A stretch of 64,000 nt of DNA. It comes from a phage. How positions within the stretch are numbered: the stretch's first letter is position 1; each line of letters starts with the position of its first letter. Below are positions 1 through 64,000 of this stretch, in pieces. The DNA lies in sequence record PZ445530.1. One strand, given 5' to 3'. A program made the position numbers and the translations under genes. The notes beneath the pieces were generated by a model that made no database searches, was not told the origin of the DNA, and was given only the letters and a program-made list of their open reading frames with translations.

Positions 1-1034
1 GGACACTCGTAATGCTTACAGGTCCATCAGGTGGCGGTAAAACAACCGTAGCTAAAAAACTGGAACACTGTATTGCAAGATACCTAATGGACCCGACATG
101 CCCGAAGGCTGATGACTATGAAGAGGATGATCGTCTATGTATGATCCATCTTGAGGAGGACCCAGAGGAAGCAATTAACTCCTTGTATGCAAACCAGTTA
201 GGGTTTGATGTTAAAGAGTTTGTTGAAGATCCTAGCCAGTTTTTAACTGATCAAGAACACGCAGAGATTCACCAATCATGGGCAAAAGCTGGAAAAATCA
301 AAGTGTTCAAACATTTCGGGTCTATTCCGGTGGATGAGTTGATTACCAAGCTTAAGCAAATGGTTTGCCTGTACCATTGCCGTTATATTGTGCTGGATCA
401 CCTGTCCATGGTAATTTCAGGGCTTAATGTTAAGGATGAGCGAAAAGAACTGGACATGGCTATGACTCAGCTGGCTGCGTTTTGTAAGCAGTTTAACGTG
501 TTTATCTTGGTGATCGCTCACCTCAAACGTACAGAGATTGTGCCTCCTAAGGACAAGGATGGTAACCCGTTACCTTTCTGGTATCCTGTGCGAAAAGAGA
601 ATTTGCGAGGATCGGCGGGGCTTGAACAGTTGAGTTGGGTAGTCATAGGTGTCGAGGCCGAAGAAATGGTGGATCGTTCTCGTGGACGTGTCCGTCTGGT
701 AGGTCTTAAAAACCGTCCAGCAAAAACTCTAGGTATTGCTGACACTTTGGTTATGGACCCGCACACAGGTAAGTTCCATGATGCCAGTAATTGGTACTGG
801 GACAAAGAAATGCAAATGTTTACAGACGGAGAAGGTGGGGAGGTTGTTTGGAGACCTCAGGCTATGTTTGAGGATCAGGAGCATGCAGTTGTAGAAACAC
901 CTATGGGCAAGGTTGTGGCTGATAAGGTTGTAACTCCTACTGTTAAGCCTGTTGACACGCAGGAAGACCTCCAGTACGATGATCCGTCCTCTGACCATGT
1001 TCCTGGTTTTGAGGATGATGAAACACCTTTTTAA
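1..1034 (+). CDS. DnaB-family replicative helicase (C-terminal part of primase-helicase), 5' end cut by window edge
   Basis: Reading frame open to position 1; Walker A GPSGGGKT near start; acidic C-terminal tail ending GFEDDETPF. Confidence 0.7.
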   Translation, partial: TLVMLTGPSGGGKTTVAKKLEHCIARYLMDPTCPKADDYEEDDRLCMIHLEEDPEEAINSLYANQLGFDVKEFVEDPSQFLTDQEHAEIHQSWAKAGKIKVFKHFGSIPVDELITKLKQMVCLYHCRYIVLDHLSMVISGLNVKDERKELDMAMTQLAAFCKQFNVFILVIAHLKRTEIVPPKDKDGNPLPFWYPVRKENLRGSAGLEQLSWVVIGVEAEEMVDRSRGRVRLVGLKNRPAKTLGIADTLVMDPHTGKFHDASNWYWDKEMQMFTDGEGGEVVWRPQAMFEDQEHAVVETPMGKVVADKVVTPTVKPVDTQEDLQYDDPSSDHVPGFEDDETPF

Positions 1035-1092
1035 TGTTTAACAAAGAGTGGGAGGGGTAGTACAACCGCCTCCCCTTTAAGGAGAACTGTAT

Positions 1093-3516
1093 ATGAGCAT
1101 GTGGTCGTTCGATTTTGAGTCATCCGGTTTGCTGGAAGACCCAGATCTTTATTATCACTGCGGCCTGTTTAAAGAGCTGAATAAGAACCGTTTTATGCTG
1201 TTCCTTCCTCTGAATGACCGCACACACTACTCCGAGGAGGATATAGAGAAGGCCAAGAACTTTATTCTGGCAAAGAAAACTCTTTATAAGGATTTTGAAG
1301 TTCGCATAGCAGATTTTTCGGAGTTGGAAGGTTGGCTTACAGGAAATTCCGACTGGTCACCAACAGCTTTGAACTGCCATAACTGCTACAGTTATGACTT
1401 TATGCTGATGGAGAGATTATCCGGTATTCATTTTGATATGTTCCGTGATCCTAAATGTATGGGGACTATCAACGACCACCAGGTTAACCTGTTTGATACG
1501 TTGGCGATGAGCCGAATCTTGTGGCCTGATCGCCCTTTACCAAAAGGTTGTCCGGACTCCGTATTCAACCCGGTTACTAAGAAAATGCAGCCTGTTGGTC
1601 CTCACGGCCTTATGGCATGGGGCTACGCCCTTGGTAACCAGAAAGTTCAAATTGATGATTGGCGCGATCTTCCGTTGTGGAAGTATGTGGATCGTGTATT
1701 CGAGGACGTTATCATCCAGGAGCTACTCTGGAAAGAGCTGGTAGCGGAATCAAAAGGTGTATTCTACGGCAAATCTGACATGCAGAACTTTATGTACGAT
1801 CCTGCCAAAGAGAAGCCGAAAGGGTTCAAGAAGATCACCTGGAAGAACGCATTGCGCCGGGGTATGCTGCAACACTTCCTGATGGAGCTGCAGGCCCGTC
1901 AGGGTGTGTATTTTGACATAGATGGAGCTATTGCTTTACGTGACCGTTGCGATGCGTGGATGAAAGAAATCGCTGATCGTGTTGAACCACAACTGCCTTT
2001 AAAAGAGCTGTCAATGTCTCAGCGGCCCAAGTTCCCTGAAAAGCCGTTTAACCAAGATGGGACAATCTCTAATAATGGTTGGAAATGGTTAAAAGATAAG
2101 CTTGGCTATCCTGTGGACATGAGTGCTTTAGAGTTCAAAGCCCCACCTAAGCGAGCATTTACCTCTACAGGAGATGTCAGTAAGATGGGGATAAAATGGT
2201 GTGAAGAGATGGGCTGCAAAGACCACGATAAGATGGCTGATTTCTTGAGAGGCTATATTAAGGGCACCTCCACACCACAACCTTTACCTAAAGAGCTGAT
2301 GGATCAGGCAATAAGCGATCTGCAGCAGAAGCGAATGCCTGACTGCAAGATACCTATGAAAATCAGCAATCAGGACGATATTAAGCGATACCTGATCAGT
2401 GCTGGTTGGCTTCCGACAATGTGGAGAACTAAGGATGTAACTAAAGACAGCAAGAAGAAAGCTTTACCTGATGCAGATGTTGATGCACGAGTATATGCAT
2501 ATATGGACGAGCTTTTGGAGTCAGAGTATTGTGACCTAATTATCAACTTCTGGAACAAAACTGATGCTAAGTTCCAGACAACCGTGCACAAGTTCCGAAG
2601 CTTTCCTAACTCCGAAAGGATTAAAAAGGAAGTATTCGGGAAAATACGTAGAAAAGCTAGGGCACTTATTACTTCTCCGCAACTGAAAGATACGTTTGGA
2701 CACCTGTGTCCGAATCTTGAAAAATTGAACGGAGAGATGGCTAAAGATATCGTCTTATGGTTATCATTGCGAAACCGCAGATCGGTACTTGATCCAATCA
2801 AGGAGGATAAGGTTGACACTGGTCTTCTTAATCACCCACGTTTGAAGATTGACCATAAGCTTCCTGCTAAAAGCTCTGGATTAACAAACACTTCCAGACA
2901 GAAACACAGTATTTGTGCAAACATGCCTAAACCCTCTCCTAAAGTGGTTATGGGTAAAGAGATGCGTAGCTTGTGGGGTGTTCCTCCAGGATACTTTGAG
3001 ATCGGTATCGACGGGTCCAACTTAGAGCAGCTTATCGGGGCTTGGGGTGCCTTTGAGTTCGACAACGGCCTGTATTACGATGTTGTAAGTAACGGAGACG
3101 CACACCAAAACAATGCTGAGGCATATACAAAAGTAGCAGGCAGAGAGGTGTCCCGTAACGACGGTAAACCTATCACGTATGGGGTTATGTACGGGGCACA
3201 AAAAGATAAAGTTGCAGATATGCTGGACATCTCTCCAGAGTTGGGACAAAGGGTAATCGATGCGCTTTGGGATGCCAACCCTGGTCTTAAGGGCCGTAAA
3301 GAGGATCTGGAGAAATTCTGGGAAGCAACGGGTAAGAAGTTTATCTACTCTTTTGATGGTCATGCCATCTGGACCCGATCTAAACACTCTTTACTTAATG
3401 CATACCAACAGAATGGTGGTGCATCGCTGTGTGACTTGGTTGGGATACTTATGCACCACCAAATGGTGAAGCGTGGGTGGTACGATGAAGGTGTTCGTCG
3501 TATTATCTATTACCAT
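1093..3516 (+). CDS. DNA polymerase family A, exon 1 (3'-5' exonuclease + polymerase motifs A/B)
   Basis: Exo I-like FDFESSG at N-terminus; motif A-like GIDGSNLEQL; motif B-like KPITYGVMYG; ORF stops shortly after, before motif C; SD ggagaa upstream. Confidence 0.8.
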
Positions 3517-4358
3517 AAATAACATTGTGGCTTCGTGCAGTGATGCACGTCGAAAACCTCTTTAATTGACGGGAAGGCTAAGTTGACTTTTACACCTAAA
3601 CATGGTAAAAGCTCAATATGCTAATCCGCAGCGAAGACTAAAGGGGTGTAGTTAAAATGGCTAGATCAGTTGAGTATCACGGATATACCGTGTTTGATGA
3701 TGGAACAATACCTTTATCGAAACGTGATCATACAACAATGTTTTGTTTTGATAATGGTCGAGGTTACCTTTGCGTAACCATGTTCATCGAGGGGAAGCAG
3801 TGCACAAAAGGTGTCCACCACTTGGTTGCTGAATGCTTTGTATCAAACCCTGATCCTGAAAGGCTCACATGGGTGAACCATAAGGACGGAAACAAATACA
3901 ACAATGCATACTGGAACCTTGAATGGACCACCCCTGGTGGAAATATCAAACACGCTTATGATAATGACCTCAGAGTAAGGCCAGTCGGTGAGTATAATGC
4001 CAACGCTGTACTGACCGAGGATGAGGTAACGGAGATTTGCGAACTGTTACAAAGTGGTTTACGACAATGCGAGATTAGGGATCTTGGGTATCCTTATGAG
4101 ACGGTCAGAGCCATAAAGCAAAGAAGACAGTGGAAACATATCTCTAAAAACTACACCTGGTAGTAACGTTCAGAGACTATCGAAAGCATAGCGCCAACAT
4201 AAATTGGTGCGAAGAAGCGAGTAGAGTAGACCAGCAAGTGCGGTCGAAATGGGAGGTGCCTTGGTAACAAGGTAGTGAGATAGTCCGATCCATACAGGAA
4301 ACTGTATGGCTGTGCACGTAATGGTGCGGGGTAGCTTAACGACCTACCTGAACTATTG
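3517..4358 (+). mobile_element. Group I self-splicing intron in DNA polymerase gene, carrying HNH homing endonuclease ORF
   Basis: P-like aattgacgggaagg 3564-3577, Q taatccgcagcgaag 3622-3636, R gttcagagacta 4168-4179, S gagatagtcc 4277-4286; exon 1 ends in U (3516), intron ends in G (4358); joining 3516 to 4359 restores pol motif C (YHDEYQ). Confidence 0.7.
3657..4163 (+). CDS. HNH homing endonuclease (intron-encoded)
   Basis: HNH_3-like VNHKDGNKYNNAYWNLEW motif; sits between intron Q and R elements; SD aaagggg upstream. Confidence 0.8.
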   Translation: MARSVEYHGYTVFDDGTIPLSKRDHTTMFCFDNGRGYLCVTMFIEGKQCTKGVHHLVAECFVSNPDPERLTWVNHKDGNKYNNAYWNLEWTTPGGNIKHAYDNDLRVRPVGEYNANAVLTEDEVTEICELLQSGLRQCEIRDLGYPYETVRAIKQRRQWKHISKNYTW

Positions 4359-4712
4359 GATGAGTACCAACTTCAAGTCCCTGACACACCGAAGTATAAG
4401 ACTGTGTACACCTTCGACACAATTGAAGAATTGGAAGCATTTAAGGCAGAGCAGGAGGCCAAACTTCATGTGTTCGACGGTCATAAGTACAAAAAGGCAC
4501 GCAAGGATGAAAACGGAAACGAAGTGGTTGACAGAGACGGAAACACGGTGTACGATCCTATCTTGAACGATGACGGAAAGCTTGAACTTATCTGGAGTCC
4601 TGTGGGCGAAATGGTGGTACATTGCTTCTGGCAAGCTTCTAAAATGATGGGAGTCCCGTTCCAGATCACAGGTGAATACTTGTGTGGTCGTAATTGGGGT
4701 GATTGTCACTAA
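4359..4712 (+). CDS. DNA polymerase family A, exon 2 (motif C and C-terminus)
   Basis: In-frame continuation after intron; begins DEYQLQV giving HDE motif C at splice junction; ends with terminal His as in family A polymerases; no SD or ATG of its own. Confidence 0.65.
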   Translation, partial: DEYQLQVPDTPKYKTVYTFDTIEELEAFKAEQEAKLHVFDGHKYKKARKDENGNEVVDRDGNTVYDPILNDDGKLELIWSPVGEMVVHCFWQASKMMGVPFQITGEYLCGRNWGDCH

Positions 4713-4761
4713 TGTAAACTATCAACACATGGAAGTGTTGTTGAGCAAAGAGGAGACTTTT

Positions 4762-5046
4762 ATGGTAGTAGAACCAACAAAAACATTTACATCTATGACT
4801 ATCCCTGTTATTATGCAGGTGGAGTGTGTTCAGGTATCTCAAGTGTGGCCTGGTACCAAAATCCCAACAGGGCCTGATTTCTTTCAGGTTGGGAAAGTGT
4901 ACAATGTCTGGAAGGCACCAGATTGTTACCCTTTCATCAAAGATGACCGTGGAATGTTGTGGTATCTTGGAAATGATTTGACACTGCACCTTGGGAATGT
5001 TATTATTGCAGTATTCAGACTTAACAAGAAGGAGACCGATCAATGA
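4762..5046 (+). CDS. hypothetical protein
   Basis: ORF with SD agaggag 7 nt before ATG 4762. Confidence 0.45.
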   Translation: MVVEPTKTFTSMTIPVIMQVECVQVSQVWPGTKIPTGPDFFQVGKVYNVWKAPDCYPFIKDDRGMLWYLGNDLTLHLGNVIIAVFRLNKKETDQ

Positions 5047-5270
5047 CAACTTTGGTTAAAGCTACTTTTGTAGAAGAAAAGATGACAGACCTGTCATTCT
5101 TTAAAGAAGGAAAGACCTACGAGGTTTATTACGATAAAAATCGTGCAAACAAGATGATTAAAGACGAGGAAGGGATTGCCTGGTTTATCTCCCATCTGGC
5201 AAACGGTGAGTATCATATCTACGGAACCACCCTGCTTGCCAAGTTTGTAGCTGTAGAAGAGGACCTATGA
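5043..5270 (+). CDS. hypothetical protein
   Basis: ORF with SD aaggag; start overlaps upstream stop (ATGA). Confidence 0.5.
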   Translation: MTTLVKATFVEEKMTDLSFFKEGKTYEVYYDKNRANKMIKDEEGIAWFISHLANGEYHIYGTTLLAKFVAVEEDL

Positions 5271-5461
5271 AAGTAAAGTATCTTGCTGAAGGTATGAGTA
5301 GGTATTTTACCCTTGGCGAAGAATATTGGCCCTTTACAAGCAACGGCGATGTCTACGTGAAAGATAATTTCGGAACGCCGTGGTTTCTGCACTCTAATGG
5401 GCTGGGATACTCCATTTACTGCGGTGCAGTGAACAACACAACTCTTGCAGAGTTCGTTTAG
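5267..5461 (+). CDS. hypothetical protein
   Basis: ORF, start overlaps upstream stop. Confidence 0.45.
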   Translation: MKVKYLAEGMSRYFTLGEEYWPFTSNGDVYVKDNFGTPWFLHSNGLGYSIYCGAVNNTTLAEFV

Positions 5462-5471
5462 AGGAGGTAGG

Positions 5472-5843
5472 ATGTTAGTAAAAGGTACCCACACAGTCAA
5501 ACAACGTATTGAAGTTGAGATTGATGATTGTGAGCTGAAGCATATTCTACGGTCATGTTCTAACGTTTTGCTCCTTAGCATTCTCCAAGAGCGAGCGGAG
5601 AACGAGTTCTTAAATGCATTGGCAGGCCGTCCGGGTGACTTTTGTGTGCGTAAGCGTGGTGACAACAAGTCATGGCTGTGGGAAATCGATGCCGACTGGG
5701 ATTACCACAAAAATGAGGGTATAGATGAGCCTATTCGTGAACTGACGGACAAAGAGATTCAGATGTACAATGAAGTTTGTCATTGGGCAACACGCCAACA
5801 AATTTACCTCGACCCTGTGTGGCTGATTGAAAATAGCCATTGA
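5472..5843 (+). CDS. hypothetical protein
   Basis: ORF; SD gaggagg before ATG 5472. Confidence 0.5.
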   Translation: MLVKGTHTVKQRIEVEIDDCELKHILRSCSNVLLLSILQERAENEFLNALAGRPGDFCVRKRGDNKSWLWEIDADWDYHKNEGIDEPIRELTDKEIQMYNEVCHWATRQQIYLDPVWLIENSH

Positions 5844-5919
5844 CAAGAAGTAAGATTAGATATAAGATGCTTCACACAAACAGATCGGTGATTTTTAAAT
5901 AACTAAGGAGACTGCCAAG

Positions 5920-6174
5920 ATGAAAATTACTTTGAAGCCAGATTGCGTTGCAAATGACCGAGCTTTTAAAGATTGCCCAGTCGGTGCAATTTATGAAGCA
6001 GAGTTTTGTGAGAACCCTCTGGTAAAAGCCCTTCTGGAAGAAGGGGCCCCTTTATCACAAGAAGAGATCGATGAGCTGGAAAACTCAGCACAGTGCCTTA
6101 CCTTTAAAGATGATGAAGGAGACTCTGTCTGGTGCACTGTTAATGAAGTCGTTTTTGTAAAACCTGAACATTAA
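5920..6174 (+). CDS. hypothetical protein (member of tandem paralog pair)
   Basis: SD aaggag; shares KPD..D.AF.DC and KDD.GD.V.CT motifs with next gene. Confidence 0.5.
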   Translation: MKITLKPDCVANDRAFKDCPVGAIYEAEFCENPLVKALLEEGAPLSQEEIDELENSAQCLTFKDDEGDSVWCTVNEVVFVKPEH

Positions 6175-6237
6175 TACTTGACAACAGCGATAGGACCTAG
6201 TACAATGGTCCTATCAAAACGAAAGGGGACCACAACA

Positions 6238-6510
6238 ATGACCAAACAATACCAACGAATTAAAGCCAAGGTTAAGCCAGACTATCTGGAGAAGGACTCT
6301 GCTTTTCGGGACTGCACAGCTGACAAAGTTTATACAGGGGCCGTCCTGTTGAACGATGAACTTGAAGTAGATATTCTGGGTAAAGAGGCAACTATTAAGG
6401 ACGACCAAGGCGATTATGTTTGCTGCACCACACGTGAGCTAGAAATCTTAGAATACTTCGGTGAAATCTTCACCTCTCTTGATGATTACTTAGATGATGA
6501 GGAAGCGTGA
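6238..6510 (+). CDS. hypothetical protein (paralog of 5920..6174)
   Basis: SD aaagggg before ATG 6238; motif similarity to upstream gene. Confidence 0.5.
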   Translation: MTKQYQRIKAKVKPDYLEKDSAFRDCTADKVYTGAVLLNDELEVDILGKEATIKDDQGDYVCCTTRELEILEYFGEIFTSLDDYLDDEEA

Positions 6511-6899
6511 TGAAAAATATTTGGGATATCGATATCTTTGAAGCCTCTAAGCTTGATGGTGCTGATGGAGTGATTATGGTGTCTGATGGCAAGGCAACAC
6601 TAACTTCCGGAGATATCATCTATGCCTTGGACGAGCTGGCGCTTCTGAAATCTACCGGTAACACTTTGGAGGAGCGTCTTCAAGGATTCGCTTTCAAAGA
6701 AGGTACAAATACAGCCATGATGTGCACCACACGGACAGTTCAGGTTGGTAACGGTGTCTATATGATTATTGCTGTGTGTCCTAAATTCAGCAACGTCAAC
6801 AAAGATGATGCTGACGCGGTCAACGATGTGGTTGTTCTCTTCGTGGGTGACGCTATGGCAGATCTGATGAATGCAGGAGAAGCAGCAAATGAAGACTGA
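6507..6899 (+). CDS. hypothetical protein
   Basis: ORF, overlapping start/stop with neighbours. Confidence 0.5.
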   Translation: MMKNIWDIDIFEASKLDGADGVIMVSDGKATLTSGDIIYALDELALLKSTGNTLEERLQGFAFKEGTNTAMMCTTRTVQVGNGVYMIIAVCPKFSNVNKDDADAVNDVVVLFVGDAMADLMNAGEAANED

Positions 6900-7191
6900 A
6901 AACATCACCCCAGCAGGGTTCTTAAAAGTATACCGTGAACTGCTATATACTACAGAGGACAGTGTTCTAGAGTATCCAGAATATCTTTTGCTGTATAAGT
7001 ATCTGCAGGAGGCTGGTGAAAATCTGCCAGTTAGTGCAGAAGGTGGTCCAAACTGGATATACAGTGCATGGAGAAAGGTTGACATTCTCCCAGACCCAGG
7101 TAAAGATATGGTAGTTTGGCAGCTTATCAACAACATCGGGATTCCAATCTTTGATGAAGCTGTTAAAATCTATTTTGAACTTGACGATTAA
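6889..7191 (+). CDS. hypothetical protein
   Basis: ORF; SD gcaggag before ATG 6889. Confidence 0.45.
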   Translation: MKTENITPAGFLKVYRELLYTTEDSVLEYPEYLLLYKYLQEAGENLPVSAEGGPNWIYSAWRKVDILPDPGKDMVVWQLINNIGIPIFDEAVKIYFELDD

Positions 7192-7208
7192 TATCAGGAG
7201 ACCTTAAG

Positions 7209-7454
7209 ATGACTGAAGCAGTTGCTCGCGCAGGACAGAAAGTACGTTGTGTTGAAGTAGGTTTTGGTGGCAAAGGGTGTCAAAACTTGACTCAAGGTAA
7301 GGAATACGCTGTTATCTCTGGGGGCGGAGACGAAAGTATTGTGTTCGAGGGCCACATCCTGGATGCTGAAAACTTTGAAATCTTTGACGACGATGGGGAC
7401 CCGATCACCTGCCTGCTGGACGGGAATTGGGGAACTTTCGAAGTGATTGGCTAA
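7209..7454 (+). CDS. hypothetical protein
   Basis: ORF; SD caggag upstream. Confidence 0.5.
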   Translation: MTEAVARAGQKVRCVEVGFGGKGCQNLTQGKEYAVISGGGDESIVFEGHILDAENFEIFDDDGDPITCLLDGNWGTFEVIG

Positions 7455-7537
7455 CAAATACCTATTGTAATTTACAGAAGGGGATGCTAAAATAGTGTCT
7501 CCTTCTATGTTGTTCAAATAAAATCGGAGATTCCATA

Positions 7538-7906
7538 ATGGAACAAATGAACGATCAAGCGTCGGTTGCGATGAACGAGCAAGAACAACCTCAAGAATTT
7601 TTCTTAGGGTTAAGTAAAGATCAAGTGTCTCTTCTGCTAGTGCTTTCTTCTTTCATGGGAAGACTTCAGGAGCTCACACAACAGCCAGAGGCTGAACAAT
7701 TATTTCAGGCTCTGCGTGAAGAAGAAAAATATCGTCGTTTGGACTATGCCTTGGGTTGGGTAGCTCAACAACGAGATATGCTGATGGCCCTCTCTGGGAC
7801 CACAAGTTTTGCAATGGGCCTGTTGGCTCAAGTTCAGGACAAATTAATTCAAGCAGGGTTTGCACACACGGCAAACACTAACGAAGAACAAGGAGACAAA
7901 GAATGA
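7538..7906 (+). CDS. hypothetical protein
   Basis: ORF; SD cggag upstream. Confidence 0.5.
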   Translation: MEQMNDQASVAMNEQEQPQEFFLGLSKDQVSLLLVLSSFMGRLQELTQQPEAEQLFQALREEEKYRRLDYALGWVAQQRDMLMALSGTTSFAMGLLAQVQDKLIQAGFAHTANTNEEQGDKE

Positions 7907-9129
7907 GCGTTATTCAACAATTCGCTAACCCGATGAATCCGCGTGAAACTGTTTTACTGGCTCACGGCATGATTAAACGCGTCAGCATCAAGCCTATCAA
8001 AGGTGCTGATCCTACAACAGGTATTAAAACCACTGTGTGGCAAGGTAAGAAAATTGAGTCCAGCCACACCATCTCTTTACTGATTTCTGAACTGGATTCC
8101 TCTGATAACCTACTTCAAGGTGGTGAAGAAGTTTGGATCAGTATGGGCGATAAGCTGCTTAAACCGGGTCATCAAGACTCTGTCTCTGTTAAAATTGATG
8201 ACAAGTGGGAAACCGTAACGCCAGGATGGATCGTAAATATCCCTTTGAAGGCAAACGAGCATAACGGTAAGACCTACTACAAAGGCTCACTGGCTAAGAT
8301 GGTTAAGCTGGGTGCAGGAGAGGCTCCAGCAGCGACTCAGCAGCAAAAACAGCAACAAGGTGCACAATCACAAGGCCAGAAGCAGAAACCTCAGCAGAAT
8401 GCCAATCAGGACGTTTTACGCATCTATGGTGATGTGACTCAGATTGTTGGCAACGTGGTTACTGTTAATGACCACAAGATTGGCGAAGGTGCTATGGTTG
8501 TAACTGATGAGCAGCTTAAAGACCTGGTGGTAGGTGGTCGTGTTGCAGCCATTGTTGACAAAGACACCGGAAACATTATCAGTGGTTTCAAAGCCTATCC
8601 TCCTAAGGCAGAGAACGGTACTCAAGGCTCTGGTGGCAAGCGTAAATCCTCTTACGACCCTATCGGTGTGGAAACGGGGCATAGCATCAATGCGTTGCAA
8701 ATCATCCTGGATCGCGGGTTTAAGGTAGACGACCCACTAGGAGTGGCTAAAACACTACACGTAGTCACTATTGAGCTTAAGAAAGAGTATGCTCAAGCCA
8801 CCAACCGAACTGAAGATGAAGTAGGTGCCAGTGTCGGTAATGCGGTGTTGAACGCTTGTCGCCGTATTGACAAGAAAACGAAAGTTGATGATTTTGCAGC
8901 GGCAATTACTGCAGAAGCAAAAGATGTCTTGACTAATCTGGCTGAGCCGTTGTACGATTGGATCAAGAACGGTGCTGGGTCAACTGACCATCAAGAACCT
9001 CAGGCTGCCAAACAGGAAGCAGCTCCACAGCAAAACACTGTAGACGCTCCTCCTGTAAATGATGGGGAAGATGACCCGATGGATCAGAATCCAGCACAGT
9101 ACGCCTTTGATGATGACATCCCATTCTAA
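7903..9129 (+). CDS. Putative single-stranded DNA-binding protein
   Basis: C-terminus AFDDDIPF matches the acidic SSB tip (DDDIPF); Gln-rich linker; position in replication block. Confidence 0.5.
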   Translation: MSVIQQFANPMNPRETVLLAHGMIKRVSIKPIKGADPTTGIKTTVWQGKKIESSHTISLLISELDSSDNLLQGGEEVWISMGDKLLKPGHQDSVSVKIDDKWETVTPGWIVNIPLKANEHNGKTYYKGSLAKMVKLGAGEAPAATQQQKQQQGAQSQGQKQKPQQNANQDVLRIYGDVTQIVGNVVTVNDHKIGEGAMVVTDEQLKDLVVGGRVAAIVDKDTGNIISGFKAYPPKAENGTQGSGGKRKSSYDPIGVETGHSINALQIILDRGFKVDDPLGVAKTLHVVTIELKKEYAQATNRTEDEVGASVGNAVLNACRRIDKKTKVDDFAAAITAEAKDVLTNLAEPLYDWIKNGAGSTDHQEPQAAKQEAAPQQNTVDAPPVNDGEDDPMDQNPAQYAFDDDIPF

Positions 9130-9145
9130 CATCTAGTTAACATAG

Positions 9146-9173
9146 CCCTGCCCGAAAGGGTGGGGCATTTTTG
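9146..9173 (+). terminator. Intrinsic terminator-like hairpin
   Basis: ccctgccc-gaaa-gggtgggg stem with GNRA loop followed by cattttt. Confidence 0.5.
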
Positions 9174-9191
9174 TATAAGGAGATCTGAAAA

Positions 9192-9608
9192 ATGACATTA
9201 GAAGATATCATTGTTAAACCTGAGAACTATGACCAATACAACCTGTCAACTCAATCTGTAGACCTTGGATGCGCCACAGTTAGTGCGTGGCTGGTTAACG
9301 GAAAAGAGCTGGACAAGTGCTTAGAAGCTCACATGTCTGTTAACAAGTTTCTGGATGAAAATACTCACTGGCTGGAAGGTGCAGGCGTATATGCTTCATG
9401 GTTGGAGAGCATGGGCTTTGACTATCAATCTGATGAAGGGTGGTGGAGCTATCTAGCTATCTGTCCAGAAACACGGCAATGCTTCATGAAATACTCTGAA
9501 GATCTTGAGTACCGAGCGGTGGTTGATAGTGCTATTGCCCGTTATAGCCGTAAACCTTTTTCCCACGACATTAAAACTGTGGAAGAATTTGTTGAAGTTT
9601 TCTGTTGA
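9192..9608 (+). CDS. hypothetical protein
   Basis: ORF; SD aaggag upstream. Confidence 0.5.
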   Translation: MTLEDIIVKPENYDQYNLSTQSVDLGCATVSAWLVNGKELDKCLEAHMSVNKFLDENTHWLEGAGVYASWLESMGFDYQSDEGWWSYLAICPETRQCFMKYSEDLEYRAVVDSAIARYSRKPFSHDIKTVEEFVEVFC

Positions 9609-9704
9609 CACAGGTTGAAAGGTGTGCAATTATAACTTCATATAACGGGAGGACGCGATGAACGAAGAAAACTGGGATGTATAACTAACAGGAGGCCACT
9701 GCCC

Positions 9705-9902
9705 ATGATTTATCGAATCCGTGTAAGAGAAGATGCACCAGGCTGTTACTTTGACTGGCGTGGGTGGTGGTTTCTCCACCCAATGGATGGACTCACAGAT
9801 AGAATGCTGGATGCTGCCCTTTATACAGATACCGACATAGAATATAATCTCTATCTGAAGGACGGTATAGATAACGGTCTATTTGAAGCAATTCCTGTGT
9901 AA
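9705..9902 (+). CDS. hypothetical protein
   Basis: ORF; SD caggagg upstream. Confidence 0.45.
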   Translation: MIYRIRVREDAPGCYFDWRGWWFLHPMDGLTDRMLDAALYTDTDIEYNLYLKDGIDNGLFEAIPV

Positions 9903-9967
9903 GAGACTGTGATAGCCATGTTTTATGATCTTCCTGTAGCACCACCTGTTGAACCTAGAGAACTAAG

Positions 9968-10393
9968 ATGATCTATGAAATGCCAAAACTGATTCGTGAC
10001 GATGCCCAAAACGCTAACACCATTATTATGGGCAAACGCATGGATATTATTTGTCATAAAGATTTCTGGGAAGGGAGTTACTTCACAGAGTATTTTGGTA
10101 AACTGGACAATGGTCTGCTGATCCAGTTCTACACCGATGCGGAAAACAATATCTGCTGGGAGTTCGAAACTGAAGATATCCATAAACTTTTCACCTTCCT
10201 AGGTATTAAGGTTGAGGCCAAGTTCGAAGAAGGTGAGTGCGACGATTGTGGATTCTACGAGGTAACAGATTTCTATCTCCCAAGTGGTGAGAACCTTTAC
10301 TATGAAAGCCACTTCGGTAACTCCAATATGCCACAGTGCTGGACTGAGTTTTTTGAAATTGCGGAAGAGGAGCTGGCATACCGTGATTATTGA
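9968..10393 (+). CDS. hypothetical protein
   Basis: ORF. Confidence 0.5.
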   Translation: MIYEMPKLIRDDAQNANTIIMGKRMDIICHKDFWEGSYFTEYFGKLDNGLLIQFYTDAENNICWEFETEDIHKLFTFLGIKVEAKFEEGECDDCGFYEVTDFYLPSGENLYYESHFGNSNMPQCWTEFFEIAEEELAYRDY

Positions 10394-10841
10394 TACTGTA
10401 GAGGGAGATTTAATCTCCCTTTTTAAGAGCGGTGCTGGTCACCTGATCCACGGTTGTAACTGCTTCCACACAATGGGCAAGGGGATAGCAAAACAGATTT
10501 CCCGTGAGTTCCCTCAAGCATTGGCAGCTGACAAAGAGACTAGATATGGTTGCCTAAGTAAACTGGGTGCGTTCTCCCGATGGGAGCACTTATCTCCGAG
10601 AGGTATTGTCTACGGAATCAATCTGTATACTCAGTTCTACCCAGGACCTAATGCTGAATATTTCTCAATTCTGAAAGGCTTTGAGCTAGTCAATGAGGTA
10701 TTCAGTAGATCGACTTTACCATTCTACATCCCTAAGATCGGGTGCGGCATAGGCGGTTTGAAGTGGGAGCACGTAGAGGACGTTATTAACCTTGCCACTT
10801 TTGATATGGATATTATCGTGGTAGACTACAAAAAGTGTTGA
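10383..10841 (+). CDS. Putative macro-domain (ADP-ribose binding/processing) protein
   Basis: Macro-like pattern VEGDLISL..HLIHGCNCFHTMGKGIAKQI and IPKIGCGIGGL; probable GTG start after SD gaggag. Confidence 0.45.
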   Translation: MIIDTVEGDLISLFKSGAGHLIHGCNCFHTMGKGIAKQISREFPQALAADKETRYGCLSKLGAFSRWEHLSPRGIVYGINLYTQFYPGPNAEYFSILKGFELVNEVFSRSTLPFYIPKIGCGIGGLKWEHVEDVINLATFDMDIIVVDYKKC

Positions 10842-10894
10842 CAGCTGGTTTTTGGGATGGTGTAGTCACCACAACGATTGAGATAGGGAGCACT

Positions 10895-11065
10895 ATGGAG
10901 ACTAAAATCTTAATTCTAGCTGTGATAGATACAACCGAAGGGGCTGTGTTCGAATCTGCAGGAGGGTATTTCTACCTACCCTACGGAAAAAGAACTGCTG
11001 AACCAGGTAAAGATTCAATCATCAAAGTGTTCCCGTGTGCTTTCTGGCTGGAGATTTTGGTATAA
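10895..11065 (+). CDS. hypothetical small protein
   Basis: ORF; SD gggag before ATG 10895. Confidence 0.35.
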   Translation: METKILILAVIDTTEGAVFESAGGYFYLPYGKRTAEPGKDSIIKVFPCAFWLEILV

Positions 11066-11091
11066 GATTGCAGAGGATTTGGGAGAGAATT

Positions 11092-11286
11092 ATGAGAAAC
11101 AAGAGAGAGCTTTACTCTGGCGAGTGGATAAACGATCAACAGGTTGGAGAGGTAACCTGCTTCCGGTGTTTTACTCGGTACAATCTTAAAACTGCACCAA
11201 AAAGTATTCCAAAGACTGATGGTTATTACATAAAAGAACCTCATTGCCCGAAATGTAAATGCCGATTATACTGGAGCAACCTGTAA
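11092..11286 (+). CDS. Small zinc-ribbon protein
   Basis: CFRC ... CPKCKC cysteine pairs; SD gggagag upstream. Confidence 0.4.
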   Translation: MRNKRELYSGEWINDQQVGEVTCFRCFTRYNLKTAPKSIPKTDGYYIKEPHCPKCKCRLYWSNL

Positions 11287-11290
11287 AAGA

Positions 11291-11318
11291 TTGACATCTG
11301 AAAACTACAGTGTATAAT
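11291..11318 (+). promoter_or_regulatory. Consensus sigma70-type promoter
   Basis: ttgaca - 16 nt - tataat (perfect hexamers). Confidence 0.6.
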
Positions 11319-11349
11319 ATACGCACAGACTAACAGAGAGCGATGTATT

Positions 11350-11541
11350 ATGGTAATTTTTAACCGGGATGGTATCATAGTTAGACAGCACCCCTTCCTT
11401 GAATACTATCAAATTGAGCAATGGTGCTACGGGGATTGCAGTCACTCCTATGGGCAAAGTTGGGGATATCGCACAGTTTTTGAATCAACAGACCTTGACA
11501 AAGTAAGACAGAAAGTTTTAGAACTTATTAACAACAAGTGA
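11350..11541 (+). CDS. hypothetical protein
   Basis: ORF downstream of consensus promoter. Confidence 0.45.
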   Translation: MVIFNRDGIIVRQHPFLEYYQIEQWCYGDCSHSYGQSWGYRTVFESTDLDKVRQKVLELINNK

Positions 11542-11550
11542 GTATGATAC

Positions 11551-11883
11551 ATGGTAACATTAGAAAGACGTAAAGCTATCGCCGCCACACTGGCAGACAT
11601 CTTTTGGGATTGCAACTTAAAAGATACCCGAAATTGTGGCGCATCTGTAGATGTATTATTCCCACGGCCCACCATTGTTGCAATGGGAAACCTGTTAAAC
11701 GTAGTGTACGGAGCATGGGACAAAGAAGGTGGATTCTATATCTGGCAACCTGACTACGGAGCCTGGAAAGAGGTAAGGGGTGCGGATGACTTTGGGCCTA
11801 CAGTTGCTAAGATGGATGGCTGGGAAATTTATGTTGGAAACGACATGAAGCTGAAAGGCGAGATTGTTTACTGGTTACCTTAA
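11551..11883 (+). CDS. hypothetical protein
   Basis: ORF. Confidence 0.5.
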   Translation: MVTLERRKAIAATLADIFWDCNLKDTRNCGASVDVLFPRPTIVAMGNLLNVVYGAWDKEGGFYIWQPDYGAWKEVRGADDFGPTVAKMDGWEIYVGNDMKLKGEIVYWLP

Positions 11884-11903
11884 GAAAGTGCAGGAGATAA
11901 AGT

Positions 11904-12149
11904 ATGAACAAAGGGTGGACATTTGTAGACGGCGTTAAAAACATGCCTCTAGGAAAGTATATCGTAGCCATGGCTGATGAGGATGGCAATGTAGATTTCG
12001 GAGCTTGCGAGGTTGTTCTTGCAGGATCTGGTAACTATGTGAGTAAAACCGGGATAATTAACGGTCAGTTCTACTTTGATCACAACCCTGTTGTAGCGTA
12101 TATGACTATGCCAGAGTTCAAGTTCCCAAAGGAGGGTGCAGATGTTTAA
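11904..12149 (+). CDS. hypothetical protein
   Basis: ORF; SD caggag upstream. Confidence 0.5.
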   Translation: MNKGWTFVDGVKNMPLGKYIVAMADEDGNVDFGACEVVLAGSGNYVSKTGIINGQFYFDHNPVVAYMTMPEFKFPKEGADV

Positions 12150-12339
12150 GCTTAAATCTGCATGGAACATCGCTGTGGGGGACGAGATCCGTATCCCAGG
12201 TGGAAAGACCATTATGAAGATATCTCGTATTGAGTACGAAGGTGACCGTGTATTCCACATCCTCGCAGAAGATGGTCGAGAAATTTATATACAGGCAGGT
12301 TCTCACATTTATATCCGTAAGAAAGGGGACGACAAATGA
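12142..12339 (+). CDS. hypothetical protein
   Basis: ORF; SD aaggaggg before ATG 12142. Confidence 0.45.
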   Translation: MFKLKSAWNIAVGDEIRIPGGKTIMKISRIEYEGDRVFHILAEDGREIYIQAGSHIYIRKKGDDK

Positions 12340-12665
12340 CAGAGATCATCATTTCAACTGCAGGGTATGTGTTCCTGACAATCATTGCACTGACTATTTT
12401 GGTGACAGTGTATGGGTTTGTTATCCTTCCTATCCTTGAGACATTTAGTTTGTGTCGGTGTTGGAGAAAAGCTTACGGTCCACAACCATGGAAGGACTGG
12501 CCCCACCTGGTGCGCTTAGCGTTCTCTTATGCTTACGATCACTCCAGTAGTGCATGCATAACCGGATACCACGCCCACAACTGGAGCTGGGAAGGATTGA
12601 GGAAATGGAATGTTACAAAGACCATACCTCTACGCATGTACAAACCTAAAAACAAAGACAGCTGA
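12336..12665 (+). CDS. Small membrane protein
   Basis: Hydrophobic N-terminal segment; SD aaagggga upstream. Confidence 0.5.
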   Translation: MTEIIISTAGYVFLTIIALTILVTVYGFVILPILETFSLCRCWRKAYGPQPWKDWPHLVRLAFSYAYDHSSSACITGYHAHNWSWEGLRKWNVTKTIPLRMYKPKNKDS

Positions 12666-12699
12666 TACTTGAAAATTCCTGGCATATCAAGTGTAAGGG

Positions 12700-13260
12700 G
12701 GATTTCTAAAATGGATTTCCTCCTTTTGATATTTCACCGGGCTGGATATTTTAAAATTCTTAGAAAATCAGAAAATGGATCGAAAACTAAAATGGATTTT
12801 TCAGAGTAGGCGCGACAAGCTGAATAACTCATCCTATCGTTTGCACCATATTCCAGGCCACCATTATAGATTTTCCACACATGCTAACCTCCCTCTACTA
12901 GAACTTCCTCCACTTGCCCTTAACCTTCTATGGTAACAATCTAACCACTATCTTGAAGTTGCGGTGCAGCTTTCCAAGTACTCGATCTGTTTTTCATTTC
13001 ATGGCTTGGATTTTCTGAAAATTTTTCTCGATAAATTTCTCAGTACTCGATCTGTTTTTCGTTTTCTGAATCGGATTTTCTGGAAATCGTTCCGGATCTC
13101 GACCTGAAATTTTTGGGGACGAAATCGATTTTTCGTTTTCAGAAATGGATTTTTAAAATTTCTATATGGGAATATTTTATGGGATACTGTTTTATAGGAA
13201 ATTGTTACGGAGGGTAATTAGCATGCTAATTAAATTTATTAAATGCGAGGAGTTCTCATT
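12700..13260. repeat. Iteron-rich non-coding region (candidate origin/regulatory region)
   Basis: Repeated aaatggat(t) and ggattttctg motifs; direct repeat cagtactcgatctgtttttc x2; perfect palindrome taattagcatgctaatta at 13219-13236; no plausible ORF. Confidence 0.5.
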
Positions 13261-13269
13261 TAGAATTTT

Positions 13270-13286
13270 GAATGATAATCATTCTC
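13270..13286. promoter_or_regulatory. Fur-box-like palindrome (copy 1)
   Basis: gaatgataatcattctc, 15 of 17 match to GATAATGATAATCATTATC core. Confidence 0.35.
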
Positions 13287-13403
13287 GTTTGCAGAATAAC
13301 GGGCAGGCCCGGTGATTGTCTCCCGGCCCCTGTTGCCCCGGCTTGTTATTATAGTATCACACAGGACAAAGAAAGCAAGGATTTTTTGCATAAATTTTTA
13401 AAT

Positions 13404-13422
13404 GATAATGATAACCGTTCTC
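13404..13422. promoter_or_regulatory. Fur-box-like motif (copy 2)
   Basis: gataatgataaccgttctc, 16 of 19 match to Fur consensus; followed by GC-rich element similar to that after copy 1. Confidence 0.3.
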
Positions 13423-13693
13423 ATTTTATGCAGCGCCCATCCCCGGTGGTTGTCTTCCCCGTCACCGGTGCCTGCCGTCCTTTCGATAGGTATATTGTGC
13501 CACCTGGCGGGGCCGCTGTCAACACTTTTCAAAAAATTTTTCTAACCTGATGCGCTAACCGCTGCAACCTGGCGGGGCCAGCCTGGCAGGACCTAACTGA
13601 CCAGGTAGGAGAGAATGAAGGCTTGTAAACCTGGTGGGCCTATGCTATAGGACAGGTAACAATTGAAGAGGAGGTACAAAAATAAAAGGTAAT

Positions 13694-13852
13694 ATGATCC
13701 CCCTGGAAAATGTAGCTATTAATGACGCTGAGGCTATCGCCCTGGTTGAAAAGGCCATGGCGGGAGCGTTGGAACATAAAGAAGAGTACGAAAAAATGAT
13801 GGTTAACCTGGCAGGGCGGCGGCAGGTGGATTCTATCATAAAAATAATTTAA
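13694..13852 (+). CDS. hypothetical small protein (52 aa)
   Basis: Short ORF below track cutoff; weak SD. Confidence 0.3.
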   Translation: MIPLENVAINDAEAIALVEKAMAGALEHKEEYEKMMVNLAGRRQVDSIIKII

Positions 13853-13940
13853 AATAATTGTTGACAACCGGGGGAGTCCTGCTATTCTTACCCTACAAGG
13901 TGAACAACACCGCACTAACTAGTAAAGAGGATAAAAAATC

Positions 13941-14138
13941 ATGAACGCATACGGAATCAAAGTACGTCGCAACACTCGCCAGGTGGTCACCGATCAAGTG
14001 GTTTGCCTGGTGGATGTAACCATCAACAACGGGCAAGGCCTTTATAAATTTCGTCGCGGTCATAGCTATACCCTGCAACAGCTTAATCGTTGCGCCCTGA
14101 CAAAAGGTCAGATCAATCACTGGTTTAATAAAAAATAA
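13941..14138 (+). CDS. hypothetical small protein
   Basis: SD aagagga; promoter-like ttgaca upstream. Confidence 0.5.
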   Translation: MNAYGIKVRRNTRQVVTDQVVCLVDVTINNGQGLYKFRRGHSYTLQQLNRCALTKGQINHWFNKK

Positions 14139-14142
14139 GTAT

Positions 14143-14170
14143 TGACATACGCCCCGACACAAAATATACT
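14143..14170 (+). promoter_or_regulatory. sigma70-type promoter
   Basis: ttgaca - 16 nt - tatact. Confidence 0.55.
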
Positions 14171-14202
14171 GAAATCACAAAAGACACTAAGAGGATAAAA
14201 TC

Positions 14203-14601
14203 ATGAAAACCACAACCTTTAATTTTGACAATGCCGACTTCTCTTTTTCTGATGTCAAGAACTGCCGCCGTGATCGTGGATTTTACAAGGCTTATAATCT
14301 GGTTGGCCTGGACGATGATAATAATTTGCACGAAGTAGCGGAGATCCGGTACTATGCCGCCGCCAGCGGTAACACTAACTACTGCGTTTTTTGGATACAC
14401 GACAACAAGAACAATAAGTACGGTTATACTGGCGGCAAGGCGAGCGGTCACGGTTATGATAAAGCTAACGCAGCACTTGAGAGCGCATTAAATGCTATGG
14501 GGATCACTGCCAACGGCTGGATCTACGAAGAAGAGTTTTTGTCGGCACTTGCTGACCACCTAGGCTATAAAAAGCACATTGTAACATGTGCCCACGAATA
14601 A
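14203..14601 (+). CDS. hypothetical protein
   Basis: SD aagagga; own promoter. Confidence 0.55.
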   Translation: MKTTTFNFDNADFSFSDVKNCRRDRGFYKAYNLVGLDDDNNLHEVAEIRYYAAASGNTNYCVFWIHDNKNNKYGYTGGKASGHGYDKANAALESALNAMGITANGWIYEEEFLSALADHLGYKKHIVTCAHE

Positions 14602-14608
14602 AAAATTA

Positions 14609-14636
14609 TTGACACGCTGCAAAATTCAAGTAAACT
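14609..14636 (+). promoter_or_regulatory. sigma70-type promoter
   Basis: ttgaca - 16 nt - taaact, followed by 5'-UTR hairpin ggcggg-gatgttt-cccgcc. Confidence 0.5.
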
Positions 14637-14684
14637 AGACACAAAAGGCGGGGATGTTTCCCGCCAGCACAAAGGAAAAAGATC

Positions 14685-15089
14685 ATGAATAAGAACGTAC
14701 GCCGCATCATGAACGAACTGGCAAACGATGAAAAAATTATTGACATGCATTTATTCAACATTTGCCGCCGTTGTGTAACATATAACAACCGCGCCGCAAA
14801 AGCGCGTGAGATGAACGCAAAAGGCACCTTAAAGCCATTCCAGGTGGTGGTAAAGGCCATTAAAGATGTAACTAATACGGCAAACCAGGTACAGGGGAAC
14901 ACCAACGAGAGTACCAATATTGATCCGGCTTACATCATGAAACGGATCCGGACCTGCAAGAACAAAGAGCAAGTGTATAATATCATAGACTGGTTGGATT
15001 CTATGGGCGATGTGGTTTACAATAGGTTTTCTGCAGCTATCGAGATCCAGCTTGACAGGTTGGACGGTAAAGTACTGAAAACTTACTAA
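14685..15089 (+). CDS. hypothetical protein
   Basis: SD aaaggaaa; own promoter and leader hairpin. Confidence 0.55.
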   Translation: MNKNVRRIMNELANDEKIIDMHLFNICRRCVTYNNRAAKAREMNAKGTLKPFQVVVKAIKDVTNTANQVQGNTNESTNIDPAYIMKRIRTCKNKEQVYNIIDWLDSMGDVVYNRFSAAIEIQLDRLDGKVLKTY

Positions 15090-15137
15090 GTTTATTTTTA
15101 GATGGCCTTGACTTCAGGGCCATCAATAAAGTAAACT
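15090..15137 (+). promoter_or_regulatory. Hairpin-embedded promoter/operator unit (copy 1)
   Basis: tttattttta + gatggcc-ttgacttcag-ggccatc palindrome containing ttgact, then taaact 18 nt downstream. Confidence 0.5.
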
Positions 15138-15170
15138 AATCTCAACTAAGCGAAAAAAGGGGGCTTTAAG

Positions 15171-15290
15171 ATGAGCACTACACGCCAATACACAAAGGTA
15201 ACTATTATCGTTTGCGTTGTCGGTTACATCCTGGCGCAAATGTTAATGAGTAGCGCTAACAGTTTTGCAAAATTTTTCTTAAATTTTTAA
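15171..15290 (+). CDS. Small hydrophobic peptide (39 aa)
   Basis: SD aaaagggggc before ATG; hydrophobic core VTIIVCVVGYILAQML. Confidence 0.35.
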   Translation: MSTTRQYTKVTIIVCVVGYILAQMLMSSANSFAKFFLNF

Positions 15291-15369
15291 TTGACAAACT
15301 AACTTAGATCGATATACTTAAACACGTAAACGGGAAAACTTCCCAGAGCACACAAAAGGAGAAAACACC

Positions 15370-15711
15370 ATGACTACTATGACCGCCGCAGAAAAAGCTA
15401 TGCAGATCGCCGCGCTGAAAAAACAGATCGCAGACCTTGAGAACAAGATCGACAACTTTGAAATCGACGAGGACAAGTACGACGAAAACTATGATGAATG
15501 GTTAGACGAGATCTACGGCGAAATTATGATCGGAAACATTTCTTTTCTTCCGTCGCGTATCCTCAAGGAGCTAGATCCTATCGCTTACCGCTGCGGATTT
15601 AGCGACTACATCGACAGCCTGGATATTGAGGAAGATGAAGAATACCAGGAACTACAGACAGAGTTAGAAGAAGCAAAAGAAGAGCTTGCGGAGCTGGAAG
15701 AAAACGAGTAA
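15370..15711 (+). CDS. hypothetical acidic protein
   Basis: SD aaaggag; upstream promoter ttgaca and leader hairpin. Confidence 0.55.
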   Translation: MTTMTAAEKAMQIAALKKQIADLENKIDNFEIDEDKYDENYDEWLDEIYGEIMIGNISFLPSRILKELDPIAYRCGFSDYIDSLDIEEDEEYQELQTELEEAKEELAELEENE

Positions 15712-15759
15712 GATTATTTTTAGATGGCCTTGACTCCAGGGCCATCAATAAAGTAAACT
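15712..15759 (+). promoter_or_regulatory. Hairpin-embedded promoter/operator unit (copy 2)
   Basis: Near-identical to copy 1: gatggcc-ttgactccag-ggccatc + aataaagtaaact. Confidence 0.5.
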
Positions 15760-15800
15760 TTATACTGTTAACACTGAACTAATTCAGAGGAGTTAAAACC

Positions 15801-16046
15801 ATGGCAGCACTAATCACCAAATATTATGCCCCTACCAACACCAAAAGCGCCCGTATCATGGTAAAAGGCTTCGGACGTAAAAAGGTTTACACCTGGGATT
15901 ATGCCTTAGACATGGAAGACAACTACACCAACGCGATGACCGATTTTATTAATGATCTGAACACGCGGATCTTGACAAATTATAAAATTACCGATATTGC
16001 CTATATAGGGGAAGGCGGGATCTGTTTTGTCGGTATCGTCAAATAA
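15801..16046 (+). CDS. hypothetical protein
   Basis: SD agaggag. Confidence 0.5.
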   Translation: MAALITKYYAPTNTKSARIMVKGFGRKKVYTWDYALDMEDNYTNAMTDFINDLNTRILTNYKITDIAYIGEGGICFVGIVK

Positions 16047-16095
16047 GCTGTTTTTTCGGTGGTCCTGGTAGCAGGGCCATCTATAAAGATAGTTT
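16047..16095 (+). promoter_or_regulatory. Variant hairpin-promoter unit
   Basis: ttttttcggtggtcctg-gtag-cagggccatc + tataaagat; diverged copy of the 15090 unit. Confidence 0.35.
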
Positions 16096-16121
16096 ATCAA
16101 CACAATGAAAGGAGAAAGTAC

Positions 16122-16469
16122 ATGATCAGCGGGGCAAGTTTTATTATTGGCGCTATTGCTACGGCTTTAATTGTAAACAAGATCCAATCTAAAAACGAAA
16201 AAGAGAGCAACGCGCTCACAGAATACCCATTTTGGGTATTCAACGACAATGAAGACTACATTATCAAGTACAAGAATGAGAAGGGCGACCAGGTAACACC
16301 GCGACCGATCCCGGCCTACAAGATGCAAGAAACACTATACCGCCTAAAGGCTGGAGGCGCAAAAATCGTAGACTTTTGGGGATATGATTGCAAGGATCAG
16401 GAGGTTATAAAACGGCGTATCCGGGCTATTCAGGCCAATATTGAAGTTAGCAAGGGGGGGAATATATGA
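16122..16469 (+). CDS. hypothetical protein with N-terminal membrane anchor
   Basis: SD aaaggag before ATG 16122; hydrophobic N-terminus. Confidence 0.5.
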   Translation: MISGASFIIGAIATALIVNKIQSKNEKESNALTEYPFWVFNDNEDYIIKYKNEKGDQVTPRPIPAYKMQETLYRLKAGGAKIVDFWGYDCKDQEVIKRRIRAIQANIEVSKGGNI

Positions 16470-16663
16470 AGATTAATTTTGAGAAGATTGTAAAGCGATC
16501 TCATGATTCCGAAGAGCTGCCGGAACGACGCCAACGTAACAATAAACTGAATAAGCCAAAAAGATTTGGAAAGATCTGGCGAAATCATTATGATCGTAAA
16601 TTGCCTGGCCTACTTTTGGAACGTGAACGACAGGCAGAACGATACCGCCATAAAGACAAATAA
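16466..16663 (+). CDS. Small basic protein
   Basis: SD aagggggg; Arg/Lys-rich. Confidence 0.5.
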   Translation: MKINFEKIVKRSHDSEELPERRQRNNKLNKPKRFGKIWRNHYDRKLPGLLLERERQAERYRHKDK

Positions 16664-16671
16664 CAACCAAC

Positions 16672-16701
16672 GCCCCCGCCATTGTGCGGGGCTTTTTATT
16701 T
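16672..16701 (+). terminator. Intrinsic terminator
   Basis: ccccgc-cattgt-gcgggg hairpin followed by ctttttattt. Confidence 0.6.
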
Positions 16702-16822
16702 CTATCCTACGAATAGCGCCCCTGGTTGGCCCTGTAAGCGCCAAAAAGGCCCCACCTATGCAATCGCCCCCTTTAACCTGAAAACATCGCCCAGGGCCGT
16801 TTCATGGCGTTAAAAATATCAT

Positions 16823-16850
16823 TGACATCGTCAACAGGTTAGCTATACTA
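16823..16850 (+). promoter_or_regulatory. sigma70-type promoter
   Basis: ttgaca - 16 nt - tatact. Confidence 0.55.
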
Positions 16851-16881
16851 ACCACATCAAAGAGAGAAAGGAGTAAACGCC

Positions 16882-17142
16882 ATGCGTAAATTAAAAAATT
16901 TTGATAAAGTTGATGTTGTCCTGAATAATTTTTACTACTGCAACAACAAGGCCATTTGGTGGCGTGATAGTTCCACCGATAAAGTCAAGGCGCGCTTTCT
17001 CCAGGGGCACTGGCAAGGCCGCCCAGTGATTAAAATCATGGGGCAATTGGTAGCGTTTAAAAATTGCCGCCGTGTTGATGACGTTGAGGAGATTTTAAAC
17101 ATTTTGCGCCACAATAATTTAAAAAATAGTGTTGACAAGTAA
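16882..17142 (+). CDS. hypothetical protein
   Basis: SD aaaggag. Confidence 0.5.
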   Translation: MRKLKNFDKVDVVLNNFYYCNNKAIWWRDSSTDKVKARFLQGHWQGRPVIKIMGQLVAFKNCRRVDDVEEILNILRHNNLKNSVDK

Positions 17143-17216
17143 ATCTCAATAAGTATAATTAAACACACAGGCGGGAAAACTTACCGCCACTAACAAAGAA
17201 AACAGGAGAAAATATC

Positions 17217-17297
17217 ATGACCACCGTTAACATTACCACAGGTTACAATTTATCTTTCGACGTGCTGACCGATGAACAAAAAAGAAAAAGCTATTGA
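17217..17297 (+). CDS. Short leader ORF (26 aa) at the canonical cassette start, out of frame with the downstream long ORF
   Basis: Promoter ttgaca..tataat, leader hairpin ggcgg-gaaaactta-ccgcc and SD caggag all point to ATG 17217; frame ends at TGA 17295-17297 after an A6 run. Confidence 0.3.
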   Translation: MTTVNITTGYNLSFDVLTDEQKRKSY

Positions 17298-17841
17298 AAT
17301 GGTCCGCGAAAGAGAAGAACACAGCGGGGATAACTTTTTTGCAGAAAGTGTAATTGAAGACTACAAAGAACATATCTTTCCAGAGTATGGCCTTGAAGAT
17401 ACCAAGGTACATTGGTCCGGCTTTTGGTGCCAGGGCGACGGCGCGTCAATCAGTGCGGAAAACGTGGATTTAGAAAAATTCTTGCGTAAAGTCAAGTCTC
17501 TGACTAAATTCCGCTCAATTCGTCACTTGTTCGGCACAATGCACGATGGCGAGCTATCCGCAAGTGTTGAGCGTGATCCATATAGCCGCTATAGTCACGA
17601 AAACACTGTAAGCGGGTACATCGATACTACATGGCTAGACCTGACAGCCAAGCAAGAAAGTAAGGTTGAAGAGCTGGAAGAGTTGATCACCGAGAACGTA
17701 CGGGAACTATCCCGCAAGGTTTACGTAGACCTGGAGCAAGCTTATCTTGAACAATTTACTACCGAAAACCTGATCGGCCTTATCGAGGCCAATGATTGGC
17801 GGTTTGATGTGGATGAATATGGAGAGATGAGTTTTTCATAA
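17272..17841 (+). CDS. hypothetical protein (start uncertain: 17272, 17299 via TGAAATG coupling, or 17217 if the A6 run is an indel)
   Basis: Long ORF; no SD of its own at 17272. Confidence 0.45.
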   Translation: MNKKEKAIEMVREREEHSGDNFFAESVIEDYKEHIFPEYGLEDTKVHWSGFWCQGDGASISAENVDLEKFLRKVKSLTKFRSIRHLFGTMHDGELSASVERDPYSRYSHENTVSGYIDTTWLDLTAKQESKVEELEELITENVRELSRKVYVDLEQAYLEQFTTENLIGLIEANDWRFDVDEYGEMSFS

Positions 17842-17931
17842 ATAAAGTGTTGCAATAATCTAAAAACCTGCTATATTAAAACTCAAGGGGCAAGACGTTT
17901 GCCCCCCACACAAAACAAAGAGGAAAACATC

Positions 17932-18312
17932 ATGAAAAACACTACTAAAGCTATTGACACCGTCATGTTTAACCTGGTTACCTTTCGCGAGGATATGAAA
18001 GATCTTCCACGTGAAACAGTGTGCGATCACATTGAAAACTATCGCAAACTAATCAAAGAGTTGCCTTTAAAACGTGATCAGTATGCGGCTAACGCCATGC
18101 TTAATGCCATGATCAAAAAGATGATCCAGTGTGATTTAACTCTGGCCTATGACTATGCGGGTGGTCGTTTTGCAGTATACAATCAGCCCGTGCCCGGTAT
18201 GGGCACCACCGAAGAATTGCACGCGTTAAATCTGAAGCAAGATGTATGGGATAACATGCCCCGCGTGGTGGTGTGGGCAGAAAGCGGAAAGATTTACGGC
18301 GATAATTTTTAA
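17932..18312 (+). CDS. hypothetical protein
   Basis: SD aagagga; leader hairpin ggggcaa-gacg-tttgcccc. Confidence 0.55.
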   Translation: MKNTTKAIDTVMFNLVTFREDMKDLPRETVCDHIENYRKLIKELPLKRDQYAANAMLNAMIKKMIQCDLTLAYDYAGGRFAVYNQPVPGMGTTEELHALNLKQDVWDNMPRVVVWAESGKIYGDNF

Positions 18313-18376
18313 TCAGGTAACAGGCGGCATATTTGCCGCCTTATTGTTAAACAGAGCTGCAAAAGAGGTACATAGA

Positions 18377-18748
18377 ATGGAATTTATTATTTTGGCTGTA
18401 GTAGTTGCCTTGTTCAACGCCTGGATAGCTGGCAAAATAGGTAGATCCGCTTTTCTATGGTTTGTTATATCTATTTTCCTGGGAGTGGTTGCAACCATTG
18501 TACTAGTTATCCTTGCAATTGTTGACAAGGATAATAATAAGAAGGGTAAAGTATTTTCCGACCTGTATGACGCCCAAACTTTTGTTAACGCCTATTATAG
18601 TGATCTTCCGGTCTCCTTGCGCTGCAGCCTGGCGCAACAAGTTTTTGATGAGGCTAAAACCAGAGATCAAGCCCATGAGATATGTTTAACTGAGGCGGAT
18701 CGCCTATTTGAGAGGAATAGAAAATATGTGGGCCAGCCGTTTAAATAA
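18377..18748 (+). CDS. Membrane protein (two predicted TM segments)
   Basis: SD aaagagg before ATG 18377; hydrophobic stretches. Confidence 0.5.
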   Translation: MEFIILAVVVALFNAWIAGKIGRSAFLWFVISIFLGVVATIVLVILAIVDKDNNKKGKVFSDLYDAQTFVNAYYSDLPVSLRCSLAQQVFDEAKTRDQAHEICLTEADRLFERNRKYVGQPFK

Positions 18749-18971
18749 TACCACGTTAATTAATCCCTTTAGTGAAGATTTGAAGCCAGCCGCCTGGCGT
18801 GATGGATTCAATAACGAACGCTTTATTTTCAAGCCTGATCTTGAGGAATTTTATAACAATGGATCGAACAACAGCGGAGATAATTTTTCTTGGGATGTGC
18901 GTGGTGATGGTACTCCTGGGGGCCATTGTAAACCACGTCACTACTACCAGGAGGAAAGGGGGAGACGATGA
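18726..18971 (+). CDS. hypothetical protein
   Basis: ORF; weak SD. Confidence 0.4.
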   Translation: MWASRLNNTTLINPFSEDLKPAAWRDGFNNERFIFKPDLEEFYNNGSNNSGDNFSWDVRGDGTPGGHCKPRHYYQEERGRR

Positions 18972-19087
18972 CAACCAAGGATAAGCCCCGTACCGATAAG
19001 GCGCGCCGGGTTATGGTATGGCTTGAGATCATCGCCCTTGAAATATTGCTAGGCGTAGGGATGTACTTTATCGCTGTAAGTAACTAA
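18968..19087 (+). CDS. Small membrane peptide (39 aa)
   Basis: SD aggagg; hydrophobic WLEIIALEILLGVGMYFIAV. Confidence 0.3.
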   Translation: MTTKDKPRTDKARRVMVWLEIIALEILLGVGMYFIAVSN

Positions 19088-19091
19088 GAAC

Positions 19092-19120
19092 GGCCCCCGA
19101 TCATGGGGGCCTATCTTTTT
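19092..19120 (+). terminator. Intrinsic terminator
   Basis: ggccccc-gatcat-gggggcc hairpin followed by tatcttttt. Confidence 0.6.
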
Positions 19121-19229
19121 AAAAAATTTCCCTTTCAGGGTGTTGCAATCCGGTCCGCAATATGGATAATAACAATCAACGGGGAAACATCCCCGCCACA
19201 CAAACAAAAGCCCGAAGAGGAGAAAGAAG

Positions 19230-19429
19230 ATGAGCAACAATATCCGCGTTATTAACTTCAAAAAGAAGAAAAAATTGCCGTGCTGATTGACGGTCAAGAA
19301 ATCTTCAAGGGCGACTATGAAGATCATCAAACGGCGATTAGTATCACTCGCGTGATTGGTTATCATAATTTCTACCCCCAAGGCGCTGAGGCAGCAGTTA
19401 AACGAATCAAAGAGATTGTAGGCCTGTAA
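19230..19429 (+). CDS. Small protein gene interrupted at an A6 run (frameshift or indel)
   Basis: Canonical start 19230 reads 18 codons to TGA; the remaining 52 codons continue in the -1 frame from the A6 run at 19269-19274. Confidence 0.35.
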
Positions 19430-19430
19430 A

Positions 19431-19478
19431 ATTTATTTTTAGATGGCCTTGACTTCAGGGCCATCGATAAAGTAAATT
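19431..19478 (+). promoter_or_regulatory. Hairpin-embedded promoter/operator unit (copy 3)
   Basis: tttattttta + gatggcc-ttgacttcag-ggccatc + gataaagtaaatt. Confidence 0.5.
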
Positions 19479-19522
19479 TAAACCCTGTTAAAATACCACG
19501 CAGTTAACAAGGAGTGATAGAC

Positions 19523-19822
19523 ATGTTTATCCAGGCTAATAATCTTTATTTCTTTGATGGTCAGATCGTAGATGGTGTGGAAGTGGAGATCACCGGGTGC
19601 CCTGGTGGTCAGGCTATGACTTTCCGGAATAATGCCTTTGATGATTCTCATATCGTTATGAGAATGGAAGTTACGAAGCTGGACGACAAGAAAACACTTA
19701 TTGACTATTCTGTGAAAGATCATCCAGACTACCACATGATCTATGGTGATTTGTGCATTGTTGACCGTGACAAGGTGGGCGGCATTGTGATCGCTATTGT
19801 GAACGATGTTTTCTCAAACTAA
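19523..19822 (+). CDS. hypothetical protein
   Basis: SD aaggag before ATG 19523. Confidence 0.5.
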   Translation: MFIQANNLYFFDGQIVDGVEVEITGCPGGQAMTFRNNAFDDSHIVMRMEVTKLDDKKTLIDYSVKDHPDYHMIYGDLCIVDRDKVGGIVIAIVNDVFSN

Positions 19823-19839
19823 TTTCAGCAGGTGATTTT

Positions 19840-20190
19840 ATGAAAGTAAAACTATATTACCTTAATGAGCTTAACCCCCTTGCCCAGGTCCGCGCCCTGG
19901 CTAATACCTTGATTTGTGAGAAATCTGTATATTGTGTTGAGCTTAACGCCATGCGTGAACGTCTCAAAGGTGGTTACTTTGACATCCATGCTGCAATCAA
20001 CGGCCTGAATATGGAATTTATCCGCTTACGTAACAACAGCCGGAATCTGGCAAGAATGGAACAAGATCCGGCCCACCTTCGTAAGCTGGTTATTGAAAAT
20101 CATCTGATGTTCAATGCCGAGGGTGATTATTACCATTTTCACCGCAAACGTTGGTACCGTGGCGGCAATACAAGCAAGAATGCAAAATAA
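19840..20190 (+). CDS. hypothetical protein
   Basis: ORF. Confidence 0.5.
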   Translation: MKVKLYYLNELNPLAQVRALANTLICEKSVYCVELNAMRERLKGGYFDIHAAINGLNMEFIRLRNNSRNLARMEQDPAHLRKLVIENHLMFNAEGDYYHFHRKRWYRGGNTSKNAK

Positions 20191-20225
20191 GGCCCCTAGC
20201 AGGGCCTGCAGCGATATAATCACAT

Positions 20226-20260
20226 AAAGGCTATGCGGTTGCATGGCCTTTATTATTTTA
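20226..20260 (+). terminator. Terminator-like hairpin
   Basis: aaggctatgc / gcatggcctt stem followed by tattatttta. Confidence 0.4.
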
Positions 20261-20392
20261 GCGTTACAGCGACCCCTAAGGCGCTTAAAAAATTTTTTAA
20301 AGAAGTACTTGCATCAAGCCCTACAGTATGGATAATAGGACGTGTCGGGGGGCGGCCCCCAATCATTAACCGGATAGATAGGAGTTAAAACC

Positions 20393-20677
20393 ATGGCTAT
20401 TGTTACCGCTGGCGATGTAGTAGAAATGGAAGCAAAATACTTAAAAGCGGGTATGCATATCCTACGCAACGATCTTGAACTGGTCCTGACAATGGTTGAC
20501 TATAACCCAGGGCAAGATTATCCAAGTGTTGACTACTTTTTTGAGTATGTTGATGAAGAATTAAAAGAGGATGAGGCTTATCAGGGCGAATTCTGTAATT
20601 TCTTTTGCTCTGATGAGGTTGTAAAAGTTATCTATCAACCTGGCGTACCTTTCCCGCTGCACGCTATCAATAAATAA
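20393..20677 (+). CDS. hypothetical acidic protein
   Basis: SD ataggag; upstream TG-extended -10 (tggataat). Confidence 0.5.
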   Translation: MAIVTAGDVVEMEAKYLKAGMHILRNDLELVLTMVDYNPGQDYPSVDYFFEYVDEELKEDEAYQGEFCNFFCSDEVVKVIYQPGVPFPLHAINK

Positions 20678-20733
20678 ACCTGGCGGGGCCGAAAAGGCCC
20701 CCCAATTATGAAAATAAAGAGAGGCAAATCATC

Positions 20734-20967
20734 ATGATGGAACAAATTAAACGCGCCGAGGCTATTAATGGCAACGTGATCTATTTTGTCAGCAAAAACG
20801 AAAAAGGCGTACCCTATGCGGCTGTAATAGTACAGCCTGACGGCGATTATTGGTGCACTGTGTACGGCGCTTATTCTTTTGGGCGTCCAGTGCATGATAA
20901 AATTTTGAAAGTAGCGAACCCTACCGGGAAAAATATTACAGCAGAAAAATTTTTTGAAAAGTGTTGA
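20734..20967 (+). CDS. hypothetical protein
   Basis: SD aagagagg. Confidence 0.5.
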   Translation: MMEQIKRAEAINGNVIYFVSKNEKGVPYAAVIVQPDGDYWCTVYGAYSFGRPVHDKILKVANPTGKNITAEKFFEKC

Positions 20968-21045
20968 CATGACCTTATAAGACTGTAGAATATAAATCAA
21001 AGGGGGGCAACAAGCCCCCCACCAACCACAAAGAGGATAAAAATC

Positions 21046-21225
21046 ATGGCTATTATTGCAAAGACTGAGATCGTAGGCTTAGATTCTATTCTCCTCGCAT
21101 ATGAGGAAGCTATAGAAATGTATGTGGTTTCCTATGGTGAGTATATTCGTGAATATAAATCTATTGATCTGGCTTTTGAATGTTATATTCGCCAGGTAAA
21201 TAAAGCATATGATGATTATCGTTAA
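21046..21225 (+). CDS. hypothetical small protein (59 aa)
   Basis: Full cassette: ttgaca..tagaat promoter, gggggg-caacaag-cccccc hairpin, CA-rich leader, SD aagagga. Confidence 0.4.
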   Translation: MAIIAKTEIVGLDSILLAYEEAIEMYVVSYGEYIREYKSIDLAFECYIRQVNKAYDDYR

Positions 21226-21310
21226 AATAGTTTGACAACAATTACAAATCGGGTAGAATGTATTTCGTAGGGCGGCAATGATGCCGCTCACAACTAAAAG
21301 AGAGATCATC

Positions 21311-21505
21311 ATGGCGCTTAAAAAACTAACAAGCAATACTCGTTGGGATGAAATCGACGGGGAAGTTTACATTTTTGCCCGTAAACCAGGGGATCAAAAA
21401 TGGTCAAAGGCTTTTACTTGCCATCCTGCAACAATAGATCTGATAAAAAGTCAAGGACTACGTGAAGCAGTAGCAAGAAGTTTACTGATCCCTTGTAAAA
21501 ATTAG
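21311..21505 (+). CDS. hypothetical small protein
   Basis: Promoter ttgaca..tagaat, hairpin gcggca-atga-tgccgc, SD aagagag. Confidence 0.45.
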   Translation: MALKKLTSNTRWDEIDGEVYIFARKPGDQKWSKAFTCHPATIDLIKSQGLREAVARSLLIPCKN

Positions 21506-21582
21506 TTTGACAACAGTCAACAATCTGGTAAAGTGTACTACATAGCGCGGGAATACTTCCCGCCATTAATGAGGGTAATTTA

Positions 21583-21720
21583 ATGAAAACTTTCAACGCA
21601 ACAGCCTCGACAATTGGTTATATTATTACAGTACAAGCCGTGGATCTGGTAGCAGCAGCAAACAAGATTAAAAAGATGATTCCGCCAGGTAGTGAATTTT
21701 CCGTTTGGGAAGTAAAATAA
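21583..21720 (+). CDS. hypothetical small protein (45 aa)
   Basis: Promoter ttgaca; hairpin gcgggaa-tac-ttcccgc; leader cattaatgagggta shared with next gene. Confidence 0.35.
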   Translation: MKTFNATASTIGYIITVQAVDLVAAANKIKKMIPPGSEFSVWEVK

Positions 21721-21803
21721 ATCTTGACAATAATTTATTACTTGATAGACTGTATTTCGTAGTGCGGGGAAATAAGGCAACGCCCATTAATGAGGGTAGA
21801 ATC

Positions 21804-21908
21804 ATGTTAGAGAAAATTTTCACGGTTGTAGTAGTTGGCCTGGCATTATCGGTTGGATGGGTTGCAACTATGGCTAACATGATCCTATCTTCCCACGGTA
21901 TCGGTTAA
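21804..21908 (+). CDS. Small hydrophobic peptide (34 aa)
   Basis: Leader cattaatgagggtagaatc; hydrophobic VVVVGLALSVGWVATMANMIL. Confidence 0.3.
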   Translation: MLEKIFTVVVVGLALSVGWVATMANMILSSHGIG

Positions 21909-21909
21909 G

Positions 21910-22134
21910 GTGAATCAAATGATCACGAATAAAACAGGTAAAACGGAATTCTTGCGCGGCTTGCAGGTCGGCAAGCCTGAGATCTGGCATTGCACTAAAA
22001 CACCACGTGACGAAATGAAAGACTTCACCGCCACGCTGCAACGGGTAAAGATATCCATTACGCAGAAAAAAGCCTTGATAGTGGTGGAAGGTGAGATCCC
22101 TCAAGCCGTTGTTATAGTTGAGCGTACAGCATAG
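21910..22134 (+). CDS. hypothetical protein
   Basis: ORF immediately after previous stop. Confidence 0.45.
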   Translation: MNQMITNKTGKTEFLRGLQVGKPEIWHCTKTPRDEMKDFTATLQRVKISITQKKALIVVEGEIPQAVVIVERTA

Positions 22135-22225
22135 TTTAATTTATACCGATACCCGAAAATTAACCAACAAAGCATAAACAGGCGGTTGCCGCCGCCTTAA
22201 ACGTAGCAGAAAGAGGATAGATACA

Positions 22226-22459
22226 ATGAAAAAGATGATCGCAGTAGTTGCCCTGGTTCTGGAAGAAGAAATTAAAGCCATGCACCATAGCAACAGATTT
22301 ATTGGTGACGCGCAGGATAATATGAAAGTATGCCGCCATAAAGTTAATGAAGTGCTTAAAGAGTACGGCTATAAAGATCTTATGATCAAACGTGAGGAAA
22401 AATTCCGCTACCGTAACGACCTGGCAAATCGGATTTTTGAAATATACGAATCATTATAA
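22226..22459 (+). CDS. hypothetical protein
   Basis: Leader hairpin aggcgg-ttgccg-ccgcct, SD aagagga. Confidence 0.5.
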   Translation: MKKMIAVVALVLEEEIKAMHHSNRFIGDAQDNMKVCRHKVNEVLKEYGYKDLMIKREEKFRYRNDLANRIFEIYESL

Positions 22460-22478
22460 TTTTTTAACTGAATTATCA

Positions 22479-22504
22479 AGGGGCTTAGGCCCCTTTCTTT
22501 TTGT
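22479..22504 (+). terminator. Intrinsic terminator closing the plus-strand early block
   Basis: aggggc-ttag-gcccct hairpin followed by ttctttttgt. Confidence 0.6.
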
Positions 22505-24935
22505 CTGCTCTTCTCCTACCATAAACGGCCCTACCTGGCAAGTGGAATAATTGACTAGCCATCAATCCCACATACTGTACAAATATACATGGAAAATAAC
22601 TATTGCATAATTTTTCATTGTGTGGTAGCAAGTCCATTTTTACCCGTTTTCTCTCCCAAAAGTGCACGTAATGCCGCTATTGCACAAATTTTAACCTGAT
22701 GCACATCTCCAATATCTTGTCAACAACTAAAAATCTTTATAAGTCATACACTTACACAGCATCGAAAGCGTGTTCTACGCGAAAAATCGAGTATAACTAT
22801 AGCCGCCAGATCTCAGAATTCACGTACGCACGCCATTCTATAGCCTGCAAAGTATTTATTCCAACCACAGAATAACGGAATAGTCAATACCTGCATAAAA
22901 TAATTATTCGTGCAAACTGCATAACATAAATCAGCTCAGGTGTCAACATTTTTCGTAAACAGTCCGAAATTATAACGATGAGTTATCATAAACAGAGAAA
23001 TCTTTAGTCGTCTAATGTTTACTGTACATTACTATACTGACTGGAATCATTAGATGACTAAGAGAAAGATAAGAAATAATTAATAATGTAATTATTTTAC
23101 CTGTAACAATAAGGCAACTATGCAAACGAATGGCATGGCGCGACGGAGTCGCGACATAATATAAAAGCAGTAACCATCACCCCCGTGATAGTTTGTCTGC
23201 AAACTATTAATCAGATCATAGTTGCCTTGTATTTAGTTAATCATGACATAACAAGCAAGGCAACTATAGATCTGCTAATAGTTGCCCTGCTTTTATATTA
23301 TGTCATGCTAATTATAATCAGTGCGATTATTGTCATGTATAATTATTGTCATGCAAACGAATGGCATGGCTGATTATCGGTGTGTAAACAGTCAATCATG
23401 TAAATGGTTAGCATGTGAACAATCAGGAATGTAAACAATCCAGTGTGTAAACTAATAGGTGTGTAAAAGTGTCATGTTGTGTCAGTTAGGTCACATTATG
23501 TCAGACAAGTTTTTCTCCTCTTTGTCAAGTGCTGCATGAAAAATTTACAAACTGGTATGGTAGCATTTTTGCGGCCCTGTTTACATTCAGTAATGTATGT
23601 ATAATCCTTGTTGTGTGGGCGTTTAGACGTCTAGACGGTTGGAAGTCCACAGGTCAATATCTAATCTATCGGCTGCTAACTATATCCCACACAAATAGCA
23701 AGAAATATGATTGTTATATGCGTAAACTGTAACTCATGTTATCAATCCCTGTATGGATCGCCAGTGGTGCGCATAATGGGTATTATGTTAAATTGCCCGT
23801 AATGATAACTATTCTCACAATGATAGGTATTCTCATTCATCCACATAAAATAGGTTGCAAATGTTGTGCCACTGTGTGAACGGCCTGGCCTATTAATTTG
23901 CCTCACTGCCTTGATATTTGAGAATTGTTATAAGAATGAGAAGTATTCCCATTTCGTCCGCCTGGCAGCACTCCTGTAGGTCAGGTCAAAATCGTGGTAG
24001 AATTGGGCCTGTTCAGATATTTCTGGCTGACTCTTCAGGTCTGTGTGGGAAAAGCCAACCTCTCCGGCGGGGCAGGGGGTCATGACGGGAAAATTGCAGG
24101 TCAATTAAAAATTTACGTGGTGTATGAAGCGCTCTTCAGGTAAGGCATGTATTATGGGATGAAACCCGCTTCAGGCAATGATATTTGTGGGTGTGATATT
24201 TGCTGGAAAGCCAGATATGACGGGACTCCCGGCGGGGATGGGGTAGTACAGACAGGGAAAATATGAGAATGTAGTTGGGGAAATTGATCAGACAGGTAGA
24301 GTATGGAATATGTTACAAGTATGTTAAATATGGAGGTTGAATATCTGTAGGATTTGTGTGTAAAATCAAAGACTTAAGGGGTGTTGTGGTATTTTCTATA
24401 AATAATTCAAGTTTAATAGGCAATATTTGTCTCTATCCGTTTTGTGTGGTAAACAGATTCAGATTAGATTGGTTTACAAGTGTATACATAATATACAAAT
24501 TAAAGATACAAGAAACCCCCCTCCCCCCTTCGGCTACCATTCACCTTTTCCTCTGACTGGTACTTAAACACTTATTCAGACTCTTCAGGTTATCACCCAT
24601 ATATCATATGGCAGTGACTGGTGTCCTCCGGCCCCTCTTTCGTCACCCGTCCGCTTCGCCATGCTAATGCCATAGCCAATGGTTCGGTTGTTCACCCTGT
24701 TCACTCAGGTGTATCTCCATACCCCTTCAAACCGAAGAGAACAGAAAACCCGAATTACTCGGTAAAAGAAAAGAGAAGAACTTAATTTTATCAGGATAGG
24801 CAAGAATGTCAAGGCATGACTGCTCACTAAACAAGCAAACAGTCATGTGTGGAAGGTAAGTGATTGTGGTGGTGGGAAATTTAGTTGAAAGATGTGTTAT
24901 AGGTGCTTCCAGCACTTTAGCCGGGCAGCTAATTG
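22505..24935. repeat. Repeat-rich non-coding region at the convergence of plus and minus transcription
   Basis: No convincing ORF; inverted repeats ggcaactat/atagttgcc; tgcaaacgaatggcatggc x2; tgtaaaca-type iterons 23380-23470; CTCTTCAGG x4; duplicated tccggcggggcagggg unit. Confidence 0.5.
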
Positions 24936-24939
24936 TGTG

Positions 24940-25155
24940 TCAGTCCAGCGGTTCATCCTCTACTTCACTGAAATCAATGTTCATGGTCTCTTCCCAACCA
25001 TCGATCTCAGCACAAGAGTGGAGTTCTTTAGGGTTTACTCCCAAAGCCTCAGCAACAGAGTCTATATTTAACACCTCTGGCAGGTATGATTCATCGAATT
25101 CAAGGTAAATCAGGCCACGAGTGTTGTCAGCTCCACCAAATATTTCTATCTTCAT
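24940..25155 (-). CDS. Small acidic protein (MKIEI family)
   Basis: N-terminus MKIEIFGG, acidic C-terminus; SD ggagatt upstream. Confidence 0.45.
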   Translation of the reverse strand: MKIEIFGGADNTRGLIYLEFDESYLPEVLNIDSVAEALGVNPKELHSCAEIDGWEETMNIDFSEVEDEPLD

Positions 25156-25276
25156 GAAATCTCCTCTGGAAATGAGAGTGTGAACAGGGTTTTATACGTT
25201 CCGATGCACAGGAATTATGCACGTTTGCCTCTTCAGGCCATGCTTTAGCATGAGGAACCTGTGTGGGCTCGGTGCT

Positions 25277-25489
25277 TCATAGTCTACCACCCCTGAACTC
25301 TTCGTGCTCAGGCATAATAGAGAACCAGATATCTACGATGTCTTCCCACGTTAGGTCATCAGCCTCAGGATCTACCTGGAGCGAAGATGGAGAATCTTCA
25401 GAATCTAAGTTTTCCTCTTTCACTGGCTCAGCCAAGGGACATATAGTCACTCCTTTGGATGTCTCTTCAGATGCATGTGTGTTTATCAT
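25277..25489 (-). CDS. Small acidic protein
   Basis: ORF; ATG overlaps upstream TGA. Confidence 0.45.
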   Translation of the reverse strand: MINTHASEETSKGVTICPLAEPVKEENLDSEDSPSSLQVDPEADDLTWEDIVDIWFSIMPEHEEFRGGRL

Positions 25490-25575
25490 GTTCCACCCGT
25501 GAGTATTCCGGCAACAGCCGCTATGGACGTAATGATCATCAGGATCACCACTAAAACTTCGGACAATGTTCTCAT
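25486..25575 (-). CDS. Small membrane peptide (29 aa)
   Basis: SD ggag 7 nt upstream; hydrophobic VLVVILMIITSIAAVAGIL; stop overlaps next start (ATGA). Confidence 0.3.
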   Translation of the reverse strand: MRTLSEVLVVILMIITSIAAVAGILTGGT

Positions 25576-25849
25576 TGTGTACTCCATATTCTACAAACTA
25601 TGTGTGGATACTATCACTGGATCGGTAATGTGTCAACAGAAACGCCGCGAGGGTTTGGTTAAAATCCGAGCGTATGGTGATTTGGGTCAAAACGGACGTG
25701 CGTTCTCGCTACGCTCGAAATACGGAGTTGTTTGTAGGGAGCTCTTAAACGCTCTGTAATGAGATTAACTGCCCAAGGTATGCAATCGTGCACCAGATAA
25801 AGAAAAGGACGCCACAGAGCGTCCTAGGTGTCTTAAATTTGATATTTTG

Positions 25850-26161
25850 CTATACCCACGAGGGCTTATCAAGGTTGGAGTAGCTGAAAGGTGTCAAAAG
25901 GTGACTGTCAAAATCTCTCAAACTATCCAAATCTTTTTCCTCGTCCTGACACCATCTGTGCCTACATTTGTTGTTGTAGTGCATGGAATGCATAGCGTTC
26001 TGCAACTTAACAGGCACAAGTGATTCAGGAGTAGATAGTATTGTTGGGTATGCCAGAACCACCTCAAACAGTGGAAACACATCGAAACTAAAGTCTACCT
26101 CTGCAGAGGTTGATGGCATGTAGGAGTATTTAGCCGCCTTTGTAGACATAATCCACCTCAC
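25850..26161 (-). CDS. hypothetical protein
   Basis: ORF. Confidence 0.45.
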   Translation of the reverse strand: MRWIMSTKAAKYSYMPSTSAEVDFSFDVFPLFEVVLAYPTILSTPESLVPVKLQNAMHSMHYNNKCRHRWCQDEEKDLDSLRDFDSHLLTPFSYSNLDKPSWV

Positions 26162-26490
26162 ACAGGTTTGATAATACCTTCACCGAATAGCTCTTCGTAT
26201 CTAATCTTGTCCGGATCCCACTCCTGGATAATTTCGAAGACAATATCCAACCCAGGAACAATCACTTCTCCAGTGTCAAGCTTAGCAAGAACAAAACCGG
26301 AAGGTTGAATGGTTTCCCAGTTACGGCGATCAGAATAAAATACTTCGAAAATATCACCAACCTCAATCCGTTTCTGTTGCTCAAGATGCTCAAGGTTCTC
26401 TTTCATACGGATGCAGCGTATTTTTCGTGCAGGCCATAGACCACCTGCATCACGTTCATTCAATTCTTTTACAGTGATCGGTATACCCAT
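26158..26490 (-). CDS. hypothetical protein
   Basis: ORF; SD gaaggag upstream. Confidence 0.5.
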   Translation of the reverse strand: MGIPITVKELNERDAGGLWPARKIRCIRMKENLEHLEQQKRIEVGDIFEVFYSDRRNWETIQPSGFVLAKLDTGEVIVPGLDIVFEIIQEWDPDKIRYEELFGEGIIKPV

Positions 26491-26545
26491 CTCAAATCTC
26501 CTTCATAGATAGTAAAAAGAGGGGCCCAAGCCCCTCTTTTTGTCA

Positions 26546-26851
26546 TTATTCTACAGAGCGTTTGAACAGAATGTCTGCCTCGGACATGTGCTCAACCTCT
26601 TCTTCGATTTTAGCTCGACGTTTTTCAGCCTCATAGCGAATATCGAACTCGGTAGCCACCAGAGATTTGATGAATTTAGGAGAATACAGGTGATCCTGCT
26701 TCTCAACGAGAATGATATCCTTAATGGCATCTTTCAGATCTTTAATCTGAAGTTGGAGTTCCACCAGTTCTTCGATTGTCTTGCGAAGGCGATCACGCTC
26801 TGCAGTGTCAGAAGGAAGAGAGGTGAACAGTTCAACTTTAGATTTAGCCAT
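26546..26851 (-). CDS. hypothetical protein
   Basis: ORF; SD aaggag upstream. Confidence 0.5.
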   Translation of the reverse strand: MAKSKVELFTSLPSDTAERDRLRKTIEELVELQLQIKDLKDAIKDIILVEKQDHLYSPKFIKSLVATEFDIRYEAEKRRAKIEEEVEHMSEADILFKRSVE

Positions 26852-26879
26852 AGTAAGAGTCTCCTTATGTTGTTTTAAA

Positions 26880-27131
26880 TTAACGTTCTACAAAAATACC
26901 GTTCAGTTCAATAACCAGGAATTTCTGGTCTTCACTGTCGTCTCGTGCCAGCACCTCACAGACGTATCGGTCATCTCCATCATCATCGCAGTCAAATACA
27001 AGACTGAGGACTTTATCATGATAAACCTTCGCCACTACCGCCTCGTAAGTATTGCCGATTGTGAATCCAAGATAATCTCCGATGCATTTGACAACAACAT
27101 GGTCGCCAGCATTCAAGTCAATCTTCGTCAT
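26880..27131 (-). CDS. hypothetical protein
   Basis: Start moved to MTKIDL with SD aaggag 8 nt upstream. Confidence 0.45.
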   Translation of the reverse strand: MTKIDLNAGDHVVVKCIGDYLGFTIGNTYEAVVAKVYHDKVLSLVFDCDDDGDDRYVCEVLARDDSEDQKFLVIELNGIFVER

Positions 27132-27286
27132 TACTGCGCTCCTTGGGTAATAATACTGTATGTAAAACTTTAACCAGAGATGTGAATAACGCCCCAAAAC
27201 ACACCGATAGCGCTAAAACAGACAAGGCCATCATTAAAGCTTCAGTAAAATCAGTCACTCCTCACCTCTTGTTAGTCACTATACTG

Positions 27287-27550
27287 TCATTTATCCTTGC
27301 CGTCAAGAACTTTTTTAAATCTTTCAGGGATATCGCCTGTTCTTAGATAGCTCATGACCTCACAAGGTTCCCACTTGAATTTCTTACAAAGCAGGGCGGC
27401 TGAGATTGTTTCATTGCGAAAAGAAAGGATATTAATATCCCATTCTGAGAACCCCAACTTCCGAAGGGTAGCTACAGAAATCCTCACCGCAACCCAGCAG
27501 CAAAAACATGCAACAAACGCCACTGCTATAACCCACATCAGGATGTTCAT
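27287..27550 (-). CDS. Small membrane protein
   Basis: Hydrophobic N-terminus MNILMWVIAVAFVACFCCWVAV. Confidence 0.45.
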   Translation of the reverse strand: MNILMWVIAVAFVACFCCWVAVRISVATLRKLGFSEWDINILSFRNETISAALLCKKFKWEPCEVMSYLRTGDIPERFKKVLDGKDK

Positions 27551-27639
27551 ACAAGCACCTCACTGAAATACAAGACACAGTGTTAAGGTTACAGACCAGC
27601 AAATAATTAACAGTGCCGTTGCAACCTTGGCAAGATTTA

Positions 27640-27927
27640 TCATAGTGCCTCTAAGATTTCATATCCTTCGGGTCGGAATACAAGCCACTCCGTGGCTCCG
27701 TTTGGTCGATACGTTTTATACAGAACAACCTGATCTCGGCACATGCACATAGCTACATAGTTTTCATCCACACCTGCAGCCTGCATTGCAGCTTCTTCTC
27801 CGGCAACTGCTTTGCTTACAACCTCCTTAGTAGGCAGGTGTGCGATCAGCTCGTCACCATCATTAATTCCAAAATGGCTGAGTTCTCCATTGGTATCTTT
27901 AATCTTAATCTTAACCAGATCTTTCAT
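27640..27927 (-). CDS. hypothetical small protein (MKxL family)
   Basis: ORF. Confidence 0.5.
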   Translation of the reverse strand: MKDLVKIKIKDTNGELSHFGINDGDELIAHLPTKEVVSKAVAGEEAAMQAAGVDENYVAMCMCRDQVVLYKTYRPNGATEWLVFRPEGYEILEAL

Positions 27928-27979
27928 TAGTCTTCCTCCAGGTTCAAAGGCCCTAAGATTTCATATGCCAGATTAGAAG

Positions 27980-28258
27980 TTACCAGAGGGTCTTCTGCAT
28001 CTTTAGTATTATACCACCCGTGAATAACCAGAGTCCCACACTCTGTTTCATATCTAACTGGAACTGTTCTGCAGTTTCCTCATCCATCTCTAAGATCTCC
28101 ATAAGGTACTTGATGTTAGGAAGGTATGCAGCTGTTACAGTTCCCTCTACCAGACCTTCGGGCCAACCTACATCCGGATGACAAGTAGGAACCAGATTAG
28201 TCAGCTTAATAGTGTACGCTTTTTCTGCACGAGCCTTCAGTAACGGGTCAATCTTCAT
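27980..28258 (-). CDS. hypothetical protein
   Basis: ORF. Confidence 0.5.
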   Translation of the reverse strand: MKIDPLLKARAEKAYTIKLTNLVPTCHPDVGWPEGLVEGTVTAAYLPNIKYLMEILEMDEETAEQFQLDMKQSVGLWLFTGGIILKMQKTLW

Positions 28259-28608
28259 TATTCGTCCTCCTCTTCGGTGCCTGCTTCCAGTAATAAGTTA
28301 AGAATATCTTCTGCACAAGGCTCATAGAACTCTTGGCCTTCATTATCAATGATTTTGTAGTCATCTCCACGAATAATCAGGGGATCACTCTCAAAATTAT
28401 CGAGACCTTTAACAACGACAACACGATCGATTGCCATCATTGTAAGAACTTTATCGACATCTTCCTCTGCTACACCATACTGCAGCAGAATGTCTTTGGT
28501 AGGAGGAACAGCATCCACCACAACGCCGTTACCAAAACCTTCCGGAAGTTTAGCTAAAATATCTTCCGGAACCACATTCACATCAAAACCGGTAATTTCT
28601 ACTTTCAT
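28258..28608 (-). CDS. Small acidic protein (MKVEI family)
   Basis: N-terminus MKVEITGF; acidic C-terminus EEEDE. Confidence 0.5.
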   Translation of the reverse strand: MKVEITGFDVNVVPEDILAKLPEGFGNGVVVDAVPPTKDILLQYGVAEEDVDKVLTMMAIDRVVVVKGLDNFESDPLIIRGDDYKIIDNEGQEFYEPCAEDILNLLLEAGTEEEDE

Positions 28609-28869
28609 TTACAGCACCTCTTCGTCAACTACTTCATAAAAATGGCCTGGGATTGCAATAGCGTTCTCACCTTCACCTACAAACACAGTTCCGTCAAGAA
28701 TCAACATCATAAGAATTTCTGTAATATCCTCTTCCGGAACGTTGCCAAAACCTTTAATCAGCTCGTAGGTTGGAATATTTACCTCTAAGATGTCACCATC
28801 TTTAGAACGGAAATCAACACCGTCCTGAATCTCTGCCGTTTCAAGGTTTTTCAATTTAATCTTCATCAA
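28609..28869 (-). CDS. Small acidic protein (MKIKL family)
   Basis: N-terminus MMKIKLKNL; ends VVDEEVL. Confidence 0.5.
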   Translation of the reverse strand: MMKIKLKNLETAEIQDGVDFRSKDGDILEVNIPTYELIKGFGNVPEEDITEILMMLILDGTVFVGEGENAIAIPGHFYEVVDEEVL

Positions 28870-28945
28870 TCGGTCTCCTGTCTTGTTAAGATGAAGGTAT
28901 TATTTCACACAGGGTTGGCGTTGTCAACACCTGTGTGCAAGAAAA

Positions 28946-29341
28946 TTACTGAAACAGTGCGGATAAATTACCTTCTGGTGGGAACTTATCTGCCAAAAAC
29001 GGTGTTAGCACAGTAGCCTTCTGAAGATCTGGGGTCCACTCGTTGTTCAGAACATCCCAGTAGTACGCAATGTTGCTGTGTGGGTGCCGCATTACGAACT
29101 TTTTCCCTTCGTAGTCATCTGAAACCTCTACAGAAGAAATAACAACAGAATCTTCAAGGGTTTCTTCATAGAAAGATCCACCTTCAAATTTCCAACGAGA
29201 TGCAAGAGCCCCTGCCTTGAACGCTGCAGATAACGGACTGTCGGCAAGAACATACATTTCTTGCACTCTGTCGCTGCGATCTTTGCTTCTTACGTTGTAT
29301 ACAGTATCTGAGCTATACTCAACACGGTATAGGCTTACCAT
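28946..29341 (-). CDS. hypothetical protein
   Basis: ORF. Confidence 0.5.
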   Translation of the reverse strand: MVSLYRVEYSSDTVYNVRSKDRSDRVQEMYVLADSPLSAAFKAGALASRWKFEGGSFYEETLEDSVVISSVEVSDDYEGKKFVMRHPHSNIAYYWDVLNNEWTPDLQKATVLTPFLADKFPPEGNLSALFQ

Positions 29342-29673
29342 TACCGCACCTCCTCAATAACTTCCACATCTGAACCTACCGCAAATGCAAAAGGACAGGT
29401 TTCATGAAAGATATCCGGATCGCCGCCAAGCTTGCTAACAATTTCTCCACCACTAATAAACACAAGCTCACCGATATTCATCAGATTGCTGAAATAGTAC
29501 CCATAATGATTAAAGAATGCAGCAGGGTCAGGTAGACTAGTAGCCTCAAGCACTACATCGGTTGAGGTTACTTTCTTATCATAACCTCTCGCCTTTTGAG
29601 ATGCAAGATCTGCAGAATCCTCAGGAGACCGGAGATGCACAGGAATTGTTTCACCAATAAAGCGTACTTTCAT
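29341..29673 (-). CDS. hypothetical protein (MKVRF start)
   Basis: Start placed at ATG 29673 with SD-like gggtga upstream; track start 29700 is TTG. Confidence 0.45.
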   Translation of the reverse strand: MKVRFIGETIPVHLRSPEDSADLASQKARGYDKKVTSTDVVLEATSLPDPAAFFNHYGYYFSNLMNIGELVFISGGEIVSKLGGDPDIFHETCPFAFAVGSDVEVIEEVR

Positions 29674-29677
29674 ATTA

Positions 29678-29941
29678 TCACCCAACAACCATAGCTTCAA
29701 AAGGAGTCATGAACGAATAAACGGCATCATCATCTGCTTCAGGGAATGCTCCCAAAGACTTCATGTCTGAGCCCTTGACAAATACAAGGTTTTGATCAAA
29801 AGCTTCTTGGGGGTCAATCCGATACATATTTCGTAGAATATCGCTTACCTCCTCATCAAGAGGTGAGTATGCTGTGCACGTTTTTCCGATCAAGCTTTGA
29901 GAATCAGGGTAGCCACCTGAAGTTTTAAAATAAACAATCAT
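29678..29941 (-). CDS. hypothetical protein
   Basis: ORF. Confidence 0.5.
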   Translation of the reverse strand: MIVYFKTSGGYPDSQSLIGKTCTAYSPLDEEVSDILRNMYRIDPQEAFDQNLVFVKGSDMKSLGAFPEADDDAVYSFMTPFEAMVVG

Positions 29942-30032
29942 ATAGTATCACCTCTGGTAAGAGATTGGGATTCCTTTCCCATAAATAATTACAAATCTTC
30001 CTTAGCGAGGAAGTATGCTAATCCAAGCAGGA

Positions 30033-30302
30033 TTATTCCTCTACAATCTCATACACATCAGGAGTTACAATCAACTCTTCTCCGTTACCCGGTGCAACAA
30101 ACACCACCAAGCCTTCAGGTGTGTGCTTTTTAGCCATCTCGATAACATCTTCTCGCAGAGCTGGCTCCATCAGATCAAAGCCTTCACCCAGGGCATCACG
30201 AACCACCTTCATATAGTCCACTGGTTGTGCTTCAACAATCATGCCTTCAACCAGTCCACAGTTTTTGTCTGCCAGCTCAGTTTTGAATAATTTAATTTTC
30301 AT
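30033..30302 (-). CDS. Small acidic protein (MKIKL family)
   Basis: N-terminus MKIKLFKTEL; ends YEIVEE; SD gaggag upstream. Confidence 0.5.
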   Translation of the reverse strand: MKIKLFKTELADKNCGLVEGMIVEAQPVDYMKVVRDALGEGFDLMEPALREDVIEMAKKHTPEGLVVFVAPGNGEELIVTPDVYEIVEE

Positions 30303-30354
30303 TTAGAGGTCTCCTCAATTATTTGATATTAATAGCCGTAACCTAACACATTAA

Positions 30355-30609
30355 CTACAACTGCGATTGCAAACATAATTTCAAAGCATGCCCATGGTAA
30401 AAATCTTTGTCCTTAGACAGTTTCTCATCTATATCTGCATCAACACATTCGTGATCCATAGCATTTTGCCTGAACGCATCGGTTATGCCAATGCACGCCT
30501 TGCTCTCAAGACTGGTATATCCGATATCTTTTAATTCAGTTTCCCAAGTCCAGTACCCTATAAAAGCTAAAACAGCTACCCACAGTAATAACGTTTTAAT
30601 CTTTGGCAT
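30355..30609 (-). CDS. Putative secreted small protein
   Basis: N-terminal signal-like LLLWVAVLAFIGY. Confidence 0.45.
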   Translation of the reverse strand: MPKIKTLLLWVAVLAFIGYWTWETELKDIGYTSLESKACIGITDAFRQNAMDHECVDADIDEKLSKDKDFYHGHALKLCLQSQL

Positions 30610-30671
30610 TCTCTCTACCTCTTTCTTAGTTTATTTCACTATGGCACATCCTTTGTGCCATATCTCAACTA

Positions 30672-31142
30672 CTACTTAAATAGTAGTTCAAAATAGTGCA
30701 AAATTAACAGAAGTTGAACTACACCTAGTGCAACGGCGAGTATGTTAATCTTAGAATCGAAAAACTTCTTAACTTTTACTCTAAAAGGTTCCTTAATGTC
30801 CTTTACGATCCTATCTATAGATGACCTCATATCTCTGATTACCCTCCTGAACATTAAAGACGGATGCTCCCCCATCTCTGTAACGGAATCGAAAACATAC
30901 TCTCTTCGGTCATAAGGGCCGCCAGCTCTGCGTATTAACCTCTCCACAGAGACCTCGAACGTCACACCTGTAACGTAATCATCTATAACAAGTCGTGACG
31001 GGTCTTTACCTTTACTATCAAGAGGTATCAAAGTTATCTTTCCAGATTTTGTTAAAATTTCCCCTTTTTCAAGCAAGGTGTACCAATGCTCTCTGCCAAG
31101 ACTGTTGAGGCACGTTTTTACATATTTAACAAACATCGTCAC
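30672..31142 (-). CDS. hypothetical protein with C-terminal TM segment
   Basis: ORF; hydrophobic C-terminus ILAVALGVVQLLLILHYF. Confidence 0.5.
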   Translation of the reverse strand: MTMFVKYVKTCLNSLGREHWYTLLEKGEILTKSGKITLIPLDSKGKDPSRLVIDDYVTGVTFEVSVERLIRRAGGPYDRREYVFDSVTEMGEHPSLMFRRVIRDMRSSIDRIVKDIKEPFRVKVKKFFDSKINILAVALGVVQLLLILHYFELLFK

Positions 31143-31342
31143 CCCTCATCGCACGTCTGATATAACCACTCTATAAAATCTTGATACCATTCGCCCTCTG
31201 AGCGCTCCGTAGGCCAATAATCTTCACCCTCTCGTGCATTAAAATCTGAGTATTCAACTTTCCACTCCTTTACCAGCTCGTGGAGAAGGTTTTCAGCCTG
31301 CTCTAAAGATTTATTTTTTACCATTGCTGTCTCCTTTTTCAA
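31139..31342 (-). CDS. hypothetical protein
   Basis: ORF; overlapping stop/start. Confidence 0.45.
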   Translation of the reverse strand: MKKETAMVKNKSLEQAENLLHELVKEWKVEYSDFNAREGEDYWPTERSEGEWYQDFIEWLYQTCDEG

Positions 31343-31543
31343 GATAGTTATACATCAGAACTGCACCACCTAAGATGGCTACCAGTAACAATACCCCAGA
31401 TAGCATCTCAATAAACATGGCTTGAAACACTGGAAGGCCTCCCTAAATTAACGCACCATTTTAAATACATGCTCTTTTCCCATAAAGGTGCCTGGCTAAG
31501 ATCTGCGTAGAACGCAATCTCTTTAAGAACAGTATAAACAGTT

Positions 31544-31780
31544 TTAGGTGCGGTCTCCATCCCTACCCTCCTTTTTCTCCTTACGGATATTCTTGTAGTA
31601 ATCAACCAGGCACATTATCACGATGAAGATAACAACAGGCCAAAAAGGTGCAGCAGTGATGATGGTGATAAAATCATCAAACTTCACCCTTCGTCTGGAC
31701 ACGATGCATACACCTGTCAAGAATACCGCTGTTATAACGGACATTACCAGGTAACCTATTAGCACAACATTTATACTCAT
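31544..31780 (-). CDS. Small membrane protein
   Basis: Two hydrophobic segments. Confidence 0.45.
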   Translation of the reverse strand: MSINVVLIGYLVMSVITAVFLTGVCIVSRRRVKFDDFITIITAAPFWPVVIFIVIMCLVDYYKNIRKEKKEGRDGDRT

Positions 31781-31810
31781 TGGTCCTCCCTTTGTAGGTT
31801 AAATTGTATA

Positions 31811-32344
31811 CTACAAATGGCAGCTGAGGGTGTCAAGAAAATTATCCCGTTCTTTCTCAGAGTTTTCATGGGTGTAGCTGAAAAACATATCGAGAATAAC
31901 CTTATTGATATATTCCAGCTCCTCTGTGTTCAGATGCTTAGCAGGATCTACAATGACATCCCAAATATCATACAGACCCCACTCATGATACCCATAACGC
32001 CACTCAATTGTCAAGCTGAGCGGCAAATCTTTACCGTCACAAACAACCTTCCATCTACATATGTTGGTATCTGGTCGTACCTGTGCACGGTACACCTGTA
32101 CAAAATCCAATTTGAATTTGAGGTACTCGTCATACAATTTAAGCACAAAGCTCTCGATTTGTGGAGACACTTTTGCAGCAAACTGTGCGTATTTGTACTT
32201 GCACTGGATGATCTTTCTGCGTTTTGCAGTTAAATTTTTTGCCGCCAGTTGTTCTTCAGTATATCTCCACCTACGATCAACAAACGCAACAGGGTCTTTG
32301 TCTCCATAGAGGTCTTCCCAGTTAATCAGAAGCATACCTGTCAC
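31811..32344 (-). CDS. hypothetical protein
   Basis: ORF. Confidence 0.5.
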   Translation of the reverse strand: MTGMLLINWEDLYGDKDPVAFVDRRWRYTEEQLAAKNLTAKRRKIIQCKYKYAQFAAKVSPQIESFVLKLYDEYLKFKLDFVQVYRAQVRPDTNICRWKVVCDGKDLPLSLTIEWRYGYHEWGLYDIWDVIVDPAKHLNTEELEYINKVILDMFFSYTHENSEKERDNFLDTLSCHL

Positions 32345-32574
32345 TCCTCTACAACTTCAAGGCCTTTACCGCCTCGCTCTGGCAGATTACTTAAAGATAG
32401 GTAATACATATAATCAGGAGAGATCCTGCCAGACTCTGCACCTGCAGCTAGTAAATCCTTCCCTTTAACCAGGACAACATTCTCGTTTGCAGATAGCCGT
32501 TTTGTTTCCACAATTTTACCAACACAGTCAACCAAGGAAGGGTACCCTAAATCTGTAAGAAATTTAACTTTCAT
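32341..32574 (-). CDS. Small acidic protein (MKVKF family)
   Basis: N-terminus MKVKFLTDL; ends LEVVEE. Confidence 0.5.
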   Translation of the reverse strand: MKVKFLTDLGYPSLVDCVGKIVETKRLSANENVVLVKGKDLLAAGAESGRISPDYMYYLSLSNLPERGGKGLEVVEE

Positions 32575-32611
32575 GCTACCTCCTACCTACCGTCCCTGGT
32601 AAGATAAATTA

Positions 32612-33010
32612 TTACTGAACAGAGCGCGGTGCTGGGAAGGATAACTCTTCTAAAGAGAAGATTTCATTTCCTACCACCCAAGTTGCTGGGTCATCTGGAT
32701 CAACAGGTTGGATAATCATTACCTCATCCGCCTCGCACACACGTTTCCCACCCATAGTAGCGTCAGCCACTAACATACGCGGCTCTTCAGAAATGCACAG
32801 GTAGCCACCTCGGCCCACTGTTCCTTCCACGGGATCCTGCCCTTTGACCACAATGAATACCTTCTCTCCTGTGGCGATATTACTTTTCACACTAACAGTT
32901 TGACCAACTTTAGATGTACCGATCTTGGTGGCTTCAAACATTAAATCCCGAATTACTGTTGCATAGTTGCCGGACACTTTCTTACCTTCTTTAGTAATCT
33001 CAATCTTCAT
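32612..33010 (-). CDS. hypothetical protein (MKIEI family)
   Basis: N-terminus MKIEITKEG. Confidence 0.5.
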   Translation of the reverse strand: MKIEITKEGKKVSGNYATVIRDLMFEATKIGTSKVGQTVSVKSNIATGEKVFIVVKGQDPVEGTVGRGGYLCISEEPRMLVADATMGGKRVCEADEVMIIQPVDPDDPATWVVGNEIFSLEELSFPAPRSVQ

Positions 33011-33282
33011 AATCTAGGCTCCTTAAATGAATCTATGTAATCAATTAAATCCCAAACATCGCGATGGGCTGTCAGAGGGTATACTTCTCCGAGAGGGATC
33101 ATAGCAATAAGTCTATCAAAAACCCAGTCTGGACGCAACATTTTATGGTGATATTCCCACTCACCTTCCACAGATTTTTTCTGAGTGATCAGGATCTCTG
33201 TGTAGTGTTTCGCCTGTCTTGAGTAGATTGAAAATGACTTGTACATAAATGACCCCCTCTTGTTGAAAACAACAATACACAA
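33007..33282 (-). CDS. hypothetical protein
   Basis: ORF. Confidence 0.45.
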   Translation of the reverse strand: MCIVVFNKRGSFMYKSFSIYSRQAKHYTEILITQKKSVEGEWEYHHKMLRPDWVFDRLIAMIPLGEVYPLTAHRDVWDLIDYIDSFKEPRL

Positions 33283-33597
33283 CTACCAGGTTACTGTCAA
33301 GTAGGCAACCGTATTATTTTTCTCTGGGGAGATGCCAACAACATCTACCTGCAGACCTCCTGCCCTTAAATCTCCAACAATGTGCGGGAAGTAATCTGAG
33401 AGATGCGAGGGTAGATTTATCGAAAATCCGCACCCCAGAAAGCCTGCTAACGCTTTATTTTGTATCTCCCCCACAATCGAATCATAAATGGAGTTAAGCT
33501 CGTCAGGGAGCGTTACAGGACGTTTTAGCGCTAACTGGTGTAATTTGTCCTTAGCACTCATTTTCATTTCAGGTCTACCTCTGGTGGTGCCAACCAC
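33283..33597 (-). CDS. hypothetical protein
   Basis: ORF. Confidence 0.45.
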   Translation of the reverse strand: MVGTTRGRPEMKMSAKDKLHQLALKRPVTLPDELNSIYDSIVGEIQNKALAGFLGCGFSINLPSHLSDYFPHIVGDLRAGGLQVDVVGISPEKNNTVAYLTVTW

Positions 33598-34097
33598 ATA
33601 AATGGCGGCAAGCCTAAACGGTTTTTCTTATCCCACACAAAATATGCATATGCTTGCCCGTCAGTTCTGCCATTTGATTGAAAAGATGGACGCTTAGATA
33701 TTGTGATCACAGAGGTAGGTGCATTATCAAGCCACCATTCAAATCTGGCTTTGCTTTCCAGAAAATTAAGACGCAAAAGCATAATAACTACGTCAGCATC
33801 TTTCAACGCCTTGTCTACAAACTCACGAGCCAAACTGTATGGTGGGTTGGTGATAATACAGTCAACATGGTTGTATTCTGTATTCAGATAGTCAACACCT
33901 TCTTGGATTTCTCCCCATGCAGATCCTAACGGCATACGGGAGTAGAACACACCTGAGGCACTATTCCTGCAAGGCTCTAAGTAGGTCCAGTCTTCTGGGA
34001 ACGGAATAAGGTCATACAGCCCTTCTGCACACCACTCCGGTGTCACATACTCATCGTAAGCGTTACGTTGTTCATCAGGTTTTCTAGCACAAGTCAT
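33564..34097 (-). CDS. DNA N6-adenine methyltransferase (NPPY type)
   Basis: Catalytic motif DCIITNPPYS. Confidence 0.7.
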   Translation of the reverse strand: MTCARKPDEQRNAYDEYVTPEWCAEGLYDLIPFPEDWTYLEPCRNSASGVFYSRMPLGSAWGEIQEGVDYLNTEYNHVDCIITNPPYSLAREFVDKALKDADVVIMLLRLNFLESKARFEWWLDNAPTSVITISKRPSFQSNGRTDGQAYAYFVWDKKNRLGLPPFMWLAPPEVDLK

Positions 34098-34148
34098 GCA
34101 AATCTCCAGATCATAAAAGCCCTCCGAAGAGGGCTTTAGAATTAATGT

Positions 34149-35195
34149 TTAAGCTTCTTCGACAATTCCTGCACCCAGGATTTTTTCATTGAGCTCTTTT
34201 GCTGTTTTAATAATATTGTCCACCAGACGCTTGCGAGTCTTATCTTTTACCTTAACCTCTTCACCGCCGTTCAGGGTTGTCTTCAATTGGGACAGAATGT
34301 CTTGAAGTTCAACGACAGAGAATCGCTGCAGATCTTCTGAGGTAATCTCACCTAAGGCAATCTTAATGGTCTCACCACTTTCCATCTGCAGATTTAGGAA
34401 CACAGTGTGAACATCACCTTTCGAACCAACCGCTTTCGCAGATTCAACAGCATGAACTAGCTCATCTAAAGAGGTGCACTGGTGAATCTCAGGAAGACCT
34501 GCTTCACCTAACACGCCTTCATCACCTTTTGCCAGAAGCTTTTTAGGTTTTTGTCCGTTCTGGATGCGCTGTATGTTACCTTCATCCAGAATGATGGCTC
34601 CAGTTCGAGCTGCCAGCTCCTCTCCGTCCAACCACACTTCACCACCAGCTGTGATGGATGCGATCTCATCTTCTGTCAGCACCCCACCGTAGTATTTTTC
34701 GATCAGGCGTTCAAAACGTTTTTTCCAGTAGCTGACCTGAGTATTCATGTTCACACCGTTACCATAAGTGCCACCTTGATAGTAGTGGAACATAAATTCT
34801 GTGTCCGGAGCCACAGTGCGTTCTTTACAACCCAGCCATAAGATTGTTCCCGCAGAGCAGCACATCCCTTCAGCATGTGCAACAACGCTTGCCTGAGACT
34901 CGCGGAATGCCTGCAGATAAGCCATTGCAATGTGCACGCAACCACCAGGGCTATTGATGATCACCCGAATGCTTTCTTCCGGCTGAGCCATACGGATCGT
35001 CTGCAGACGAGACATATGATCCTGCAGGTCTTCCAAATCGTCGATATAAAGAACGTGGTCAACAACAGGTGTTGGGTAGCTGTATGTTTCCATGATACCG
35101 CCCGGCATACCAAACATTTTATTACTCATAGGTTCGAAACCGTTCTGTTTTTCTTTCATGCCGTGTACCATGGTGCTGCGAGGTGTTAAATTCAT
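34149..35195 (-). CDS. ClpP-family serine protease with C-terminal extension
   Basis: ClpP-like INSPGG and catalytic-Ser region GMCCSAGT. Confidence 0.65.
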   Translation of the reverse strand: MNLTPRSTMVHGMKEKQNGFEPMSNKMFGMPGGIMETYSYPTPVVDHVLYIDDLEDLQDHMSRLQTIRMAQPEESIRVIINSPGGCVHIAMAYLQAFRESQASVVAHAEGMCCSAGTILWLGCKERTVAPDTEFMFHYYQGGTYGNGVNMNTQVSYWKKRFERLIEKYYGGVLTEDEIASITAGGEVWLDGEELAARTGAIILDEGNIQRIQNGQKPKKLLAKGDEGVLGEAGLPEIHQCTSLDELVHAVESAKAVGSKGDVHTVFLNLQMESGETIKIALGEITSEDLQRFSVVELQDILSQLKTTLNGGEEVKVKDKTRKRLVDNIIKTAKELNEKILGAGIVEEA

Positions 35196-35255
35196 GAGAA
35201 ATCCTTAATATTGGAAGTTGAAAGCTATTTATTTAAACCTGATTCACATTTACCT

Positions 35256-35627
35256 TTATTTAGCAATCACTATGGAATACTTACGATTGTCAGAAGCATC
35301 ACAACTCAATGATTGCCAGTCTACCACATACCACGTATCATTGTCAACAATTACTTTATCGCCTGTTCTGTAGCAAGTGCTGCTTTCAATAATTCGAGAC
35401 TCGATAAAGAATCTGTGTCGGCGCTCACGTAGCAACGCTAAGTTAATTATATTACCACCGCTGTCCTTGGTCCACACATTCTTGGATCCTTTATTTGCCA
35501 AAATTGTCTCGCCGTTATAGACAAACAGGCAGTATATTTTATTCAATCTCTCTTGTATTGTAGCCATACTGTCCTTCTCTTTGTTTTGTCCGATAATAAT
35601 ATCTAAAGCTTGCCTATTTGTCAACAA
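35256..35627 (-). CDS. hypothetical protein
   Basis: ORF. Confidence 0.4.
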   Translation of the reverse strand: MLTNRQALDIIIGQNKEKDSMATIQERLNKIYCLFVYNGETILANKGSKNVWTKDSGGNIINLALLRERRHRFFIESRIIESSTCYRTGDKVIVDNDTWYVVDWQSLSCDASDNRKYSIVIAK

Positions 35628-35668
35628 CTGTTTTAGATATTTAAGGGTGGAATAACCACCCTTCTATA

Positions 35669-36457
35669 TTACTCGGAAACAGGGGTCCAAATATGATTTG
35701 CACGATCCTCAATAAGATTGAGTGCGATCTGACGACCCAACCCGGAACGAACGACATCGTCTGGACTATCAAAGCTGATCATTCCAACCTCAGGATCTGG
35801 ATGACGAGTAAAGAAATCCGTCACCCATGCAAGTCCAGATTTACCAGGGATGTCACGTTGGCTATTATCCCCCATAATTACAAGGGTGGCCTGATCAGAG
35901 ATCCTTGTGATAATTGACAACATTTCTTCAGGGTTAGTTTGCTGTGCCTCGTCAATCAGGACAAAGCATCGCTCATCGAAACTACGACCACGAATGCTTT
36001 CAACTTCACAAATCTCGATACGGCTGTTCTGACCGTCTCCCAGCATTGCGGCAAAAGCACCTTTGCCAACACGGCGACAAATCGTGTCCATCATGCTTCG
36101 AAGATAGGGCCACAGTTTCTGCATTGCATTTCCAGGTTTAAATCCTGAAGTCTTCCCTGTCTGAACGTAAGGGCGTGCAACAATGATCTTATCAATCTCG
36201 TTCTTACGCAGAAGATCACCTGCATATGCAGATGCCATGAATGTCTTACCGGATCCAAACACACCGTTTACAATAATAATCTTACGTGACCCTAGATAAT
36301 CAAGGTACTTTTGCTGCTTTTTATTCATTGGTCGGAGAGCTGGAGCGGTGTGCTCTCTTTCGTCAGCAAATTTCTCAGCAGCCTTACGCAGGCGATCAGA
36401 TTTGCGAGCCTCTCTAGCTTCATCACGCATGCGTTTTGTTTCTTTAGCTCGACCCAT
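35669..36457 (-). CDS. phoH: PhoH-like ATPase
   Basis: Walker A GVFGSGKTF; Walker B-like FVLIDEAQ; typical PhoH length. Confidence 0.85.
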   Translation of the reverse strand: MGRAKETKRMRDEAREARKSDRLRKAAEKFADEREHTAPALRPMNKKQQKYLDYLGSRKIIIVNGVFGSGKTFMASAYAGDLLRKNEIDKIIVARPYVQTGKTSGFKPGNAMQKLWPYLRSMMDTICRRVGKGAFAAMLGDGQNSRIEICEVESIRGRSFDERCFVLIDEAQQTNPEEMLSIITRISDQATLVIMGDNSQRDIPGKSGLAWVTDFFTRHPDPEVGMISFDSPDDVVRSGLGRQIALNLIEDRANHIWTPVSE

Positions 36458-36495
36458 GTTGGGACTCCTTTCAGATTGAGATGTGCCAAGTACTT

Positions 36496-36846
36496 TTACT
36501 GCAACAGTTTTTCAATAGCCGCTTCCATGCTGCTTGCAACAGCCTGAACTCGGATATTCATCTCTTCTTGGTGGATCAGCTCCTTAAGCTCTTTAATGGT
36601 AAATTCTTTAGAGAAACCTTCCACCATAATCTTGTGCAAGGCTTCTTGCGTGTCTACTTGCAAGAACTTTTCCAGTTTGTTGGCAGAGGCTTCTAAATCA
36701 GCCCGAATACGAGGGTCATCTGTGCGATTCAGCATTAGGCGTAAGCCATCAAGATTAGTAGAAATAGCATCTGCATGTTGAGTAACTAACCGTGGCAAAA
36801 TGAGATCTACAACCTTATTAGCCAAATCGATACGTTCTTGTGTCAC
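36496..36846 (-). CDS. hypothetical protein
   Basis: ORF; GTG start overlaps upstream stop (GTGA). Confidence 0.45.
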   Translation of the reverse strand: MTQERIDLANKVVDLILPRLVTQHADAISTNLDGLRLMLNRTDDPRIRADLEASANKLEKFLQVDTQEALHKIMVEGFSKEFTIKELKELIHQEEMNIRVQAVASSMEAAIEKLLQ

Positions 36847-36956
36847 TGTTGCACCCCCTCTTCATCTTCATGATGTTTCTTTTCACGCTTGTGTTTTTTC
36901 TTAAGCTCAAGCGCAATCTCTTTCTTGTACGCCTTCTTCAAGGCTTTTTTAGCCAT
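36843..36956 (-). CDS. Small basic protein (37 aa)
   Basis: SD gaggagg 6 nt upstream; Lys-rich MAKKALKKAYKK. Confidence 0.35.
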   Translation of the reverse strand: MAKKALKKAYKKEIALELKKKHKREKKHHEDEEGVQQ

Positions 36957-37020
36957 TTGGCACCTCCTCTGCTTTCATTTTACGATAATTATACCTATCT
37001 ACACCAAGCTTTGTCAACAA

Positions 37021-37494
37021 CTAGTCTACCTGAACCCAACCGCCTGCTACTTTTTTAAACATTCTTTGGTTATCGCTGCCTCGGAACGGTTTCTTGGTTG
37101 GTAAATCTTTTACATACTTACCGTCAATGATGATATCAGCCAGTTTAAGAACATCACTAGAGATATGGTCAAATGTGAACCCAGTATATACAAGAATAGT
37201 TTTCTTGTCACCAAATTTTTCCTTAATTTTCTCCATCAGGCTAATAATACCTGGCTCATTATAGTATGCTAAGGGTTCTCCACCCAGCAGAGAGATACCG
37301 CACACAGACGGGTTATCCAGATCTGACAAGATTTTTTGCAAATCTTCTTCAGTGAACTCCCTCCCCTTATCTTTTGACCAAAATGCCTGATTAAAGCAAC
37401 CAGGGCAAGCGTGTGGGCACCCAGATACCCACAAGGCAGTTCTAATACCTGGCCCTTCTGTGTAAGATACTTCTGTGTATCCGACAATGTTCAT
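37021..37494 (-). CDS. nrdG: Anaerobic ribonucleotide reductase activating protein
   Basis: Radical-SAM CPHACPGC motif; adjacent to nrdD. Confidence 0.8.
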   Translation of the reverse strand: MNIVGYTEVSYTEGPGIRTALWVSGCPHACPGCFNQAFWSKDKGREFTEEDLQKILSDLDNPSVCGISLLGGEPLAYYNEPGIISLMEKIKEKFGDKKTILVYTGFTFDHISSDVLKLADIIIDGKYVKDLPTKKPFRGSDNQRMFKKVAGGWVQVD

Positions 37495-37523
37495 AGATAC
37501 TCCGTATCACATTTAGGGCAATG

Positions 37524-37607
37524 TCAAATAAAATCGTCTAGTGCCTTGCACCAACGAAGATTGCAACGACAACCACACTTGCAAATTTTATAAATACCTG
37601 TAGACAT
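37524..37607 (-). CDS. Cys-rich micro-ORF (27 aa) between nrdD and nrdG
   Basis: Strong SD aggagg 6 nt before ATG; sequence MSTGIYKICKCGCRCNLRWCK. Confidence 0.35.
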   Translation of the reverse strand: MSTGIYKICKCGCRCNLRWCKALDDFI

Positions 37608-37670
37608 ACTGTACCTCCTAGCCCACTGTGTGTCAATAATATGCCACATCCTTGTGGCTTTTGTCAAGTA

Positions 37671-39794
37671 TCAGCAACTACAACTTCCATAGTGCTTAAC
37701 TCGCTCGATAACTTCCGCTTGCTTACCTTTATTGTAAGGACGGGAGTTAGGACTGGAAAGGTATCCAGACACTCTTCGGATCACTGAGATATATTGTTCA
37801 TCGTGGCATCCGCACGCAGGGCAGCAGAACCCTTTAGCTGTTGCACTGAACTCACCAGAGAAACCACACTTGAGACATTTATCTACAGGTTGGTTAATAC
37901 CAAAATACATAATGTGTTTATACCCGAAGTCAACAAGAGCCTCTAAAGCATCCAGGTTGTTTTTCAGGTTAGGTGTCTCTACGTATCCGATGTTGCCACC
38001 AGAGGAGATCATAGCAAAACCTTCCTCATACTCCCACTTATCAAAAGGAGAGCTATTTATCCATACTGGCTGATGGAAACTGTTGGTGAGATATTCATGC
38101 TCGTGCTTCAACACTTCCGGATATTCACGATCCAGACAGGTTGCAGCTTTATAGCATAGACTCTCAGAAGGAGTGCCGTACAAGCTAAACGCTAGTCTAC
38201 TTTCCTTCTTGTATCGCTCACAAGCATCTCTCATGTGCTGAAGGATTCCAAGAGCTAAAGCCTTGTCACCCTCTCTACCCAAAATCTGACAGGTTTCATA
38301 CACACCAATATACCCAATACTGATGGAAGCGTACCCGTCATAGAAGAGTTTATCAATACTCTCTTCAGGATCCAGGCGAGCAAGAGCTCCTTCACACCAC
38401 ATGATGGGGTTCTGCCCTGCCTTTGTTCCTTTTAGACGGTTAACCCTTACAAGGTGAGCCTCGTATGCAAGATCCAAGTATTCGTCAAGAACTGCAAAGA
38501 AATCAACACCTTCCGTCTTAGCTTTTGCCGCAATCATTGGCAGGTTAAGGCTAACAACGCCTAAGTTAAATCTGCCAAGGTATTTCTCCTCGCCTGTTTC
38601 CAAGTCATTGTATTTGCTAAGAAAACTCCTGCAACCCATGCTAGTTACTTTGCCATCTGTCGAGCCTGTCACTTTTCTATTTAGTGGTACAGATACGAAG
38701 TCAGGATAGATACGTTCTGCACAGCATTCCAGAGCTAATCGTTTCAAATCATAGTTAGGATCCCCAGGGTTCATGTTGACACCCTCTTCCAGGAAGAACA
38801 GCACTTTAGGGAACACAGGTGTGATACGTTCTTCACCAAGACCCATTTTGTGGACTTTCAAGTAGTTTTTGGTAATCATTCTACCAAAGACCGAGGTATC
38901 CAGCCCTAAACTTAATGTTATGAATGGAGTTTGCCCGTTGACAGAGGTTAACGTATTGATTTGATAGAGCAAAGTCTGCATGCTGTCAAATACGTCTTTA
39001 TCTGTCATTTGCATTGCAACAGTCTCAGCATCTGGCAACCAATGTTCCTGGCAAAATTTAAGGTTCTTCTCATAAGTTGCTTCAGCATATTGTGCCAGAT
39101 AATGATCAATATGGCTCATAGTCTGACCACCATATTGAGCACTAGCTACCGCACTAGAGATTTGGCTAAGGATTGTTGTTGCAACCCCTATTGACTTCGG
39201 CTTACTGACATGGGCGTTACCAATGTTGAATCCGTTTTCCAACATATCTGGATAATTTACCAAACAACAGTTTGTTAACGGACTGATCAAGTAGTCAAGA
39301 TCATGCACATGGATGAATCCTTTATTGTGCTCTTCGGAGACACGGTCTGGCAGGATCTGTGTTGATGCAAGGTGTTTGCTAAGAATACCTGCAAGCAGGT
39401 CGCGATGAGTGTGTACATGATTAGTAGGCTTATTTGCGTTTTCTTTTGTAAATTCATCACAAGTTCGATCCAAGAAGCCACTAATATCTGCAAGCAGTTT
39501 TCCACCTGCCTCTCTGTTATTATCTCTTGTCTGTCTATACTGGATGTATTCTCTGGCTGCACATTTTAAACCCATATCCATAAGAGCATCTTCAACAAGG
39601 ATATGGATATTTTTTACAGAGATCGTGCACTGGTCGGTTGGTAGATTGTTAGCAACAACTTCATTAACTGCACAAGCTATCCGGTAAGCTTCTTCTTCAG
39701 TATGTCCAGACTCAAGTAAGGCGGACTCTGCCGCCTTGATCACCTTAATTCCGTTATAAAACTCTTCTCTACCGTCCCGTTTTACAACTTTCAC
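37671..39794 (-). CDS. nrdD: Anaerobic ribonucleoside-triphosphate reductase
   Basis: C-terminal glycyl-radical motif RVSGY; C-terminal Zn ribbon CLKCG..CPACG; about 700 aa. Confidence 0.9.
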   Translation of the reverse strand: MKVVKRDGREEFYNGIKVIKAAESALLESGHTEEEAYRIACAVNEVVANNLPTDQCTISVKNIHILVEDALMDMGLKCAAREYIQYRQTRDNNREAGGKLLADISGFLDRTCDEFTKENANKPTNHVHTHRDLLAGILSKHLASTQILPDRVSEEHNKGFIHVHDLDYLISPLTNCCLVNYPDMLENGFNIGNAHVSKPKSIGVATTILSQISSAVASAQYGGQTMSHIDHYLAQYAEATYEKNLKFCQEHWLPDAETVAMQMTDKDVFDSMQTLLYQINTLTSVNGQTPFITLSLGLDTSVFGRMITKNYLKVHKMGLGEERITPVFPKVLFFLEEGVNMNPGDPNYDLKRLALECCAERIYPDFVSVPLNRKVTGSTDGKVTSMGCRSFLSKYNDLETGEEKYLGRFNLGVVSLNLPMIAAKAKTEGVDFFAVLDEYLDLAYEAHLVRVNRLKGTKAGQNPIMWCEGALARLDPEESIDKLFYDGYASISIGYIGVYETCQILGREGDKALALGILQHMRDACERYKKESRLAFSLYGTPSESLCYKAATCLDREYPEVLKHEHEYLTNSFHQPVWINSSPFDKWEYEEGFAMISSGGNIGYVETPNLKNNLDALEALVDFGYKHIMYFGINQPVDKCLKCGFSGEFSATAKGFCCPACGCHDEQYISVIRRVSGYLSSPNSRPYNKGKQAEVIERVKHYGSCSC

Positions 39795-40069
39795 TTTTTC
39801 TCTCCAAAACCATTCTTAACAAAAGAGATGAAATCGTCTGCACCGCCTATATGGACACTGTCAAGATCGCTTTCTAAGAAGATCTGCGGCAACGTTCTGG
39901 GGACGATTGGACTACACTTCTCAATAAGCTCTTCTTTTGTGTAGCCCTCGCCAAGTGTCTTATATACAAAAGGCAGACCTTTGCTGATTGCAAATTCTTT
40001 TGCTCTGACACAATGTGGGCAGTTATCCTTACCGTAAATGATGATGAAAAAAGATTTTTCGCAGCTCAT
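39791..40069 (-). CDS. nrdH: Glutaredoxin-like protein (NrdH-like)
   Basis: Redox motif CPHC near N-terminus; about 90 aa; between nrdB and nrdD. Confidence 0.7.
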   Translation of the reverse strand: MSCEKSFFIIIYGKDNCPHCVRAKEFAISKGLPFVYKTLGEGYTKEELIEKCSPIVPRTLPQIFLESDLDSVHIGGADDFISFVKNGFGEKK

Positions 40070-40072
40070 ATA

Positions 40073-41161
40073 TTAAAACTCCCAAATTTCTTCTTCAGCG
40101 TCGTTAACAGTTGTGTTGACGCGGTAGTCAGTGTTCGACATTTCTTGGTTCGCCGTCTGTTGCAATGAAGGTTTCATCCACACCTGCATAAACGGTAGCG
40201 GGTCCTTTGTTGGCGGCACAAAGTCTTTGTCGATGTCGTAGTAATCATAAATCGGTGAGCAGTTATAGTCAACCCACTCTTTAAGCAACGGTGAGTTAAG
40301 ACCTATAATCGCTCTTCCTTCGCTGAAAATATAGTCACTCCAGCCGTACTCTTTGGTTCGTACTTCATCAAGAATCTCTTTTAACTCCCCCTTTATCTCA
40401 AGGAAGCTTTTCTCCCATGCGGGATCATTAAGCAAGATATCAATGATGGCAAAATCACCTTTCGAATGTAGCATTTCGTCAAGCATGATTTTTTGAACAA
40501 GCTGCGCCACCTGAACAAAGATACCCTGTTCAGCTACTGCGAAAGTGCATGCAAAACTTGCAATAAACTCAATACTTTCCAGAGCTAAAAGTGCAAAAAG
40601 CGCTCTAAGAATGCATTTCCGCACAACATCTTCTTCAACACTAGAAGGATCCAGTCGGTATTTTGCACCAATAACCTCAAGCTCTTGCATGTATTTGACA
40701 ATAACTCCGGATCTGCTCAGAACGTTTTGGTTTTCCTGAATCTCTTCTATAATCTCACGGGCATTAGGGAGGCATTGTCTAACAATCTCTGAGTAAGTTA
40801 GTGCGTGAAGAACTTCAATCTCTGACTGTTTCATCAATAGAGTGAAAAGCTCACTATTAGTGATGAATGGTGAAAAGAGGCAGATGATCGATCTTGCCGC
40901 AACGCTATCAGCCTCCCATTGCCACATCAAGGTCTGCACCATCACGTCATAAGTTGACTTTGAGCATGTTACAAAATCTGAAATAGATTGCGACAAATCC
41001 ACTTCATCCTCTGCCCAATCTTGCTCTTTTTGTTTTTTGTATAGTTCAAACAGTTGTGGATATTTTTTGTTGATAGAGTCGTACATACCCATTTGCTGTC
41101 CCAGAAACAGCGGATAGTCACCAGTTTTATGAGCGGTGTTCTCAGCATTAAATACAGCCAT
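40073..41161 (-). CDS. nrdB: Ribonucleotide reductase class Ia small subunit
   Basis: N-terminus resembles E. coli NrdB; start moved to MAVFNAEN with SD agaggtag; next to nrdA. Confidence 0.85.
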   Translation of the reverse strand: MAVFNAENTAHKTGDYPLFLGQQMGMYDSINKKYPQLFELYKKQKEQDWAEDEVDLSQSISDFVTCSKSTYDVMVQTLMWQWEADSVAARSIICLFSPFITNSELFTLLMKQSEIEVLHALTYSEIVRQCLPNAREIIEEIQENQNVLSRSGVIVKYMQELEVIGAKYRLDPSSVEEDVVRKCILRALFALLALESIEFIASFACTFAVAEQGIFVQVAQLVQKIMLDEMLHSKGDFAIIDILLNDPAWEKSFLEIKGELKEILDEVRTKEYGWSDYIFSEGRAIIGLNSPLLKEWVDYNCSPIYDYYDIDKDFVPPTKDPLPFMQVWMKPSLQQTANQEMSNTDYRVNTTVNDAEEEIWEF

Positions 41162-41199
41162 TATTCTACCTCTAAAATGGGGCCGAAGCCCCTTTAAAA

Positions 41200-43515
41200 T
41201 TATAGTGCACAGCTTTCGCAATACGGATCTTCAACTGAACTATCTGCAATCAAAGGATAGTTCTTTCTGGTTTCATCTTCAGCCTGTTTCTTGGCATGAA
41301 GTTCCTCTGCCAAGGAGTCACCAGCACCAACCCTAGAGTTTAAATAATACCATGTCTTCATCCCGAATTTAGTGGCACGGATAAGGTACCCTAACTGCTC
41401 CTTCATTGAAATTTTACCATCTTTCAACTTGGTGTAGTCTATGTATAAATCCGCGCTGATTGCCTGACCTGTGAATTTTTGAATCACGGCATACATATCG
41501 ATCATGTCGTTAGTATCAACGTCCCAAGCCGAGGTGTAATACTCTTTCAACTCATCATAGTCAGGAACGATAAACAGCACCTGCCCTTGTGGCGACTTTT
41601 TAAAGATAATGTGCTCACGGACAGGATAAACCCCGTTAGTGGTGTTTGTTGCCAGCGAAGAGCTTTCATTAGGCATATATGCTTCAAGAACGCTATTACG
41701 TAGCCCACCATTCTCAATGATTTCTTTACGTAACCCTTCCCAATCCTGTTTAAGAGAAGGATCTTTCACCACGCTATCGACCTCTTTGTTATAGGTGTCG
41801 ATTGGTAACCAACCTTCTGGATATTTTGTTTTATGCATCCACTCGCAGACACCACGCTCTTTTGCCAACCGTAAACTTGCCTTATGCAAGCTGTAGCTGT
41901 GAAGTTCTGCAAGATCGTGAACGAGCTGTTTACTTTCAGGAGACCCGTAAGTAACCTTGTGGCTGGCAATAAAATGTGCAACATTGGTAAGGCCAACCCC
42001 GATGGATCTGCGTTTTTTAACTGTGCTTTCCATATTTTCATACGGATATGTCATGATTTCCATAACATTGTCAATCATAAGCACCGTGTAGTATGCAACA
42101 TCCTCATACTCCTCTGGAGTAACCCTTCCAGCTACAAGAGATGACAGGAAGCACAATGCAACCTCTCCATCATCAGCATCGTACTTGAAGATATTACGCA
42201 TATCTGAATAGCCTTTTGTCGGGAGGGCTATTTCTGCACACAGGTTACTTGAATAGATCACATCTTTAAAAGGTGTATGTCTATTCATCTCATCTGTCCA
42301 GTATACATACAGCCTTCCCACCTCAGTACGCTGCGTGATCAGTTCAACAGCAAGATCTCTGGCTCGGATCCATGTTTTAGGAATACTGTCATCTTTAGCA
42401 ATACGCTCAACCTCTGCATCGAACTCCTCCATAGACATGGTGAAGATACCCTCATGCAGTTGAGGAGCGTGCTTATAAGAAACAAGCATCCAATCTAAAT
42501 TCTTAGCCACACGGTTGATAAACGACCTATTAATACCGATGGAGTAGTCCATGGTGTTGATTCTTTTTGAAGCAACAGTCATAGGGTTTCTCAAACGGAT
42601 TAGCTCATCAATCTGCGGGTCCAGTGCAAGGAATGATACTGTTGCAGAACCGCCACGTGATTGTTGTCTGTTCTCCTTAACACCAGCATCAATACCTCGA
42701 TAATATGGAATCTTACCCATATGTTTAATAGTGTTACCACGAACACCATCGCCTGCAGATCTTGAGGATAAGTAGTAGCCGATACCTGCTTGGTTAACCG
42801 TCATTGTGTACGCAACTTCACGTGCCACACCAATAGATTTTGCTGTATCGTCAGCTTTTATTACACAACAAGATGCATACCCTGTCTTACCTGTGCGCAG
42901 CCCGTTTAAGTACGGTGTCGGGGCATTGATCTTTAAGTCGGACAGATAAGTGTATAATTTTACAACATCGTTGATACGACGTTCTTTCGGCATATTCTTC
43001 ATGACAGCCATTGCTATCCCCATAAACATCATCTGGGGAGATTCAAACAAGGTGTCTTTAAGAGTATCCTTGATCCCGTATTTGTCGCGAAACTGTTTAA
43101 GGACTGCATAGCCATAACCGAGATCTTTACTGTGGTCAATAACAGCGTCTAAAGTGTTTAGCTCGGTAAAGCTATAACCCATATCCTCCCAATAACCTTT
43201 CTCAACCATGTCATTGTAAAATGATGGTAAGGAAGGGATCTTTGTAAACCCTCCAAAAGCCTCTTTATAGATCTGACCAATAAGAACACGACCAGCCATA
43301 CGGGAATGTGCTTCGTCTTTACGGCTAACACAAGAGTCTATAATAGCTTGGTTAACTTCTTTGGTTGTACATCCATCATACAACCGCTTGTAGGCATCCA
43401 GTGCAATATGTGACCAATTGCCGTTACCATCGTCACCGAAAATAGCTGCCTTATTTAAACGTTCTGGATCGAATGCTACTTCACATCCGTTGCTTTTAAT
43501 TACCTTGGTGATCAA
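41200..43515 (-). CDS. nrdA: Ribonucleotide reductase class Ia large subunit
   Basis: N-terminal ATP-cone; C-terminal CESCAL redox cysteines; about 770 aa. Confidence 0.9.
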   Translation of the reverse strand: MITKVIKSNGCEVAFDPERLNKAAIFGDDGNGNWSHIALDAYKRLYDGCTTKEVNQAIIDSCVSRKDEAHSRMAGRVLIGQIYKEAFGGFTKIPSLPSFYNDMVEKGYWEDMGYSFTELNTLDAVIDHSKDLGYGYAVLKQFRDKYGIKDTLKDTLFESPQMMFMGIAMAVMKNMPKERRINDVVKLYTYLSDLKINAPTPYLNGLRTGKTGYASCCVIKADDTAKSIGVAREVAYTMTVNQAGIGYYLSSRSAGDGVRGNTIKHMGKIPYYRGIDAGVKENRQQSRGGSATVSFLALDPQIDELIRLRNPMTVASKRINTMDYSIGINRSFINRVAKNLDWMLVSYKHAPQLHEGIFTMSMEEFDAEVERIAKDDSIPKTWIRARDLAVELITQRTEVGRLYVYWTDEMNRHTPFKDVIYSSNLCAEIALPTKGYSDMRNIFKYDADDGEVALCFLSSLVAGRVTPEEYEDVAYYTVLMIDNVMEIMTYPYENMESTVKKRRSIGVGLTNVAHFIASHKVTYGSPESKQLVHDLAELHSYSLHKASLRLAKERGVCEWMHKTKYPEGWLPIDTYNKEVDSVVKDPSLKQDWEGLRKEIIENGGLRNSVLEAYMPNESSSLATNTTNGVYPVREHIIFKKSPQGQVLFIVPDYDELKEYYTSAWDVDTNDMIDMYAVIQKFTGQAISADLYIDYTKLKDGKISMKEQLGYLIRATKFGMKTWYYLNSRVGAGDSLAEELHAKKQAEDETRKNYPLIADSSVEDPYCESCAL

Positions 43516-43742
43516 TTTGCTTCCTCCACTTCACTAACGTATTTATCAAGGCAGGTATCAGTATCTTGCTGGATAAAAGTATCCTCTTCTACAGAGATAT
43601 TTATAATTTTACCTGTATACTCGTCATAATAGACATCATCATACATTTTAATATCGTTTGTCAGGCCATTGAACCAAAGCCAACCAACATACTCTGCCCG
43701 ACTTGCAAAACCAAGATCCTTCCACTTGGAGTTATGACTCAT
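43512..43742 (-). CDS. hypothetical protein
   Basis: Start moved to MSHNSKW with SD aaggtgg. Confidence 0.4.
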   Translation of the reverse strand: MSHNSKWKDLGFASRAEYVGWLWFNGLTNDIKMYDDVYYDEYTGKIINISVEEDTFIQQDTDTCLDKYVSEVEEAN

Positions 43743-43752
43743 CTTCACCACC

Positions 43753-44253
43753 TTAGCTTTCAATACCGAATAATTTTTCCAGGCGATGCAGATCTTCAAA
43801 ATTGAAAGGTTCATCAACAATATGAATATCTTCAGCCTTTTCAGATTGTTTTGTATACTTTCTTACATTAACACGATCCTCTACAGGGATATCATACGGG
43901 AGATCTTGAACAAGCATTGCCTCACCAGGTGCTTTATCTACATCTAAAATATCTACACCGTTATACATTTGTGGGTATCTAAAGTCTGCACGCATGACAC
44001 CAGCAAATACATCTGCCTTTCGATAATGTGTTGGCTTATTTTTGCATCGAACGTTTTTTCCACGAAGAACATCAATACTTTTTAAATCAAACCCTACGGC
44101 AAAGAGTGCAGCTCGGAGACCGTTTCGTGTGCGAACGTTAAACCCGGGGACGGTAGATAGAAAATCTAAAGTAACTGAAATAAATGTCTTTTTAGGAATC
44201 ATAACATTACTCATATCTGTCTCCATTTCTGGCTCACCAACAAAGTGAGCCAT
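43753..44253 (-). CDS. hypothetical protein
   Basis: ORF. Confidence 0.45.
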   Translation of the reverse strand: MAHFVGEPEMETDMSNVMIPKKTFISVTLDFLSTVPGFNVRTRNGLRAALFAVGFDLKSIDVLRGKNVRCKNKPTHYRKADVFAGVMRADFRYPQMYNGVDILDVDKAPGEAMLVQDLPYDIPVEDRVNVRKYTKQSEKAEDIHIVDEPFNFEDLHRLEKLFGIES

Positions 44254-44312
44254 TATTATAGATTATCTAATACTATTAGTCAACACAAAAGTTACCTATC
44301 GCTGTGATAGGA

Positions 44313-45296
44313 TTAACCTTTCACGAAGTGGTTATTAAGCAGTTGTCTGTGCTGAACCCACCCACAAAAGTTGGCAGACCAGAATTTACCATCACGGTCT
44401 TGATGGGTTACACCTTCCTGCCAAGTACTGATGTCTTGTGTGATTTCACATGAAGACAGGTAGTAGTTTAAACGTTCCATTGCATTATCGTGATCCATAG
44501 GTGTTGCCTGGTGCTCGTAAGGGCTTGCATGAATACGATCCCCACCAATCAATTTTTTAGCAACACTATCTGCCTTTTCAAACGTGCTGTCAATATTTCG
44601 ATAAGATACTTGTGCACAGCAACTAGCACTGATAGACAGAGCTTCTTTAGTATCGAGAATGCAAAGCTTTCCTTCTGTGTCACGTACAGCGTAGTTAAAC
44701 TCTCCGTCCAAATAAACGTGCTCTACATATGGGGTGTGCCATTGACCCGGTTTAAGGATTTCAGGAGTGCTATTCTCAAGAGCCTCCCACATACAATTAG
44801 CTAACATCTGAATCGTAGGATCCGCATCGTGCCAGCAACGGAGGTGGAAAAAATTATTCCACTCGGTGCTTGTTACAACTGTTTTCATGCGCTGGAACGG
44901 CTCCACTAAGCGGTTACATACTTGCTTATGGTAACCAGCAAGGGCGAACTTCTCTGCATGCCAAGCGGCGTTTTTTGCAGCTTCTTTCCAAAACTCTTCA
45001 GGAGTTAGCTCCATGTCAGTGTACTCTACACGGATCTTTTGATCGTGTTCCCCACCATCTTCCATTCCTCGCTTATTTACACCGAAGCGAACTGGCATTG
45101 CCGGATTCTCCACAATCTGTTGCAGCATCTTGCCGACAGGTACTGCACGGGAAGACATGGCGTTTCTGCTGAACACTCGGTGCGTCATAAGCTCTGAGTG
45201 AATAATTCGAGGATACTCTAGTTCAAAAGTGGTGATACGCTTACCTTTCTCGGAAATGCTGTCAGCAATAATCTTTGCAGTGCACAGTTTTAGCAT
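44313..45296 (-). CDS. thyX: Flavin-dependent thymidylate synthase (ThyX-like)
   Basis: ThyX-type signature variant THRVFSRNAMSSRA (RHR-x7-S pattern); location in nucleotide-metabolism cluster. Confidence 0.6.
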   Translation of the reverse strand: MLKLCTAKIIADSISEKGKRITTFELEYPRIIHSELMTHRVFSRNAMSSRAVPVGKMLQQIVENPAMPVRFGVNKRGMEDGGEHDQKIRVEYTDMELTPEEFWKEAAKNAAWHAEKFALAGYHKQVCNRLVEPFQRMKTVVTSTEWNNFFHLRCWHDADPTIQMLANCMWEALENSTPEILKPGQWHTPYVEHVYLDGEFNYAVRDTEGKLCILDTKEALSISASCCAQVSYRNIDSTFEKADSVAKKLIGGDRIHASPYEHQATPMDHDNAMERLNYYLSSCEITQDISTWQEGVTHQDRDGKFWSANFCGWVQHRQLLNNHFVKG

Positions 45297-45496
45297 TATT
45301 TAGCTCTCCTTGTTTTAATTTTGGAAATTTCGTCTGGGTTTATGTTGGCCTTAAATGCAAGGTATCTGTTGAACATGTCAGAGCACATATCTTGGGTGAT
45401 CCTAGAGGCATACACTAGCTTACCTCCTAGATCATACACCTCTAGCCAGTCACCATATCTGACTACAGGATCGCCACCTTTAGAACATCTGCCCAT
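45296..45496 (-). CDS. hypothetical protein
   Basis: ORF. Confidence 0.4.
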   Translation of the reverse strand: MGRCSKGGDPVVRYGDWLEVYDLGGKLVYASRITQDMCSDMFNRYLAFKANINPDEISKIKTRRAK

Positions 45497-45497
45497 T

Positions 45498-46091
45498 TCA
45501 AATACCTTCTAAAAATTTTCCTATTTTATACCAGCTATTAGCGGTATAGTCAACACTGACCTTTAACTCCTCGAATTGCTCATAAGGCGTATCTTTTAGG
45601 ATTTTAATAACTTCAGGTCGTGAAGCGAATTGGTTCAGGTATTCATGCCTGTCGTCAATTATAACATCTACAGCCACATTCCCTTTGAAATGTGTGGCGT
45701 AGAAGCCGTGGCCCTGGGTGTGGTCGTCCAGATCCATAAAATCACTGGTCCAACGCTTTAAGAACCTTGATTTAGATGCAAGGTGACCTTTCTTGCATAC
45801 CGAGATAAATGCAAGCTTGTGACCACGAGCCACCAAATCTTTCATAACCTCAATAGCCCCCTCTTCAGGCTTAAGGAAGTCGTAGAGGAACGGATCACTC
45901 CAGAAATCAAAAGGTCCTATGATGTTTTCTTTGGGACGATCAGGCCAATACTTTGACAGATCGTAATACATTAGCCCATTAGAAGGTTTAGCTACTGTCT
46001 TACTGGCTGGACCATACAAACGCTCCAACCACTCCCACCATGCTGTTCCTGAATCTACCAGTGTCAGATCTACATCAATTCCGATTAACAT
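45498..46091 (-). CDS. HAD-superfamily 5'(3')-deoxyribonucleotidase-like phosphatase
   Basis: HAD motif I IDVDLTL (DxDxT); downstream DVIIDDR motif. Confidence 0.6.
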   Translation of the reverse strand: MLIGIDVDLTLVDSGTAWWEWLERLYGPASKTVAKPSNGLMYYDLSKYWPDRPKENIIGPFDFWSDPFLYDFLKPEEGAIEVMKDLVARGHKLAFISVCKKGHLASKSRFLKRWTSDFMDLDDHTQGHGFYATHFKGNVAVDVIIDDRHEYLNQFASRPEVIKILKDTPYEQFEELKVSVDYTANSWYKIGKFLEGI

Positions 46092-46699
46092 TCTTCTTGG
46101 GCCTCTTTAACATCAATATACTTGCACACAATCTCCGATGCACACTCCCAAGGTGCACCTTCAGGGTTTACAACATCAAACTCAACCCCTTTTATTCCGT
46201 TCTTTTCCAGACTTAGATAGGTTCTGGAATCATTTCCCCAGTCATATCCTACACGGTGAATACGGAACAACAACAGATCTCCACCTGTGCTGTATGCGTA
46301 CTCGCTAAGGCATGCCAGCTCCTCTTTGAATCCCCCATCGGAGTAAACAATAACCCCTTTACCTTCAGGGAAATCTTTCTTCAAAGATGCGACTGCGGCT
46401 TTACCGAAAGCATCTTCACCAAAGATAGGTTTAATCAGATTTTCACTACAATGGATCATCCATTCTCGCGGAGAAACATGCTTGCCGTCTATCATTAAGA
46501 AAGGGCAAGGCTCTTCTTTGTAGTGGCGGTCATAAAGTGCATTCCAGAGTTGAGGAGTTACACCAGCTGCCTTAATTGCCACACTGAAGAGCATTTCCTT
46601 AACCTCACGGTGGTGTGAGTTAGGAATAGCTTCCAACAAGAGATCTGCAATGTGATCCTTACCACTGCTGGGTGGGGCGTTAAGAACAATAATATCCAT
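46085..46699 (-). CDS. Deoxynucleoside monophosphate kinase (T4 gp1-like)
   Basis: N-terminal P-loop IVLNAPPSSGKDHIAD resembling T4 dNMP kinase. Confidence 0.6.
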   Translation of the reverse strand: MDIIVLNAPPSSGKDHIADLLLEAIPNSHHREVKEMLFSVAIKAAGVTPQLWNALYDRHYKEEPCPFLMIDGKHVSPREWMIHCSENLIKPIFGEDAFGKAAVASLKKDFPEGKGVIVYSDGGFKEELACLSEYAYSTGGDLLLFRIHRVGYDWGNDSRTYLSLEKNGIKGVEFDVVNPEGAPWECASEIVCKYIDVKEAQEEC

Positions 46700-46902
46700 T
46701 AAAAACCTCCGTGGTATTCTTCAACTGCATCAATAATACTTTTACACTTATCTACCAGCTCGTTAGCCACTACAGCATCGTCTTCCCAAACAGCCTCCTC
46801 AATCTGATCAAGCAATGATCGCATCTTACTCATCATTTCTGGGATAAAGTTTTCTGAAAAGCTGTCTGGAATTGTTAACTCTAGTGTCATTTCGGTCTCC
46901 AA
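46699..46902 (-). CDS. hypothetical acidic protein
   Basis: ORF. Confidence 0.4.
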   Translation of the reverse strand: METEMTLELTIPDSFSENFIPEMMSKMRSLLDQIEEAVWEDDAVVANELVDKCKSIIDAVEEYHGGF

Positions 46903-46917
46903 TCATACTATGCGTTA

Positions 46918-47376
46918 TTAGAAGTTTGTTTTTACACGTCCCTTCTCATCAACCTCGTTGTTAGCTAAAAGCGTTACAAAGTCTGTGAAACGAACATGAA
47001 GAACCCTTTTCTTATCAAGGTATCCTAAAGCCACCCCTGAGAAATTTAGCATCAAAGGGGCTAAAGAAGCTCTGGCACTGAAATGCTGTTGTTCTACCCT
47101 TCCAACACCCTTAGTGTAGGATGGGTTAAGATTGTAAGTTCTGAATCCCAGTTTTGTTGGAGCTTTAGAATTAAAAACGACTTTATAGCGTTTCTTACTC
47201 AACTTATGCTCCAGGATAAGCATTCCCTTATCACCTTTGATAAGTTGAAAATCTGTAAAGTGCTCTTTTAAGACGAAAGGTAGTGCCAGTCCCATCGCCT
47301 GTCCTCTTTGTACCGCTGTCTCACCAAAAGCTTTTGCATCAGTAAGTTCTTTGGTCAAGTCTATGCTTTTGATCAT
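46918..47376 (-). CDS. hypothetical protein
   Basis: ORF; SD ggaga upstream. Confidence 0.45.
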   Translation of the reverse strand: MIKSIDLTKELTDAKAFGETAVQRGQAMGLALPFVLKEHFTDFQLIKGDKGMLILEHKLSKKRYKVVFNSKAPTKLGFRTYNLNPSYTKGVGRVEQQHFSARASLAPLMLNFSGVALGYLDKKRVLHVRFTDFVTLLANNEVDEKGRVKTNF

Positions 47377-48187
47377 ACCTGGTCTCCAAAATGTATTGTA
47401 GTTCTTTCTTACCTATACTCTTCATTCCAGCAGTCTTACCTGCTTCTTCTTGAAAAGAAGAATAGCATTCAGCAAACACTCTGTCAACACCGTTAACTAA
47501 AGATTTTATGAAATATGTTGATTCTTCAGATTTTGGGTCATCATCCCCCAATACTTTTCCAGCATTATACCCAACACGTCTTACACAGAAGTCGTAGTCA
47601 TCTGGTGTGCTAAAAGAAAATAACTTATTCTCTCCAATCTCTACAGGATCCCTATTGCACGCCTTTTTCTCCCAAATTTGGAAAACACATGGCACGTCAT
47701 AAGGTTTGCCATTAAGTAAAAACGAATTCTTAGGGCACCTTTCGCTGTAGACAAGGTGCATCGACATGTCCAGTTTGTTTGCAAAAAATATTTTTTCAAA
47801 TGTCCGTGGCAAGATGAAGGCTATAGCCCCTCCAAGCTCTAGCAATGATGCACAATGGTTAAAGAATTTGCAAGCTAAGGATGAATTCTTGCCAAATGGT
47901 GGGTTACCTATGAAGACATCTGCCTTGGGATGCACCTCCAAGAAGTTTGCCTGAATGCACGGTGTTGGTCCTTCAAATTCAGGATCTGGTACTAAATCGT
48001 ACGACAGTATCTCTGAAAATAGTTTTGAAAAAGAACCCCTTCCAGCAGAAGGCTCAACGTATGCACAATTCCCATACTTATCTTTTACTTTACCAACAAG
48101 ATATTCTGCATACTCAGGGTTTGTGTAGTATTTGTCGTTGGACTCTTTCTTGCTCAAAGTGCCTCCAAAAGGAAAAGGGAGGCGCAA
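47339..48187 (-). CDS. DNA N6-adenine methyltransferase (NPPF type)
   Basis: Catalytic motif FIGNPPFG. Confidence 0.6.
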   Translation of the reverse strand: MRLPFPFGGTLSKKESNDKYYTNPEYAEYLVGKVKDKYGNCAYVEPSAGRGSFSKLFSEILSYDLVPDPEFEGPTPCIQANFLEVHPKADVFIGNPPFGKNSSLACKFFNHCASLLELGGAIAFILPRTFEKIFFANKLDMSMHLVYSERCPKNSFLLNGKPYDVPCVFQIWEKKACNRDPVEIGENKLFSFSTPDDYDFCVRRVGYNAGKVLGDDDPKSEESTYFIKSLVNGVDRVFAECYSSFQEEAGKTAGMKSIGKKELQYILETRYDQKHRLDQRTY

Positions 48188-48202
48188 GCCTCCCTATAAT
48201 TG

Positions 48203-49186
48203 TTAGATTATCTGAATCAGGGTATTTTTCATTTCTTCTCTGGTGCGGATGTTGTTACGGTCACGAACAACAGATCCACAACCTTCGCAGCGGTATGTTT
48301 TAAATGCACTCAGTTGAGTATACGCCAAAGCTTCTTCCTCGTGAAGGTGTTCTCCACCACAGCGTGGGCAACGAACTTTTGGCTCCTCATCCTGGTAGTA
48401 CAATGACATGTTGGGGTGCTGCTTAGCAAACGGGCGAGCCAGCAAATACAGGCCTTCCAGAGATAGGATATCGCCAACATTGTACTCCCGCATCTGTTTA
48501 AACGCCTCAAGATCACCGTGAACACACTTGATCCACATTTCAAATGTGTGGTCAATCAGTTTCTGTCGGGCAAGTTGGAAGTATTTGCATGCATACTCCA
48601 AAGTGTTTGCATTCAAACGGAATGCCTTCTTGATCATTTTAAGGGTGTCAACCTCTTTGTAGGGGCTTGTTGGAGGCAATCCGTGAAATGCAAATCGTTG
48701 GTTGGCCCACCCACAGTCAAAACCTGAATTGTGGGCTACTGCGACATCACATTTATCCAGATAATACCACAAATCCTGAATCAATTCGAGATCATTGTGA
48801 ATATCCTCATCCCACATTTTGTAATCAGGAAGAGCGCAGTCAACCACACTAGGACTGTCTAACCACTTACCTGCGAAAGTTAGCATGTAGGGCATAATTT
48901 CAATACCGCAGGTTTGAATGTTGGTCTTATAGTGCCCAAAGAACCAGCCGTTTGTTGGAGATGTCTCTGTATCATACACCCAAACTTTAGCACCTTTGTG
49001 CTCTTCAAGGAAGCGCTCCGTTGCTTCTCCTACAATCTCTGACATATTCTCTTGTGCACGTTTAAGCTGTAGTCGGATCCAGCTCTCACGTGACTCACGG
49101 CCTAAAAATTCACGAGCAATTTGTCTATTAGTGTATCCCTGTTGCTTTAGTGTTAAAATTTGCTCAAGAGTTAACTTTGTCATCAT
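48203..49186 (-). CDS. DEDD-family 3'-5' exonuclease with N-terminal HTH and C-terminal Zn ribbon
   Basis: Exo motifs VYDTETS, AHNSGFD, YNVGD; HTH-like QQGYTNRQIAREF; CPRCG...CEGCG. Confidence 0.55.
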   Translation of the reverse strand: MMTKLTLEQILTLKQQGYTNRQIAREFLGRESRESWIRLQLKRAQENMSEIVGEATERFLEEHKGAKVWVYDTETSPTNGWFFGHYKTNIQTCGIEIMPYMLTFAGKWLDSPSVVDCALPDYKMWDEDIHNDLELIQDLWYYLDKCDVAVAHNSGFDCGWANQRFAFHGLPPTSPYKEVDTLKMIKKAFRLNANTLEYACKYFQLARQKLIDHTFEMWIKCVHGDLEAFKQMREYNVGDILSLEGLYLLARPFAKQHPNMSLYYQDEEPKVRCPRCGGEHLHEEEALAYTQLSAFKTYRCEGCGSVVRDRNNIRTREEMKNTLIQII

Positions 49187-49198
49187 CGTTAAGATTCC

Positions 49199-49420
49199 TT
49201 AGTAAAACTGAAGAATGTCTTTTAAAGCGAAGTCACGATATTCGCCCTTGTCTACATCGAAGGCACGCATCAACCACTGCTCTTCTTTATGATACTCTGT
49301 AGAGCCAAACCATAAATTAGGCTCAGTAACGCAGCGATCTGCAACAACACCTTTCCAGTTACGGTATTTCATCCTGATCAGGACTGAGTCGCAAGGATTG
49401 AATACCTTTTTCATCCCCAT
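49199..49420 (-). CDS. hypothetical protein
   Basis: ORF, overlaps upstream gene end. Confidence 0.35.
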   Translation of the reverse strand: MGMKKVFNPCDSVLIRMKYRNWKGVVADRCVTEPNLWFGSTEYHKEEQWLMRAFDVDKGEYRDFALKDILQFY

Positions 49421-49964
49421 AGAAATCTCTCTCCTCAGTTTTCTTTATAAACTCCTGCATGTAGGACTCAATAGCCTCATGCTTGGTGCACTCTGGATTA
49501 ATGACAAGATTGAGATCTGATTCTGCTCGTGCAATAATCGTAGCTTTAGAGCATCTCCTCAAGAACTTTGTCATATCATCTCTGTAGTTTTTGTGGAGCG
49601 GGAAGTCGCTGTAGTCTTTCTCCAGATAGTCAGCCATCCGGCGCAACGCCTCTGATAAACTGCAATCTGTATACTCGTTACAGTATTTCATCCAGTATTT
49701 AAGCACATACCCCTCAAAGGTATTAGTGCACTGAGACAAAACACCCCTGCAACGACCAGTCAGATGATCATGATCTAAACAAGGCTTACGAAGTGGCTCG
49801 CACAAGATCGGATCAAGACCATCCTGCTCCTCTGACAATTCTTTTCGAAAGTTGGCTATGTCCTTAGAATCTTTTAGCCACCCGCTATGAACGGGGGCTT
49901 TGACAGCTTTCTTTCTTATTTTACGCTTTGCGATAACCCCTCCAGATGCGCCCTGCCTATCCAA
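49359..49964 (-). CDS. Endonuclease VII-like Holliday junction resolvase
   Basis: T4 Endo VII-type motif CLDHDHLTGRCRGVLSQCTN. Confidence 0.7.
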   Translation of the reverse strand: MDRQGASGGVIAKRKIRKKAVKAPVHSGWLKDSKDIANFRKELSEEQDGLDPILCEPLRKPCLDHDHLTGRCRGVLSQCTNTFEGYVLKYWMKYCNEYTDCSLSEALRRMADYLEKDYSDFPLHKNYRDDMTKFLRRCSKATIIARAESDLNLVINPECTKHEAIESYMQEFIKKTEERDFYGDEKGIQSLRLSPDQDEIP

Positions 49965-50545
49965 TAAGCATCTGCGAGATCGGCCTTACCTTGTACCAAA
50001 TTGATCCCATCTAGGAACCCTGGTTCAGATACTTCGCAGGCCTTAACCATCAACTTTTTATCCATCGTAACAGGTTTCTTCACAGTATGCTCTTTACCTG
50101 TCTTTTTGTCAAGCTTTTTCTTCTCCTCAAAAGCAAGTTCTTCAGGAAGATGACTACGAGCAAACTTTTTGGCAGTTGTTGGTGTCACTGTGTGAACCTT
50201 AAACAGGCCGTCATTTTCACAATCAGCTAAAGCATCCCAAAGCATAACTTCGAGACCGTAAAACAACCCAGCCAGTTCACGTGTGGCATCCCCGCGAGAT
50301 CCGAAGGAAAGTCCTTCCATAACCACGGTGTCAACTCCGTGCGTGTGGATATAATATCTGACCTGTTTGCAGATCCAGTCAATACGCTCAGCAGCTGTTG
50401 CAAAAGAAACCGTCCCTGGTTTCTTCTCTTTTGCAGATGAGCTTTGAGTTCGTAACACAACCTTATGAACAGGCTTTCCATCGTCCCATACAACGCAAGC
50501 TGTGTGTGTCAACGACTGGTCTATGGATAATAGACGCTCTCTCAT
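49916..50545 (-). CDS. RuvC/RNase H-fold nuclease-like protein
   Basis: N-terminal SIDQSLTHTACVV resembles RuvC-like resolvases; weak. Confidence 0.35.
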   Translation of the reverse strand: MRERLLSIDQSLTHTACVVWDDGKPVHKVVLRTQSSSAKEKKPGTVSFATAAERIDWICKQVRYYIHTHGVDTVVMEGLSFGSRGDATRELAGLFYGLEVMLWDALADCENDGLFKVHTVTPTTAKKFARSHLPEELAFEEKKKLDKKTGKEHTVKKPVTMDKKLMVKACEVSEPGFLDGINLVQGKADLADAYWIGRAHLEGLSQSVK

Positions 50546-50877
50546 ACTTCCTCATCCTCCTCTCCTTCATCAGGAGCATAAGCCTTATCTTTGAACAAGA
50601 CGAGAGAGCAAAGCTTAACATCTGTTTCCACACTGGTGAACATGCATAACCGCTCGCCCTCAATCAGTTCACAATCCTCTTTTAAAACAGCAGACCATAC
50701 ACGGTCATCTGCGTAATCATCAGTGTACAGGATGTATGAAATGGTGTCATCTTCATACAACCGCCACATACCTGTGGCAACAACGAATGTATTTTTTGTT
50801 TTAAGTGTCCCTGTTGTATGATCATCCTCAAAAACAGCTTCCATAATTGCACTATCTACAGAATTTTTAGTCATCAA
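50542..50877 (-). CDS. hypothetical protein
   Basis: ORF. Confidence 0.4.
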   Translation of the reverse strand: MMTKNSVDSAIMEAVFEDDHTTGTLKTKNTFVVATGMWRLYEDDTISYILYTDDYADDRVWSAVLKEDCELIEGERLCMFTSVETDVKLCSLVLFKDKAYAPDEGEEDEEV

Positions 50878-52013
50878 ATTGCTCCAACATTTCTAAGAAC
50901 GTTAACAAGTTTTGTTTGATCATTGAATGTTCGCTTCATATACAAACAGTCAAAAATTATACTCATCCATTGACCTACGGAAATTCTACGATCAACACCA
51001 TTGAAGTCAGTATACTTAACAACACCTTTCGGGAACCACTTCTTGTACTGATCAATAATAGCCACCCACATCTCCTTTGGAGTGCTGCACTGAGACAGTA
51101 GGTAGAATGCTGAGGCATCCCCGAACTTACCCTTACCGATAAGTCCTTGATACGGCTTGATATTGTCGGCAGAGTCACCACACAGCATTTGGTATCCGAA
51201 GAACAGCATTCCGTAACCACCAACCTCTCCATTAGGCTTCATGAAGATGTTCCCCATACCGTTATCGATCAGCATAGGGGTTTCCCTTACAAAATCTCCC
51301 TTATCGTTTCGCATGGGATCGAACACAAGCCCCGGCAGTGTTCTTTGGTCCTTATCAATAGAGATAATAAACTTGTTGAACTTACCTGTTTTTTGGTAGT
51401 GGTTCCAACCTTCAAATTGCTGGATAGCTAACCAGTCGTCAGCCTCGATACCGTTGATCACTTGAGCATTATACTGCTTTTGGAGATACTGTCTTGCATC
51501 TCCAAGCAGCAGTGGTCGAAGAGTATTGTTACGGTTGGCTTTATATCTTTCCGGCATGGGAAGATCTAGTCTGAAATTACCTGTGCCTCCAAGTACCCCC
51601 ACGCACCGATCTTCCGGAATACCGAGATAATTAAGGACTGCATTAGCTTTACACTTAATTGTGTGCAAGCAGTTCTCTACAGGATCAGGGGTTTGGATAT
51701 CCAAGACATCGAAATCTTCTCGTGTCCACGGAATAAACTCCTTGCCAGCCTTTTTACATGCAGCTTCACGGTTGGTATTCTCAGCTTTTAACCAACCACC
51801 AACGGTGTTCTTCTGCCGCCCCCAGAACTCTGTTCGTGTTTTAAACATCTTCTTACGTCCGGAGGCTTTGTGTGTTACCTCAATTGTCCTTTTTTCACAA
51901 CTTGCTGCAGCTTGATATGCAACCTGATCGAAGTCATAATAAACTATAGCGTCAGGTTCAAGAAGATCAGCCAGACAATCTATGGACTCAATAAGTGGAT
52001 ATTCTCTACTCAA
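50874..52013 (-). CDS. 5'-3' exonuclease / flap endonuclease
   Basis: H3TH-type motif MLCGDSADNIKPYQGLIGKGKFGDA; acidic motif GIEADD. Confidence 0.7.
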   Translation of the reverse strand: MSREYPLIESIDCLADLLEPDAIVYYDFDQVAYQAAASCEKRTIEVTHKASGRKKMFKTRTEFWGRQKNTVGGWLKAENTNREAACKKAGKEFIPWTREDFDVLDIQTPDPVENCLHTIKCKANAVLNYLGIPEDRCVGVLGGTGNFRLDLPMPERYKANRNNTLRPLLLGDARQYLQKQYNAQVINGIEADDWLAIQQFEGWNHYQKTGKFNKFIISIDKDQRTLPGLVFDPMRNDKGDFVRETPMLIDNGMGNIFMKPNGEVGGYGMLFFGYQMLCGDSADNIKPYQGLIGKGKFGDASAFYLLSQCSTPKEMWVAIIDQYKKWFPKGVVKYTDFNGVDRRISVGQWMSIIFDCLYMKRTFNDQTKLVNVLRNVGAI

Positions 52014-52314
52014 AGACCCTCCTGTTAGTTATTCTGCAAGATGGTTGGATGCTGTAATGGAATGCATCATCACTCTCTGCAATAAGTGACTCAACATCCC
52101 AATACTTTTCAAAAAGGAACGGATTAGACCCCCAGTGGTGGGTTATTTTCATCAAGGAGTCTGATATCATATAACCACAGATCTTAATTACATCGCCAGG
52201 TTGAATTGTGTTTTCATGAAGGTTGCTTGCCTTCTTCAGAATCATACCTTTATGATTCTCGTTTGCATACAACTGGACAATATCTTTATCTTCAACAATA
52301 AAAATTTTAAGCAT
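52006..52314 (-). CDS. hypothetical protein
   Basis: ORF. Confidence 0.4.
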   Translation of the reverse strand: MLKIFIVEDKDIVQLYANENHKGMILKKASNLHENTIQPGDVIKICGYMISDSLMKITHHWGSNPFLFEKYWDVESLIAESDDAFHYSIQPSCRITNRRVFE

Positions 52315-52373
52315 ATCTAGTTCTCCTAGTTTATAGATATCTGACCGATAATATCAGATTAATAACACTTTTG

Positions 52374-52667
52374 TCAAGACTTTTTGGTCTTTCTTGGAGA
52401 GCTTTTTGTTGATCTTTTCCTTTTGTGGTAGATTCCAAGTGCAGCGTTTTCTTGGGCGCACGTTTTAACAGTTCTCAGACAAGAACTTTCAGCTTTAGGC
52501 AGGTTTAACTCCCACCAACCAAGCCAGTAAAGTTCTGATTCAGACAACTGCTCAGATTCAGCCTTCCGATACAAGGATTGCATACCTCTGATGATGTCGT
52601 CCAGAGGTGTATCGAATACAAAAGCTGTCTTATCAAATTTCTCTTTTAAAGGTTTCTTAGCCATCAA
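52374..52667 (-). CDS. hypothetical basic protein
   Basis: ORF. Confidence 0.4.
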   Translation of the reverse strand: MMAKKPLKEKFDKTAFVFDTPLDDIIRGMQSLYRKAESEQLSESELYWLGWWELNLPKAESSCLRTVKTCAQENAALGIYHKRKRSTKSSPRKTKKS

Positions 52668-53121
52668 GGTAACCCTCTATCCACGAAAAGTCAGTCTTCC
52701 ATTCTGGAACTTTACTAAGCTCACGCCACTCTGCAAAGCAGTCTCGGTAATACGCCTCTGCCATACCCTTGGTGATCTTATTCACCTTAGCCAACTGACT
52801 AACTGCCTGAGCATACTTTCCACGGATATTTGCTAACCCAGGATGCACAGATGTGTGACAATCTGGGCACAACGCTATCAGTCCGACAAGCCGGATCACT
52901 CCCTCTTCGAAAGTGTAAAGTTCATGACACTCCACTGGGTGTTTGCTGCCTTTACCGCCGCACACCTCACAGGTGTAGTTGGCTTCTCTATAGCACTTCT
53001 TGCGGATCTTATCCCACTCACTCTTCTTTACAGCGTTTCGGAGGTTATTATACCAAGCTGTTTCTGGGATCAGTTGCACAATAAGCCTGCGTTCAGACTT
53101 CATTAAACGTCCGTCTTCCAC
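52657..53121 (-). CDS. Putative HNH-type zinc-binding endonuclease
   Basis: CEVCGG ... HPVECHELY ... CPDCH pattern. Confidence 0.45.
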   Translation of the reverse strand: MEDGRLMKSERRLIVQLIPETAWYNNLRNAVKKSEWDKIRKKCYREANYTCEVCGGKGSKHPVECHELYTFEEGVIRLVGLIALCPDCHTSVHPGLANIRGKYAQAVSQLAKVNKITKGMAEAYYRDCFAEWRELSKVPEWKTDFSWIEGYLDG

Positions 53122-53130
53122 GTATCCCCC

Positions 53131-53337
53131 TTATTCAAAGAAATGGGTGCGAGGGCAGGAACCTGCCTCGCCTTGTTTCACAAGCTCGTAGAGCTCACCT
53201 TGGCTTGTCTCATAAAGGCAAATACGTTTACCATTGTCCCGATATACATCGACAAGATACGCTGTTTCACCTGCAAACACGACACCACAGGCCAGACATG
53301 CTGCCATGAACAAAATTGCCAACAGAAAATCTTTCAT
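53131..53337 (-). CDS. Small lipoprotein
   Basis: Signal peptide with lipobox-like LAACLACG; 68 aa. Confidence 0.5.
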   Translation of the reverse strand: MKDFLLAILFMAACLACGVVFAGETAYLVDVYRDNGKRICLYETSQGELYELVKQGEAGSCPRTHFFE

Positions 53338-53405
53338 GGTTAAACCCTCCCTAACATTGTATGAGGTAACAATACCACGTCCGTGTGGTCATGTCAATGA
53401 TACTG

Positions 53406-54104
53406 TTACAATCTTTCAGCAAGAGCCTTTGCGTAACACGCTTCAGCAGACTCTTTGGTGTCAAACCTGCCTAGCGTTTTTCCTCTGAAAGTTACTTTCC
53501 ATTTGCCCCTATCTGCTTCAAATCTGACACCTCTAGATTTATCCCTCCCTAAAGGCTGTCCACGATATTCCCTGACAAACGTGCCACTTTCAAAAGACTT
53601 TTGAGCAGCAAGGGCCTCTTCTAAGGTATCGTATTCTCCTAGGTCTTTCTTATAGTAATGACCTACCTTACCAAAAGCAGCATACCTTCCAGTTCTAGCA
53701 TGAAAATATACACCCAAGTGTCCAGTGTTAGATTTAGGTATCTTGCGTGCCAGGCATCCGTCATCTGCCGCCTTTTTTGCGTTTTCTTCTGGTGTTAACA
53801 GTTGTAGGTTTTCTATCCTGTCATCAGCAACACCATCGGAATAGAAAAGTGGCTTTATGTGATCAACTTCGTACCCTTCTGGAATTGGTCCATAATGCAT
53901 CTCCCACACCAATCTATGCCTGTAGTAATGCACGCCGCGATAGATTATATCCCTGTACCCGTCCATGTTAGTACATCCAGCCTCCTTTCCCATCAGTTGA
54001 GGTTTGTTTTTTGGTGGGGACTTCCAAAACAACCTTCCAGTGCCTGTATCGTATCTAAAGACACTCCACCAGTCAATCCCGTTACTCATCTGTAACAACT
54101 CCAC
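53406..54104 (-). CDS. HNH homing endonuclease with AP2-like DNA-binding repeats (free-standing)
   Basis: HNH motif EVDHIKPLFYSDGVADDRIENLQLLTPEEN; two AP2-like repeats. Confidence 0.8.
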   Translation of the reverse strand: MELLQMSNGIDWWSVFRYDTGTGRLFWKSPPKNKPQLMGKEAGCTNMDGYRDIIYRGVHYYRHRLVWEMHYGPIPEGYEVDHIKPLFYSDGVADDRIENLQLLTPEENAKKAADDGCLARKIPKSNTGHLGVYFHARTGRYAAFGKVGHYYKKDLGEYDTLEEALAAQKSFESGTFVREYRGQPLGRDKSRGVRFEADRGKWKVTFRGKTLGRFDTKESAEACYAKALAERL

Positions 54105-54570
54105 CTGCCTTCTTAAAGATCTCCAGCATCTTGTCTATACTTTCTGCTCGCTGATTGTACAGCTTTCCAGCCCCTGGCGGTGGTGGGAAGCTTGCCCAGC
54201 GGCTGCGGCATTTATAAATGGCCTGATGAATACGCCCTTCATCAATGTCGGCGAGAGCCTTGCACTCACGGATCAGTTGCAACGCAATCTTGTCCTGACT
54301 GTCAGGGCCAAAATCTGGTAATCCTAACTGTTTCATGTAGTGTTTAGCAAACTTCTCCAAAACCTGGTAACGCCCAGCAGCGGAGGAGGTAAGTTTAGCA
54401 TTTAGCTTAACGTAAACACCGGGATGCTTGCTGTAATCGCTGAACAGCTTGCCTCCGACTATGACATCGTACCCCCGATCCTTGGTAGGTTGTCTACCAT
54501 TATCTGTGCCTTCCGAATATGCGATCATATCCAAGAAAGCTTTTCGTTGAACATTTTTATCAAGTTTCAT
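54082..54570 (-). CDS. Endolysin, lambda R-like lytic transglycosylase
   Basis: Close match along length to lambda R (NVQRKAFLDMIAYSEGTDNGRQ, GYDVIVGG, AGRYQ, KQLGL). Confidence 0.9.
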   Translation of the reverse strand: MKLDKNVQRKAFLDMIAYSEGTDNGRQPTKDRGYDVIVGGKLFSDYSKHPGVYVKLNAKLTSSAAGRYQVLEKFAKHYMKQLGLPDFGPDSQDKIALQLIRECKALADIDEGRIHQAIYKCRSRWASFPPPPGAGKLYNQRAESIDKMLEIFKKAGGVVTDE

Positions 54571-54694
54571 TTTTCATACTCTCCAGTTTACTCATAACTA
54601 ACCCGATCAACAACACTGCATAGTGTGGTTATGTAGGTGCCAATTGAAAAACCATCATTCAATTGGCTACCGTTACCTACTGAACCTCCCTACA

Positions 54695-55978
54695 TCATTC
54701 CAGCACCTCCCAAGTGTCTGGGTTAACATTTCGGACGCAGATACCGACAGGGAATTGGTAGTTGTTGTCTTCTGTCCTTGCTTGATATTTGAAGGTGACA
54801 AACTTGCCGATCATTTCCTGCATCCTGTCATAGCTACGCTCCTCGTGCGTGCCTTTCATCTTCATTTTAACAACAACACCTTCCTTGTCAACACAGATAA
54901 GAACACCTTCATCATTCTTATCTTTCTCAACGTCAATAACTTTCACCTCTGCGTCGTTGAACTTTTTCCATTTCAATGCTTCAGATGTTCGCTGACCATA
55001 CTCATATTTACCACAGAAGTTACGCATAATGGTACCTTCATATCCTTCAGACATAAATATACCAACAGACTCTTCGCACCGATCAACCGTATATGCAAGC
55101 TCTGCATCAACAACCTTAATATGATCAAGCATCAAAGAAGTAATAGCACCGTTTGCCTCCATAAGATCCTTACAGCGACCAGACTCTGTTTCAGGATCCC
55201 ACCACACCTTATCGCTAGGAATATCGAAAATATGATACTCTAAGTCGTAGCTGCAGTACCCTCCGTAACGCAAATCATCACGAACAGGCTCAACATCAAC
55301 AGGAATGTCCACCTTGTTGAAGTTTTTGTATGTTGCTAAACCTGCTTTAATCGCAGCCTGACGGCGTTTTTTATCTGCCTTGTAGTCTTTATCGATCTCG
55401 GCCTGAATTTCTTCCTGTGTGCGCCACCGTTTAGCAAGAGACACTATTTTCTGCAAAGGAAGACCATGAATGTATAGTTCCCCATCAAGTTGTTTAATCC
55501 CAGTGGTAGAATGGAAAGAACGAAGTTGCTCTAAAAGCTTTCCTTGAATAGGGTAGGACTTATTACCACGGGAAATAAATTTAGGCTCACCATTTTGGAA
55601 AACAACAAGCAGACGAAGGCCATCTAACTTACGCAAGATCCAGCAAGGTAATTTAAGTGCCTTGCCACGCTTCAGGTAGTCATGCACCAGCATGGGTAAA
55701 AGATCAACACCCTGCTCGCAATCTTCCATGTTTTCAACATACCCCAGACGGACTTGTTTTTCCCACTTGCTGATAGCCTCAAGCTCGGCCTGTTGCTCAG
55801 CTGTAGTCTCGTTGGCACGACCTACGTTCTTAGGTGTGCATACCGTCTCTTTGTACTGCAGTTTACCATCAAGCTTGCCAAACTCTACGATAACCTTATC
55901 ACCATCCGTGAATACTTTCCACTGTTGGTAGCTGCCATCTTTATTCAGTGCGTACAGTGTTGTTTTGATCTGATGCAT
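54695..55978 (-). CDS. ATP-dependent DNA ligase
   Basis: Nucleotidyltransferase motif I KLDGLR (KxDGxR); size about 430 aa. Confidence 0.75.
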   Translation of the reverse strand: MHQIKTTLYALNKDGSYQQWKVFTDGDKVIVEFGKLDGKLQYKETVCTPKNVGRANETTAEQQAELEAISKWEKQVRLGYVENMEDCEQGVDLLPMLVHDYLKRGKALKLPCWILRKLDGLRLLVVFQNGEPKFISRGNKSYPIQGKLLEQLRSFHSTTGIKQLDGELYIHGLPLQKIVSLAKRWRTQEEIQAEIDKDYKADKKRRQAAIKAGLATYKNFNKVDIPVDVEPVRDDLRYGGYCSYDLEYHIFDIPSDKVWWDPETESGRCKDLMEANGAITSLMLDHIKVVDAELAYTVDRCEESVGIFMSEGYEGTIMRNFCGKYEYGQRTSEALKWKKFNDAEVKVIDVEKDKNDEGVLICVDKEGVVVKMKMKGTHEERSYDRMQEMIGKFVTFKYQARTEDNNYQFPVGICVRNVNPDTWEVLE

Positions 55979-56247
55979 TACTCGGCCTCTTCCTTAAAAA
56001 TTTTAAACATCTCTTCTTTACTCATTACCAACCAGTCTCCCATAAAGTCAACTAGCCAATCCCCCTGGTACAAGACAAGGTTACCAAAAGGCTCGACAAG
56101 CTCACACATGCGACGAAGATCTCTGGTCCGAACAGGTGACGATGTAAACACACCTGTATCAATCCACCGTTGCAGATCAGATACTGATGAAGAGCTTCCG
56201 TCAAACTGATGTGCTTCTACAGGTTTAGCAAGATTAAATAACGGCAT
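55978..56247 (-). CDS. hypothetical protein
   Basis: ORF. Confidence 0.4.
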   Translation of the reverse strand: MPLFNLAKPVEAHQFDGSSSSVSDLQRWIDTGVFTSSPVRTRDLRRMCELVEPFGNLVLYQGDWLVDFMGDWLVMSKEEMFKIFKEEAE

Positions 56248-56542
56248 TGCAGTCCTCCTTCTGTAGTAGGTCTTTTATAGGATAAACAAGTAAGTGTGGG
56301 TCGTAATAACGTATAGTCCTATTCTGCCACACTATGAACTTTATTACAACCAAATTTACAATATCTTTATCACCATGTAGCCCAACACACACATTTGTCC
56401 ATATTTTGTGGTTGAAGACCTTGCTATCGATGTAGATTTTAGTGTCAAACTTATCTTCCATTCTACCAATAAGTTTGATCAGCTCCTTCATCTGGTCGCC
56501 AAACACAGCATCTTTTTCAAGATCTCTGGAATGCTTGTACAT
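56234..56542 (-). CDS. hypothetical protein
   Basis: ORF. Confidence 0.4.
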   Translation of the reverse strand: MYKHSRDLEKDAVFGDQMKELIKLIGRMEDKFDTKIYIDSKVFNHKIWTNVCVGLHGDKDIVNLVVIKFIVWQNRTIRYYDPHLLVYPIKDLLQKEDCNAVI

Positions 56543-56604
56543 AACTGACTACCTCACTGCATACTTTCCATAATAAGTAAAGCCGGGTAATCCCGGCTAT
56601 GTTG

Positions 56605-57318
56605 TTAAATATACTCTGTTACATCCTTGAAGCTCGAAGGCTTCATAATCTTACCTTTACTGTCAAGGAATATAATAACTTTATTGCCGTTGTAGAACTC
56701 CTCTTTAGCAACGAAACCTTCGTAGCGACCACCAAAACGACGCTCAAGATCTTTAATCTCCAACTCGATGAGTTGTTCAGCAGGCATATCTGCACTGGCA
56801 CCGTGTGAATGCCGTAGATGGTTGATCCGTGCAAACTTACTGTCATTAGATTTTAGAACCTTCCGCATCATCCCACACACATCCCCGCTAAGCTGGAACA
56901 GCAAAGCTGTTGATAACTCCGCTAGTCGGTAAGCTGACGCTCTTTGCTTGGATGTGTTTTTCGCAGCGATCAGTGTATCATAGAACTCACCGATCTTGAA
57001 CTTAAGACCTCGCGGATTATCAAACAGGTTTGACCACTTTTCGTGGTTATCATTAACAAGATAAGCTGCATAACTTGTGACAACGTGAAGATCGCAGGCC
57101 TCTTTTAGCAGGTGATCTCCACCATCACCTTTCTCCAGCTCTTCCAAAACCTCATTGAACTCTTCCTCAATGAAGCTAAGCTGTAATTCGAATGGTGTGT
57201 ATGATTTTTTCACTTTAGCTGCCACACGGTTCCAGTTTTCCACCCAGTTGGCAGACCAAAGGTAGTTTTCAGGCTGGGACAGTTTTTCCAGGTTGTCGAT
57301 CAGTTTAGTATTCAGCAT
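56605..57318 (-). CDS. hypothetical protein, possibly MazG-like NTP pyrophosphohydrolase
   Basis: Acidic FIEEEFNEVLEELEKGDGGDHLLKEACD resembles EExxE motifs; weak. Confidence 0.3.
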   Translation of the reverse strand: MLNTKLIDNLEKLSQPENYLWSANWVENWNRVAAKVKKSYTPFELQLSFIEEEFNEVLEELEKGDGGDHLLKEACDLHVVTSYAAYLVNDNHEKWSNLFDNPRGLKFKIGEFYDTLIAAKNTSKQRASAYRLAELSTALLFQLSGDVCGMMRKVLKSNDSKFARINHLRHSHGASADMPAEQLIELEIKDLERRFGGRYEGFVAKEEFYNGNKVIIFLDSKGKIMKPSSFKDVTEYI

Positions 57319-57331
57319 TAAAGGTCTCCTT

Positions 57332-57865
57332 TTAAAGTTCCATAAAGTTTTCTACAGTTTCAATAAATGCTTTATCAGAGAAAGCGTCAACAGCACCGTT
57401 AAACCATACAGGGATCCCGCGATCCTCATATTGATAAAGGTCGCTACGTGAAATGCCACTTCCATCTGCACTCTGCGAATCATACTTGTTTACAATCAGC
57501 AGTTTTGTGCCTTTACAAGTAGCAGGAAACAATTCCCAGTTAAAATTAATAACTGTGTTAGAACAACCTACCAGGATCACCATATCATTGCTTGTGAGAG
57601 ATGTCAACAGGTCATACATGTCTGTATACTTAGGAGCAACCTCACCGAAGAACACTACATTGGGCTTAACCCAGGTATACTTGCCTGTATCTACCTCCGT
57701 GTATCCGATATTTTTAATTACATCATTACCTTCAGCATCTTCGTAGGTGATTTCAGGCAAATACCCGTGGACATGTAAAATATCTTCATGTTTTACACCA
57801 GCACGCTCCAGCAAATCATCTACATTGGTAGTAAGGTTGATCACACGACCAGACCAGCGGGTCAT
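57332..57865 (-). pseudogene. Sir2-family protein fragment lacking the N-terminal NAD-binding motif
   Basis: Sir2 motifs LTTNVDDLLERAG, HVHG, KPNVVFFGE, LVGCSNTV present; GAGIS region absent; no SD; stop 5 codons upstream in frame. Confidence 0.5.
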
Positions 57866-57920
57866 GGAGTTTGATTCATGTCAAAAACACAGATCTCAGT
57901 ATGATCACAATCTTGACAGT

Positions 57921-58370
57921 ATGAATGCGGGAATCATCGCCGAGTGGAACTCTGTTGTGTCACCTGCAGACACTGTGTTCCACTTGGGAGATATTGCGTG
58001 CACTAATGATAAGAATATCAACAACTTACTTCCAGATATTCTAAATATGTTGAACGGACATATTATTCTTGTTCGTGGCAACCATGACACAAGGACGACT
58101 GTCAGAATTATGAAAGAGTTCGGTCATGAGGTTGTAGATTATTACGAGCTTCGCCACAACAAGAATTTAATCTGTATGAGCCATTACCAGTTTGCAAAGT
58201 GGAACAGAAAGCCTCACGGATCAGTCCAACTGTTCGGTCATGCTCACGGAACCACACAACAGTTGTTTGGCAGGCAGCTTGATGTCGGTTGGGATGTGTG
58301 GGGGAGACTCTTACCATTAGAAGAGGCATACCGTATTGCAATGAGTTTTGATATTGACAGCAGGGAGTAA
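57921..58370 (+). pseudogene. Calcineurin-like metallophosphoesterase lacking N-terminal motif I
   Basis: Motifs II-V present (HLGDIA, GNHD, SHY, GHAHG) but DxH motif I absent; no SD; track N-terminal extension is antisense to Sir2 fragment. Confidence 0.5.
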
Positions 58371-58417
58371 TCCCTGCTATTTTAAAGAAAATTGCCACAC
58401 AAGGAGAATCAGGAGAT

Positions 58418-58768
58418 ATGAAAGATGGGGATAAGCTGCTATATCTTAAAGTCCCCCTTGAAATACTATCTATGTCAAAAGTTTTGAATGACACAACTGG
58501 GGAGGTTGTTGTTCTTGACTTGTATGACAAGATCGTATACTGCTACCTGCACAACTGGTATAAGCTTGGAGGAAATTCACGCTTCACACCAAGCACAAGG
58601 AAAATTGCAGCAGATGTTGGGATAAAGAAAACAAAAGCAGCAGCGTGCGTTAAAACTTTAGAATGTGCAGGAGTGGTTGAAACATCCACACAAGGGAGAG
58701 GTAAAAGATGCACATTTTCCAAAGTTTTGCCACCAGAAGAAGTTATTCGGATGTCAACAACTGGTTAG
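58418..58768 (+). CDS. Putative HTH DNA-binding protein
   Basis: HTH-like TRKIAADVGIKKTKAAACVKTLECAGVV; SD ggagaa; sits next to palindromic array. Confidence 0.4.
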   Translation: MKDGDKLLYLKVPLEILSMSKVLNDTTGEVVVLDLYDKIVYCYLHNWYKLGGNSRFTPSTRKIAADVGIKKTKAAACVKTLECAGVVETSTQGRGKRCTFSKVLPPEEVIRMSTTG

Positions 58769-58843
58769 ACCAGTAAAAACTTAAATATCTGTACTATAAG
58801 GATTCGTATGTTTTATGTTCGCCATGGAACGGATACTATTAAC

Positions 58844-58924
58844 TGTCCGTGATACGGACACTACTGTCCGTCACGCGGACACATCTGCCCGTAATACGGA
58901 CACTAACTGTCCGTGATACGGACA
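58844..58924. promoter_or_regulatory. Array of four tandem 17-bp palindromic operator-like sites
   Basis: tgtccgtgatacggaca (58844-58860, 58908-58924) plus variants tgtccgtcacgcggaca and tgcccgtaatacggaca, 21-22 bp apart. Confidence 0.55.
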
Positions 58925-59429
58925 CATAAAGAATATAACTAAAATAACTAAATAATAAAAAATAAAAGATCTAGTACTTATGGTACTAAGTACATATACT
59001 TAACTTATGTAGAATATACTAGATCCTAAGTACCATGTTTTAAATTTATTACTTACTATGGGCAGTGTCGGCCCTTCATTGGCACTCGCCTACGAGGGGC
59101 GAGATGCCGGGCCTCCTTGGTGCACACAATAACAGAAGTTCATACATGCAGGTCTGTTAACATGTGTGGGAGCGAAGCGATAGCGCAGGCCAAAGGCCGA
59201 GCACTGATGTGGACCACCGACGAAAGCTTGCCAGCGCCGTAAGGAGTCGGTTGAGAGTCTCCCGCGCGAGCTTGGATGAAGTTTATGTGTGGAAACTGAC
59301 AAGAAGGCCCCTAAATCGCTCCACAGCTATATAAACTATACCAGGTAATGCAATCGCACCAGTTTGATAGAAAAGCTCGTTACAAAGCGATACAGTGAGT
59401 TTTTCTATAACTTGAAGAGGGGGGCAGCT

Positions 59430-60008
59430 ATGGGTTCACGCAAAGATGACCGTGAAAAGATTGCAAAACGTTATCAGAATGAAGAACAGATGGAGAAAAC
59501 TTTCAAGTGGAAGCCCGGTTTCCAGCGTAATCATTCTAACGCTCGTGATCGTAAGCATCCGGATAAGTGGCTAACACCGCCAAATGATGGCATGCAGGTT
59601 GGTGATGAGAAGGAGATGTCACCTGGAAAAGATGGCAACTACATTCGCACTAAGGAAGCTGGTCCAAAGGATGACAGCTATCTTGTAGATAAGGTTCTTA
59701 ATGGTATTGATGTAGATGTTGACACTGCACGAAACCTTTTTCTTGGTTGGTATCGTACAGGGTTTTTCGACATCAAGGCTATTCGTCGTGTTTGTGATAT
59801 TAAAAAGTCTGCCTATGATGATGACTCCCTACATCGCACTCTGAGACAATACTCAGAGAGATACGGTCATCCAGTTATCACTCTTGACGATATTAACGAA
59901 GTGATGTATCATGCAGAGGTTGTTGCAGGTAGATTCGGTGATGCATATCTAGATATCCTTTCTGCAAAGGATGAGGTAATGTTAAATAAGATTTACTATG
60001 AACGCTGA
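59430..60008 (+). CDS. hypothetical protein
   Basis: ORF; SD gaagagggggg before ATG 59430. Confidence 0.45.
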   Translation: MGSRKDDREKIAKRYQNEEQMEKTFKWKPGFQRNHSNARDRKHPDKWLTPPNDGMQVGDEKEMSPGKDGNYIRTKEAGPKDDSYLVDKVLNGIDVDVDTARNLFLGWYRTGFFDIKAIRRVCDIKKSAYDDDSLHRTLRQYSERYGHPVITLDDINEVMYHAEVVAGRFGDAYLDILSAKDEVMLNKIYYER

Positions 60009-60018
60009 GGGGTGCTTA

Positions 60019-60207
60019 ATGAACAATCCGGTAGCAAAGAACTGTACTAAGTTTAACAAGTCTGCGATTCACACTGACAGGAAAAAGGGCTGGTCTCCTG
60101 ACATTGACGAGGAGCTTGAGAGTTACTTTGAAGACCTGGTCACTAATGCAGATGAGGTTGCGATTAAAGAATACACAGACAGGCGAGATAAGGCCGGAAT
60201 CTGTTGA
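60019..60207 (+). CDS. hypothetical small protein
   Basis: ORF. Confidence 0.4.
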   Translation: MNNPVAKNCTKFNKSAIHTDRKKGWSPDIDEELESYFEDLVTNADEVAIKEYTDRRDKAGIC

Positions 60208-60283
60208 CAAAAATAATGTTACCTGATAAGATCTGCAATATGATGTGATACAATTTTAACTTACGAGGTCTACAGGTAATGCT

Positions 60284-60526
60284 ATGTTTAAGGTTAAGCT
60301 CGTTTTTCGTTCCATGAATGAGGATTATTTAGAAGATGAAGGTGAATTTCGTGCACTGGATGATGCAATAGATTTTGCCAACGACTTAGCTTGTATGAAT
60401 ACGGGTTATGGGCTATGCTGTTGGGATGGTGGTGTTCAGATCGGTGATAGCAAGATCTTCTACTTCTACCCTGAGCCTGATAACAAACAAATTAAGTATG
60501 TTTTATTTATTTGTGCTTTACAATGA
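60284..60526 (+). CDS. hypothetical protein
   Basis: ORF; SD gaggtc upstream. Confidence 0.45.
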   Translation: MFKVKLVFRSMNEDYLEDEGEFRALDDAIDFANDLACMNTGYGLCCWDGGVQIGDSKIFYFYPEPDNKQIKYVLFICALQ

Positions 60527-60813
60527 GGTTGTTTTCGTGTATCATGATGAATATCCAATTTAAAGATGAATTTGATGGCTTTATCTCCGGATGCTTTGAA
60601 ACAGGGTTCGGAGAAGGCTGAGTTCCCCTTAGAGGGCTTGATAGTGCACCACACTTAAAATGGTAGGGGCAGCCAGCACATGACGATGTGACCCCAGCCA
60701 ACCTGTAATAAGGTCTAGCCAAAGCGCGGTAATGGGCTCTGGTAACCCACTTGTTGGGTCTTGCTGGTCCAGGACGCTGGACAAGTCGCAGGGAATACCA
60801 CCCTGCGGCGAAC

Positions 60814-60842
60814 TTGACAATCAGTATTTGCTATGATAAAAT
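60814..60842 (+). promoter_or_regulatory. sigma70-type promoter
   Basis: ttgaca - 17 nt - taaaat. Confidence 0.55.
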
Positions 60843-60870
60843 CCACCTATCACGTGATAATGGAGGAAAC

Positions 60871-61209
60871 ATGGCGGATACAACTAAAAAGCGTCGCCGT
60901 AGAGGCAGACCTCTGAAAGAGGAGTCCAACGCCATTCAGCTAGAGAAGAACATCCTTGATATGAAGGAATCTTTTATAGCGATGGTTCCAGAAGCTCACA
61001 AAGTTCTAAGAGAGCTGATGTTGGACCCGAAAACCAAACAAAATATTCGTCAAAGCATTGCAGAGTATGTTCTTGATAAGGCAGACCGAATGCAGGAAGA
61101 ATATGATGAGATGTTTGGTGAAGAGGAAGAGGTGGTAGTAGAAGAGGCTGAAAAACCAGCACCTTTTATGCCATTTACCACAGAAATACAACCTGTTAGC
61201 AATAGCTAA
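60871..61209 (+). CDS. Small protein with AT-hook-like motif
   Basis: KKRRRRGRP N-terminus; acidic C-terminal half; SD ggagga before ATG 60871. Confidence 0.5.
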   Translation: MADTTKKRRRRGRPLKEESNAIQLEKNILDMKESFIAMVPEAHKVLRELMLDPKTKQNIRQSIAEYVLDKADRMQEEYDEMFGEEEEVVVEEAEKPAPFMPFTTEIQPVSNS

Positions 61210-61218
61210 AATATTTTC

Positions 61219-61247
61219 TTGACAAACTTTGCTTAACAGTGTAATAT
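61219..61247 (+). promoter_or_regulatory. sigma70-type promoter upstream of tRNA cluster
   Basis: ttgaca - 17 nt - taatat. Confidence 0.55.
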
Positions 61248-61305
61248 TGTAAACATGGTCTCACACCTTTTCTGGCGGCTAAGGTGTAAAAGAAAGCCAC
61301 CCAGT

Positions 61306-61380
61306 GCCCTGTTAGCTTAGTGGATAAAGCAGCGGCCTTCTAAGCCGTTGACACTGGTTCGAGTCCAGTACGGGGTGCCA
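61306..61380 (+). tRNA. tRNA-Arg (anticodon TCT)
   Basis: Cloverleaf by hand: acceptor gccctgt/acggggt, T-loop ttcgagt, anticodon loop cttctaa, encoded CCA. Confidence 0.6.
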
Positions 61381-61384
61381 AATT

Positions 61385-61471
61385 GGGGAGTTATCCCGTA
61401 GAGGTAGCGGTGTAGACTGTAAATCTATTGTCATTACGACTCGGGTGGTTCGACTCCACCACTTCCCACCA
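61385..61471 (+). tRNA. tRNA-Tyr (anticodon GTA), class II long variable arm
   Basis: Acceptor ggggagt/acttccc, anticodon loop ctgtaaa, long variable arm, T-loop ttcgact, CCA. Confidence 0.55.
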
Positions 61472-61585
61472 AATTTATAGTTTTAAATGCATAAATCATA
61501 CAGATAATGGCATTGATATTTATCGTCGTTTATACTAGTCACTAACTGCTCGAAAATCAGTGTCATTATCAGTATTGTTTATAAA

Positions 61586-61676
61586 TGAGGGTAGGGAGCA
61601 ATGGTGCTCAAGCGGTCTTGAAAACCGTCCCGTTGAGGATGACTCGATGATGGTTCGATTCCATTACCCTCAGCCA
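61586..61676 (+). tRNA. tRNA-Ser (anticodon TGA), class II
   Basis: Acceptor tgagggt/accctca, anticodon loop cttgaaa, long variable arm, T-loop ttcgatt, CCA. Confidence 0.5.
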
Positions 61677-61774
61677 TATTGTTGACCTTGTAATTAAGCG
61701 AAAGCCGGAAGCAGAACCGGATTATCAAATGTTACAGTCGTCATCGCCGACTAGCAACATGGTCAACATACTGA

Positions 61775-61871
61775 GCTAGGTAAGCCCTTTGGCAAGGGCG
61801 AGGATTTTTAATCCTGAAAATAGACGAGGTAGTCGTTGAATACATAGGTGGTTCGATTCCATCACCTAGCA
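61775..61871 (+). ncRNA. Aberrant tRNA-like element (97 nt)
   Basis: Acceptor gctaggt/acctagc and T-arm ggtgg-ttcgatt-ccatc are canonical, but anticodon arm folds as aggat-tttta-atcct (5-nt loop) with about 30-nt extra arm. Confidence 0.3.
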
Positions 61872-61879
61872 CCTTTTTT

Positions 61880-61955
61880 GCTGATGTAGCACAATTGGTA
61901 GTGCAATTGATTTGTAATCAATAGGTTGCAGGTTCAAGTCCTGCCATCAGCACCA
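61880..61955 (+). tRNA. tRNA-Thr (anticodon TGT)
   Basis: Acceptor gctgatg/catcagc, anticodon stem attga/tcaat with loop tttgtaa, T-loop ttcaagt, CCA. Confidence 0.6.
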
Positions 61956-61956
61956 T

Positions 61957-62031
61957 GGCCCTGTAGCTGGAAGGTTCAAGCAAGCGACTCATAATCGCCA
62001 GACGGTGGTTCAATTCCACCCAGGGCCACCA
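61957..62031 (+). tRNA. tRNA-Met or Ile2 (anticodon CAT)
   Basis: Acceptor ggccctg/cagggcc, anticodon loop ctcataa, T-loop ttcaatt, CCA. Confidence 0.6.
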
Positions 62032-62043
62032 AATAATAAATAC

Positions 62044-62119
62044 TCCGCGTAGCTCAGCTTGGTAGAGCGCCTGATTTGGGATCAGGAGGTCGAGTGTTCG
62101 AATCACTCCGTGGAGACCA
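62044..62119 (+). tRNA. tRNA-Pro (anticodon TGG)
   Basis: Acceptor ctccgcg/cgtggag, anticodon stem cctga/tcagg with loop tttggga, T-loop ttcgaat, CCA. Confidence 0.6.
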
Positions 62120-62165
62120 CTTTCAGTTATACTTTAAACATATACAAACAAAAGGAACCTTTAAA

Positions 62166-62435
62166 ATGTATACACTTAAAATTGTAGAGCGTGTAAATCC
62201 AACCCATACCGTAGATTTTCGTGACGATTTCAATCCTCTGGCTGTAAATCTTCGAGAGTCATATCATGAACTCAGCTGCGATGCAGTGGTGGTCTTTTTT
62301 GAAGACAACTCTGAAGGGGCGGTAGCTTGTGTTGTTGATAGTGAGCAGAAGTTTTATATTTACAGAGATGTAGATGCATACTTGATGAATGAAAATGCAG
62401 TTACTGTTAGAATCATCCACCGAGTGCCTCGATAA
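62166..62435 (+). CDS. hypothetical protein (89 aa); small terminase subunit is one possibility by position
   Basis: SD aaaaggaa before ATG 62166; lies upstream of spanins and terminase large subunit. Confidence 0.45.
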   Translation: MYTLKIVERVNPTHTVDFRDDFNPLAVNLRESYHELSCDAVVVFFEDNSEGAVACVVDSEQKFYIYRDVDAYLMNENAVTVRIIHRVPR

Positions 62436-62488
62436 GTATTAGTCTCCTTTTAGTTAGTTTCGATCTATTTAGGTTACTCAATTTTAAC

Positions 62489-62523
62489 CCGCCCCGTTAG
62501 CTGTATAGCTGCGGGGTTTTTTC
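62489..62523 (+). terminator. Intrinsic terminator
   Basis: ccccg-ttagctgtatagctg-cgggg hairpin followed by tttttt. Confidence 0.6.
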
Positions 62524-62540
62524 GTTTCTGGAGCCTTAAA

Positions 62541-62939
62541 ATGATTTCAGTTTTAACATGGCTGAGTAGGTATAGAGGGATCATAAAAGGTTTAGTTTTT
62601 GCAGCTGCGCTAGGTACAGCTTATCTTGGAGCCGTATATTGGTTTAACTTTAAGCTTAATGAAGCCTACCAAGAGGGTGTGTCAGCAACAGAGTTAAAGT
62701 GGGAACGGATCCTTGATCAGCAACAAAAGCAGGCCGACAAAATTAAAATGGGCCACGCAGAGGAGGTTAAAAACCTTGAAAAATCCCTTTCTGATCTGCA
62801 GGATAAATTAAATATGGCTGAGAAGGCAGGTAAAGAAAAGCAGATTATCTACCTCCAGTCACCTGAAGGCAAGAAGTCAACACTCCCTGATCAGCTTATA
62901 GATATTTATAATGAGAGTATCAATCAGGAGGATCGATGA
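62541..62939 (+). CDS. i-spanin (Rz-like)
   Basis: N-terminal TM segment IIKGLVFAAALGTAYLGAVYWF then coiled-coil-like periplasmic domain; adjacent to lipoprotein gene. Confidence 0.6.
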   Translation: MISVLTWLSRYRGIIKGLVFAAALGTAYLGAVYWFNFKLNEAYQEGVSATELKWERILDQQQKQADKIKMGHAEEVKNLEKSLSDLQDKLNMAEKAGKEKQIIYLQSPEGKKSTLPDQLIDIYNESINQEDR

Positions 62940-63223
62940 GAGTTGCTACACTGGTTATTGTGTGCTTGTTATTATGTGGGTGTGCAACCAACGTTGAGAG
63001 AGAATACAAGATTGACCCTCCGGATGTAGGAAGGTTGATTGTTAAACCCCCGGAAGGTGCCATGAAACCACCTGCTAAAGCTATGCCTTTGAAGAAAGGT
63101 GCGCCAGATGCAGTGAATTCTGGCATTATGAGGGATAATAATCTGTCTTGTAGCAATGATAGAGCTAAATTGATCATTTTGCAAGACTATATTAGAACAC
63201 TGTTTCCAAAGGAGAGCGGTTAA
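62936..63223 (+). CDS. o-spanin (Rz1-like lipoprotein)
   Basis: Lipoprotein signal with LLLCGCA lipobox-like cysteines; Pro-rich mature part; start overlaps i-spanin stop. Confidence 0.6.
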   Translation: MRVATLVIVCLLLCGCATNVEREYKIDPPDVGRLIVKPPEGAMKPPAKAMPLKKGAPDAVNSGIMRDNNLSCSNDRAKLIILQDYIRTLFPKESG

Positions 63224-63648
63224 TGTCTAAGATTTACGGACCGTGTTCTGAAAAGCAGAAGATGATCCTCGAAAACGATGCAGATATTTTGGTAATCGGC
63301 GGTGCCGCAGGGTCTGGCAAGTCGTTCCTCTTGCAATTGATGCCACTTAAAATTATTGATGACCCCCACAGCTCTGTGGTTATGTTCCGAAGAACAACCC
63401 CGCAGTTGGAAGGTGAGGGTGGACTATGGCCTAAAGCGGTAGCTATTTATAGTGATCTGCCTGAAAACATTAAGCCAAAGTTCAGAGAGAAGGATCATAA
63501 GTTCATTTTTCCACGGTTTGATCCGAACACTGGCAAGTGGGATAGAAGCAAAAAGGGAGCTGTTGTAAAATACTGCCACATGGAGTATGTACAAGATAAG
63601 CTTAACCATCAAGGGCTTGAGTACACCATGGTTTGCTTCGATGAGGGT
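63223..63648 (+). CDS. Terminase large subunit, exon 1 (ATPase N-terminus)
   Basis: Walker A VIGGAAGSGKS; Walker B MVCFDEG at exon end; stop codon lies inside group I intron. Confidence 0.7.
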
Positions 63649-64000
63649 TAATTTGTAGCTCTCGTAAAACCTCCCTAATTGCGGGGAAATCTTTACTATT
63701 AATACCACCAACCTGTCATGGTAACATGATAGAGGCTTCGAAGAGAGATCGAAGGTATGGTAACAGTGTGTTAATTTAGATAATCCGCAGCGAAGCATCC
63801 GAGAGGATGAACGTTCAACGACTAGTCGAAAGACGTAGAATCAAGCGATTCGAAACGGGAGGATAAGCGGTTGTTGTCGCTTATAAGATATAGTCTGGTC
63901 TGCATGGAGACATGCAGCTGCCTGAAAATGGCGGGGCAAGACTAGCGACCTTGCCCGAACATAAACGACACAATTCGAATGGGAGCAGATAGACTATCTG
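63649..64000 (+). mobile_element. Group I intron interrupting terminase large subunit (3' end beyond window)
   Basis: P aattgcggggaaa 63677-63689, Q taatccgcagcgaag 63781-63795 (identical 15-mer to pol intron), R gttcaacgacta 63813-63824, S aagatatagtc 63885-63895; no long ORF inside. Confidence 0.65.

Follow-up and report, generated by a model that had tools for sequence, protein, structure and literature searches.

An rV5-like coliphage with two solitary and distantly homologous adenine methyltransferases, acting at GATC in one case and most likely at GTAC in the other

The DNA analysed here (the window) is a stretch of 64,000 nucleotides from phage record PZ445530.1. It is 99.1% identical to JeffSchatz (Bas55), and the phage is a Vequintavirus, an rV5-like coliphage. 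Two genes on its minus strand, here called MT1 and MT2, are both annotated in JeffSchatz as "putative N6 adenine methyltransferase" (Table 1). A sequence-only reading of the window had picked out the same two open reading frames, with their NPPY (MT1) and NPPF (MT2) motifs, and we found both in place. From the evidence below, we conclude that MT1 and MT2 are genuine DNA adenine methyltransferases of this phage. To speak of two methyltransferases is nevertheless an undercount: the genus has two more, which lie outside the window.

Table 1. Genes, catalytic motifs and terminator of the two methyltransferase loci (positions are those of the window).
Feature	Position	Strand	Basis or remark
MT1, 177-aa DNA N6-adenine methyltransferase	33564..34097	-	GATC-specific by orthology; bas55_0173, ortholog bas51_0176
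MT1 catalytic motif IV NPPY, aa 84-87	33837..33848	-	translation; T83 directly upstream
MT1 motif I (SAM-binding loop) EPCRNSASGVF	33945..33977	-	family alignment and translation
orf152, 152 aa, phrog_9938	46918..47376	-	38-nt overlap with the 3' end of MT2
MT2, 272-aa gamma-class DNA N6-adenine methyltransferase	47339..48157	-	probable GTAC specificity; bas55_0193, ortholog bas51_0200
MT2 motif IV NPPF	47894..47905	-	translation; GNPPFG invariant in 34 family members
MT2 motif I EPSAGRGSF	48029..48055	-	translation; EPSAG.G.F invariant in the MT2 family
Hairpin of the intrinsic terminator that follows the DnaQ-like exonuclease gene	48176..48195	-	8-bp stem, then T run; terminator scan

Upstream of the ATG start of MT1 lie a GGAG and, following the ClpP-like gene, a hairpin. 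The protein matches phrog_799 ('DNA methyltransferase', E 5e-67) and is 98.3% identical to its ortholog in the sister phage Bas51. The gene is kept in 119 phage records at 86-99.8% identity, and T83, N84, P85 and P86 are invariant in an alignment of 30 family members. Motif I, however, is degenerate with respect to the family consensus EPCxGxG: it carries a 2-residue insertion and retains E41, P42 and one glycine, while GxG is absent. MT1 also scores below the curated cut-offs of both PF05869 Dam (18.8 bits vs 28.1) and TIGR01712 phage_N6A_met (16 vs 97.05). MT1 is related to the PF05869/TIGR01712 family, but by these cut-offs is not a member of it.

The start of MT2 had previously been placed at 48187. 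We found that this TTG falls inside the loop of the terminator hairpin, and that the true start is the TTG at 48155-48157, with the Shine-Dalgarno sequence GGAGG at 48162-48166, 4 nt before it. This start yields 272 aa, the same as in the JeffSchatz annotation, and agrees with an AlphaFold2 (AF2) model of the 282-aa version, in which residues 1-14 are disordered. MT2 is 99.3% identical to its Bas51 ortholog and matches phrog_5172 (E 4e-129) and, over its full length, the PADLOC model MTase_II PDLC03255 (E 3e-34). It reaches only 15.5 bits against Pfam Eco57I PF07669 (cut-off 25.3), likewise falls short of membership in N6_Mtase, and has no match in NCBIfam. The gamma-class motif order X-I-II-III-IV is complete (YYT.P, EPSAGRGSF, D64, a DFL-type motif and GNPPFG), and motif IV is followed by the conserved C-terminal blocks YDVPCVFQIW, RRVG..AGK and TAG..S..K.EL. 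The AF2 model has a pLDDT of 90.8. Foldseek matched it to M.TaqI, M.BseCI, CamA and type I M subunits (E 1e-6 to 1e-7), in alignments limited to the ~190-aa catalytic domain with a TM of about 0.4; the top single match was the tRNA m6A enzyme TrmN, and some sources label MT2 relatives 'predicted RNA methylase'. By its motifs, MT2 is complete as a gamma-class enzyme, and the fold of its modelled catalytic domain is M.TaqI-like.

The two enzymes had been described as being of different motif types. This is overstated, as the MT1 and MT2 families align profile to profile across all of MT1 (hhalign probability 97.5%, E 6e-12). MT1 and MT2 are thus homologous, and the difference between NPPY and NPPF is cosmetic.

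Nakamura et al. (PLoS Biol 2025, PMC12548924) examined the MT1 enzyme of Bas51 and mapped m6A in virion DNA by nanopore sequencing. Wild-type Bas51 carried m6A at 1405 GATC, 509 GTAC and 576 other sites, and its T83P mutant at 35 GATC, 511 GTAC and 349 other sites (PMC12548924, S4 table). T83P is one of three mutations, with D69G and D79G, that allow escape from retrons (PMC12548924). All three residues are found only in the MT1 ortholog: at these positions MT2 has Q/A/I, and a 441-aa methyltransferase of Bas51 has C/G/E. We counted 703 GATC and 258 GTAC sites in the Bas51 genome (1406 and 516 adenines); set against the published m6A numbers, this gives a methylated share of 99.9% for GATC adenines and 98.6-99.0% for GTAC adenines. 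That the phage methylates its own DNA at two adenine motifs, as the sequence-only reading had proposed, is thus borne out by published nanopore data from the sister phage. Like its 98%-identical Bas51 ortholog, for which the evidence is both genetic and from nanopore reads, MT1 is expected to methylate essentially every GATC.

The near-equal GTAC counts in wild type and T83P indicate that GTAC methylation is independent of MT1; the responsible enzyme was left unnamed in the Bas51 paper (PMC12548924). We asked how GTAC fares around MT2 relatives. In this correlative test, no other of the 16 palindromic 4-mers was as depleted as GTAC in any of the four MT2-family locus sets (O/E 0.29-0.68), as against an O/E of 0.83 in viral control loci that were not taxon-matched. 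The per-locus medians were 0.32 and 0.66 vs 0.85 in the control (p = 2.7e-13 and 1.3e-4); Bas51 itself has a GTAC O/E of 0.59, and the window one of 0.67. E. coli K-12 is not known to methylate GTAC, its methylome comprising Dam, Dcm and EcoKI. We assign GTAC methylation to MT2, which most likely modifies nearly every GTAC.

The relatives of MT2 point to an ancestry in restriction-modification. In 15/59 bacterial and 18/80 viral loci they adjoin a ~200-aa protein that matches the PADLOC restriction endonuclease model REase_II PDLC03460 (E down to 1e-51), and they are plentiful in giant-virus MAGs. This endonuclease family gave no match at E<=10 in either the six-frame translation of the window or the complete genome of Bas51. 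As far as known families go, it also proved correct that no restriction endonuclease adjoins either gene: the neighbours have no nuclease or endonuclease match in Pfam, PHROGs or PADLOC. The MT2 locus is therefore not a recognisable type II restriction-modification system, as a cognate endonuclease was not found.

Broad protection from restriction is excluded, because the genus is susceptible to six restriction-modification systems, of which four (EcoKI, EcoRI and EcoRV as well as EcoP1_I) recognise known sites that contain neither GATC nor GTAC. The BASEL study described the Vequintavirinae as 'exceptionally susceptible' to these four and to EcoCFT_I and EcoCFT_II. The sole demonstrated phenotype of MT1 is harmful to the phage: the Bas51 ortholog triggers the retrons Asa1 and Squ1, the ncRNAs of which each carry a GATC (PMC12548924). 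It thus belongs with the triggers of retrons that sense Dam-type activity via RT-DNA methylation; triggering follows from MT1 activity when the host bears such a retron, and is not what the gene does for the phage.

Methylation may instead serve the phage's own DNA transactions, for instance by controlling replication or packaging, by keeping MutH from cutting hemimethylated GATC, or by regulating genes, a reading that we regard as possible but not probable. Dam-dependent packaging and regulation are known in P1 and other phages, but we know of no methylation-dependent step in this phage genus. Host Dam leaves phage GATC almost unmethylated (35/1406 adenines in the T83P mutant), and therefore the phage must supply its own enzyme for the mark. 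In addition, the genome shows no avoidance of GATC (O/E 0.99-1.02), in contrast to GTAC, and MT1 mutant stocks gave titres about 2-3-fold lower on a retron-free host (PMC12548924). On the other hand, Bas51 phages with point mutations in MT1 are viable and still plate on E. coli K-12 (PMC12548924), and in the case of MT2 the strong avoidance of GTAC and the restriction-modification ancestry point to restriction pressure.

Both enzymes had also been called orphans. The term suits MT1; for MT2 it holds only in the sense that there is no known restriction endonuclease, since the gene has a strictly linked partner, orf152. Homologs of orf152 are rare (132-152 aa), and all those with a readable neighbour directly abut an MT2-family gene (loci L064, L070, L119 and L143-L146, and 66 Phapecoctavirus records). 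The reading frames of the pair usually overlap, two different gene orders occur, and the pairing is seen in Vequintavirus, Phapecoctavirus and marine metagenomic phages.

MT2 and orf152 could form a two-gene module resembling restriction-modification. In such a module, orf152 would attack host or competing-phage DNA that is unmethylated at GTAC, as a small nuclease with a new fold or as a DNA-directed effector of some other kind, while MT2 guards the phage's own genome, as in chlorovirus restriction-modification. The constant adjacency speaks for such a module, as do the slot itself, which in MT2 relatives holds a recognised type II endonuclease, the strongly basic character of orf152 (pI 9.95) and the location of the pair among nucleotide salvage and synthesis genes. 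We nevertheless consider it unlikely. In an alignment of nine sequences, the invariant residues of orf152 are M1 (the start codon), P33, P85, S86, K89, G90, R93 and G146, with no acidic residue or histidine among them, and D49, E56 and K58 of the window protein, which would make up a PD-(D/E)xK triad, are not conserved. Profile comparison revealed no relationship to the endonuclease family (hhalign probability 0.1%), and orf152 has no match in Pfam, NCBIfam, PADLOC or PDB and no nuclease signature. Its AF2 model is poor (pLDDT 57), a fold search with it returned no match, and the majority of MT2 relatives function without orf152. Less likely still is the more specific version, that orf152 is the functional partner of a GTAC methyltransferase, a new-fold effector such as a GTAC-specific nuclease or glycosylase, and that the two together act against unmethylated host or rival-phage DNA and replace the classical endonuclease in large coliphages.

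The assignment of GTAC to MT2 has a competitor in bas51_0070, which lies just outside the window and encodes the 441-aa enzyme mentioned above. It is the third adenine methyltransferase of the genus, a type III Mod-like, beta-class enzyme (LELTWIGK...DPPF) and a bona fide PF01555 DNA methylase (E 4e-42). Were it the source of GTAC methylation, MT2 would have to act on a motif within the 'other' class or on RNA such as tRNA. The T83P phage has 349 'other' m6A sites to account for, the fold match of MT2 to TrmN and the 'RNA methylase' labels would agree with an RNA target, and the phage encodes its own tRNAs. We judge this arrangement improbable. The typical targets of Mod-like enzymes are asymmetric sites of 5-6 bp, which they hemimethylate, and this counts against bas51_0070 as the GTAC enzyme; because this kind normally marks one strand only, bas51_0070 would suit the residual 'other' class better than a 4-bp palindrome. 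About 275 sites are expected for a 5-mer in 140 kb, in agreement with that class. Moreover, depletion of GTAC follows the MT2 family through bacteria, phages and giant viruses, and the pairing of MT2 relatives with a type II endonuclease family indicates that their substrate is DNA and their target a short and probably palindromic site.

Finally, that MT1 is an inactive relic, as its insertion-bearing motif I without GxG and its uniformly sub-threshold Pfam matches might suggest, is refuted by the Bas51 T83P data, in which one point mutation in the ortholog abolishes 97.5% of GATC m6A, and is at odds with the conservation of the gene and the invariance of TNPP and other core residues.

GATC and GTAC enzymes from other sources provide a frame for MT1 and MT2. 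MT1 resembles the solitary Dam-type GATC methyltransferases of phages (PF05869/TIGR01712 and, functionally, T4, T1 and P1 Dam) in being small and single-domain, with a (D/N)PPY motif and no partner nuclease, and in methylating GATC of phage DNA, as observed for the Bas51 ortholog; it aligns weakly with PF05869 over its catalytic core. It differs in scoring below the Pfam and NCBIfam cut-offs, in its own PHROG (799) and in its degenerate motif I, and by hhalign it is nearer the M.TaqI-like lineage of MT2 than classical alpha-class Dam. MT2 has the gamma-class motif order and M.TaqI-like catalytic fold of the group to which the GTAC-specific M.CviQI (chlorovirus NY-2A), M.HpyAXII and M.PabI belong. 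The catalytic asparagine is N87 in M.HpyAXII (331 aa) and lies near residue 85 in MT2 (272 aa); GTm6AC, the product predicted for MT2, is present on the Bas51 genome, and the C-terminal domain of MT2 has no solved relative. Compared with type II restriction-modification, MT2 fits the methyltransferase model along its whole length and its bacterial and giant-virus relatives sit beside endonuclease-model proteins, whereas the phage has no homolog of that endonuclease and fills the slot with the unrelated orf152.

That MT1 and MT2 are adenine methyltransferases, and that the genome is methylated at two motifs, is already known; the exception is the small orf152 tied to MT2. Together, these results suggest that the phage carries a pair of solitary, distantly homologous DNA adenine methyltransferases that work post-replicatively, MT1 at GATC and MT2 probably at GTAC, with a likely benefit against restriction, an account to which we give a probability of roughly 80%. 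MT1 is a minimal Dam-like enzyme that methylates the GATC adenine in progeny phage DNA, and MT2 joins the same catalytic core to a conserved ~100-aa C-terminal extension for DNA recognition. MT2 belongs to a family of type II restriction-modification methyltransferases that in bacteria and giant viruses often have a small endonuclease as partner, a partner that the phage may have lost or never had. It would modify the adenine at nearly every GTAC, a methylation that is seen in Bas51, and its place in a block of replication and nucleotide-metabolism genes makes it probable that nascent genomes acquire the mark during synthesis. The known cost is that MT1 activity is sensed by some retrons; the most likely benefit would be immunity to GATC- or GTAC-directed, m6A-sensitive restriction in natural hosts.

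The 16.5 kb around both methyltransferase genes (window 33000-49500) shares 99.1% identity with Escherichia phage JeffSchatz (Bas55) and at least 98% with about 110 other rV5-like Vequintavirus phages. Both ORFs are annotated in JeffSchatz (bas55_0173 and bas55_0193, each a "putative N6 adenine methyltransferase") and in more than 100 Vequintavirus genomes; RefSeq names MT1, the NPPY enzyme, "DNA methyltransferase" and MT2, the NPPF enzyme, "SAM-dependent methyltransferase". The finding of two methyltransferases, as originally stated, is already known. What this analysis adds is the putative assignment of GTAC methylation to MT2, the link of MT2 to a type II restriction-modification (RM) family and, as the single new lead, the strict pairing of MT2 with orf152, a 152-aa ORF. 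In the same comparison, about 20 GenBank 'Campylobacter phage' records (MG0656xx, host C. jejuni) were ~98% identical to E. coli Vequintaviruses, a similarity which suggests that they are mislabelled or contaminant genomes.

The sequence-only reading had proposed that the genome is self-methylated at two motifs and had named nanopore m6A profiling of virion DNA as the check. Such profiling is published for the sister phage Bas51 (WalterGehring, MZ501111, by taxonomy and locus tags), whose whole genome we analysed, and two-motif self-methylation is an experimental fact in that phage, so that the original interpretation is supported in this part. Nanopore sequencing called 6mA at 1405 GATC, 509 GTAC and 576 other sites in wild-type Bas51, and at 35, 511 and 349 sites, respectively, in the T83P mutant (PMC12548924, S4 table). 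We counted 703 GATC and 258 GTAC sites in the Bas51 genome, corresponding to 1406 and 516 adenines; set against these counts, the published calls indicate that m6A is present in the virion at 99.9% of the adenines in GATC and at 98.6-99.0% of those in GTAC. Nakamura et al. (PLoS Biol 2025) found that phages escaping the retrons Asa1 and Squ1 were all mutated in the "Bas51 N6 adenine methyltransferase", and D69G, D79G and T83P phages, engineered by the recombitron method, escape both retrons (PMC12548924). We found that only bas51_0176, which is the MT1 ortholog and shares 98.3% identity with the window protein, has D, D and T at residues 69, 79 and 83; MT2 has Q, A and I there, and a third enzyme C, G and E. 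Together, these results demonstrate that GATC methylation in Bas51 depends on the MT1 ortholog and that GTAC methylation does not.

The motif I of MT1 (EPCRNSASGVF) is degenerate relative to the family consensus EPCxGxG; the possibility that MT1 is an inactive relic is ruled out by the T83P methylation data for its Bas51 ortholog. MT1 activity is documented to cost the phage: it triggers the retrons, and the ortholog is toxic if expressed alone (PMC12548924). About 1.2 kb downstream of MT1 lies a 'putative glycosidase' gene (bas55_0168, window 31811-32344, minus strand), whose Bas51 ortholog carried R87* in four of eight retron escapers; R87* alone abolished Retron-Asa1 defence (PMC12548924). 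In T83P phage grown in E. coli, 35 of the 1406 GATC adenines (2.5%) passed the methylation filter. If that host was Dam-proficient, which we assume and on which the paper is silent, then host Dam barely services phage DNA, which would explain why the phage keeps a GATC enzyme of its own.

MT1 begins at an ATG six bases past a GGAG, just downstream of a hairpin trailing a ClpP-like protease gene, and matches phrog_799 (E 5e-67); against Pfam and NCBIfam, MT1 and MT2 both gave sub-threshold matches only. Scans for sigma-70 promoters around the two genes returned matches no commoner than in shuffled sequence. We sought a conserved partner gene for MT1 and found that its neighbours are kept only within Vequintavirinae and are different in other phages; MT1 is therefore truly solitary. 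The adjoining 94-aa ORF, likewise conserved beside MT1 within Vequintavirinae only, is probably translationally coupled to MT1, since its start lies inside the MT1 stop codon.

Coordinates of the methyltransferase genes and associated features (window positions unless Bas51 is named; L233 is a piece of the Bas51 genome)
Feature	Position	Strand	Remark
MT1	33564-34097	-	177-aa ORF
NPPY motif of MT1	33837-33848	-	from translation
94-aa ORF (phrog_12158)	33283-33567	-	start overlaps MT1 stop as ATGA
MT2	47339-48157	-	NPPF enzyme
orf152 (phrog_9938)	46918-47376	-	overlaps MT2 3' end by 38 nt
bas51_0070	Bas51 64456-65781 (L233 14456-15781)		~2-5 kb upstream of window start
bas51_0074	Bas51 67042-67806 (L233 17042-17806)		~2-5 kb upstream of window start

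No GTAC methylase is known in E. coli K-12, and the enzyme responsible must therefore be phage-encoded. Besides the MT1 ortholog, Bas51 carries bas51_0200, the MT2 ortholog (99.3% identity to the window protein); bas51_0070, a Mod-like N6/N4 enzyme of 441 aa (PF01555, E 4e-42) with the type III Mod layout LELTWIGK...DPPF...FGGSGTT; and bas51_0074, annotated as a Dcm-like C5 enzyme and with no Pfam match. The genus thus carries four methyltransferases, not the two originally proposed. We assign the GTAC mark putatively to MT2, with a probability of about 0.8, and favour it over the Mod-like bas51_0070 because MT2 is a gamma-class enzyme, because its family is RM-like and associated with GTAC depletion, and because of the type of site that Mod enzymes recognize. 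Mod-like enzymes usually mark asymmetric sites of 5-6 bp on one strand; approximately 275 such sites are expected in 140 kb, a number of the same order as the 349 "other" m6A sites of the T83P phage.

As an adenine enzyme of the gamma class, MT2 is complete: the motifs EPSAGRGSF and GNPPFG are present, and the catalytic domain of its high-confidence model (pLDDT 90.8) matches M.TaqI, M.BseCI and CamA as well as type I M subunits. A BFVD search for named structural relatives returned solely unnamed or uncharacterised viral proteins. MT2 matches phrog_5172 (E 4e-129) and aligns end to end with the PADLOC type II methyltransferase model PDLC03255 (E 3e-34). The sequence-only reading correctly recognized ORFs with NPPY and NPPF, but started MT2 at 48187. 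The TTG at that position falls within the loop of a GC-rich terminator hairpin of 8 bp (48176-48195) that is followed by a T run, and the model of the longer version shows disorder at residues 1-14; the TTG at 48157, four bases past a GGAGG, yields the 272 aa of the GenBank annotation and is the credible true start. The further claim that the two enzymes are of different motif types is overstated: hhalign aligned the two families with 97.5% probability (E 6e-12) and placed the full MT1 onto the N-terminal 170 residues of MT2. The families are homologous, which makes NPPY and NPPF a one-residue variation inside one lineage, and MT2 is an MT1-type core with a conserved C-terminal extension of ~100 aa.

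The MT2 family is patchily distributed among Sphingomonadales, Rhodobacterales, sponge symbionts, Bacteroidota, phages and many giant-virus MAGs. The MT2 relative directly adjoins, in several orientations, a protein of ~180-260 aa at 15 of 59 bacterial and 18 of 80 viral loci; this protein contains an invariant D...SxK and a QRRLQCS block and is matched by PADLOC REase_II PDLC03460 at E values as low as 1e-51. Judged by these gene neighbourhoods, the family behaves like type II RM methyltransferases. We found that GTAC is the most depleted of the 16 palindromic tetranucleotides near MT2-family genes in all four subsets, with Markov O/E values of 0.50 with and 0.68 without the REase in bacterial loci, and 0.29 and 0.38 in viral loci; the value was 0.83 in control viral loci collected via the MT1 family, a set that is not taxon-matched. 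Similarly, per-locus medians were 0.32 and 0.66 for MT2 loci versus 0.85 for this non-taxon-matched control (p = 2.7e-13 and 1.3e-4), and GTAC ranked as the lowest palindrome in 28 of 71 viral MT2 loci versus 3 of 60 controls. In the phage itself, one palindrome alone is avoided more strongly than GTAC (O/E 0.59 in Bas51, 0.67 in the window), and GATC is not avoided. We also asked whether depletion of GATC marks the MT1 family: GATC is the lowest palindrome in MT1 loci (0.79), yet it is even rarer in MT2 viral loci (~0.6), and its depletion is therefore not specific to the MT1 family. Known GTAC adenine methylases are M.CviQI (chlorovirus), M.HpyAXII and M.PabI, and RsaI cleaves GTAC solely in its unmethylated form (PMC2588503); a literature search for Vequintavirus and GTAC found no papers.

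As the sequence-only reading had claimed, no known restriction partner is present: the REase family that adjoins MT2 relatives elsewhere has no homolog in the window or in the whole Bas51 genome. MT2 is therefore solitary by the usual definition, and the term 'orphan' fits MT1 outright; MT2, however, is strictly paired with orf152. Very few homologs of orf152 exist: of 5.8 billion clustered proteins five were above threshold, and a search of 1.84 billion representatives gave five. Every homolog with a readable neighbour directly adjoins an MT2-type gene. This was the case at three loci reached via MT2 (L064, the same as L005; L070; and L119), and three distant homologs reached independently via orf152 (P0246, P0247 and P0248) each have as their next gene one that overlaps by 8-23 nt and shares 40-42% identity with MT2. 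Among sequenced phages, the family is found in ~120 records of Vequintavirus and 66 of Phapecoctavirus. Where coordinates were compared in the latter records, the orf152 homolog adjoins the MT2 homolog, in reversed order relative to Vequintavirus and with identities of 54% for the methyltransferase and 30% for orf152. These data indicate that orf152 is not a random neighbour of MT2. A near-consensus sigma-70-like site (TTGACA, 17 nt, TG-TATTCT; window 47459-47487, minus strand) lies within the 3' portion of MT2, ~80 nt upstream of where orf152 begins; such sites are no more numerous in this region than in shuffled sequence.

The orf152 protein is basic (pI 9.95). The residues that never vary are M1, encoded by the start codon; P33; P85, S86, K89, G90 and R93, which belong to a PSYTKGxGR block; and G146. 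The alignment contains no conserved acidic triad. It fills the slot held by the REase in related loci, and for that reason we regard it as a candidate restriction-like effector, although an unlikely one. A diverged copy of the partner REase was rejected at an hhalign probability of 0.1%, and a PD-(D/E)xK enzyme (D49...E56-H-K58) was rejected because these residues are not kept in distant homologs. Comparison of orf152 with family libraries revealed no relationship, and neither its profile nor that of the partner REase family matched any PDB sequence. An AF2 model from the six-sequence alignment reached pLDDT 57, too poor to search with, and Foldseek against the PDB gave nothing below E 0.1.

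What purpose does the methylation serve? In the BASEL study, Vequintavirinae were "exceptionally susceptible" to RM systems, the panel being EcoKI, EcoCFT_I, EcoRI, EcoRV, EcoCFT_II and EcoP1_I. This susceptibility rules out broad protection. The panel says nothing on motif-specific protection; to our knowledge, no recognition site of EcoKI, EcoRI, EcoRV or EcoP1_I includes GATC or GTAC. The strong avoidance of GTAC and the RM ancestry of MT2 point to GTAC-directed restriction as a real pressure on these phages. GTm6AC would also cover GGTACC (KpnI-type) sites. Alternatively, methylation may have regulatory, packaging or mismatch-repair roles. Among GATC-containing hexamers, the PvuI site, CGATCG, hardly occurs (1 observed versus 8.8 expected in the window, 1 versus 15.7 in Bas51), and the others are near expectation or mildly depleted (GGATCC, 23 versus 35.5 in Bas51). 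Since Dam-type methylation is not known to block PvuI, this scarcity looks like avoidance of a site where methylation cannot help.

Several other features of the window were recorded. A cluster of seven tRNA genes (61306-62119, plus strand) includes a 99-nt gene (61775-61873) to which ARAGORN assigns a four-base anticodon (atcc); its Bas51 counterpart in the cluster is annotated tRNA-Lys. An ORF-poor stretch of ~2.4 kb (~22900-25400), at the switch from plus to minus gene orientation, holds a nest of repeats, some direct and some inverted, built on ATAGTTGCC (23100-23300), as well as a perfect inverted repeat of 18 nt (23153-23170 / 23287-23304); the equivalent Bas51 region has no annotation, and the stretch could be an origin or regulatory region. 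The anaerobic ribonucleotide reductase gene nrdD (37671-39794, minus strand) is uninterrupted here and is interrupted by an HNH or homing-endonuclease insertion in slur16 and Bas51, a polymorphism within the genus.

For work on BASEL phages and retrons, our findings mean that the second mark, GTAC, most likely comes from MT2, and that the genus has four methyltransferases to account for, not one. If orf152 acts on unmethylated GTAC DNA, it would represent a new kind of minimal restriction partner in virulent phages.

Follow-up and report, generated by a model that had tools for sequence, protein, structure and literature searches.

In phage T4, genes for class Ia and class III ribonucleotide reductases (RNRs) are accompanied by those for a ThyA-type thymidylate synthase, DHFR, dCMP hydroxymethylase and dCTPase, and the gp1 kinase serves hm-dCMP. 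For phage rV5, the genome paper already reports RNR genes of both the aerobic and the anaerobic kind, with gp109-112 and gp117 as subunits, and a thymidylate synthase, gp106 (Kropinski et al., 2013; PMC3606486). Canonical ThyX (T. maritima TM0449, PDB 1KQ4/1O26, and PBCV-1 A674R, PDB 4FZB) is the closest known system to the ThyX-like protein described here.

The window, i.e. the whole stretch of 64,000 nucleotides analysed, belongs to a Vequintavirus (rV5-like) and is 98.9% identical to rV5_ev147 and JeffSchatz; its positions 37021-46699 (Table 1) are an ordinary, previously described DNA-precursor block of an rV5-like E. coli phage. The DNA is essentially that of the module of rV5 and other Vequintavirus members (98-99% identity, identical genes and order). 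It differs from rV5-type relatives in a nonsense codon in its 38-aa small gene; its nrdD lacks the intron with a homing endonuclease present in some Vequintavirus relatives, among which the content of the nrdD-nrdG spacer also differs. At least 80% of the stretch is covered in 116 phage records and the gene order recurs in the distant Salmonella phage PVP-SE1, so the clustering is not due to chance. We read the region, with a probability of roughly 0.8, as the dNTP-supply module of a Vequintavirus coliphage that makes canonical dNTPs, the Cys-rich small gene within it being separate and nonsense-mutated.

Table 1. Features of the precursor block and one related gene outside it, with the matches that identify them.
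Feature	Coordinates	Strand	Evidence
nrdG, class III RNR activase (radical SAM), 157 aa	37021-37494	-	TIGR02491 148.6 bits (cut-off 126.1)
Truncated 27-aa allele of conserved 36-38-aa protein, phrog_20137	37524-37607	-	E 2.3e-20, profile positions 1-27/38
nrdD, class III (anaerobic) ribonucleoside-triphosphate reductase, 707 aa, GTG start	37671-39794	-	NF006732 821 bits (cut-off 657)
Glutaredoxin, 92 aa, CPHC active site	39791-40069	-	Pfam Glutaredoxin 34.1 bits
nrdB, class Ia RNR beta subunit, 362 aa	40073-41161	-	Pfam Ribonuc_red_sm 104.9 bits; NF006576 best match
nrdA, class Ia RNR alpha subunit, 771 aa, TTG start	41200-43515	-	TIGR02506 499.9 bits (cut-off 341)
Conserved 76-aa protein, phrog_5488	43512-43742	-	E 6.4e-42
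Conserved 166-aa protein, phrog_5557	43753-44253	-	E 8.3e-75
Sigma-70-like promoter match, 11/12	44255-44283	-	Consensus match only, gap between ThyX gene and 166-aa gene
Long-form rearranged ThyX (flavin-dependent thymidylate synthase family), 327 aa	44313-45296	-	Pfam Thy1 38 bits (cut-off 24.8)
Conserved 66-aa protein, phrog_4903	45296-45496	-	E 5.6e-35
HAD-superfamily phosphatase, NT5C-like (putative 5'-deoxynucleotidase), 197 aa	45498-46091	-	Pfam NT5C 27.1 bits; phrog_420
T4 gp1-type deoxynucleoside monophosphate kinase, 204 aa	46085-46699	-	phrog_139, E 3.7e-44
MazG-like nucleotide pyrophosphohydrolase candidate, 237 aa	56605-57318	-	phrog_671, E 1.9e-21; outside cluster

An earlier note, made from the DNA letters alone, had placed nrdG, nrdD, nrdB, nrdA and the ThyX-like, HAD and dNMP kinase genes together, and all of them lie on the minus strand where it put them; family and fold matches also agree with its naming of both reductases, the T4 gp1-like kinase and the ThyX-like, HAD and MazG-like proteins. 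NrdG matches Pfam Fer4_12 (E 9.6e-43) and carries the cluster motif CPHACPGC (CX3CX2C), and the uninterrupted nrdD encodes the Pfam domains ATP-cone, NRDD and Gly_radical, with a glycyl-radical motif (RVSGY) and a C-terminal Cys4. In NrdA, which has the Pfam lgN and lgC domains, the NLCAE active-site motif and a C-terminal CESC are visible, as are the iron/radical motifs ExxH...Y and ExxH in NrdB, whose start is that annotated in JeffSchatz. The redoxin, previously called NrdH, is instead a glutaredoxin, since it has a CPHC active site, matched no NrdH model and, among NCBIfam models, scored best against GrxA (52.9 bits, below the GrxA cut-off); it is presumed to be the reductant of the class Ia RNR. 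A class Ia and a class III reductase with a phage redoxin recall nrdA/nrdB/nrdC and nrdD/nrdG of T4, but the phage of the window has ThyX and, according to a relative's annotation, no ThyA-type synthase, DHFR, dCMP hydroxymethylase or dCTPase.

The kinase belongs to the same PHROG family as T4 gp1 (PDB 1DEK), which is also the top Foldseek match (E 1.4e-6) of its AF2 model (pLDDT 91.7). A collinear hhalign alignment of the two (185 columns, E 2.4e-4) takes in the SGKD P-loop, the S-x-R-x-x-M and D-x-x-x-x-x-E segments and the N-D-S/T lid motif, although identity is only 24%, the significance at sequence level comes mainly from the P-loop and the insert at about T4 gp1 residues 90-128 is missing. 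Nothing points to a role in hm-dCMP supply like that of T4 gp1. The NT5C match of the HAD phosphatase is borderline (cut-off 24.8 bits) and its sequence found no solved relative; the catalytic motif DVDLT stands at residues 6-10. The possible MazG-like protein is upheld by its PHROG match, though it has neither a Pfam match nor a PDB sequence match.

With oxygen, the class Ia NrdA/NrdB, reduced via the phage glutaredoxin, would convert NDPs to dNDPs, and in the anaerobic gut the class III NrdD, activated by the radical-SAM NrdG, would reduce NTPs. The long-form ThyX would convert dUMP to dTMP with FAD, NADPH and methylene-tetrahydrofolate and, because ThyX yields THF and not DHF, no phage DHFR would be needed. 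The dNMPs made by ThyX, and those probably released as host DNA is degraded, would be raised to dNDPs by the gp1-type kinase, and trimming or sanitising of the nucleotide pools would probably fall to the NT5C-like phosphatase and the MazG-like enzyme encoded at a distance. What is observed is which families and folds the proteins belong to, that catalytic motifs and synteny are conserved and that the ThyX segments come in a rearranged order; the actual substrates of ThyX, kinase and phosphatase are what we infer.

The ThyX-like protein scores 39.5 bits against TIGR02170, under the equivalog cut-off of 87.9, and direct reading of its motif (T38-H39-R40...S48-x-R50) bears out the description of a long ThyX-like protein with THR instead of RHR. 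Judging from 132 diverse representatives, 128 of which have T as the first residue, THR characterises a whole, very large subfamily of rearranged ThyX proteins (about 5,500 clusters at 50% identity) and is not a local change. On the evidence of profile matches, the segment order of the fold is rearranged: the N-terminal half matches TM0449 49-201 (E 2.5e-5), with residues 20-180 corresponding to 60-201, and for the C-terminal half the match begins at TM0449 residue 10 (E 1.9e-5) and is convincing in the H53 segment, with residues 213-270 corresponding to this N-terminal segment of TM0449. The alpha1-alpha2/H53 segment, which precedes the core in canonical ThyX, thus follows it here, and H256, in the H53-type motif HASPYEH (residues 256-262), lies 217 residues C-terminal of THR, whereas its canonical counterpart lies 25-27 residues before the motif. 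The protein is about 110 residues longer than canonical ThyX, with a beta-rich insert (179-214) and a second, degenerate T-H-x-D-R...S motif (297-307). Literature searches found no published description of this rearranged fold and no biochemical or structural data on the long form, and a profile search gave no PDB sequence match.

With canonical ThyX the ThyX-like protein shares the H-R...S-x-R part of the motif and the counterparts of R174, N169 and the H53/E58 segment; equivalents of H79, R80, S83, N85, S88, R90, N169, R174, H53 and E58 each occur in at least 108 of the 132 representatives, and most in at least 125. The first Arg of RHR (R78->T) and R74->S, E86->A, Y91->A, N163->T, R165->T and H178->D are replaced, all at positions which we take to be FAD- or phosphate-binding, so that activity and product of the ThyX-like protein can only be presumed. 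These losses and the score below the equivalog cut-off would fit a protein that is dead as an enzyme or has been repurposed, perhaps to regulate by binding nucleotide or flavin or to scaffold a dNTP-synthesis complex, with dTMP supplied by the host, E. coli having its own ThyA. Against this, H39, S48, R50, R129 (adjacent to the position aligned with R147, and present in 131), R153, H256 and H262 are each found in 131 or 132 of the 132 representatives, and these near-invariant residues are dUMP contacts and near-flavin sites in canonical ThyX. Two homologs carry inteins inserted exactly at THR and at HA|SPFEH; since inteins typically target essential enzymes at their active sites, this marks both motifs as functional sites. 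The same architecture is also kept as a single-copy chromosomal gene throughout a bacterial phylum, in about 25 species representatives of Eremiobacterota, where it sits in a housekeeping context (in one representative beside an ilvB-like gene and ilvC). We therefore consider a dead or repurposed protein very unlikely.

Between nrdD and nrdG, the earlier note had proposed a 27-aa Cys-rich ORF as a metal-binding accessory peptide. The ORF is present, with a strong SD (AGGAGG 7 nt upstream of the ATG), but it is not a gene of its own: its 27 codons are a truncated allele of a 38-aa gene (ancestral frame 37491-37607), codon 28 being TGA in the window alone and TGG in 12 of 12 relatives examined. 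The premature stop cuts off the last CxxC and would inactivate or strongly reduce the gene in this genome. All full-length copies keep seven cysteines, metal binding by the protein is plausible and, with pN/pS of 0.11-0.20 among homologs, the 36-38-aa protein is evidently under purifying selection. A dedicated accessory of the anaerobic RNR (NrdD/NrdG) would accord with these cysteines, with the position and strong SD, with the stop that in relatives overlaps the nrdG start codon (ATGA) and with the PHROG label 'ribonucleotide reductase', which appears to derive from a position-based name in the record of phage FFH2. However, the rest of the module is intact where this gene is truncated, and its neighbours vary (nrdG, a 78-aa gene or DNA ligase): the 78-aa gene intervenes before nrdG in naam and APCEc02, and the Cys-rich gene precedes DNA ligase in ACG-C91 and two metagenome contigs, the SP6-like podophages examined, with no RNR gene in the 3-4 kb read on either side. 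In PVP-SE1 the RNR module has no copy, nrdD and nrdG overlapping directly. The truncation, the ligase context and the absence from PVP-SE1 argue that the protein is not an RNR-specific accessory, a role that we regard as decidedly improbable; it would rather be a separate, horizontally exchanged small gene in a mobile-element hot spot.

The non-canonical pyrimidine pathway that had been raised would have the THR-type ThyX trap the exocyclic methylene with water, or use dCMP, to give a 5-substituted pyrimidine nucleotide, the gp1-like kinase phosphorylate this product and the NT5C- and MazG-like enzymes remove the canonical competitor; the altered FAD- and phosphate-site surroundings, the hm-dCMP role of T4 gp1 and the adjacency of kinase, phosphatase and ThyX genes, syntenic across genera, agree with it. 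The exocyclic methylene of the ThyX mechanism is in principle trappable by a nucleophile, and known thymidine hypermodification begins with a ThyA-family hydroxymethylase, 5-HMUDK and aGPT-Pplase (PMC8989533). Of these three (5-HMUDK being 5-hmU DNA kinase and the hydroxymethylase ThyA-type), the glycosyltransferase of known pathways, a transferase, dCTPase and dUTPase, none is found for a 98.7%-identical relative in its deposited annotation, which labels most genes 'hypothetical' and was read apart from record positions 100,001-104,721. This relative is annotated with a Dcm-like C5-cytosine and several N6-adenine DNA methyltransferases, the former arguing that cytosine C5 is free in the DNA, and dNMP kinases and NT5C-type nucleotidases do not diagnose modified DNA. 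THR and the whole architecture occur throughout the subfamily, including, besides the Eremiobacterota genes, those of Leptolyngbya, Sphingopyxis and Mesorhizobium, and we know of no modified thymine of such kind in cellular DNA. Simple substitutions, 5-hmdU for instance, leave DNA open to cleavage by many enzymes, so RM sensitivity and XbaI cutting are compatible with them. Nevertheless, Vequintavirinae are reported as 'exceptionally susceptible' to RM systems (PMC8594841) and XbaI cuts rV5 DNA (PMC3606486). With THR a subfamily trait shared by housekeeping genes, no hypermodification genes annotated and RM-sensitive phages, such a pathway is unsupported and highly improbable.

As to the remaining features, sigma-70-like promoter matches in the region are in total not above shuffles, and the 166-aa protein has no Pfam or NCBIfam match. 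The syntenic ortholog of the 76-aa protein in PVP-SE1 has DUF8047, and the same phage holds a 64-aa gene where the window has the 66-aa gene.

Megablast comparison of the 37021-46699 stretch with the phage collection retrieved 151 records, 116 of them covering at least 80% of the stretch, and the top matches were the Escherichia phages rV5_ev147, rV5_ev156, ECO111 5-P, EmilHeitz and JeffSchatz, at 98.7-98.9% identity; the window therefore belongs to a Vequintavirus, an rV5-like E. coli myovirus. According to GC skew and the ORF map, the minus strand holds every gene from ~26 kb to 58 kb. The gene order of the cluster (kinase, HAD, small ORFs, ThyX, unknowns, NrdA, NrdB, Grx, NrdD and NrdG) is the same in the distant Salmonella phage PVP-SE1, and the cluster is therefore a conserved module. 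Translation and profile searches confirmed the genes named in the earlier note, with the exception of the nrdH label. The cluster is an ordinary dNTP-supply block, already described for rV5, and the outcome for the window is mainly negative, namely a textbook rV5-like block with no sign of new DNA chemistry. Two modest observations go beyond the literature searched: a very large ThyX subfamily with rearranged topology and an altered motif, and a small mobile Cys-rich gene.

Features of the dNTP-supply block and of the pyrophosphohydrolase-like ORF, in window coordinates
Feature	Coordinates	Strand	Evidence
nrdG	37021-37494	minus	TIGR02491 148.6 bits, above cut-off; CPHACPGC motif (CX3CX2C)
nrdD	37671-39794	minus	GTG start; ATP-cone; RVSGY glycyl-radical motif; C-terminal Cys4; NF006732 821 bits, above cut-off
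glutaredoxin	39791-40069	minus	92 aa; CPHC active site; GrxA and Grx3 best models
nrdB	40073-41161	minus	ExxH...Y and ExxH iron/tyrosyl-radical motifs; Pfam Ribonuc_red_sm 104.9 bits
nrdA	41200-43515	minus	TTG start; SNLCAEI; C-terminal CESC; TIGR02506 499.9 bits (cut-off 341)
conserved proteins of unknown function (two)	43512-43742 and 43753-44253	minus
long-form ThyX-like	44313-45296	minus	327 aa; T38-H39-R40-x7-S48
66-aa protein of unknown function	45296-45496	minus
HAD phosphatase, NT5C-like	45498-46091	minus	DVDLT (DxDxT); PF06941 27.1 bits vs cut-off 24.8, borderline
T4 gp1-type dNMP kinase (activity predicted)	46085-46699	minus	204-aa P-loop kinase; PHROG 139 'deoxynucleoside monophosphate kinase' E 3.7e-44
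candidate nucleotide pyrophosphohydrolase	56605-57318		PHROG 671 E 1.9e-21

Both ribonucleotide reductases were recognized by motifs read in the translations: the class III enzyme by the RVxG[FWY] glycyl-radical domain, the C-terminal Cys4 and a radical-SAM activase with CX3CX2C, and the class Ia enzyme by NxCxE and the C-terminal Cys pair in the alpha subunit, together with the di-iron ligands and radical Tyr in the beta subunit. The species-specific equivalog models for class Ia RNR (NF006578 and NF006576) scored under their cut-offs. The redoxin encoded between nrdD and nrdB lacks the CVQC-type site of NrdH and no NrdH model matched it at E <= 0.01; by its site and its best models it is a glutaredoxin, and 'nrdH' should therefore read 'grx'. 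The window nrdD is uninterrupted, unlike that of several relatives, in which it is a joined CDS split by an ~800-nt intron-like insertion encoding a homing endonuclease (for example EmilHeitz, locus L093, local coordinates 651-3358). No RNA family was detected by Rfam in 35000-49000, and the frequency of promoter-like sites in the region was not above that of shuffles. A perfect sigma-70 consensus (TTGACA, 18 nt, TATAAT) is present on the minus strand at 36988-37017, directly downstream of the nrdG stop and ahead of the next small genes.

The kinase gave no match in Pfam, NCBIfam or PDB sequences. Its AlphaFold model (pLDDT 91.7) retrieved the two 1DEK chains at ranks 1 and 2 in a Foldseek search against the PDB (E 1.4e-6), and the T4 gp1 query sequence, checked to be 100% identical to 1DEK, aligned over the P-loop alone in local hhalign and collinearly over 185 columns (24% identity, E 2.4e-4) in global hhalign, which brought together the SGKD, YDR and S-x-R-x-x-M motifs, the D-x5-E segment and the N-D-S/T lid. 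Since PHROG 139, the 1DEK fold match and the collinear alignment agree, the 'T4 gp1-like' designation is supported for fold and motifs, with dNMP kinase activity as a prediction. A weak match of the kinase profile to an Argonaute PIWI segment (E 5e-4) was set aside as chance or Rossmann-like, the fold search ranking T4 gp1 first. The PHROG family of the HAD phosphatase carries no assigned function. The MazG-like protein suggested at 56605 is a candidate nucleotide pyrophosphohydrolase through PHROG 671, whereas no Pfam family matched the ORF. Queried against PDB sequences, the ThyX-like protein, its family profile, the kinase and the HAD protein all lacked significant matches, and relationships were therefore established through fold and profile-profile comparison.

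From these family and fold assignments and the synteny, which the comparisons demonstrate, we infer the substrates of the enzymes. The block would supply canonical dNTPs, with ribonucleotide reduction both in the presence and in the absence of oxygen and with a redoxin of the phage's own; dTMP would come from the long-form ThyX, independently of DHFR, phosphorylation of dNMPs from the gp1-type kinase, and the phosphatase and pyrophosphatase would adjust nucleotide pools.

The 327-aa ThyX-like protein does carry THR where RHR is expected, as the earlier note had read from the sequence. It passes Pfam Thy1 with 38 bits, only positions 60-191 of the profile being matched (residues 23-179), and scores 39.5 bits against the 87.9-bit cut-off of the TIGR02170 equivalog. 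A structural model built from 32 homologs (pLDDT 81.6, pTM 0.82) gave only ThyX or PolB proteins among its best 50 Foldseek matches, so that on PF02511 and the predicted structure together we regard the ThyX fold as secure. Its segments do not follow the canonical order. With a family profile of 132 sequences (the window protein plus 131 cluster representatives at 50% identity), residues 10-180 match positions 49-201 of TM0449, the canonical T. maritima ThyX (query checked to be identical to 1KQ4), with E 2.5e-5, and residues 213-325 independently match positions 10-118 with E 1.9e-5. The convincing part of the C-terminal match (ISASCCAQVSY...HASPYEH vs LSAVRAARVSF...HETPFEH) is the alpha1-alpha2 segment containing H53 and E58; a second, degenerate T-H-x-D-R...S motif comes after it. 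In the model, the N-terminus is predicted to run from a beta hairpin directly into the THR helix, the alpha1-alpha2 helices being absent from that end, and the HETPFEH-type motif (HASPYEH, residues 256-262) is located downstream of the core. In the extended ThyX motif, reportedly described by Ulmer and colleagues in 2008, the conserved His (TM0449 H53) is said to lie 25-27 residues before RHR. As read from these alignments, the rearrangement is circular-permutation-like, and its simplest origin would be a duplication in tandem, after which copy 1 lost its N-terminal helices and copy 2 its C-terminal helical part; the relocated segment may occupy the canonical spatial position. Literature searches on ThyX with rV5, circular permutation or Arg78 returned nothing relevant, and those on ThyX returned no paper on a long-form member.

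Of the three RHRX7S positions, only the first is altered in the window protein, to Thr, and H, R, S and the next R are retained. Thr occupies this position in 128 of the 132 representatives and Arg in two, and THR is therefore a family signature and not a local degeneration. Other TM0449 positions are kept in the family (TM0449 to window, number of 132: H79 to H39, 132; R80 to R40, 108; S83 to S43, 120; N85 to N45, 125; S88 to S48, 131; R90 to R50, 132; N169 to N148, 131; R174 to R153, 132; H53 to H256, 132; E58 to E261, 125). TM0449 R147 pairs with N128 in the alignment, and the neighbouring R129, present in 131/132, is the likely equivalent. Replaced positions are R74 (S/A), R78 (T), E86 (A/S), Y91 (A), N163 (T/S), R165 (T) and H178 (D/A), and new invariant residues are R30, H187, P189 and R317. 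Two homologs are interrupted by inteins, one immediately after THR (Intein_splicing and HNH, residues 46-373 of P0215) and the other within HA/SPFEH, between A and S (LAGLIDADG, residues 256-593 of P0221). Inteins are characteristically located in active-site motifs, and these insertions therefore mark both motifs as functionally critical.

This subfamily, typically 290-345 aa long, is large: a word-indexed search found 7,442 proteins at E <= 0.001, and an exhaustive search of 50%-identity representatives found 5,520 clusters at E <= 0.001, of which 3,383 reach E <= 1e-30. Scanning one genome per GTDB species yielded 75 long-form loci, many of them probably on phage contigs that binning has placed in MAGs. 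Eremiobacterota/Vulcanimicrobiota account for about 25 of the 75, in several cases on chromosomes 2-5 Mb long, and other hosts are Leptolyngbya PCC 7375, Sphingopyxis, Sphingobium, Ancylobacter and Mesorhizobium. On the Eremiobacterota chromosome OY969579.1 (L043, local coordinates 5992-6843), a 283-aa long-form gene is flanked by genes for an ilvB-like TPP enzyme and ilvC on one side and for an M48 peptidase and hydantoinase A/B on the other, which is a housekeeping context; further long-form loci were noted (L064, L081, L039 and L085). The bacterial proteins share MTHRxFSRNAASSRA, HKQ..NR.LEP, WH.P, the ARCA..SY segment, H.SP.EH and Q.R. Given inheritance across a bacterial phylum in housekeeping context, the long form would most simply be the thymidylate synthase of the Eremiobacterota lineage. 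Thousands of phage 'thymidylate synthase' annotations rest on this rearranged THR subfamily, for which the PDB search found no solved structure; an assay and a structure would bear on all of them, and also on the way in which an active site built from three subunits accommodates permutation.

The earlier note had raised the possibility of a non-canonical pyrimidine pathway from the dNMP kinase and the ThyX-like protein. In such a pathway the THR ThyX would be more than a plain thymidylate synthase and, with the gp1-like kinase and the NT5C-like phosphatase, would supply phage DNA with a modified pyrimidine whose amount or nature does not block the restriction enzymes tested so far, for example 5-hmdUMP formed when water captures the exocyclic-methylene intermediate. 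Restriction sensitivity is compatible with a simple replacement such as 5-hmdU. We nevertheless hold this proposal to be very improbable, in view of the distribution of the family, restriction-modification (RM) sensitivity, XbaI cutting and the absence of pathway genes from the annotation. Vequintavirinae are reported to be exceptionally RM-sensitive, in a tested collection that includes JeffSchatz, 98.7% identical over the cluster (PMC8594841), and XbaI digests rV5 DNA (PMC3606486). Known thymidine hypermodifications begin with a ThyA-family dUMP hydroxymethylase, 5-HMUDK and aGPT-Pplase (PMC8989533); no hypermodification genes were found among the Pfam/PHROG matches in the window stretches scanned. 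In JeffSchatz, the deposited annotation of 1-100,000 and 104,722-135,630, in which, as in these phages generally, most genes are 'hypothetical', lists no ThyA-type enzyme, DHFR, dCMP deaminase or dCTPase/dUTPase, and no 5-hmU DNA kinase, aGPT-Pplase, AADT or DNA glycosyltransferase. Among its entries are a Dcm-like C5-cytosine methyltransferase and several N6-adenine methyltransferases. A putative N6-adenine methyltransferase ORF is also present in the window at 47339-48187, and the RM sensitivity is reported despite several methyltransferases. Much more likely than a modified pyrimidine is that the long form is an undescribed topological class of ThyX, arisen through duplication and circular permutation and with a re-wired phosphate/FAD site, widespread in phages and serving as the chromosomal ThyX of Eremiobacterota.

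The Cys-rich micro-ORF between nrdD and nrdG was correctly placed at 37524-37607, with a strong SD, and corresponds to positions 1-27 of the 38 of PHROG 20137. The gene has 38 codons in JeffSchatz, naam, APCEc02, rV5_ev147, FFH2, V18, S127 BCL3, FV3 and EcoIv14a_Aya, and 36 in ACG-C91, an SP6-like podophage, and in two metagenome contigs. Codon 28 (37524-37526) is TGG in 12/12 relatives examined and TGA in the window only, a nonsense change that takes away the terminal C-P-x-C. Seven Cys residues are kept in all full-length copies (C-x-C-x-C-x-C-x4-C-x9-C-x2-C) and pN/pS between copies is 0.11-0.20 (Nei-Gojobori counting), and this is therefore a real, selected protein-coding gene. It is unannotated in at least five examined records (ACG-C91, rV5_ev147, FV3, Gotham and slur16), and a protein search with the 38-aa sequence plus two in-frame upstream residues found 6 clusters only. 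Exact-match scans of IMG/VR were uninformative, with zero occurrences of the TGA allele and zero of the TGG allele.

This small protein probably binds metal, judging from its Cys pattern, and that part of the proposed metal-binding RNR accessory stands; the tie to RNR does not, since the neighbours vary and, in PVP-SE1, no such ORF is found between nrdD and nrdG, the two genes overlapping directly. In ACG-C91 and two related contigs its neighbours are a DUF3310 or 'nucleotide kinase' gene on one side and a DNA ligase gene on the other; the ACG-C91 homolog (36 aa, unannotated) is at ~18870-18977 of NC_019403.1 (L002, local coordinates 3009-3116), between gp29 and the ligase-like gp28. The podophage and myovirus copies are 83.6% identical in nucleotides, which indicates horizontal exchange, a 36-38-aa seven-Cys protein thus moving between unrelated coliphage families. 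A 78-aa gene separates the small gene from nrdG in naam and APCEc02, and naam also has, between the small gene and nrdD, a gene for a 310-aa T5orf172/treble-clef zinc-finger endonuclease-like protein. The spacer between nrdD and nrdG is a hot spot for additional genes (naam, L003, local coordinates 2617-4106). The micro-ORF resembles the C-terminal zinc ribbon of NrdD (CxKCG...CPxC) in a way common to zinc ribbons in general, and neither derivation as a copy of it nor selenocysteine at the TGA has any support. The base after the window TGA is C, a context in which E. coli terminates weakly; as a speculation, tRNA-Trp reading through the stop would reinstate the ancestral residue at codon 28.

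Elsewhere in the window, a 792-nt segment (53402-54193) adjoining the endolysin gene stands in place of 93 nt of JeffSchatz and contains a minus-strand ORF (53406-54104) for a 232-aa HNH_3 and AP2 homing-endonuclease-like protein. At ~57853-57861, the window lacks ~2.1 kb present in JeffSchatz, which hold the 5' part of a sirtuin gene, a hypothetical gene, an RNA ligase gene and a polynucleotide kinase gene; a 177-aa Sir2 fragment, devoid of the N-terminal NAD-binding part, is left at 57332-57865.

What the first reader, a model, noticed from the sequence alone, without database searches (positions are those of the whole stretch)
52657..54570. Endolysin sits inside the DNA-metabolism block, followed by two free-standing HNH endonuclease genes and a small lipoprotein
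The lambda R-like lysozyme (54082-54570) is far from the spanin pair at 62541-63223, and no holin was recognised. Immediately downstream are an HNH-AP2 homing endonuclease, a 68-aa lipoprotein (signal LAACLACG) and a second HNH-type protein. The lipoprotein could be a superinfection-exclusion factor or a lysis accessory. The density of HNH genes suggests active homing-endonuclease traffic.
Basis: partly seen in the sequence, partly recalled or inferred. Interest (0 to 1): 0.4.

Follow-up and report, generated by a model that had tools for sequence, protein, structure and literature searches.

The report
Phage endolysin block with mobile endonuclease
This is the already published endolysin neighbourhood of an rV5-like E. 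coli phage: a lambda-type endolysin, one optional homing-endonuclease cassette, a small secreted (not lipid-anchored) periplasmic protein of unknown role, and a conserved core HNH gene, all ordinary for this phage group.

Summary
The window is a Vequintavirus (rV5-like) genome; 52000-55000 is 100% identical to phages nom and rV5_ev147. All four genes exist where stated and correspond to rV5 genes 89-91 plus one extra gene. The endolysin is a soluble lambda-R-type enzyme (PDB 1AM7, E=3e-49) with no signal or SAR domain. The HNH_3/AP2 gene is a real mobile cassette: 11 of 123 related genomes carry it. It sits between the endolysin stop codon and the next gene's promoter, and it arrived with a foreign version of the last ~36 endolysin codons. 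The 68-aa protein is not supported as a lipoprotein. Its N-terminal cysteines are absent from 13 of 17 homologues, whereas all 17 have a signal-peptidase-I site. It is most likely a secreted 46-residue periplasmic protein with two conserved cysteines (a probable disulfide), driven by its own sigma-70-type promoter; its function is unknown. The second HNH is a single-copy, syntenic core gene in 235 phage genomes, not a sporadic homing element. No holin lies beside the endolysin or the spanins. The literature proposes two different distant candidates, both inside this window. Scattered lysis genes are already described for rV5-like phages. Verdict: real, largely known, low interest.

The parts
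54082..54570 (-). Soluble lambda-R-type endolysin (rV5 gp89 homologue), 162 aa. The catalytic Glu20 lies in the AYSEGT motif. There is no signal peptide or SAR domain.
   Evidence: PDB 1AM7 and 3D3D at E~3e-49; PHROG 90 endolysin at E=3e-52; no hydrophobic segment. LysECP26, reported as 98.08% identical to the rV5 endolysin, was purified and is active, with catalytic Glu20 (PMC9728275).
53406..54104 (-). Free-standing HNH_3 homing endonuclease with weak AP2-like C-terminal repeats. The probable start is ATG 54089, which overlaps the endolysin stop (ATGAGTAA).
   Evidence: Pfam HNH_3 at 52.5 bits; AP2 at 25.9 bits, below the cut-off; PHROG 99. By tblastn, only 11 phage records are >=95% identical, and the other 654 are <60% and lie in unrelated phages. 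BASEL annotates the ATG start.
53402..54193 (.). Variable cassette: the homing-endonuclease gene plus a replaced 3' end of the endolysin (codons ~127-162), interpreted as a co-conversion tract.
   Evidence: Alignment with the cassette-free phage JeffSchatz: about 99% identity outside this interval and none or low identity inside it. The replaced endolysin tail is of the allele type seen in metagenomic relatives L007 and L009. 11 of 123 related records cover the full query; listed records lacking the cassette cover 74%.
53369..53397 (-). Sigma-70-type promoter of the 68-aa gene (rV5 'P090'): TTGACA, 17 nt, TGnTATTGT. A GGGAGGG Shine-Dalgarno sequence follows.
   Evidence: The same promoter is listed for rV5 in Table S4 of PMC3606486. 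An equivalent promoter is kept at the same place in divergent relatives: L007 has TTGACA-17-TATACT, and SSBI34 has a terminator followed by TTGACT-16-TATAAT.
53131..53337 (-). 68-aa pre-protein (rV5 gp90, PHROG 4641). It has a Sec signal peptide (residues 1-22, predicted cleavage VFA|GE) and a 46-aa periplasmic beta-rich domain with conserved Cys40 and Cys61.
   Evidence: Alignments. Rule check: 17 of 17 homologues have a -3/-1 signal-peptidase-I site, and 4 of 17 have a lipobox-like pattern that fails the positional rule. AF2 model with pLDDT 82: one helix plus four strands. The family is tiny, with 10 hits among 1.84 billion representatives.
52657..53121 (-). Core HNH protein (rV5 gp91), 154 aa (148 aa from the alternative ATG at 53103). 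It has a CxxC...CxxCH zinc-finger HNH and overlaps the next gene by about 8-11 nt, depending on the start chosen for that gene.
   Evidence: PHROG 5200 at E=4.5e-72. It is single-copy in 235 phage records, at 37-57% identity outside the genus. It is syntenic and 46% identical in SSBI34 and ChuuTotoro. Small bacterial and metagenomic HNH relatives exist.
62541..62939 (+). i-spanin with an N-terminal transmembrane domain.
   Evidence: PHROG 4297 Rz-like spanin at E=2e-49; TM segment at residues 14-32; the rv5 spanin family is listed in PMC6139136.
62936..63223 (+). o-spanin lipoprotein (lipobox LCG|C16). It overlaps the i-spanin by 4 nt and lies directly upstream of the large terminase.
   Evidence: PHROG 1267 at E=5e-22; it passes the lipoprotein pattern and positional rule.
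31544..31780 (-). Published holin candidate 1 (rV5 gp129 type): 78 aa, two transmembrane domains, basic C-terminus.
   Evidence: TM scan; PMC3606486 main text and Table S3. It matches only PHROG 10061, of unknown function. It is genus-restricted and variable, at 55-100% identity.
18377..18748 (+). Published holin candidate 2 (BASEL 'putative holin'): 123 aa, two N-terminal transmembrane domains.
   Evidence: BASEL annotation bas52_0114 and near-identical translations. There is no holin family hit. It is genus-restricted.

Best explanation
The segment is the gene 89-91 block of an rV5-like (Vequintavirus) phage, with one extra mobile gene.

1. The endolysin is a soluble lambda-R-type lytic transglycosylase. 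It has no export signal, so it must wait for a holin encoded elsewhere in the genome.

2. The HNH_3/AP2 gene is an optional free-standing homing endonuclease. It sits exactly between the endolysin stop codon and the promoter of the next gene, and its start overlaps the endolysin stop. It came in together with a foreign copy of the last ~36 endolysin codons. Inferred: the enzyme cuts the cassette-free allele near the endolysin 3' end, and repair from a cassette-bearing genome copies both the gene and the diverged, cut-resistant flank.

3. The 68-aa gene is transcribed from its own sigma-70-type promoter, which suggests early expression by host polymerase. It is exported by Sec and cleaved by signal peptidase I, giving a 46-residue, beta-rich periplasmic protein that is probably disulfide-bonded. 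It is not a lipoprotein and not a holin. Its role is unknown. My best guess, at about 0.3, is an early periplasmic envelope-protection or superinfection-exclusion factor, comparable in logic but not in sequence to T4 Sp.

4. The 154-aa HNH protein is a vertically inherited core gene of the subfamily, probably co-transcribed with the 68-aa gene. It is not a sporadic homing element.
For: Identity of the locus:
- 100% identity to phages nom and rV5_ev147.
- The rV5 gene table lists ligase, then lysin (156 aa), then a 68-aa protein, then a 154-aa HNH.

Endolysin:
- PDB 1AM7 at E=3e-49, with the catalytic Glu aligned.
- No hydrophobic N-terminus.

Mobile cassette:
- Of 123 related records, 11 cover the full query; listed records lacking the cassette cover 74%.
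- The breakpoints are 53402 and 54193. The downstream promoter is preserved, and the endolysin tail is swapped for an L007/L009-type allele.
- Cassette-bearing and cassette-free genomes interleave in flank identity. FV3 carries it at 94.9% identity; JeffSchatz lacks it at 99.1%.
- Other HNH_3 genes, 31-33% identical, lie upstream of the endolysin in L009 and L010.
- The nearest non-vequintavirus relatives are below 60% identity and lie in unrelated phages.

68-aa protein:
- Cys14 and Cys17 are absent from 13 of 17 homologues, whereas all 17 have a -3/-1 signal-peptidase-I site just before the conserved core T..L.D.Y..C.Y..GSCP. The o-spanin control passes the lipoprotein rule.
- AF2 model: a signal helix plus four strands, pLDDT 82.
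- A promoter is present in the window, in rV5 (P090), in L007 and in SSBI34.
- The rV5 gene table carries no 'MS evidence' label for gene 90, so it is not listed as a virion protein.

Core HNH:
- 235 records with one copy per genome (236 places in all), graded identity and a syntenic position.
Against: - No SignalP or LipoP run was possible. In the E. coli rV5 clade, including this window, FMAAC14 fits the PROSITE-style lipobox pattern and misses only the positional rule by one residue. That rule is quoted from memory. Lipidation in this clade is therefore not excluded.
- The promoter is a consensus match without transcript data. The local scan found no excess of promoter-like sites (8 found against 8.2 expected).
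- Endonuclease activity and the cleavage site are inferred only. L007 carries the 'resistant' endolysin tail without any adjacent HNH gene, so the tail allele also circulates independently of the cassette.
- The AP2 call is below the Pfam threshold.
Confidence: 0.72

Rival explanations
1. One reading: the 68-aa product is an outer-membrane lipoprotein that blocks adsorption or DNA entry of superinfecting phages, like T5 Llp or Cor.
For: The window protein and three close homologues have M-A-A-C14 after a hydrophobic stretch. This fits the PS51257-type pattern. The gene has an early-type promoter, as would suit an exclusion factor.
Against: The cysteine is missing from 13 of 17 family members, including homologues only about 63-74% identical, while the signal-peptidase-I site is universal. 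Nine more hydrophobic residues follow Cys14, which is atypical for a mature lipoprotein N-terminus. The pattern fails the positional rule. There is no PHROG, Pfam, NCBIfam or PADLOC hit to any exclusion family.
Confidence: 0.1
2. The 68-aa protein belongs to the lysis system, as a holin, an antiholin (T4 RI-like) or a periplasmic regulator or inhibitor of the lambda-type endolysin. This would explain why it directly follows the endolysin in most vequintaviruses.
For: In cassette-free genomes the gene starts 63 nt after the endolysin stop. The endolysin/68-aa pair is kept in the divergent L007-L010 lineage even though the neighbouring genes differ. The true holin is unidentified (PMC6658697). 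From memory, T4 RI is likewise a small periplasmic protein with an N-terminal export domain and cysteines.
Against: In Certrevirus-like relatives (SSBI34, ChuuTotoro) the homologue keeps its slot between the ligase and the exonuclease with no endolysin nearby. A separate promoter, and in SSBI34 a terminator as well, uncouples it from the upstream gene. After signal cleavage no transmembrane domain remains, and the C-terminus is not basic, so it does not look like a holin. It has no similarity to PHROG lysis families.
Confidence: 0.15
3. Both HNH genes are active homing endonucleases, and the locus is a hotspot of ongoing endonuclease traffic.
For: Both have HNH motifs. GenBank records often label the 154-aa protein a 'homing endonuclease'. 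HNH_3 genes occur on either side of the endolysin in different lineages. Related genera carry many HNH genes (PMC9769974).
Against: The 154-aa gene is single-copy in 235 genomes (236 places in all). Its divergence tracks taxonomy, it keeps its position upstream of the 5'-exonuclease, and it overlaps its downstream neighbour. None of this fits a sporadic selfish element. It has no paralogue in the window.
Confidence: 0.1

Closest known systems
rV5 genes 88-93 (Kropinski et al. 2013, PMC3606486) and the same block in more than 100 GenBank vequintaviruses
   Same: Same gene order (ligase, lysin, 68-aa ORF, 154-aa HNH), the same predicted promoter P090, and 95-100% protein identity.
   Different: rV5 itself lacks the HNH_3/AP2 cassette and has the 156-aa endolysin allele. 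The window carries the cassette and a 162-aa mosaic endolysin, as do nom, RudolfGeigy and FV3.
Phage lambda R endolysin (lytic transglycosylase; PDB 1AM7 and 3D3D) and LysECP26
   Same: The catalytic Glu is conserved, the size is similar, and the protein is soluble and therefore holin-dependent.
   Different: It is not part of an S-R-Rz/Rz1 cassette. It lies in the DNA-metabolism block, about 8 kb from the spanins and more than 20 kb from either proposed holin.
Free-standing homing endonucleases of T-even phages (Seg and Mob proteins; 'intronless homing') and the HNH_3-AP2 endonuclease class
   Same: Intergenic insertion between conserved genes, patchy distribution among near-identical genomes, and a diverged flank consistent with co-conversion and self-immunity. 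The mechanism is taken from established knowledge of T4 homing.
   Different: The nuclease family is HNH_3 rather than GIY-YIG. The target site and cleavage are untested. The diverged flank also exists without the endonuclease in L007.
T4 Sp (spackle) and T4 RI: small periplasmic phage proteins expressed early
   Same: Small size, N-terminal export signal, periplasmic location and an early-type promoter. This is an analogy of logic only; the facts about Sp and RI are from memory.
T5 Llp / Cor-type exclusion lipoproteins
   Same: A short protein with an N-terminal hydrophobic signal encoded by a virulent coliphage.
   Different: The lipobox cysteine is not conserved in the family and the pattern fails the positional rule. 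There is no homology.

Membership tests
Lambda-R-type endolysin (lytic transglycosylase, GH24-like fold) | Full-length sequence similarity to lambda lysozyme | tested here: met
   PDB 1AM7 at E=2.9e-49, with query residues 4-160 aligned to chain residues 3-154. The local Pfam copy gave no hit, even at E<=1.
Lambda-R-type endolysin (lytic transglycosylase, GH24-like fold) | Catalytic glutamate in the SEGT motif | tested here: met
   Glu20 in AYSEGT aligns with the lambda AWSEGT motif. Glu20 is named as the catalytic residue for LysECP26.
Lambda-R-type endolysin (lytic transglycosylase, GH24-like fold) | Cytoplasmic accumulation (no signal or SAR domain), hence dependence on a holin | tested here: met
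   The 19-residue hydropathy scan finds no hydrophobic segment. The N-terminus MKLDKNVQRKAF is charged.
Free-standing homing endonuclease (232-aa HNH_3/AP2 protein) | Nuclease domain of a known homing family | tested here: met
   Pfam HNH_3 at 52.5 bits against a 24.8-bit cut-off; PHROG 99 at E=3e-49.
Free-standing homing endonuclease (232-aa HNH_3/AP2 protein) | AP2-type DNA-binding module | tested here: inconclusive
   Pfam AP2 at 25.9 bits, below the 33.3-bit cut-off. PHROG 953 matches the same C-terminal stretch.
Free-standing homing endonuclease (232-aa HNH_3/AP2 protein) | Sporadic presence among otherwise near-identical genomes, at a precise intergenic site | tested here: met
   11 of 123 related records cover the full query. 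The breakpoints are 53402 and 54193, and both flanking genes and the downstream promoter remain intact.
Free-standing homing endonuclease (232-aa HNH_3/AP2 protein) | Cleavage of the cassette-free allele and preferential inheritance | not testable with these tools
   This needs the purified enzyme or mixed infections. The only sequence support is indirect: a diverged flank of about 110 nt inside the endolysin.
Free-standing homing endonuclease (154-aa HNH protein) | Sporadic distribution among relatives | tested here: not met
   It is present once per genome in 235 records (236 places in all) across several genera. Its position is syntenic, at 46% identity in SSBI34 and ChuuTotoro.
Bacterial lipoprotein (68-aa protein) | Lipobox ending in a cysteine that is conserved in the family | tested here: not met
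   A lipobox-like pattern occurs in only 4 of 17 homologues, at Cys14, and it fails the 15-35 positional rule. The o-spanin control passes (alignments). The rule is recalled from PROSITE PS51257.
Bacterial lipoprotein (68-aa protein) | Lsp-dependent processing and lipidation | not testable with these tools
   This needs globomycin or labelling experiments.
Sec-exported, signal-peptidase-I-cleaved periplasmic protein (68-aa protein) | Basic n-region, hydrophobic h-region, and small residues at -3 and -1 before the mature part | tested here: met
   17 of 17 homologues have such a site (VFA|G, AWS|G, AHA|G, AEA|S and others) directly upstream of the conserved core. AF2 models residues 2-16 as a detached helix.
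Holin (68-aa protein) | At least one transmembrane domain retained in the mature protein, plus a charged cytoplasmic C-terminus | tested here: not met
   The only hydrophobic segment is the predicted cleavable signal. The C-terminal domain is beta-rich, and the whole protein is acidic (pI 4.8 in the rV5 table).
T4 Sp / RI / Imm-type exclusion or lysis-inhibition proteins (68-aa protein) | Detectable sequence or fold homology | tested here: not met
Two-component spanin | An i-spanin with an N-terminal transmembrane domain, followed by an o-spanin with a lipobox, encoded by adjacent or overlapping genes | tested here: met
   PHROG 4297 and PHROG 1267; TM segment at residues 14-32; lipobox at Cys16; 4-nt overlap.

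The most novel reading that the evidence does not exclude
The gp90 family of 46-residue, two-cysteine periplasmic beta proteins has about 10 detectable members among 1.84 billion protein representatives and is conserved across Vequintavirinae with its own early-type promoter. It could be a new kind of phage periplasmic effector. One possibility is an inhibitor of peptidoglycan-degrading enzymes that protects the infected cell from superinfecting phages or from premature action of its own lambda-type endolysin. If so, its position directly after the endolysin in vequintaviruses would be functional.
Probability: 0.2. Interest if true: 0.45.

Novelty: already known. Interest (0 to 1): 0.15.

Why it matters
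It matters little beyond housekeeping. The analysis corrects one mis-call (secreted protein, not lipoprotein) and separates a truly mobile HNH gene from a conserved core HNH that databases routinely label 'homing endonuclease'. It also documents a clean example of a homing cassette that has rewritten the 3' end of an endolysin gene. Two modest open questions remain. Which protein is the holin of rV5-like phages? The literature offers two conflicting candidates, both in this window. And what does the small conserved periplasmic protein do? Both questions could bear on engineering these phages, which are studied as control or therapy agents, but neither would surprise a specialist.

Tried and rejected
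- Pfam, NCBIfam and PADLOC on the 68-aa protein gave no hits.
- A profile HMM search of 1.84 billion representatives found only about 10 hits. These were all small secreted homologues, apart from a few spurious repeat proteins.
- I looked for a holin next to the endolysin or the spanins. There is no coding-strand transmembrane ORF, and the intergenic gaps (about 60-125 nt) are too short.
- I tried to discriminate the two published holin candidates by family hits and by distribution. Both lack family hits and both are genus-restricted, so the comparison was not decisive.
- I checked whether the BASEL 'putative glycosidase' upstream of the gp129-type candidate is a muralytic enzyme. Neither PHROG nor PDB supports this.
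- I searched the window for paralogues of either HNH gene and found none.
- I considered the idea that the 68-aa gene is tied to the endolysin. It is weakened by Certrevirus-like relatives, where the gene persists without an endolysin nearby.
- Literature searches for a function of this protein or for superinfection exclusion in Vequintavirinae found nothing relevant.
Full report
**What the window is.** Bases 52000-55000 are 100% identical to Escherichia phages nom, rV5_ev147 and rV5_ev156, and 95-99% identical to about 110 other rV5-like phages of the genus Vequintavirus. The finding therefore lies in a much-sequenced phage group. In the original rV5 annotation the block reads: gene 88 DNA ligase, gene 89 lysin (156 aa), gene 90 (68 aa, no annotation), gene 91 HNH endonuclease (154 aa), then genes 92 and 93 (PMC3606486, Table S3).

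**Check of the observation.**
- All four ORFs are on the minus strand at the stated coordinates.
- The 162-aa protein matches lambda lysozyme (PDB 1AM7) at E=2.9e-49 over its full length, with the catalytic Glu in the SEGT motif. It also matches PHROG 90 'endolysin'. The local Pfam copy gave no hit.
- The endolysin has no hydrophobic N-terminus. It is therefore a soluble, holin-dependent enzyme.
- LysECP26, reported as 98.08% identical to the rV5 endolysin, has been purified and shown to be active (PMC9728275).
- The gene lies between the ATP-dependent DNA ligase and a run of nuclease genes: 5'-exonuclease, EndoVII and a DnaQ-like exonuclease. 'Inside the DNA-metabolism block' is correct.
- The spanin pair at 62541-62939 and 62936-63223 is confirmed by PHROG matches, an N-terminal transmembrane domain and a lipobox at Cys16. 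It lies directly upstream of the large terminase, as already published for rV5 (PMC7344957; PMC6139136).

**The HNH_3/AP2 gene is a genuine mobile cassette.**
- Pfam HNH_3 is well above threshold, and AP2 is below it.
- Of 123 related genomes, 11 cover the full query; listed records lacking the cassette cover 74%. By tblastn, 11 records are >=95% identical, and the other 654 are below 60% and lie in unrelated phages.
- Alignment with the cassette-free phage JeffSchatz places the breakpoints at about 53402 and 54193.
- The left junction lies just after the endonuclease stop codon and immediately before the -35 box of the next gene's promoter, which is left intact.
- The right junction lies inside the endolysin. 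Endolysin nucleotides 1 to about 376 are about 99% identical to JeffSchatz. The last ~36 codons are a different allele (SFPPPPGAGKLYNQR... instead of SLPGAGYGQHEQK...).
- That allele type also occurs in divergent metagenomic relatives L007 and L009.
- The likely endonuclease start (ATG 54089) overlaps the endolysin stop as ATGAGTAA, which is also the start BASEL annotates.
- Flank identity does not sort genomes by cassette status. FV3 carries the cassette at 94.9% identity, while JeffSchatz lacks it at 99.1%.
- In L009 and L010, other HNH_3 genes (31-33% identical) sit upstream of the endolysin.

These features are the textbook signature of intronless homing with co-conversion of a cut-resistant flank. 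Cleavage itself is inferred, not shown. L007 carries the 'resistant' tail with no endonuclease beside it.

**The 68-aa protein is not supported as a lipoprotein.**
- The N-terminus reads MKDFLLAILFMAACLACGVVFAGE, not '...LAACLACG'.
- The family is very small. The word-indexed search found 11 clusters. A profile search of 1.84 billion representatives found 10 hits. tblastn found four remote hits in other Vequintavirinae.
- In the alignments, Cys14 and Cys17 occur only in the E. coli rV5 clade.
- A script applying a PROSITE-style lipoprotein rule, recalled from memory, found a lipobox-like pattern in 4 of 17 homologues. In all four it fails the positional rule by one residue. The o-spanin used as a positive control passes.
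- All 17 homologues have a signal-peptidase-I -3/-1 site (VFA|G, AWS|G, AHA|G, AEA|S and others) directly before the conserved core T..L.D.Y...C.Y...GSCP. Two cysteines are conserved in every homologue.
- AlphaFold2 (pLDDT 82) gives an N-terminal helix followed by four beta strands.

The best reading is a Sec-secreted 46-residue periplasmic protein with a probable disulfide. Lipidation in the rV5 clade alone cannot be formally excluded without LipoP or an experiment.

**Transcription and synteny of the 68-aa gene.**
- A near-consensus extended -10 promoter (TTGACA, 17 nt, TGnTATTGT) and a strong Shine-Dalgarno sequence precede the gene. This is rV5's published P090.
- Equivalent promoters occupy the same position although the sequence has diverged: L007 has TTGACA-17-TATACT, and Salmonella phage SSBI34 has a terminator followed by TTGACT-16-TATAAT.
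- Perfect sigma-70 consensus sites are enriched in the window as a whole, with 3 found against 0.08 expected.
- In cassette-free vequintaviruses the gene starts 63 nt after the endolysin stop. The endolysin/68-aa pair persists in the L007-L010 lineage.
- In Certrevirus-like SSBI34 and Serratia phage ChuuTotoro, however, the homologue keeps its slot between the ligase and the exonuclease with no endolysin nearby.
- The gene therefore belongs to the conserved backbone, and the endolysin occupies a variable slot next to it. This weakens the 'lysis accessory' idea.
- The rV5 gene table does not mark gp90 as detected in virions.
- Function remains unknown. By analogy with early periplasmic proteins of T4 (from memory), I favour an envelope-protection or exclusion role at about 0.3, ahead of a lysis-regulator role at about 0.15.

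**The second HNH is a core gene.**
- tblastn finds 236 places in 235 phage records, that is, one copy per genome.
- Identity is >=95% within the genus and 45-57% in Klebsiella, Cronobacter, Salmonella, Pectobacterium, Erwinia, Enterobacter and Proteus relatives. It is about 37% in Pseudomonas phages.
- In SSBI34 and ChuuTotoro it is 46% identical and lies in the same position upstream of the 5'-exonuclease.
- It overlaps the next gene and has no paralogue in the window.
- Small bacterial and metagenomic HNH relatives exist.
- This distribution is the opposite of a sporadic homing element. 'Active homing traffic' therefore rests on the HNH_3 cassette alone.

**Holin.**
- No coding-strand transmembrane ORF lies beside the endolysin or the spanins, and the intergenic gaps are too short to hide one.
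- The literature disagrees on the holin. The rV5 paper proposes gp129, a 78-aa protein with two transmembrane domains and a basic C-terminus. This is window 31544-31780.
- BASEL labels a different 123-aa protein 'putative holin'. This is window 18377-18748.
- Neither candidate hits a holin family, and both are genus-restricted.

**Verdict.** The features are real, but most of the finding is already in the literature and in GenBank. The interpretation needs two corrections: the small protein is secreted rather than a lipoprotein, and there is one mobile HNH rather than two. Dispersed lysis genes are a known trait of this group, as in T4. Interest is low. The only mildly novel thread is the uncharacterised, narrowly distributed periplasmic mini-protein.

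Noticed in passing
window 61775-61871 (+): A 97-nt tRNA-like gene sits in the seven-tRNA cluster. It scores 35.5 bits against Rfam tRNA, just above the gathering score. ARAGORN reports an anomalous four-base anticodon call. BASEL annotates the homologue as tRNA-Lys(AAA). The long variable arm is unusual for a Lys tRNA.
   Followed up: partly
window ~22500-25800: This stretch has no long ORFs. GC falls to 0.37 and the GC-skew sign changes near 25 kb, where the plus- and minus-strand transcription units meet. It corresponds to the 'non-coding' box in the rV5 paper and could hold an origin or regulatory RNAs.
   Followed up: no
window 52006-52314 (-): This 102-aa ORF is labelled 'transposase-like protein' in many GenBank records and in PHROG 14449. 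It has no Pfam, NCBIfam or PADLOC support, so the label is probably propagated mis-annotation.
   Followed up: partly
window 31811-32335 (-): This 174-aa protein lies directly upstream of the gp129-type holin candidate, and BASEL annotates it as 'putative glycosidase'. PHROG assigns no function and there is no PDB sequence match. If it were muralytic, the pair would resemble a second lysis module.
   Followed up: partly
window 31544-31780 versus 52000-55000: The window is mosaic relative to its best database match. It is 100% identical to phage nom at 52-55 kb, but its gp129-type protein is only 94.9% identical to nom's and 100% identical to those of MaxTheCat, MaxBurger and EmilHeitz. This fits frequent recombination among vequintaviruses.
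   Followed up: no
L009 2742-3422 and L010 2673-3368 (metagenomic relatives): Two further HNH_3 genes, 31-33% identical to the window's, are inserted upstream of the endolysin in related metagenomic phages. Both ends of the endolysin gene are therefore insertion sites for this endonuclease class.
   Followed up: partly
window 52348-52377 (-): A second near-consensus sigma-70 promoter (TTGACA, 18 nt, TATTAT) lies upstream of the 102-aa gene. It equals rV5 P093, so this 'DNA-metabolism' block is cut into several short host-polymerase transcription units.
   Followed up: no
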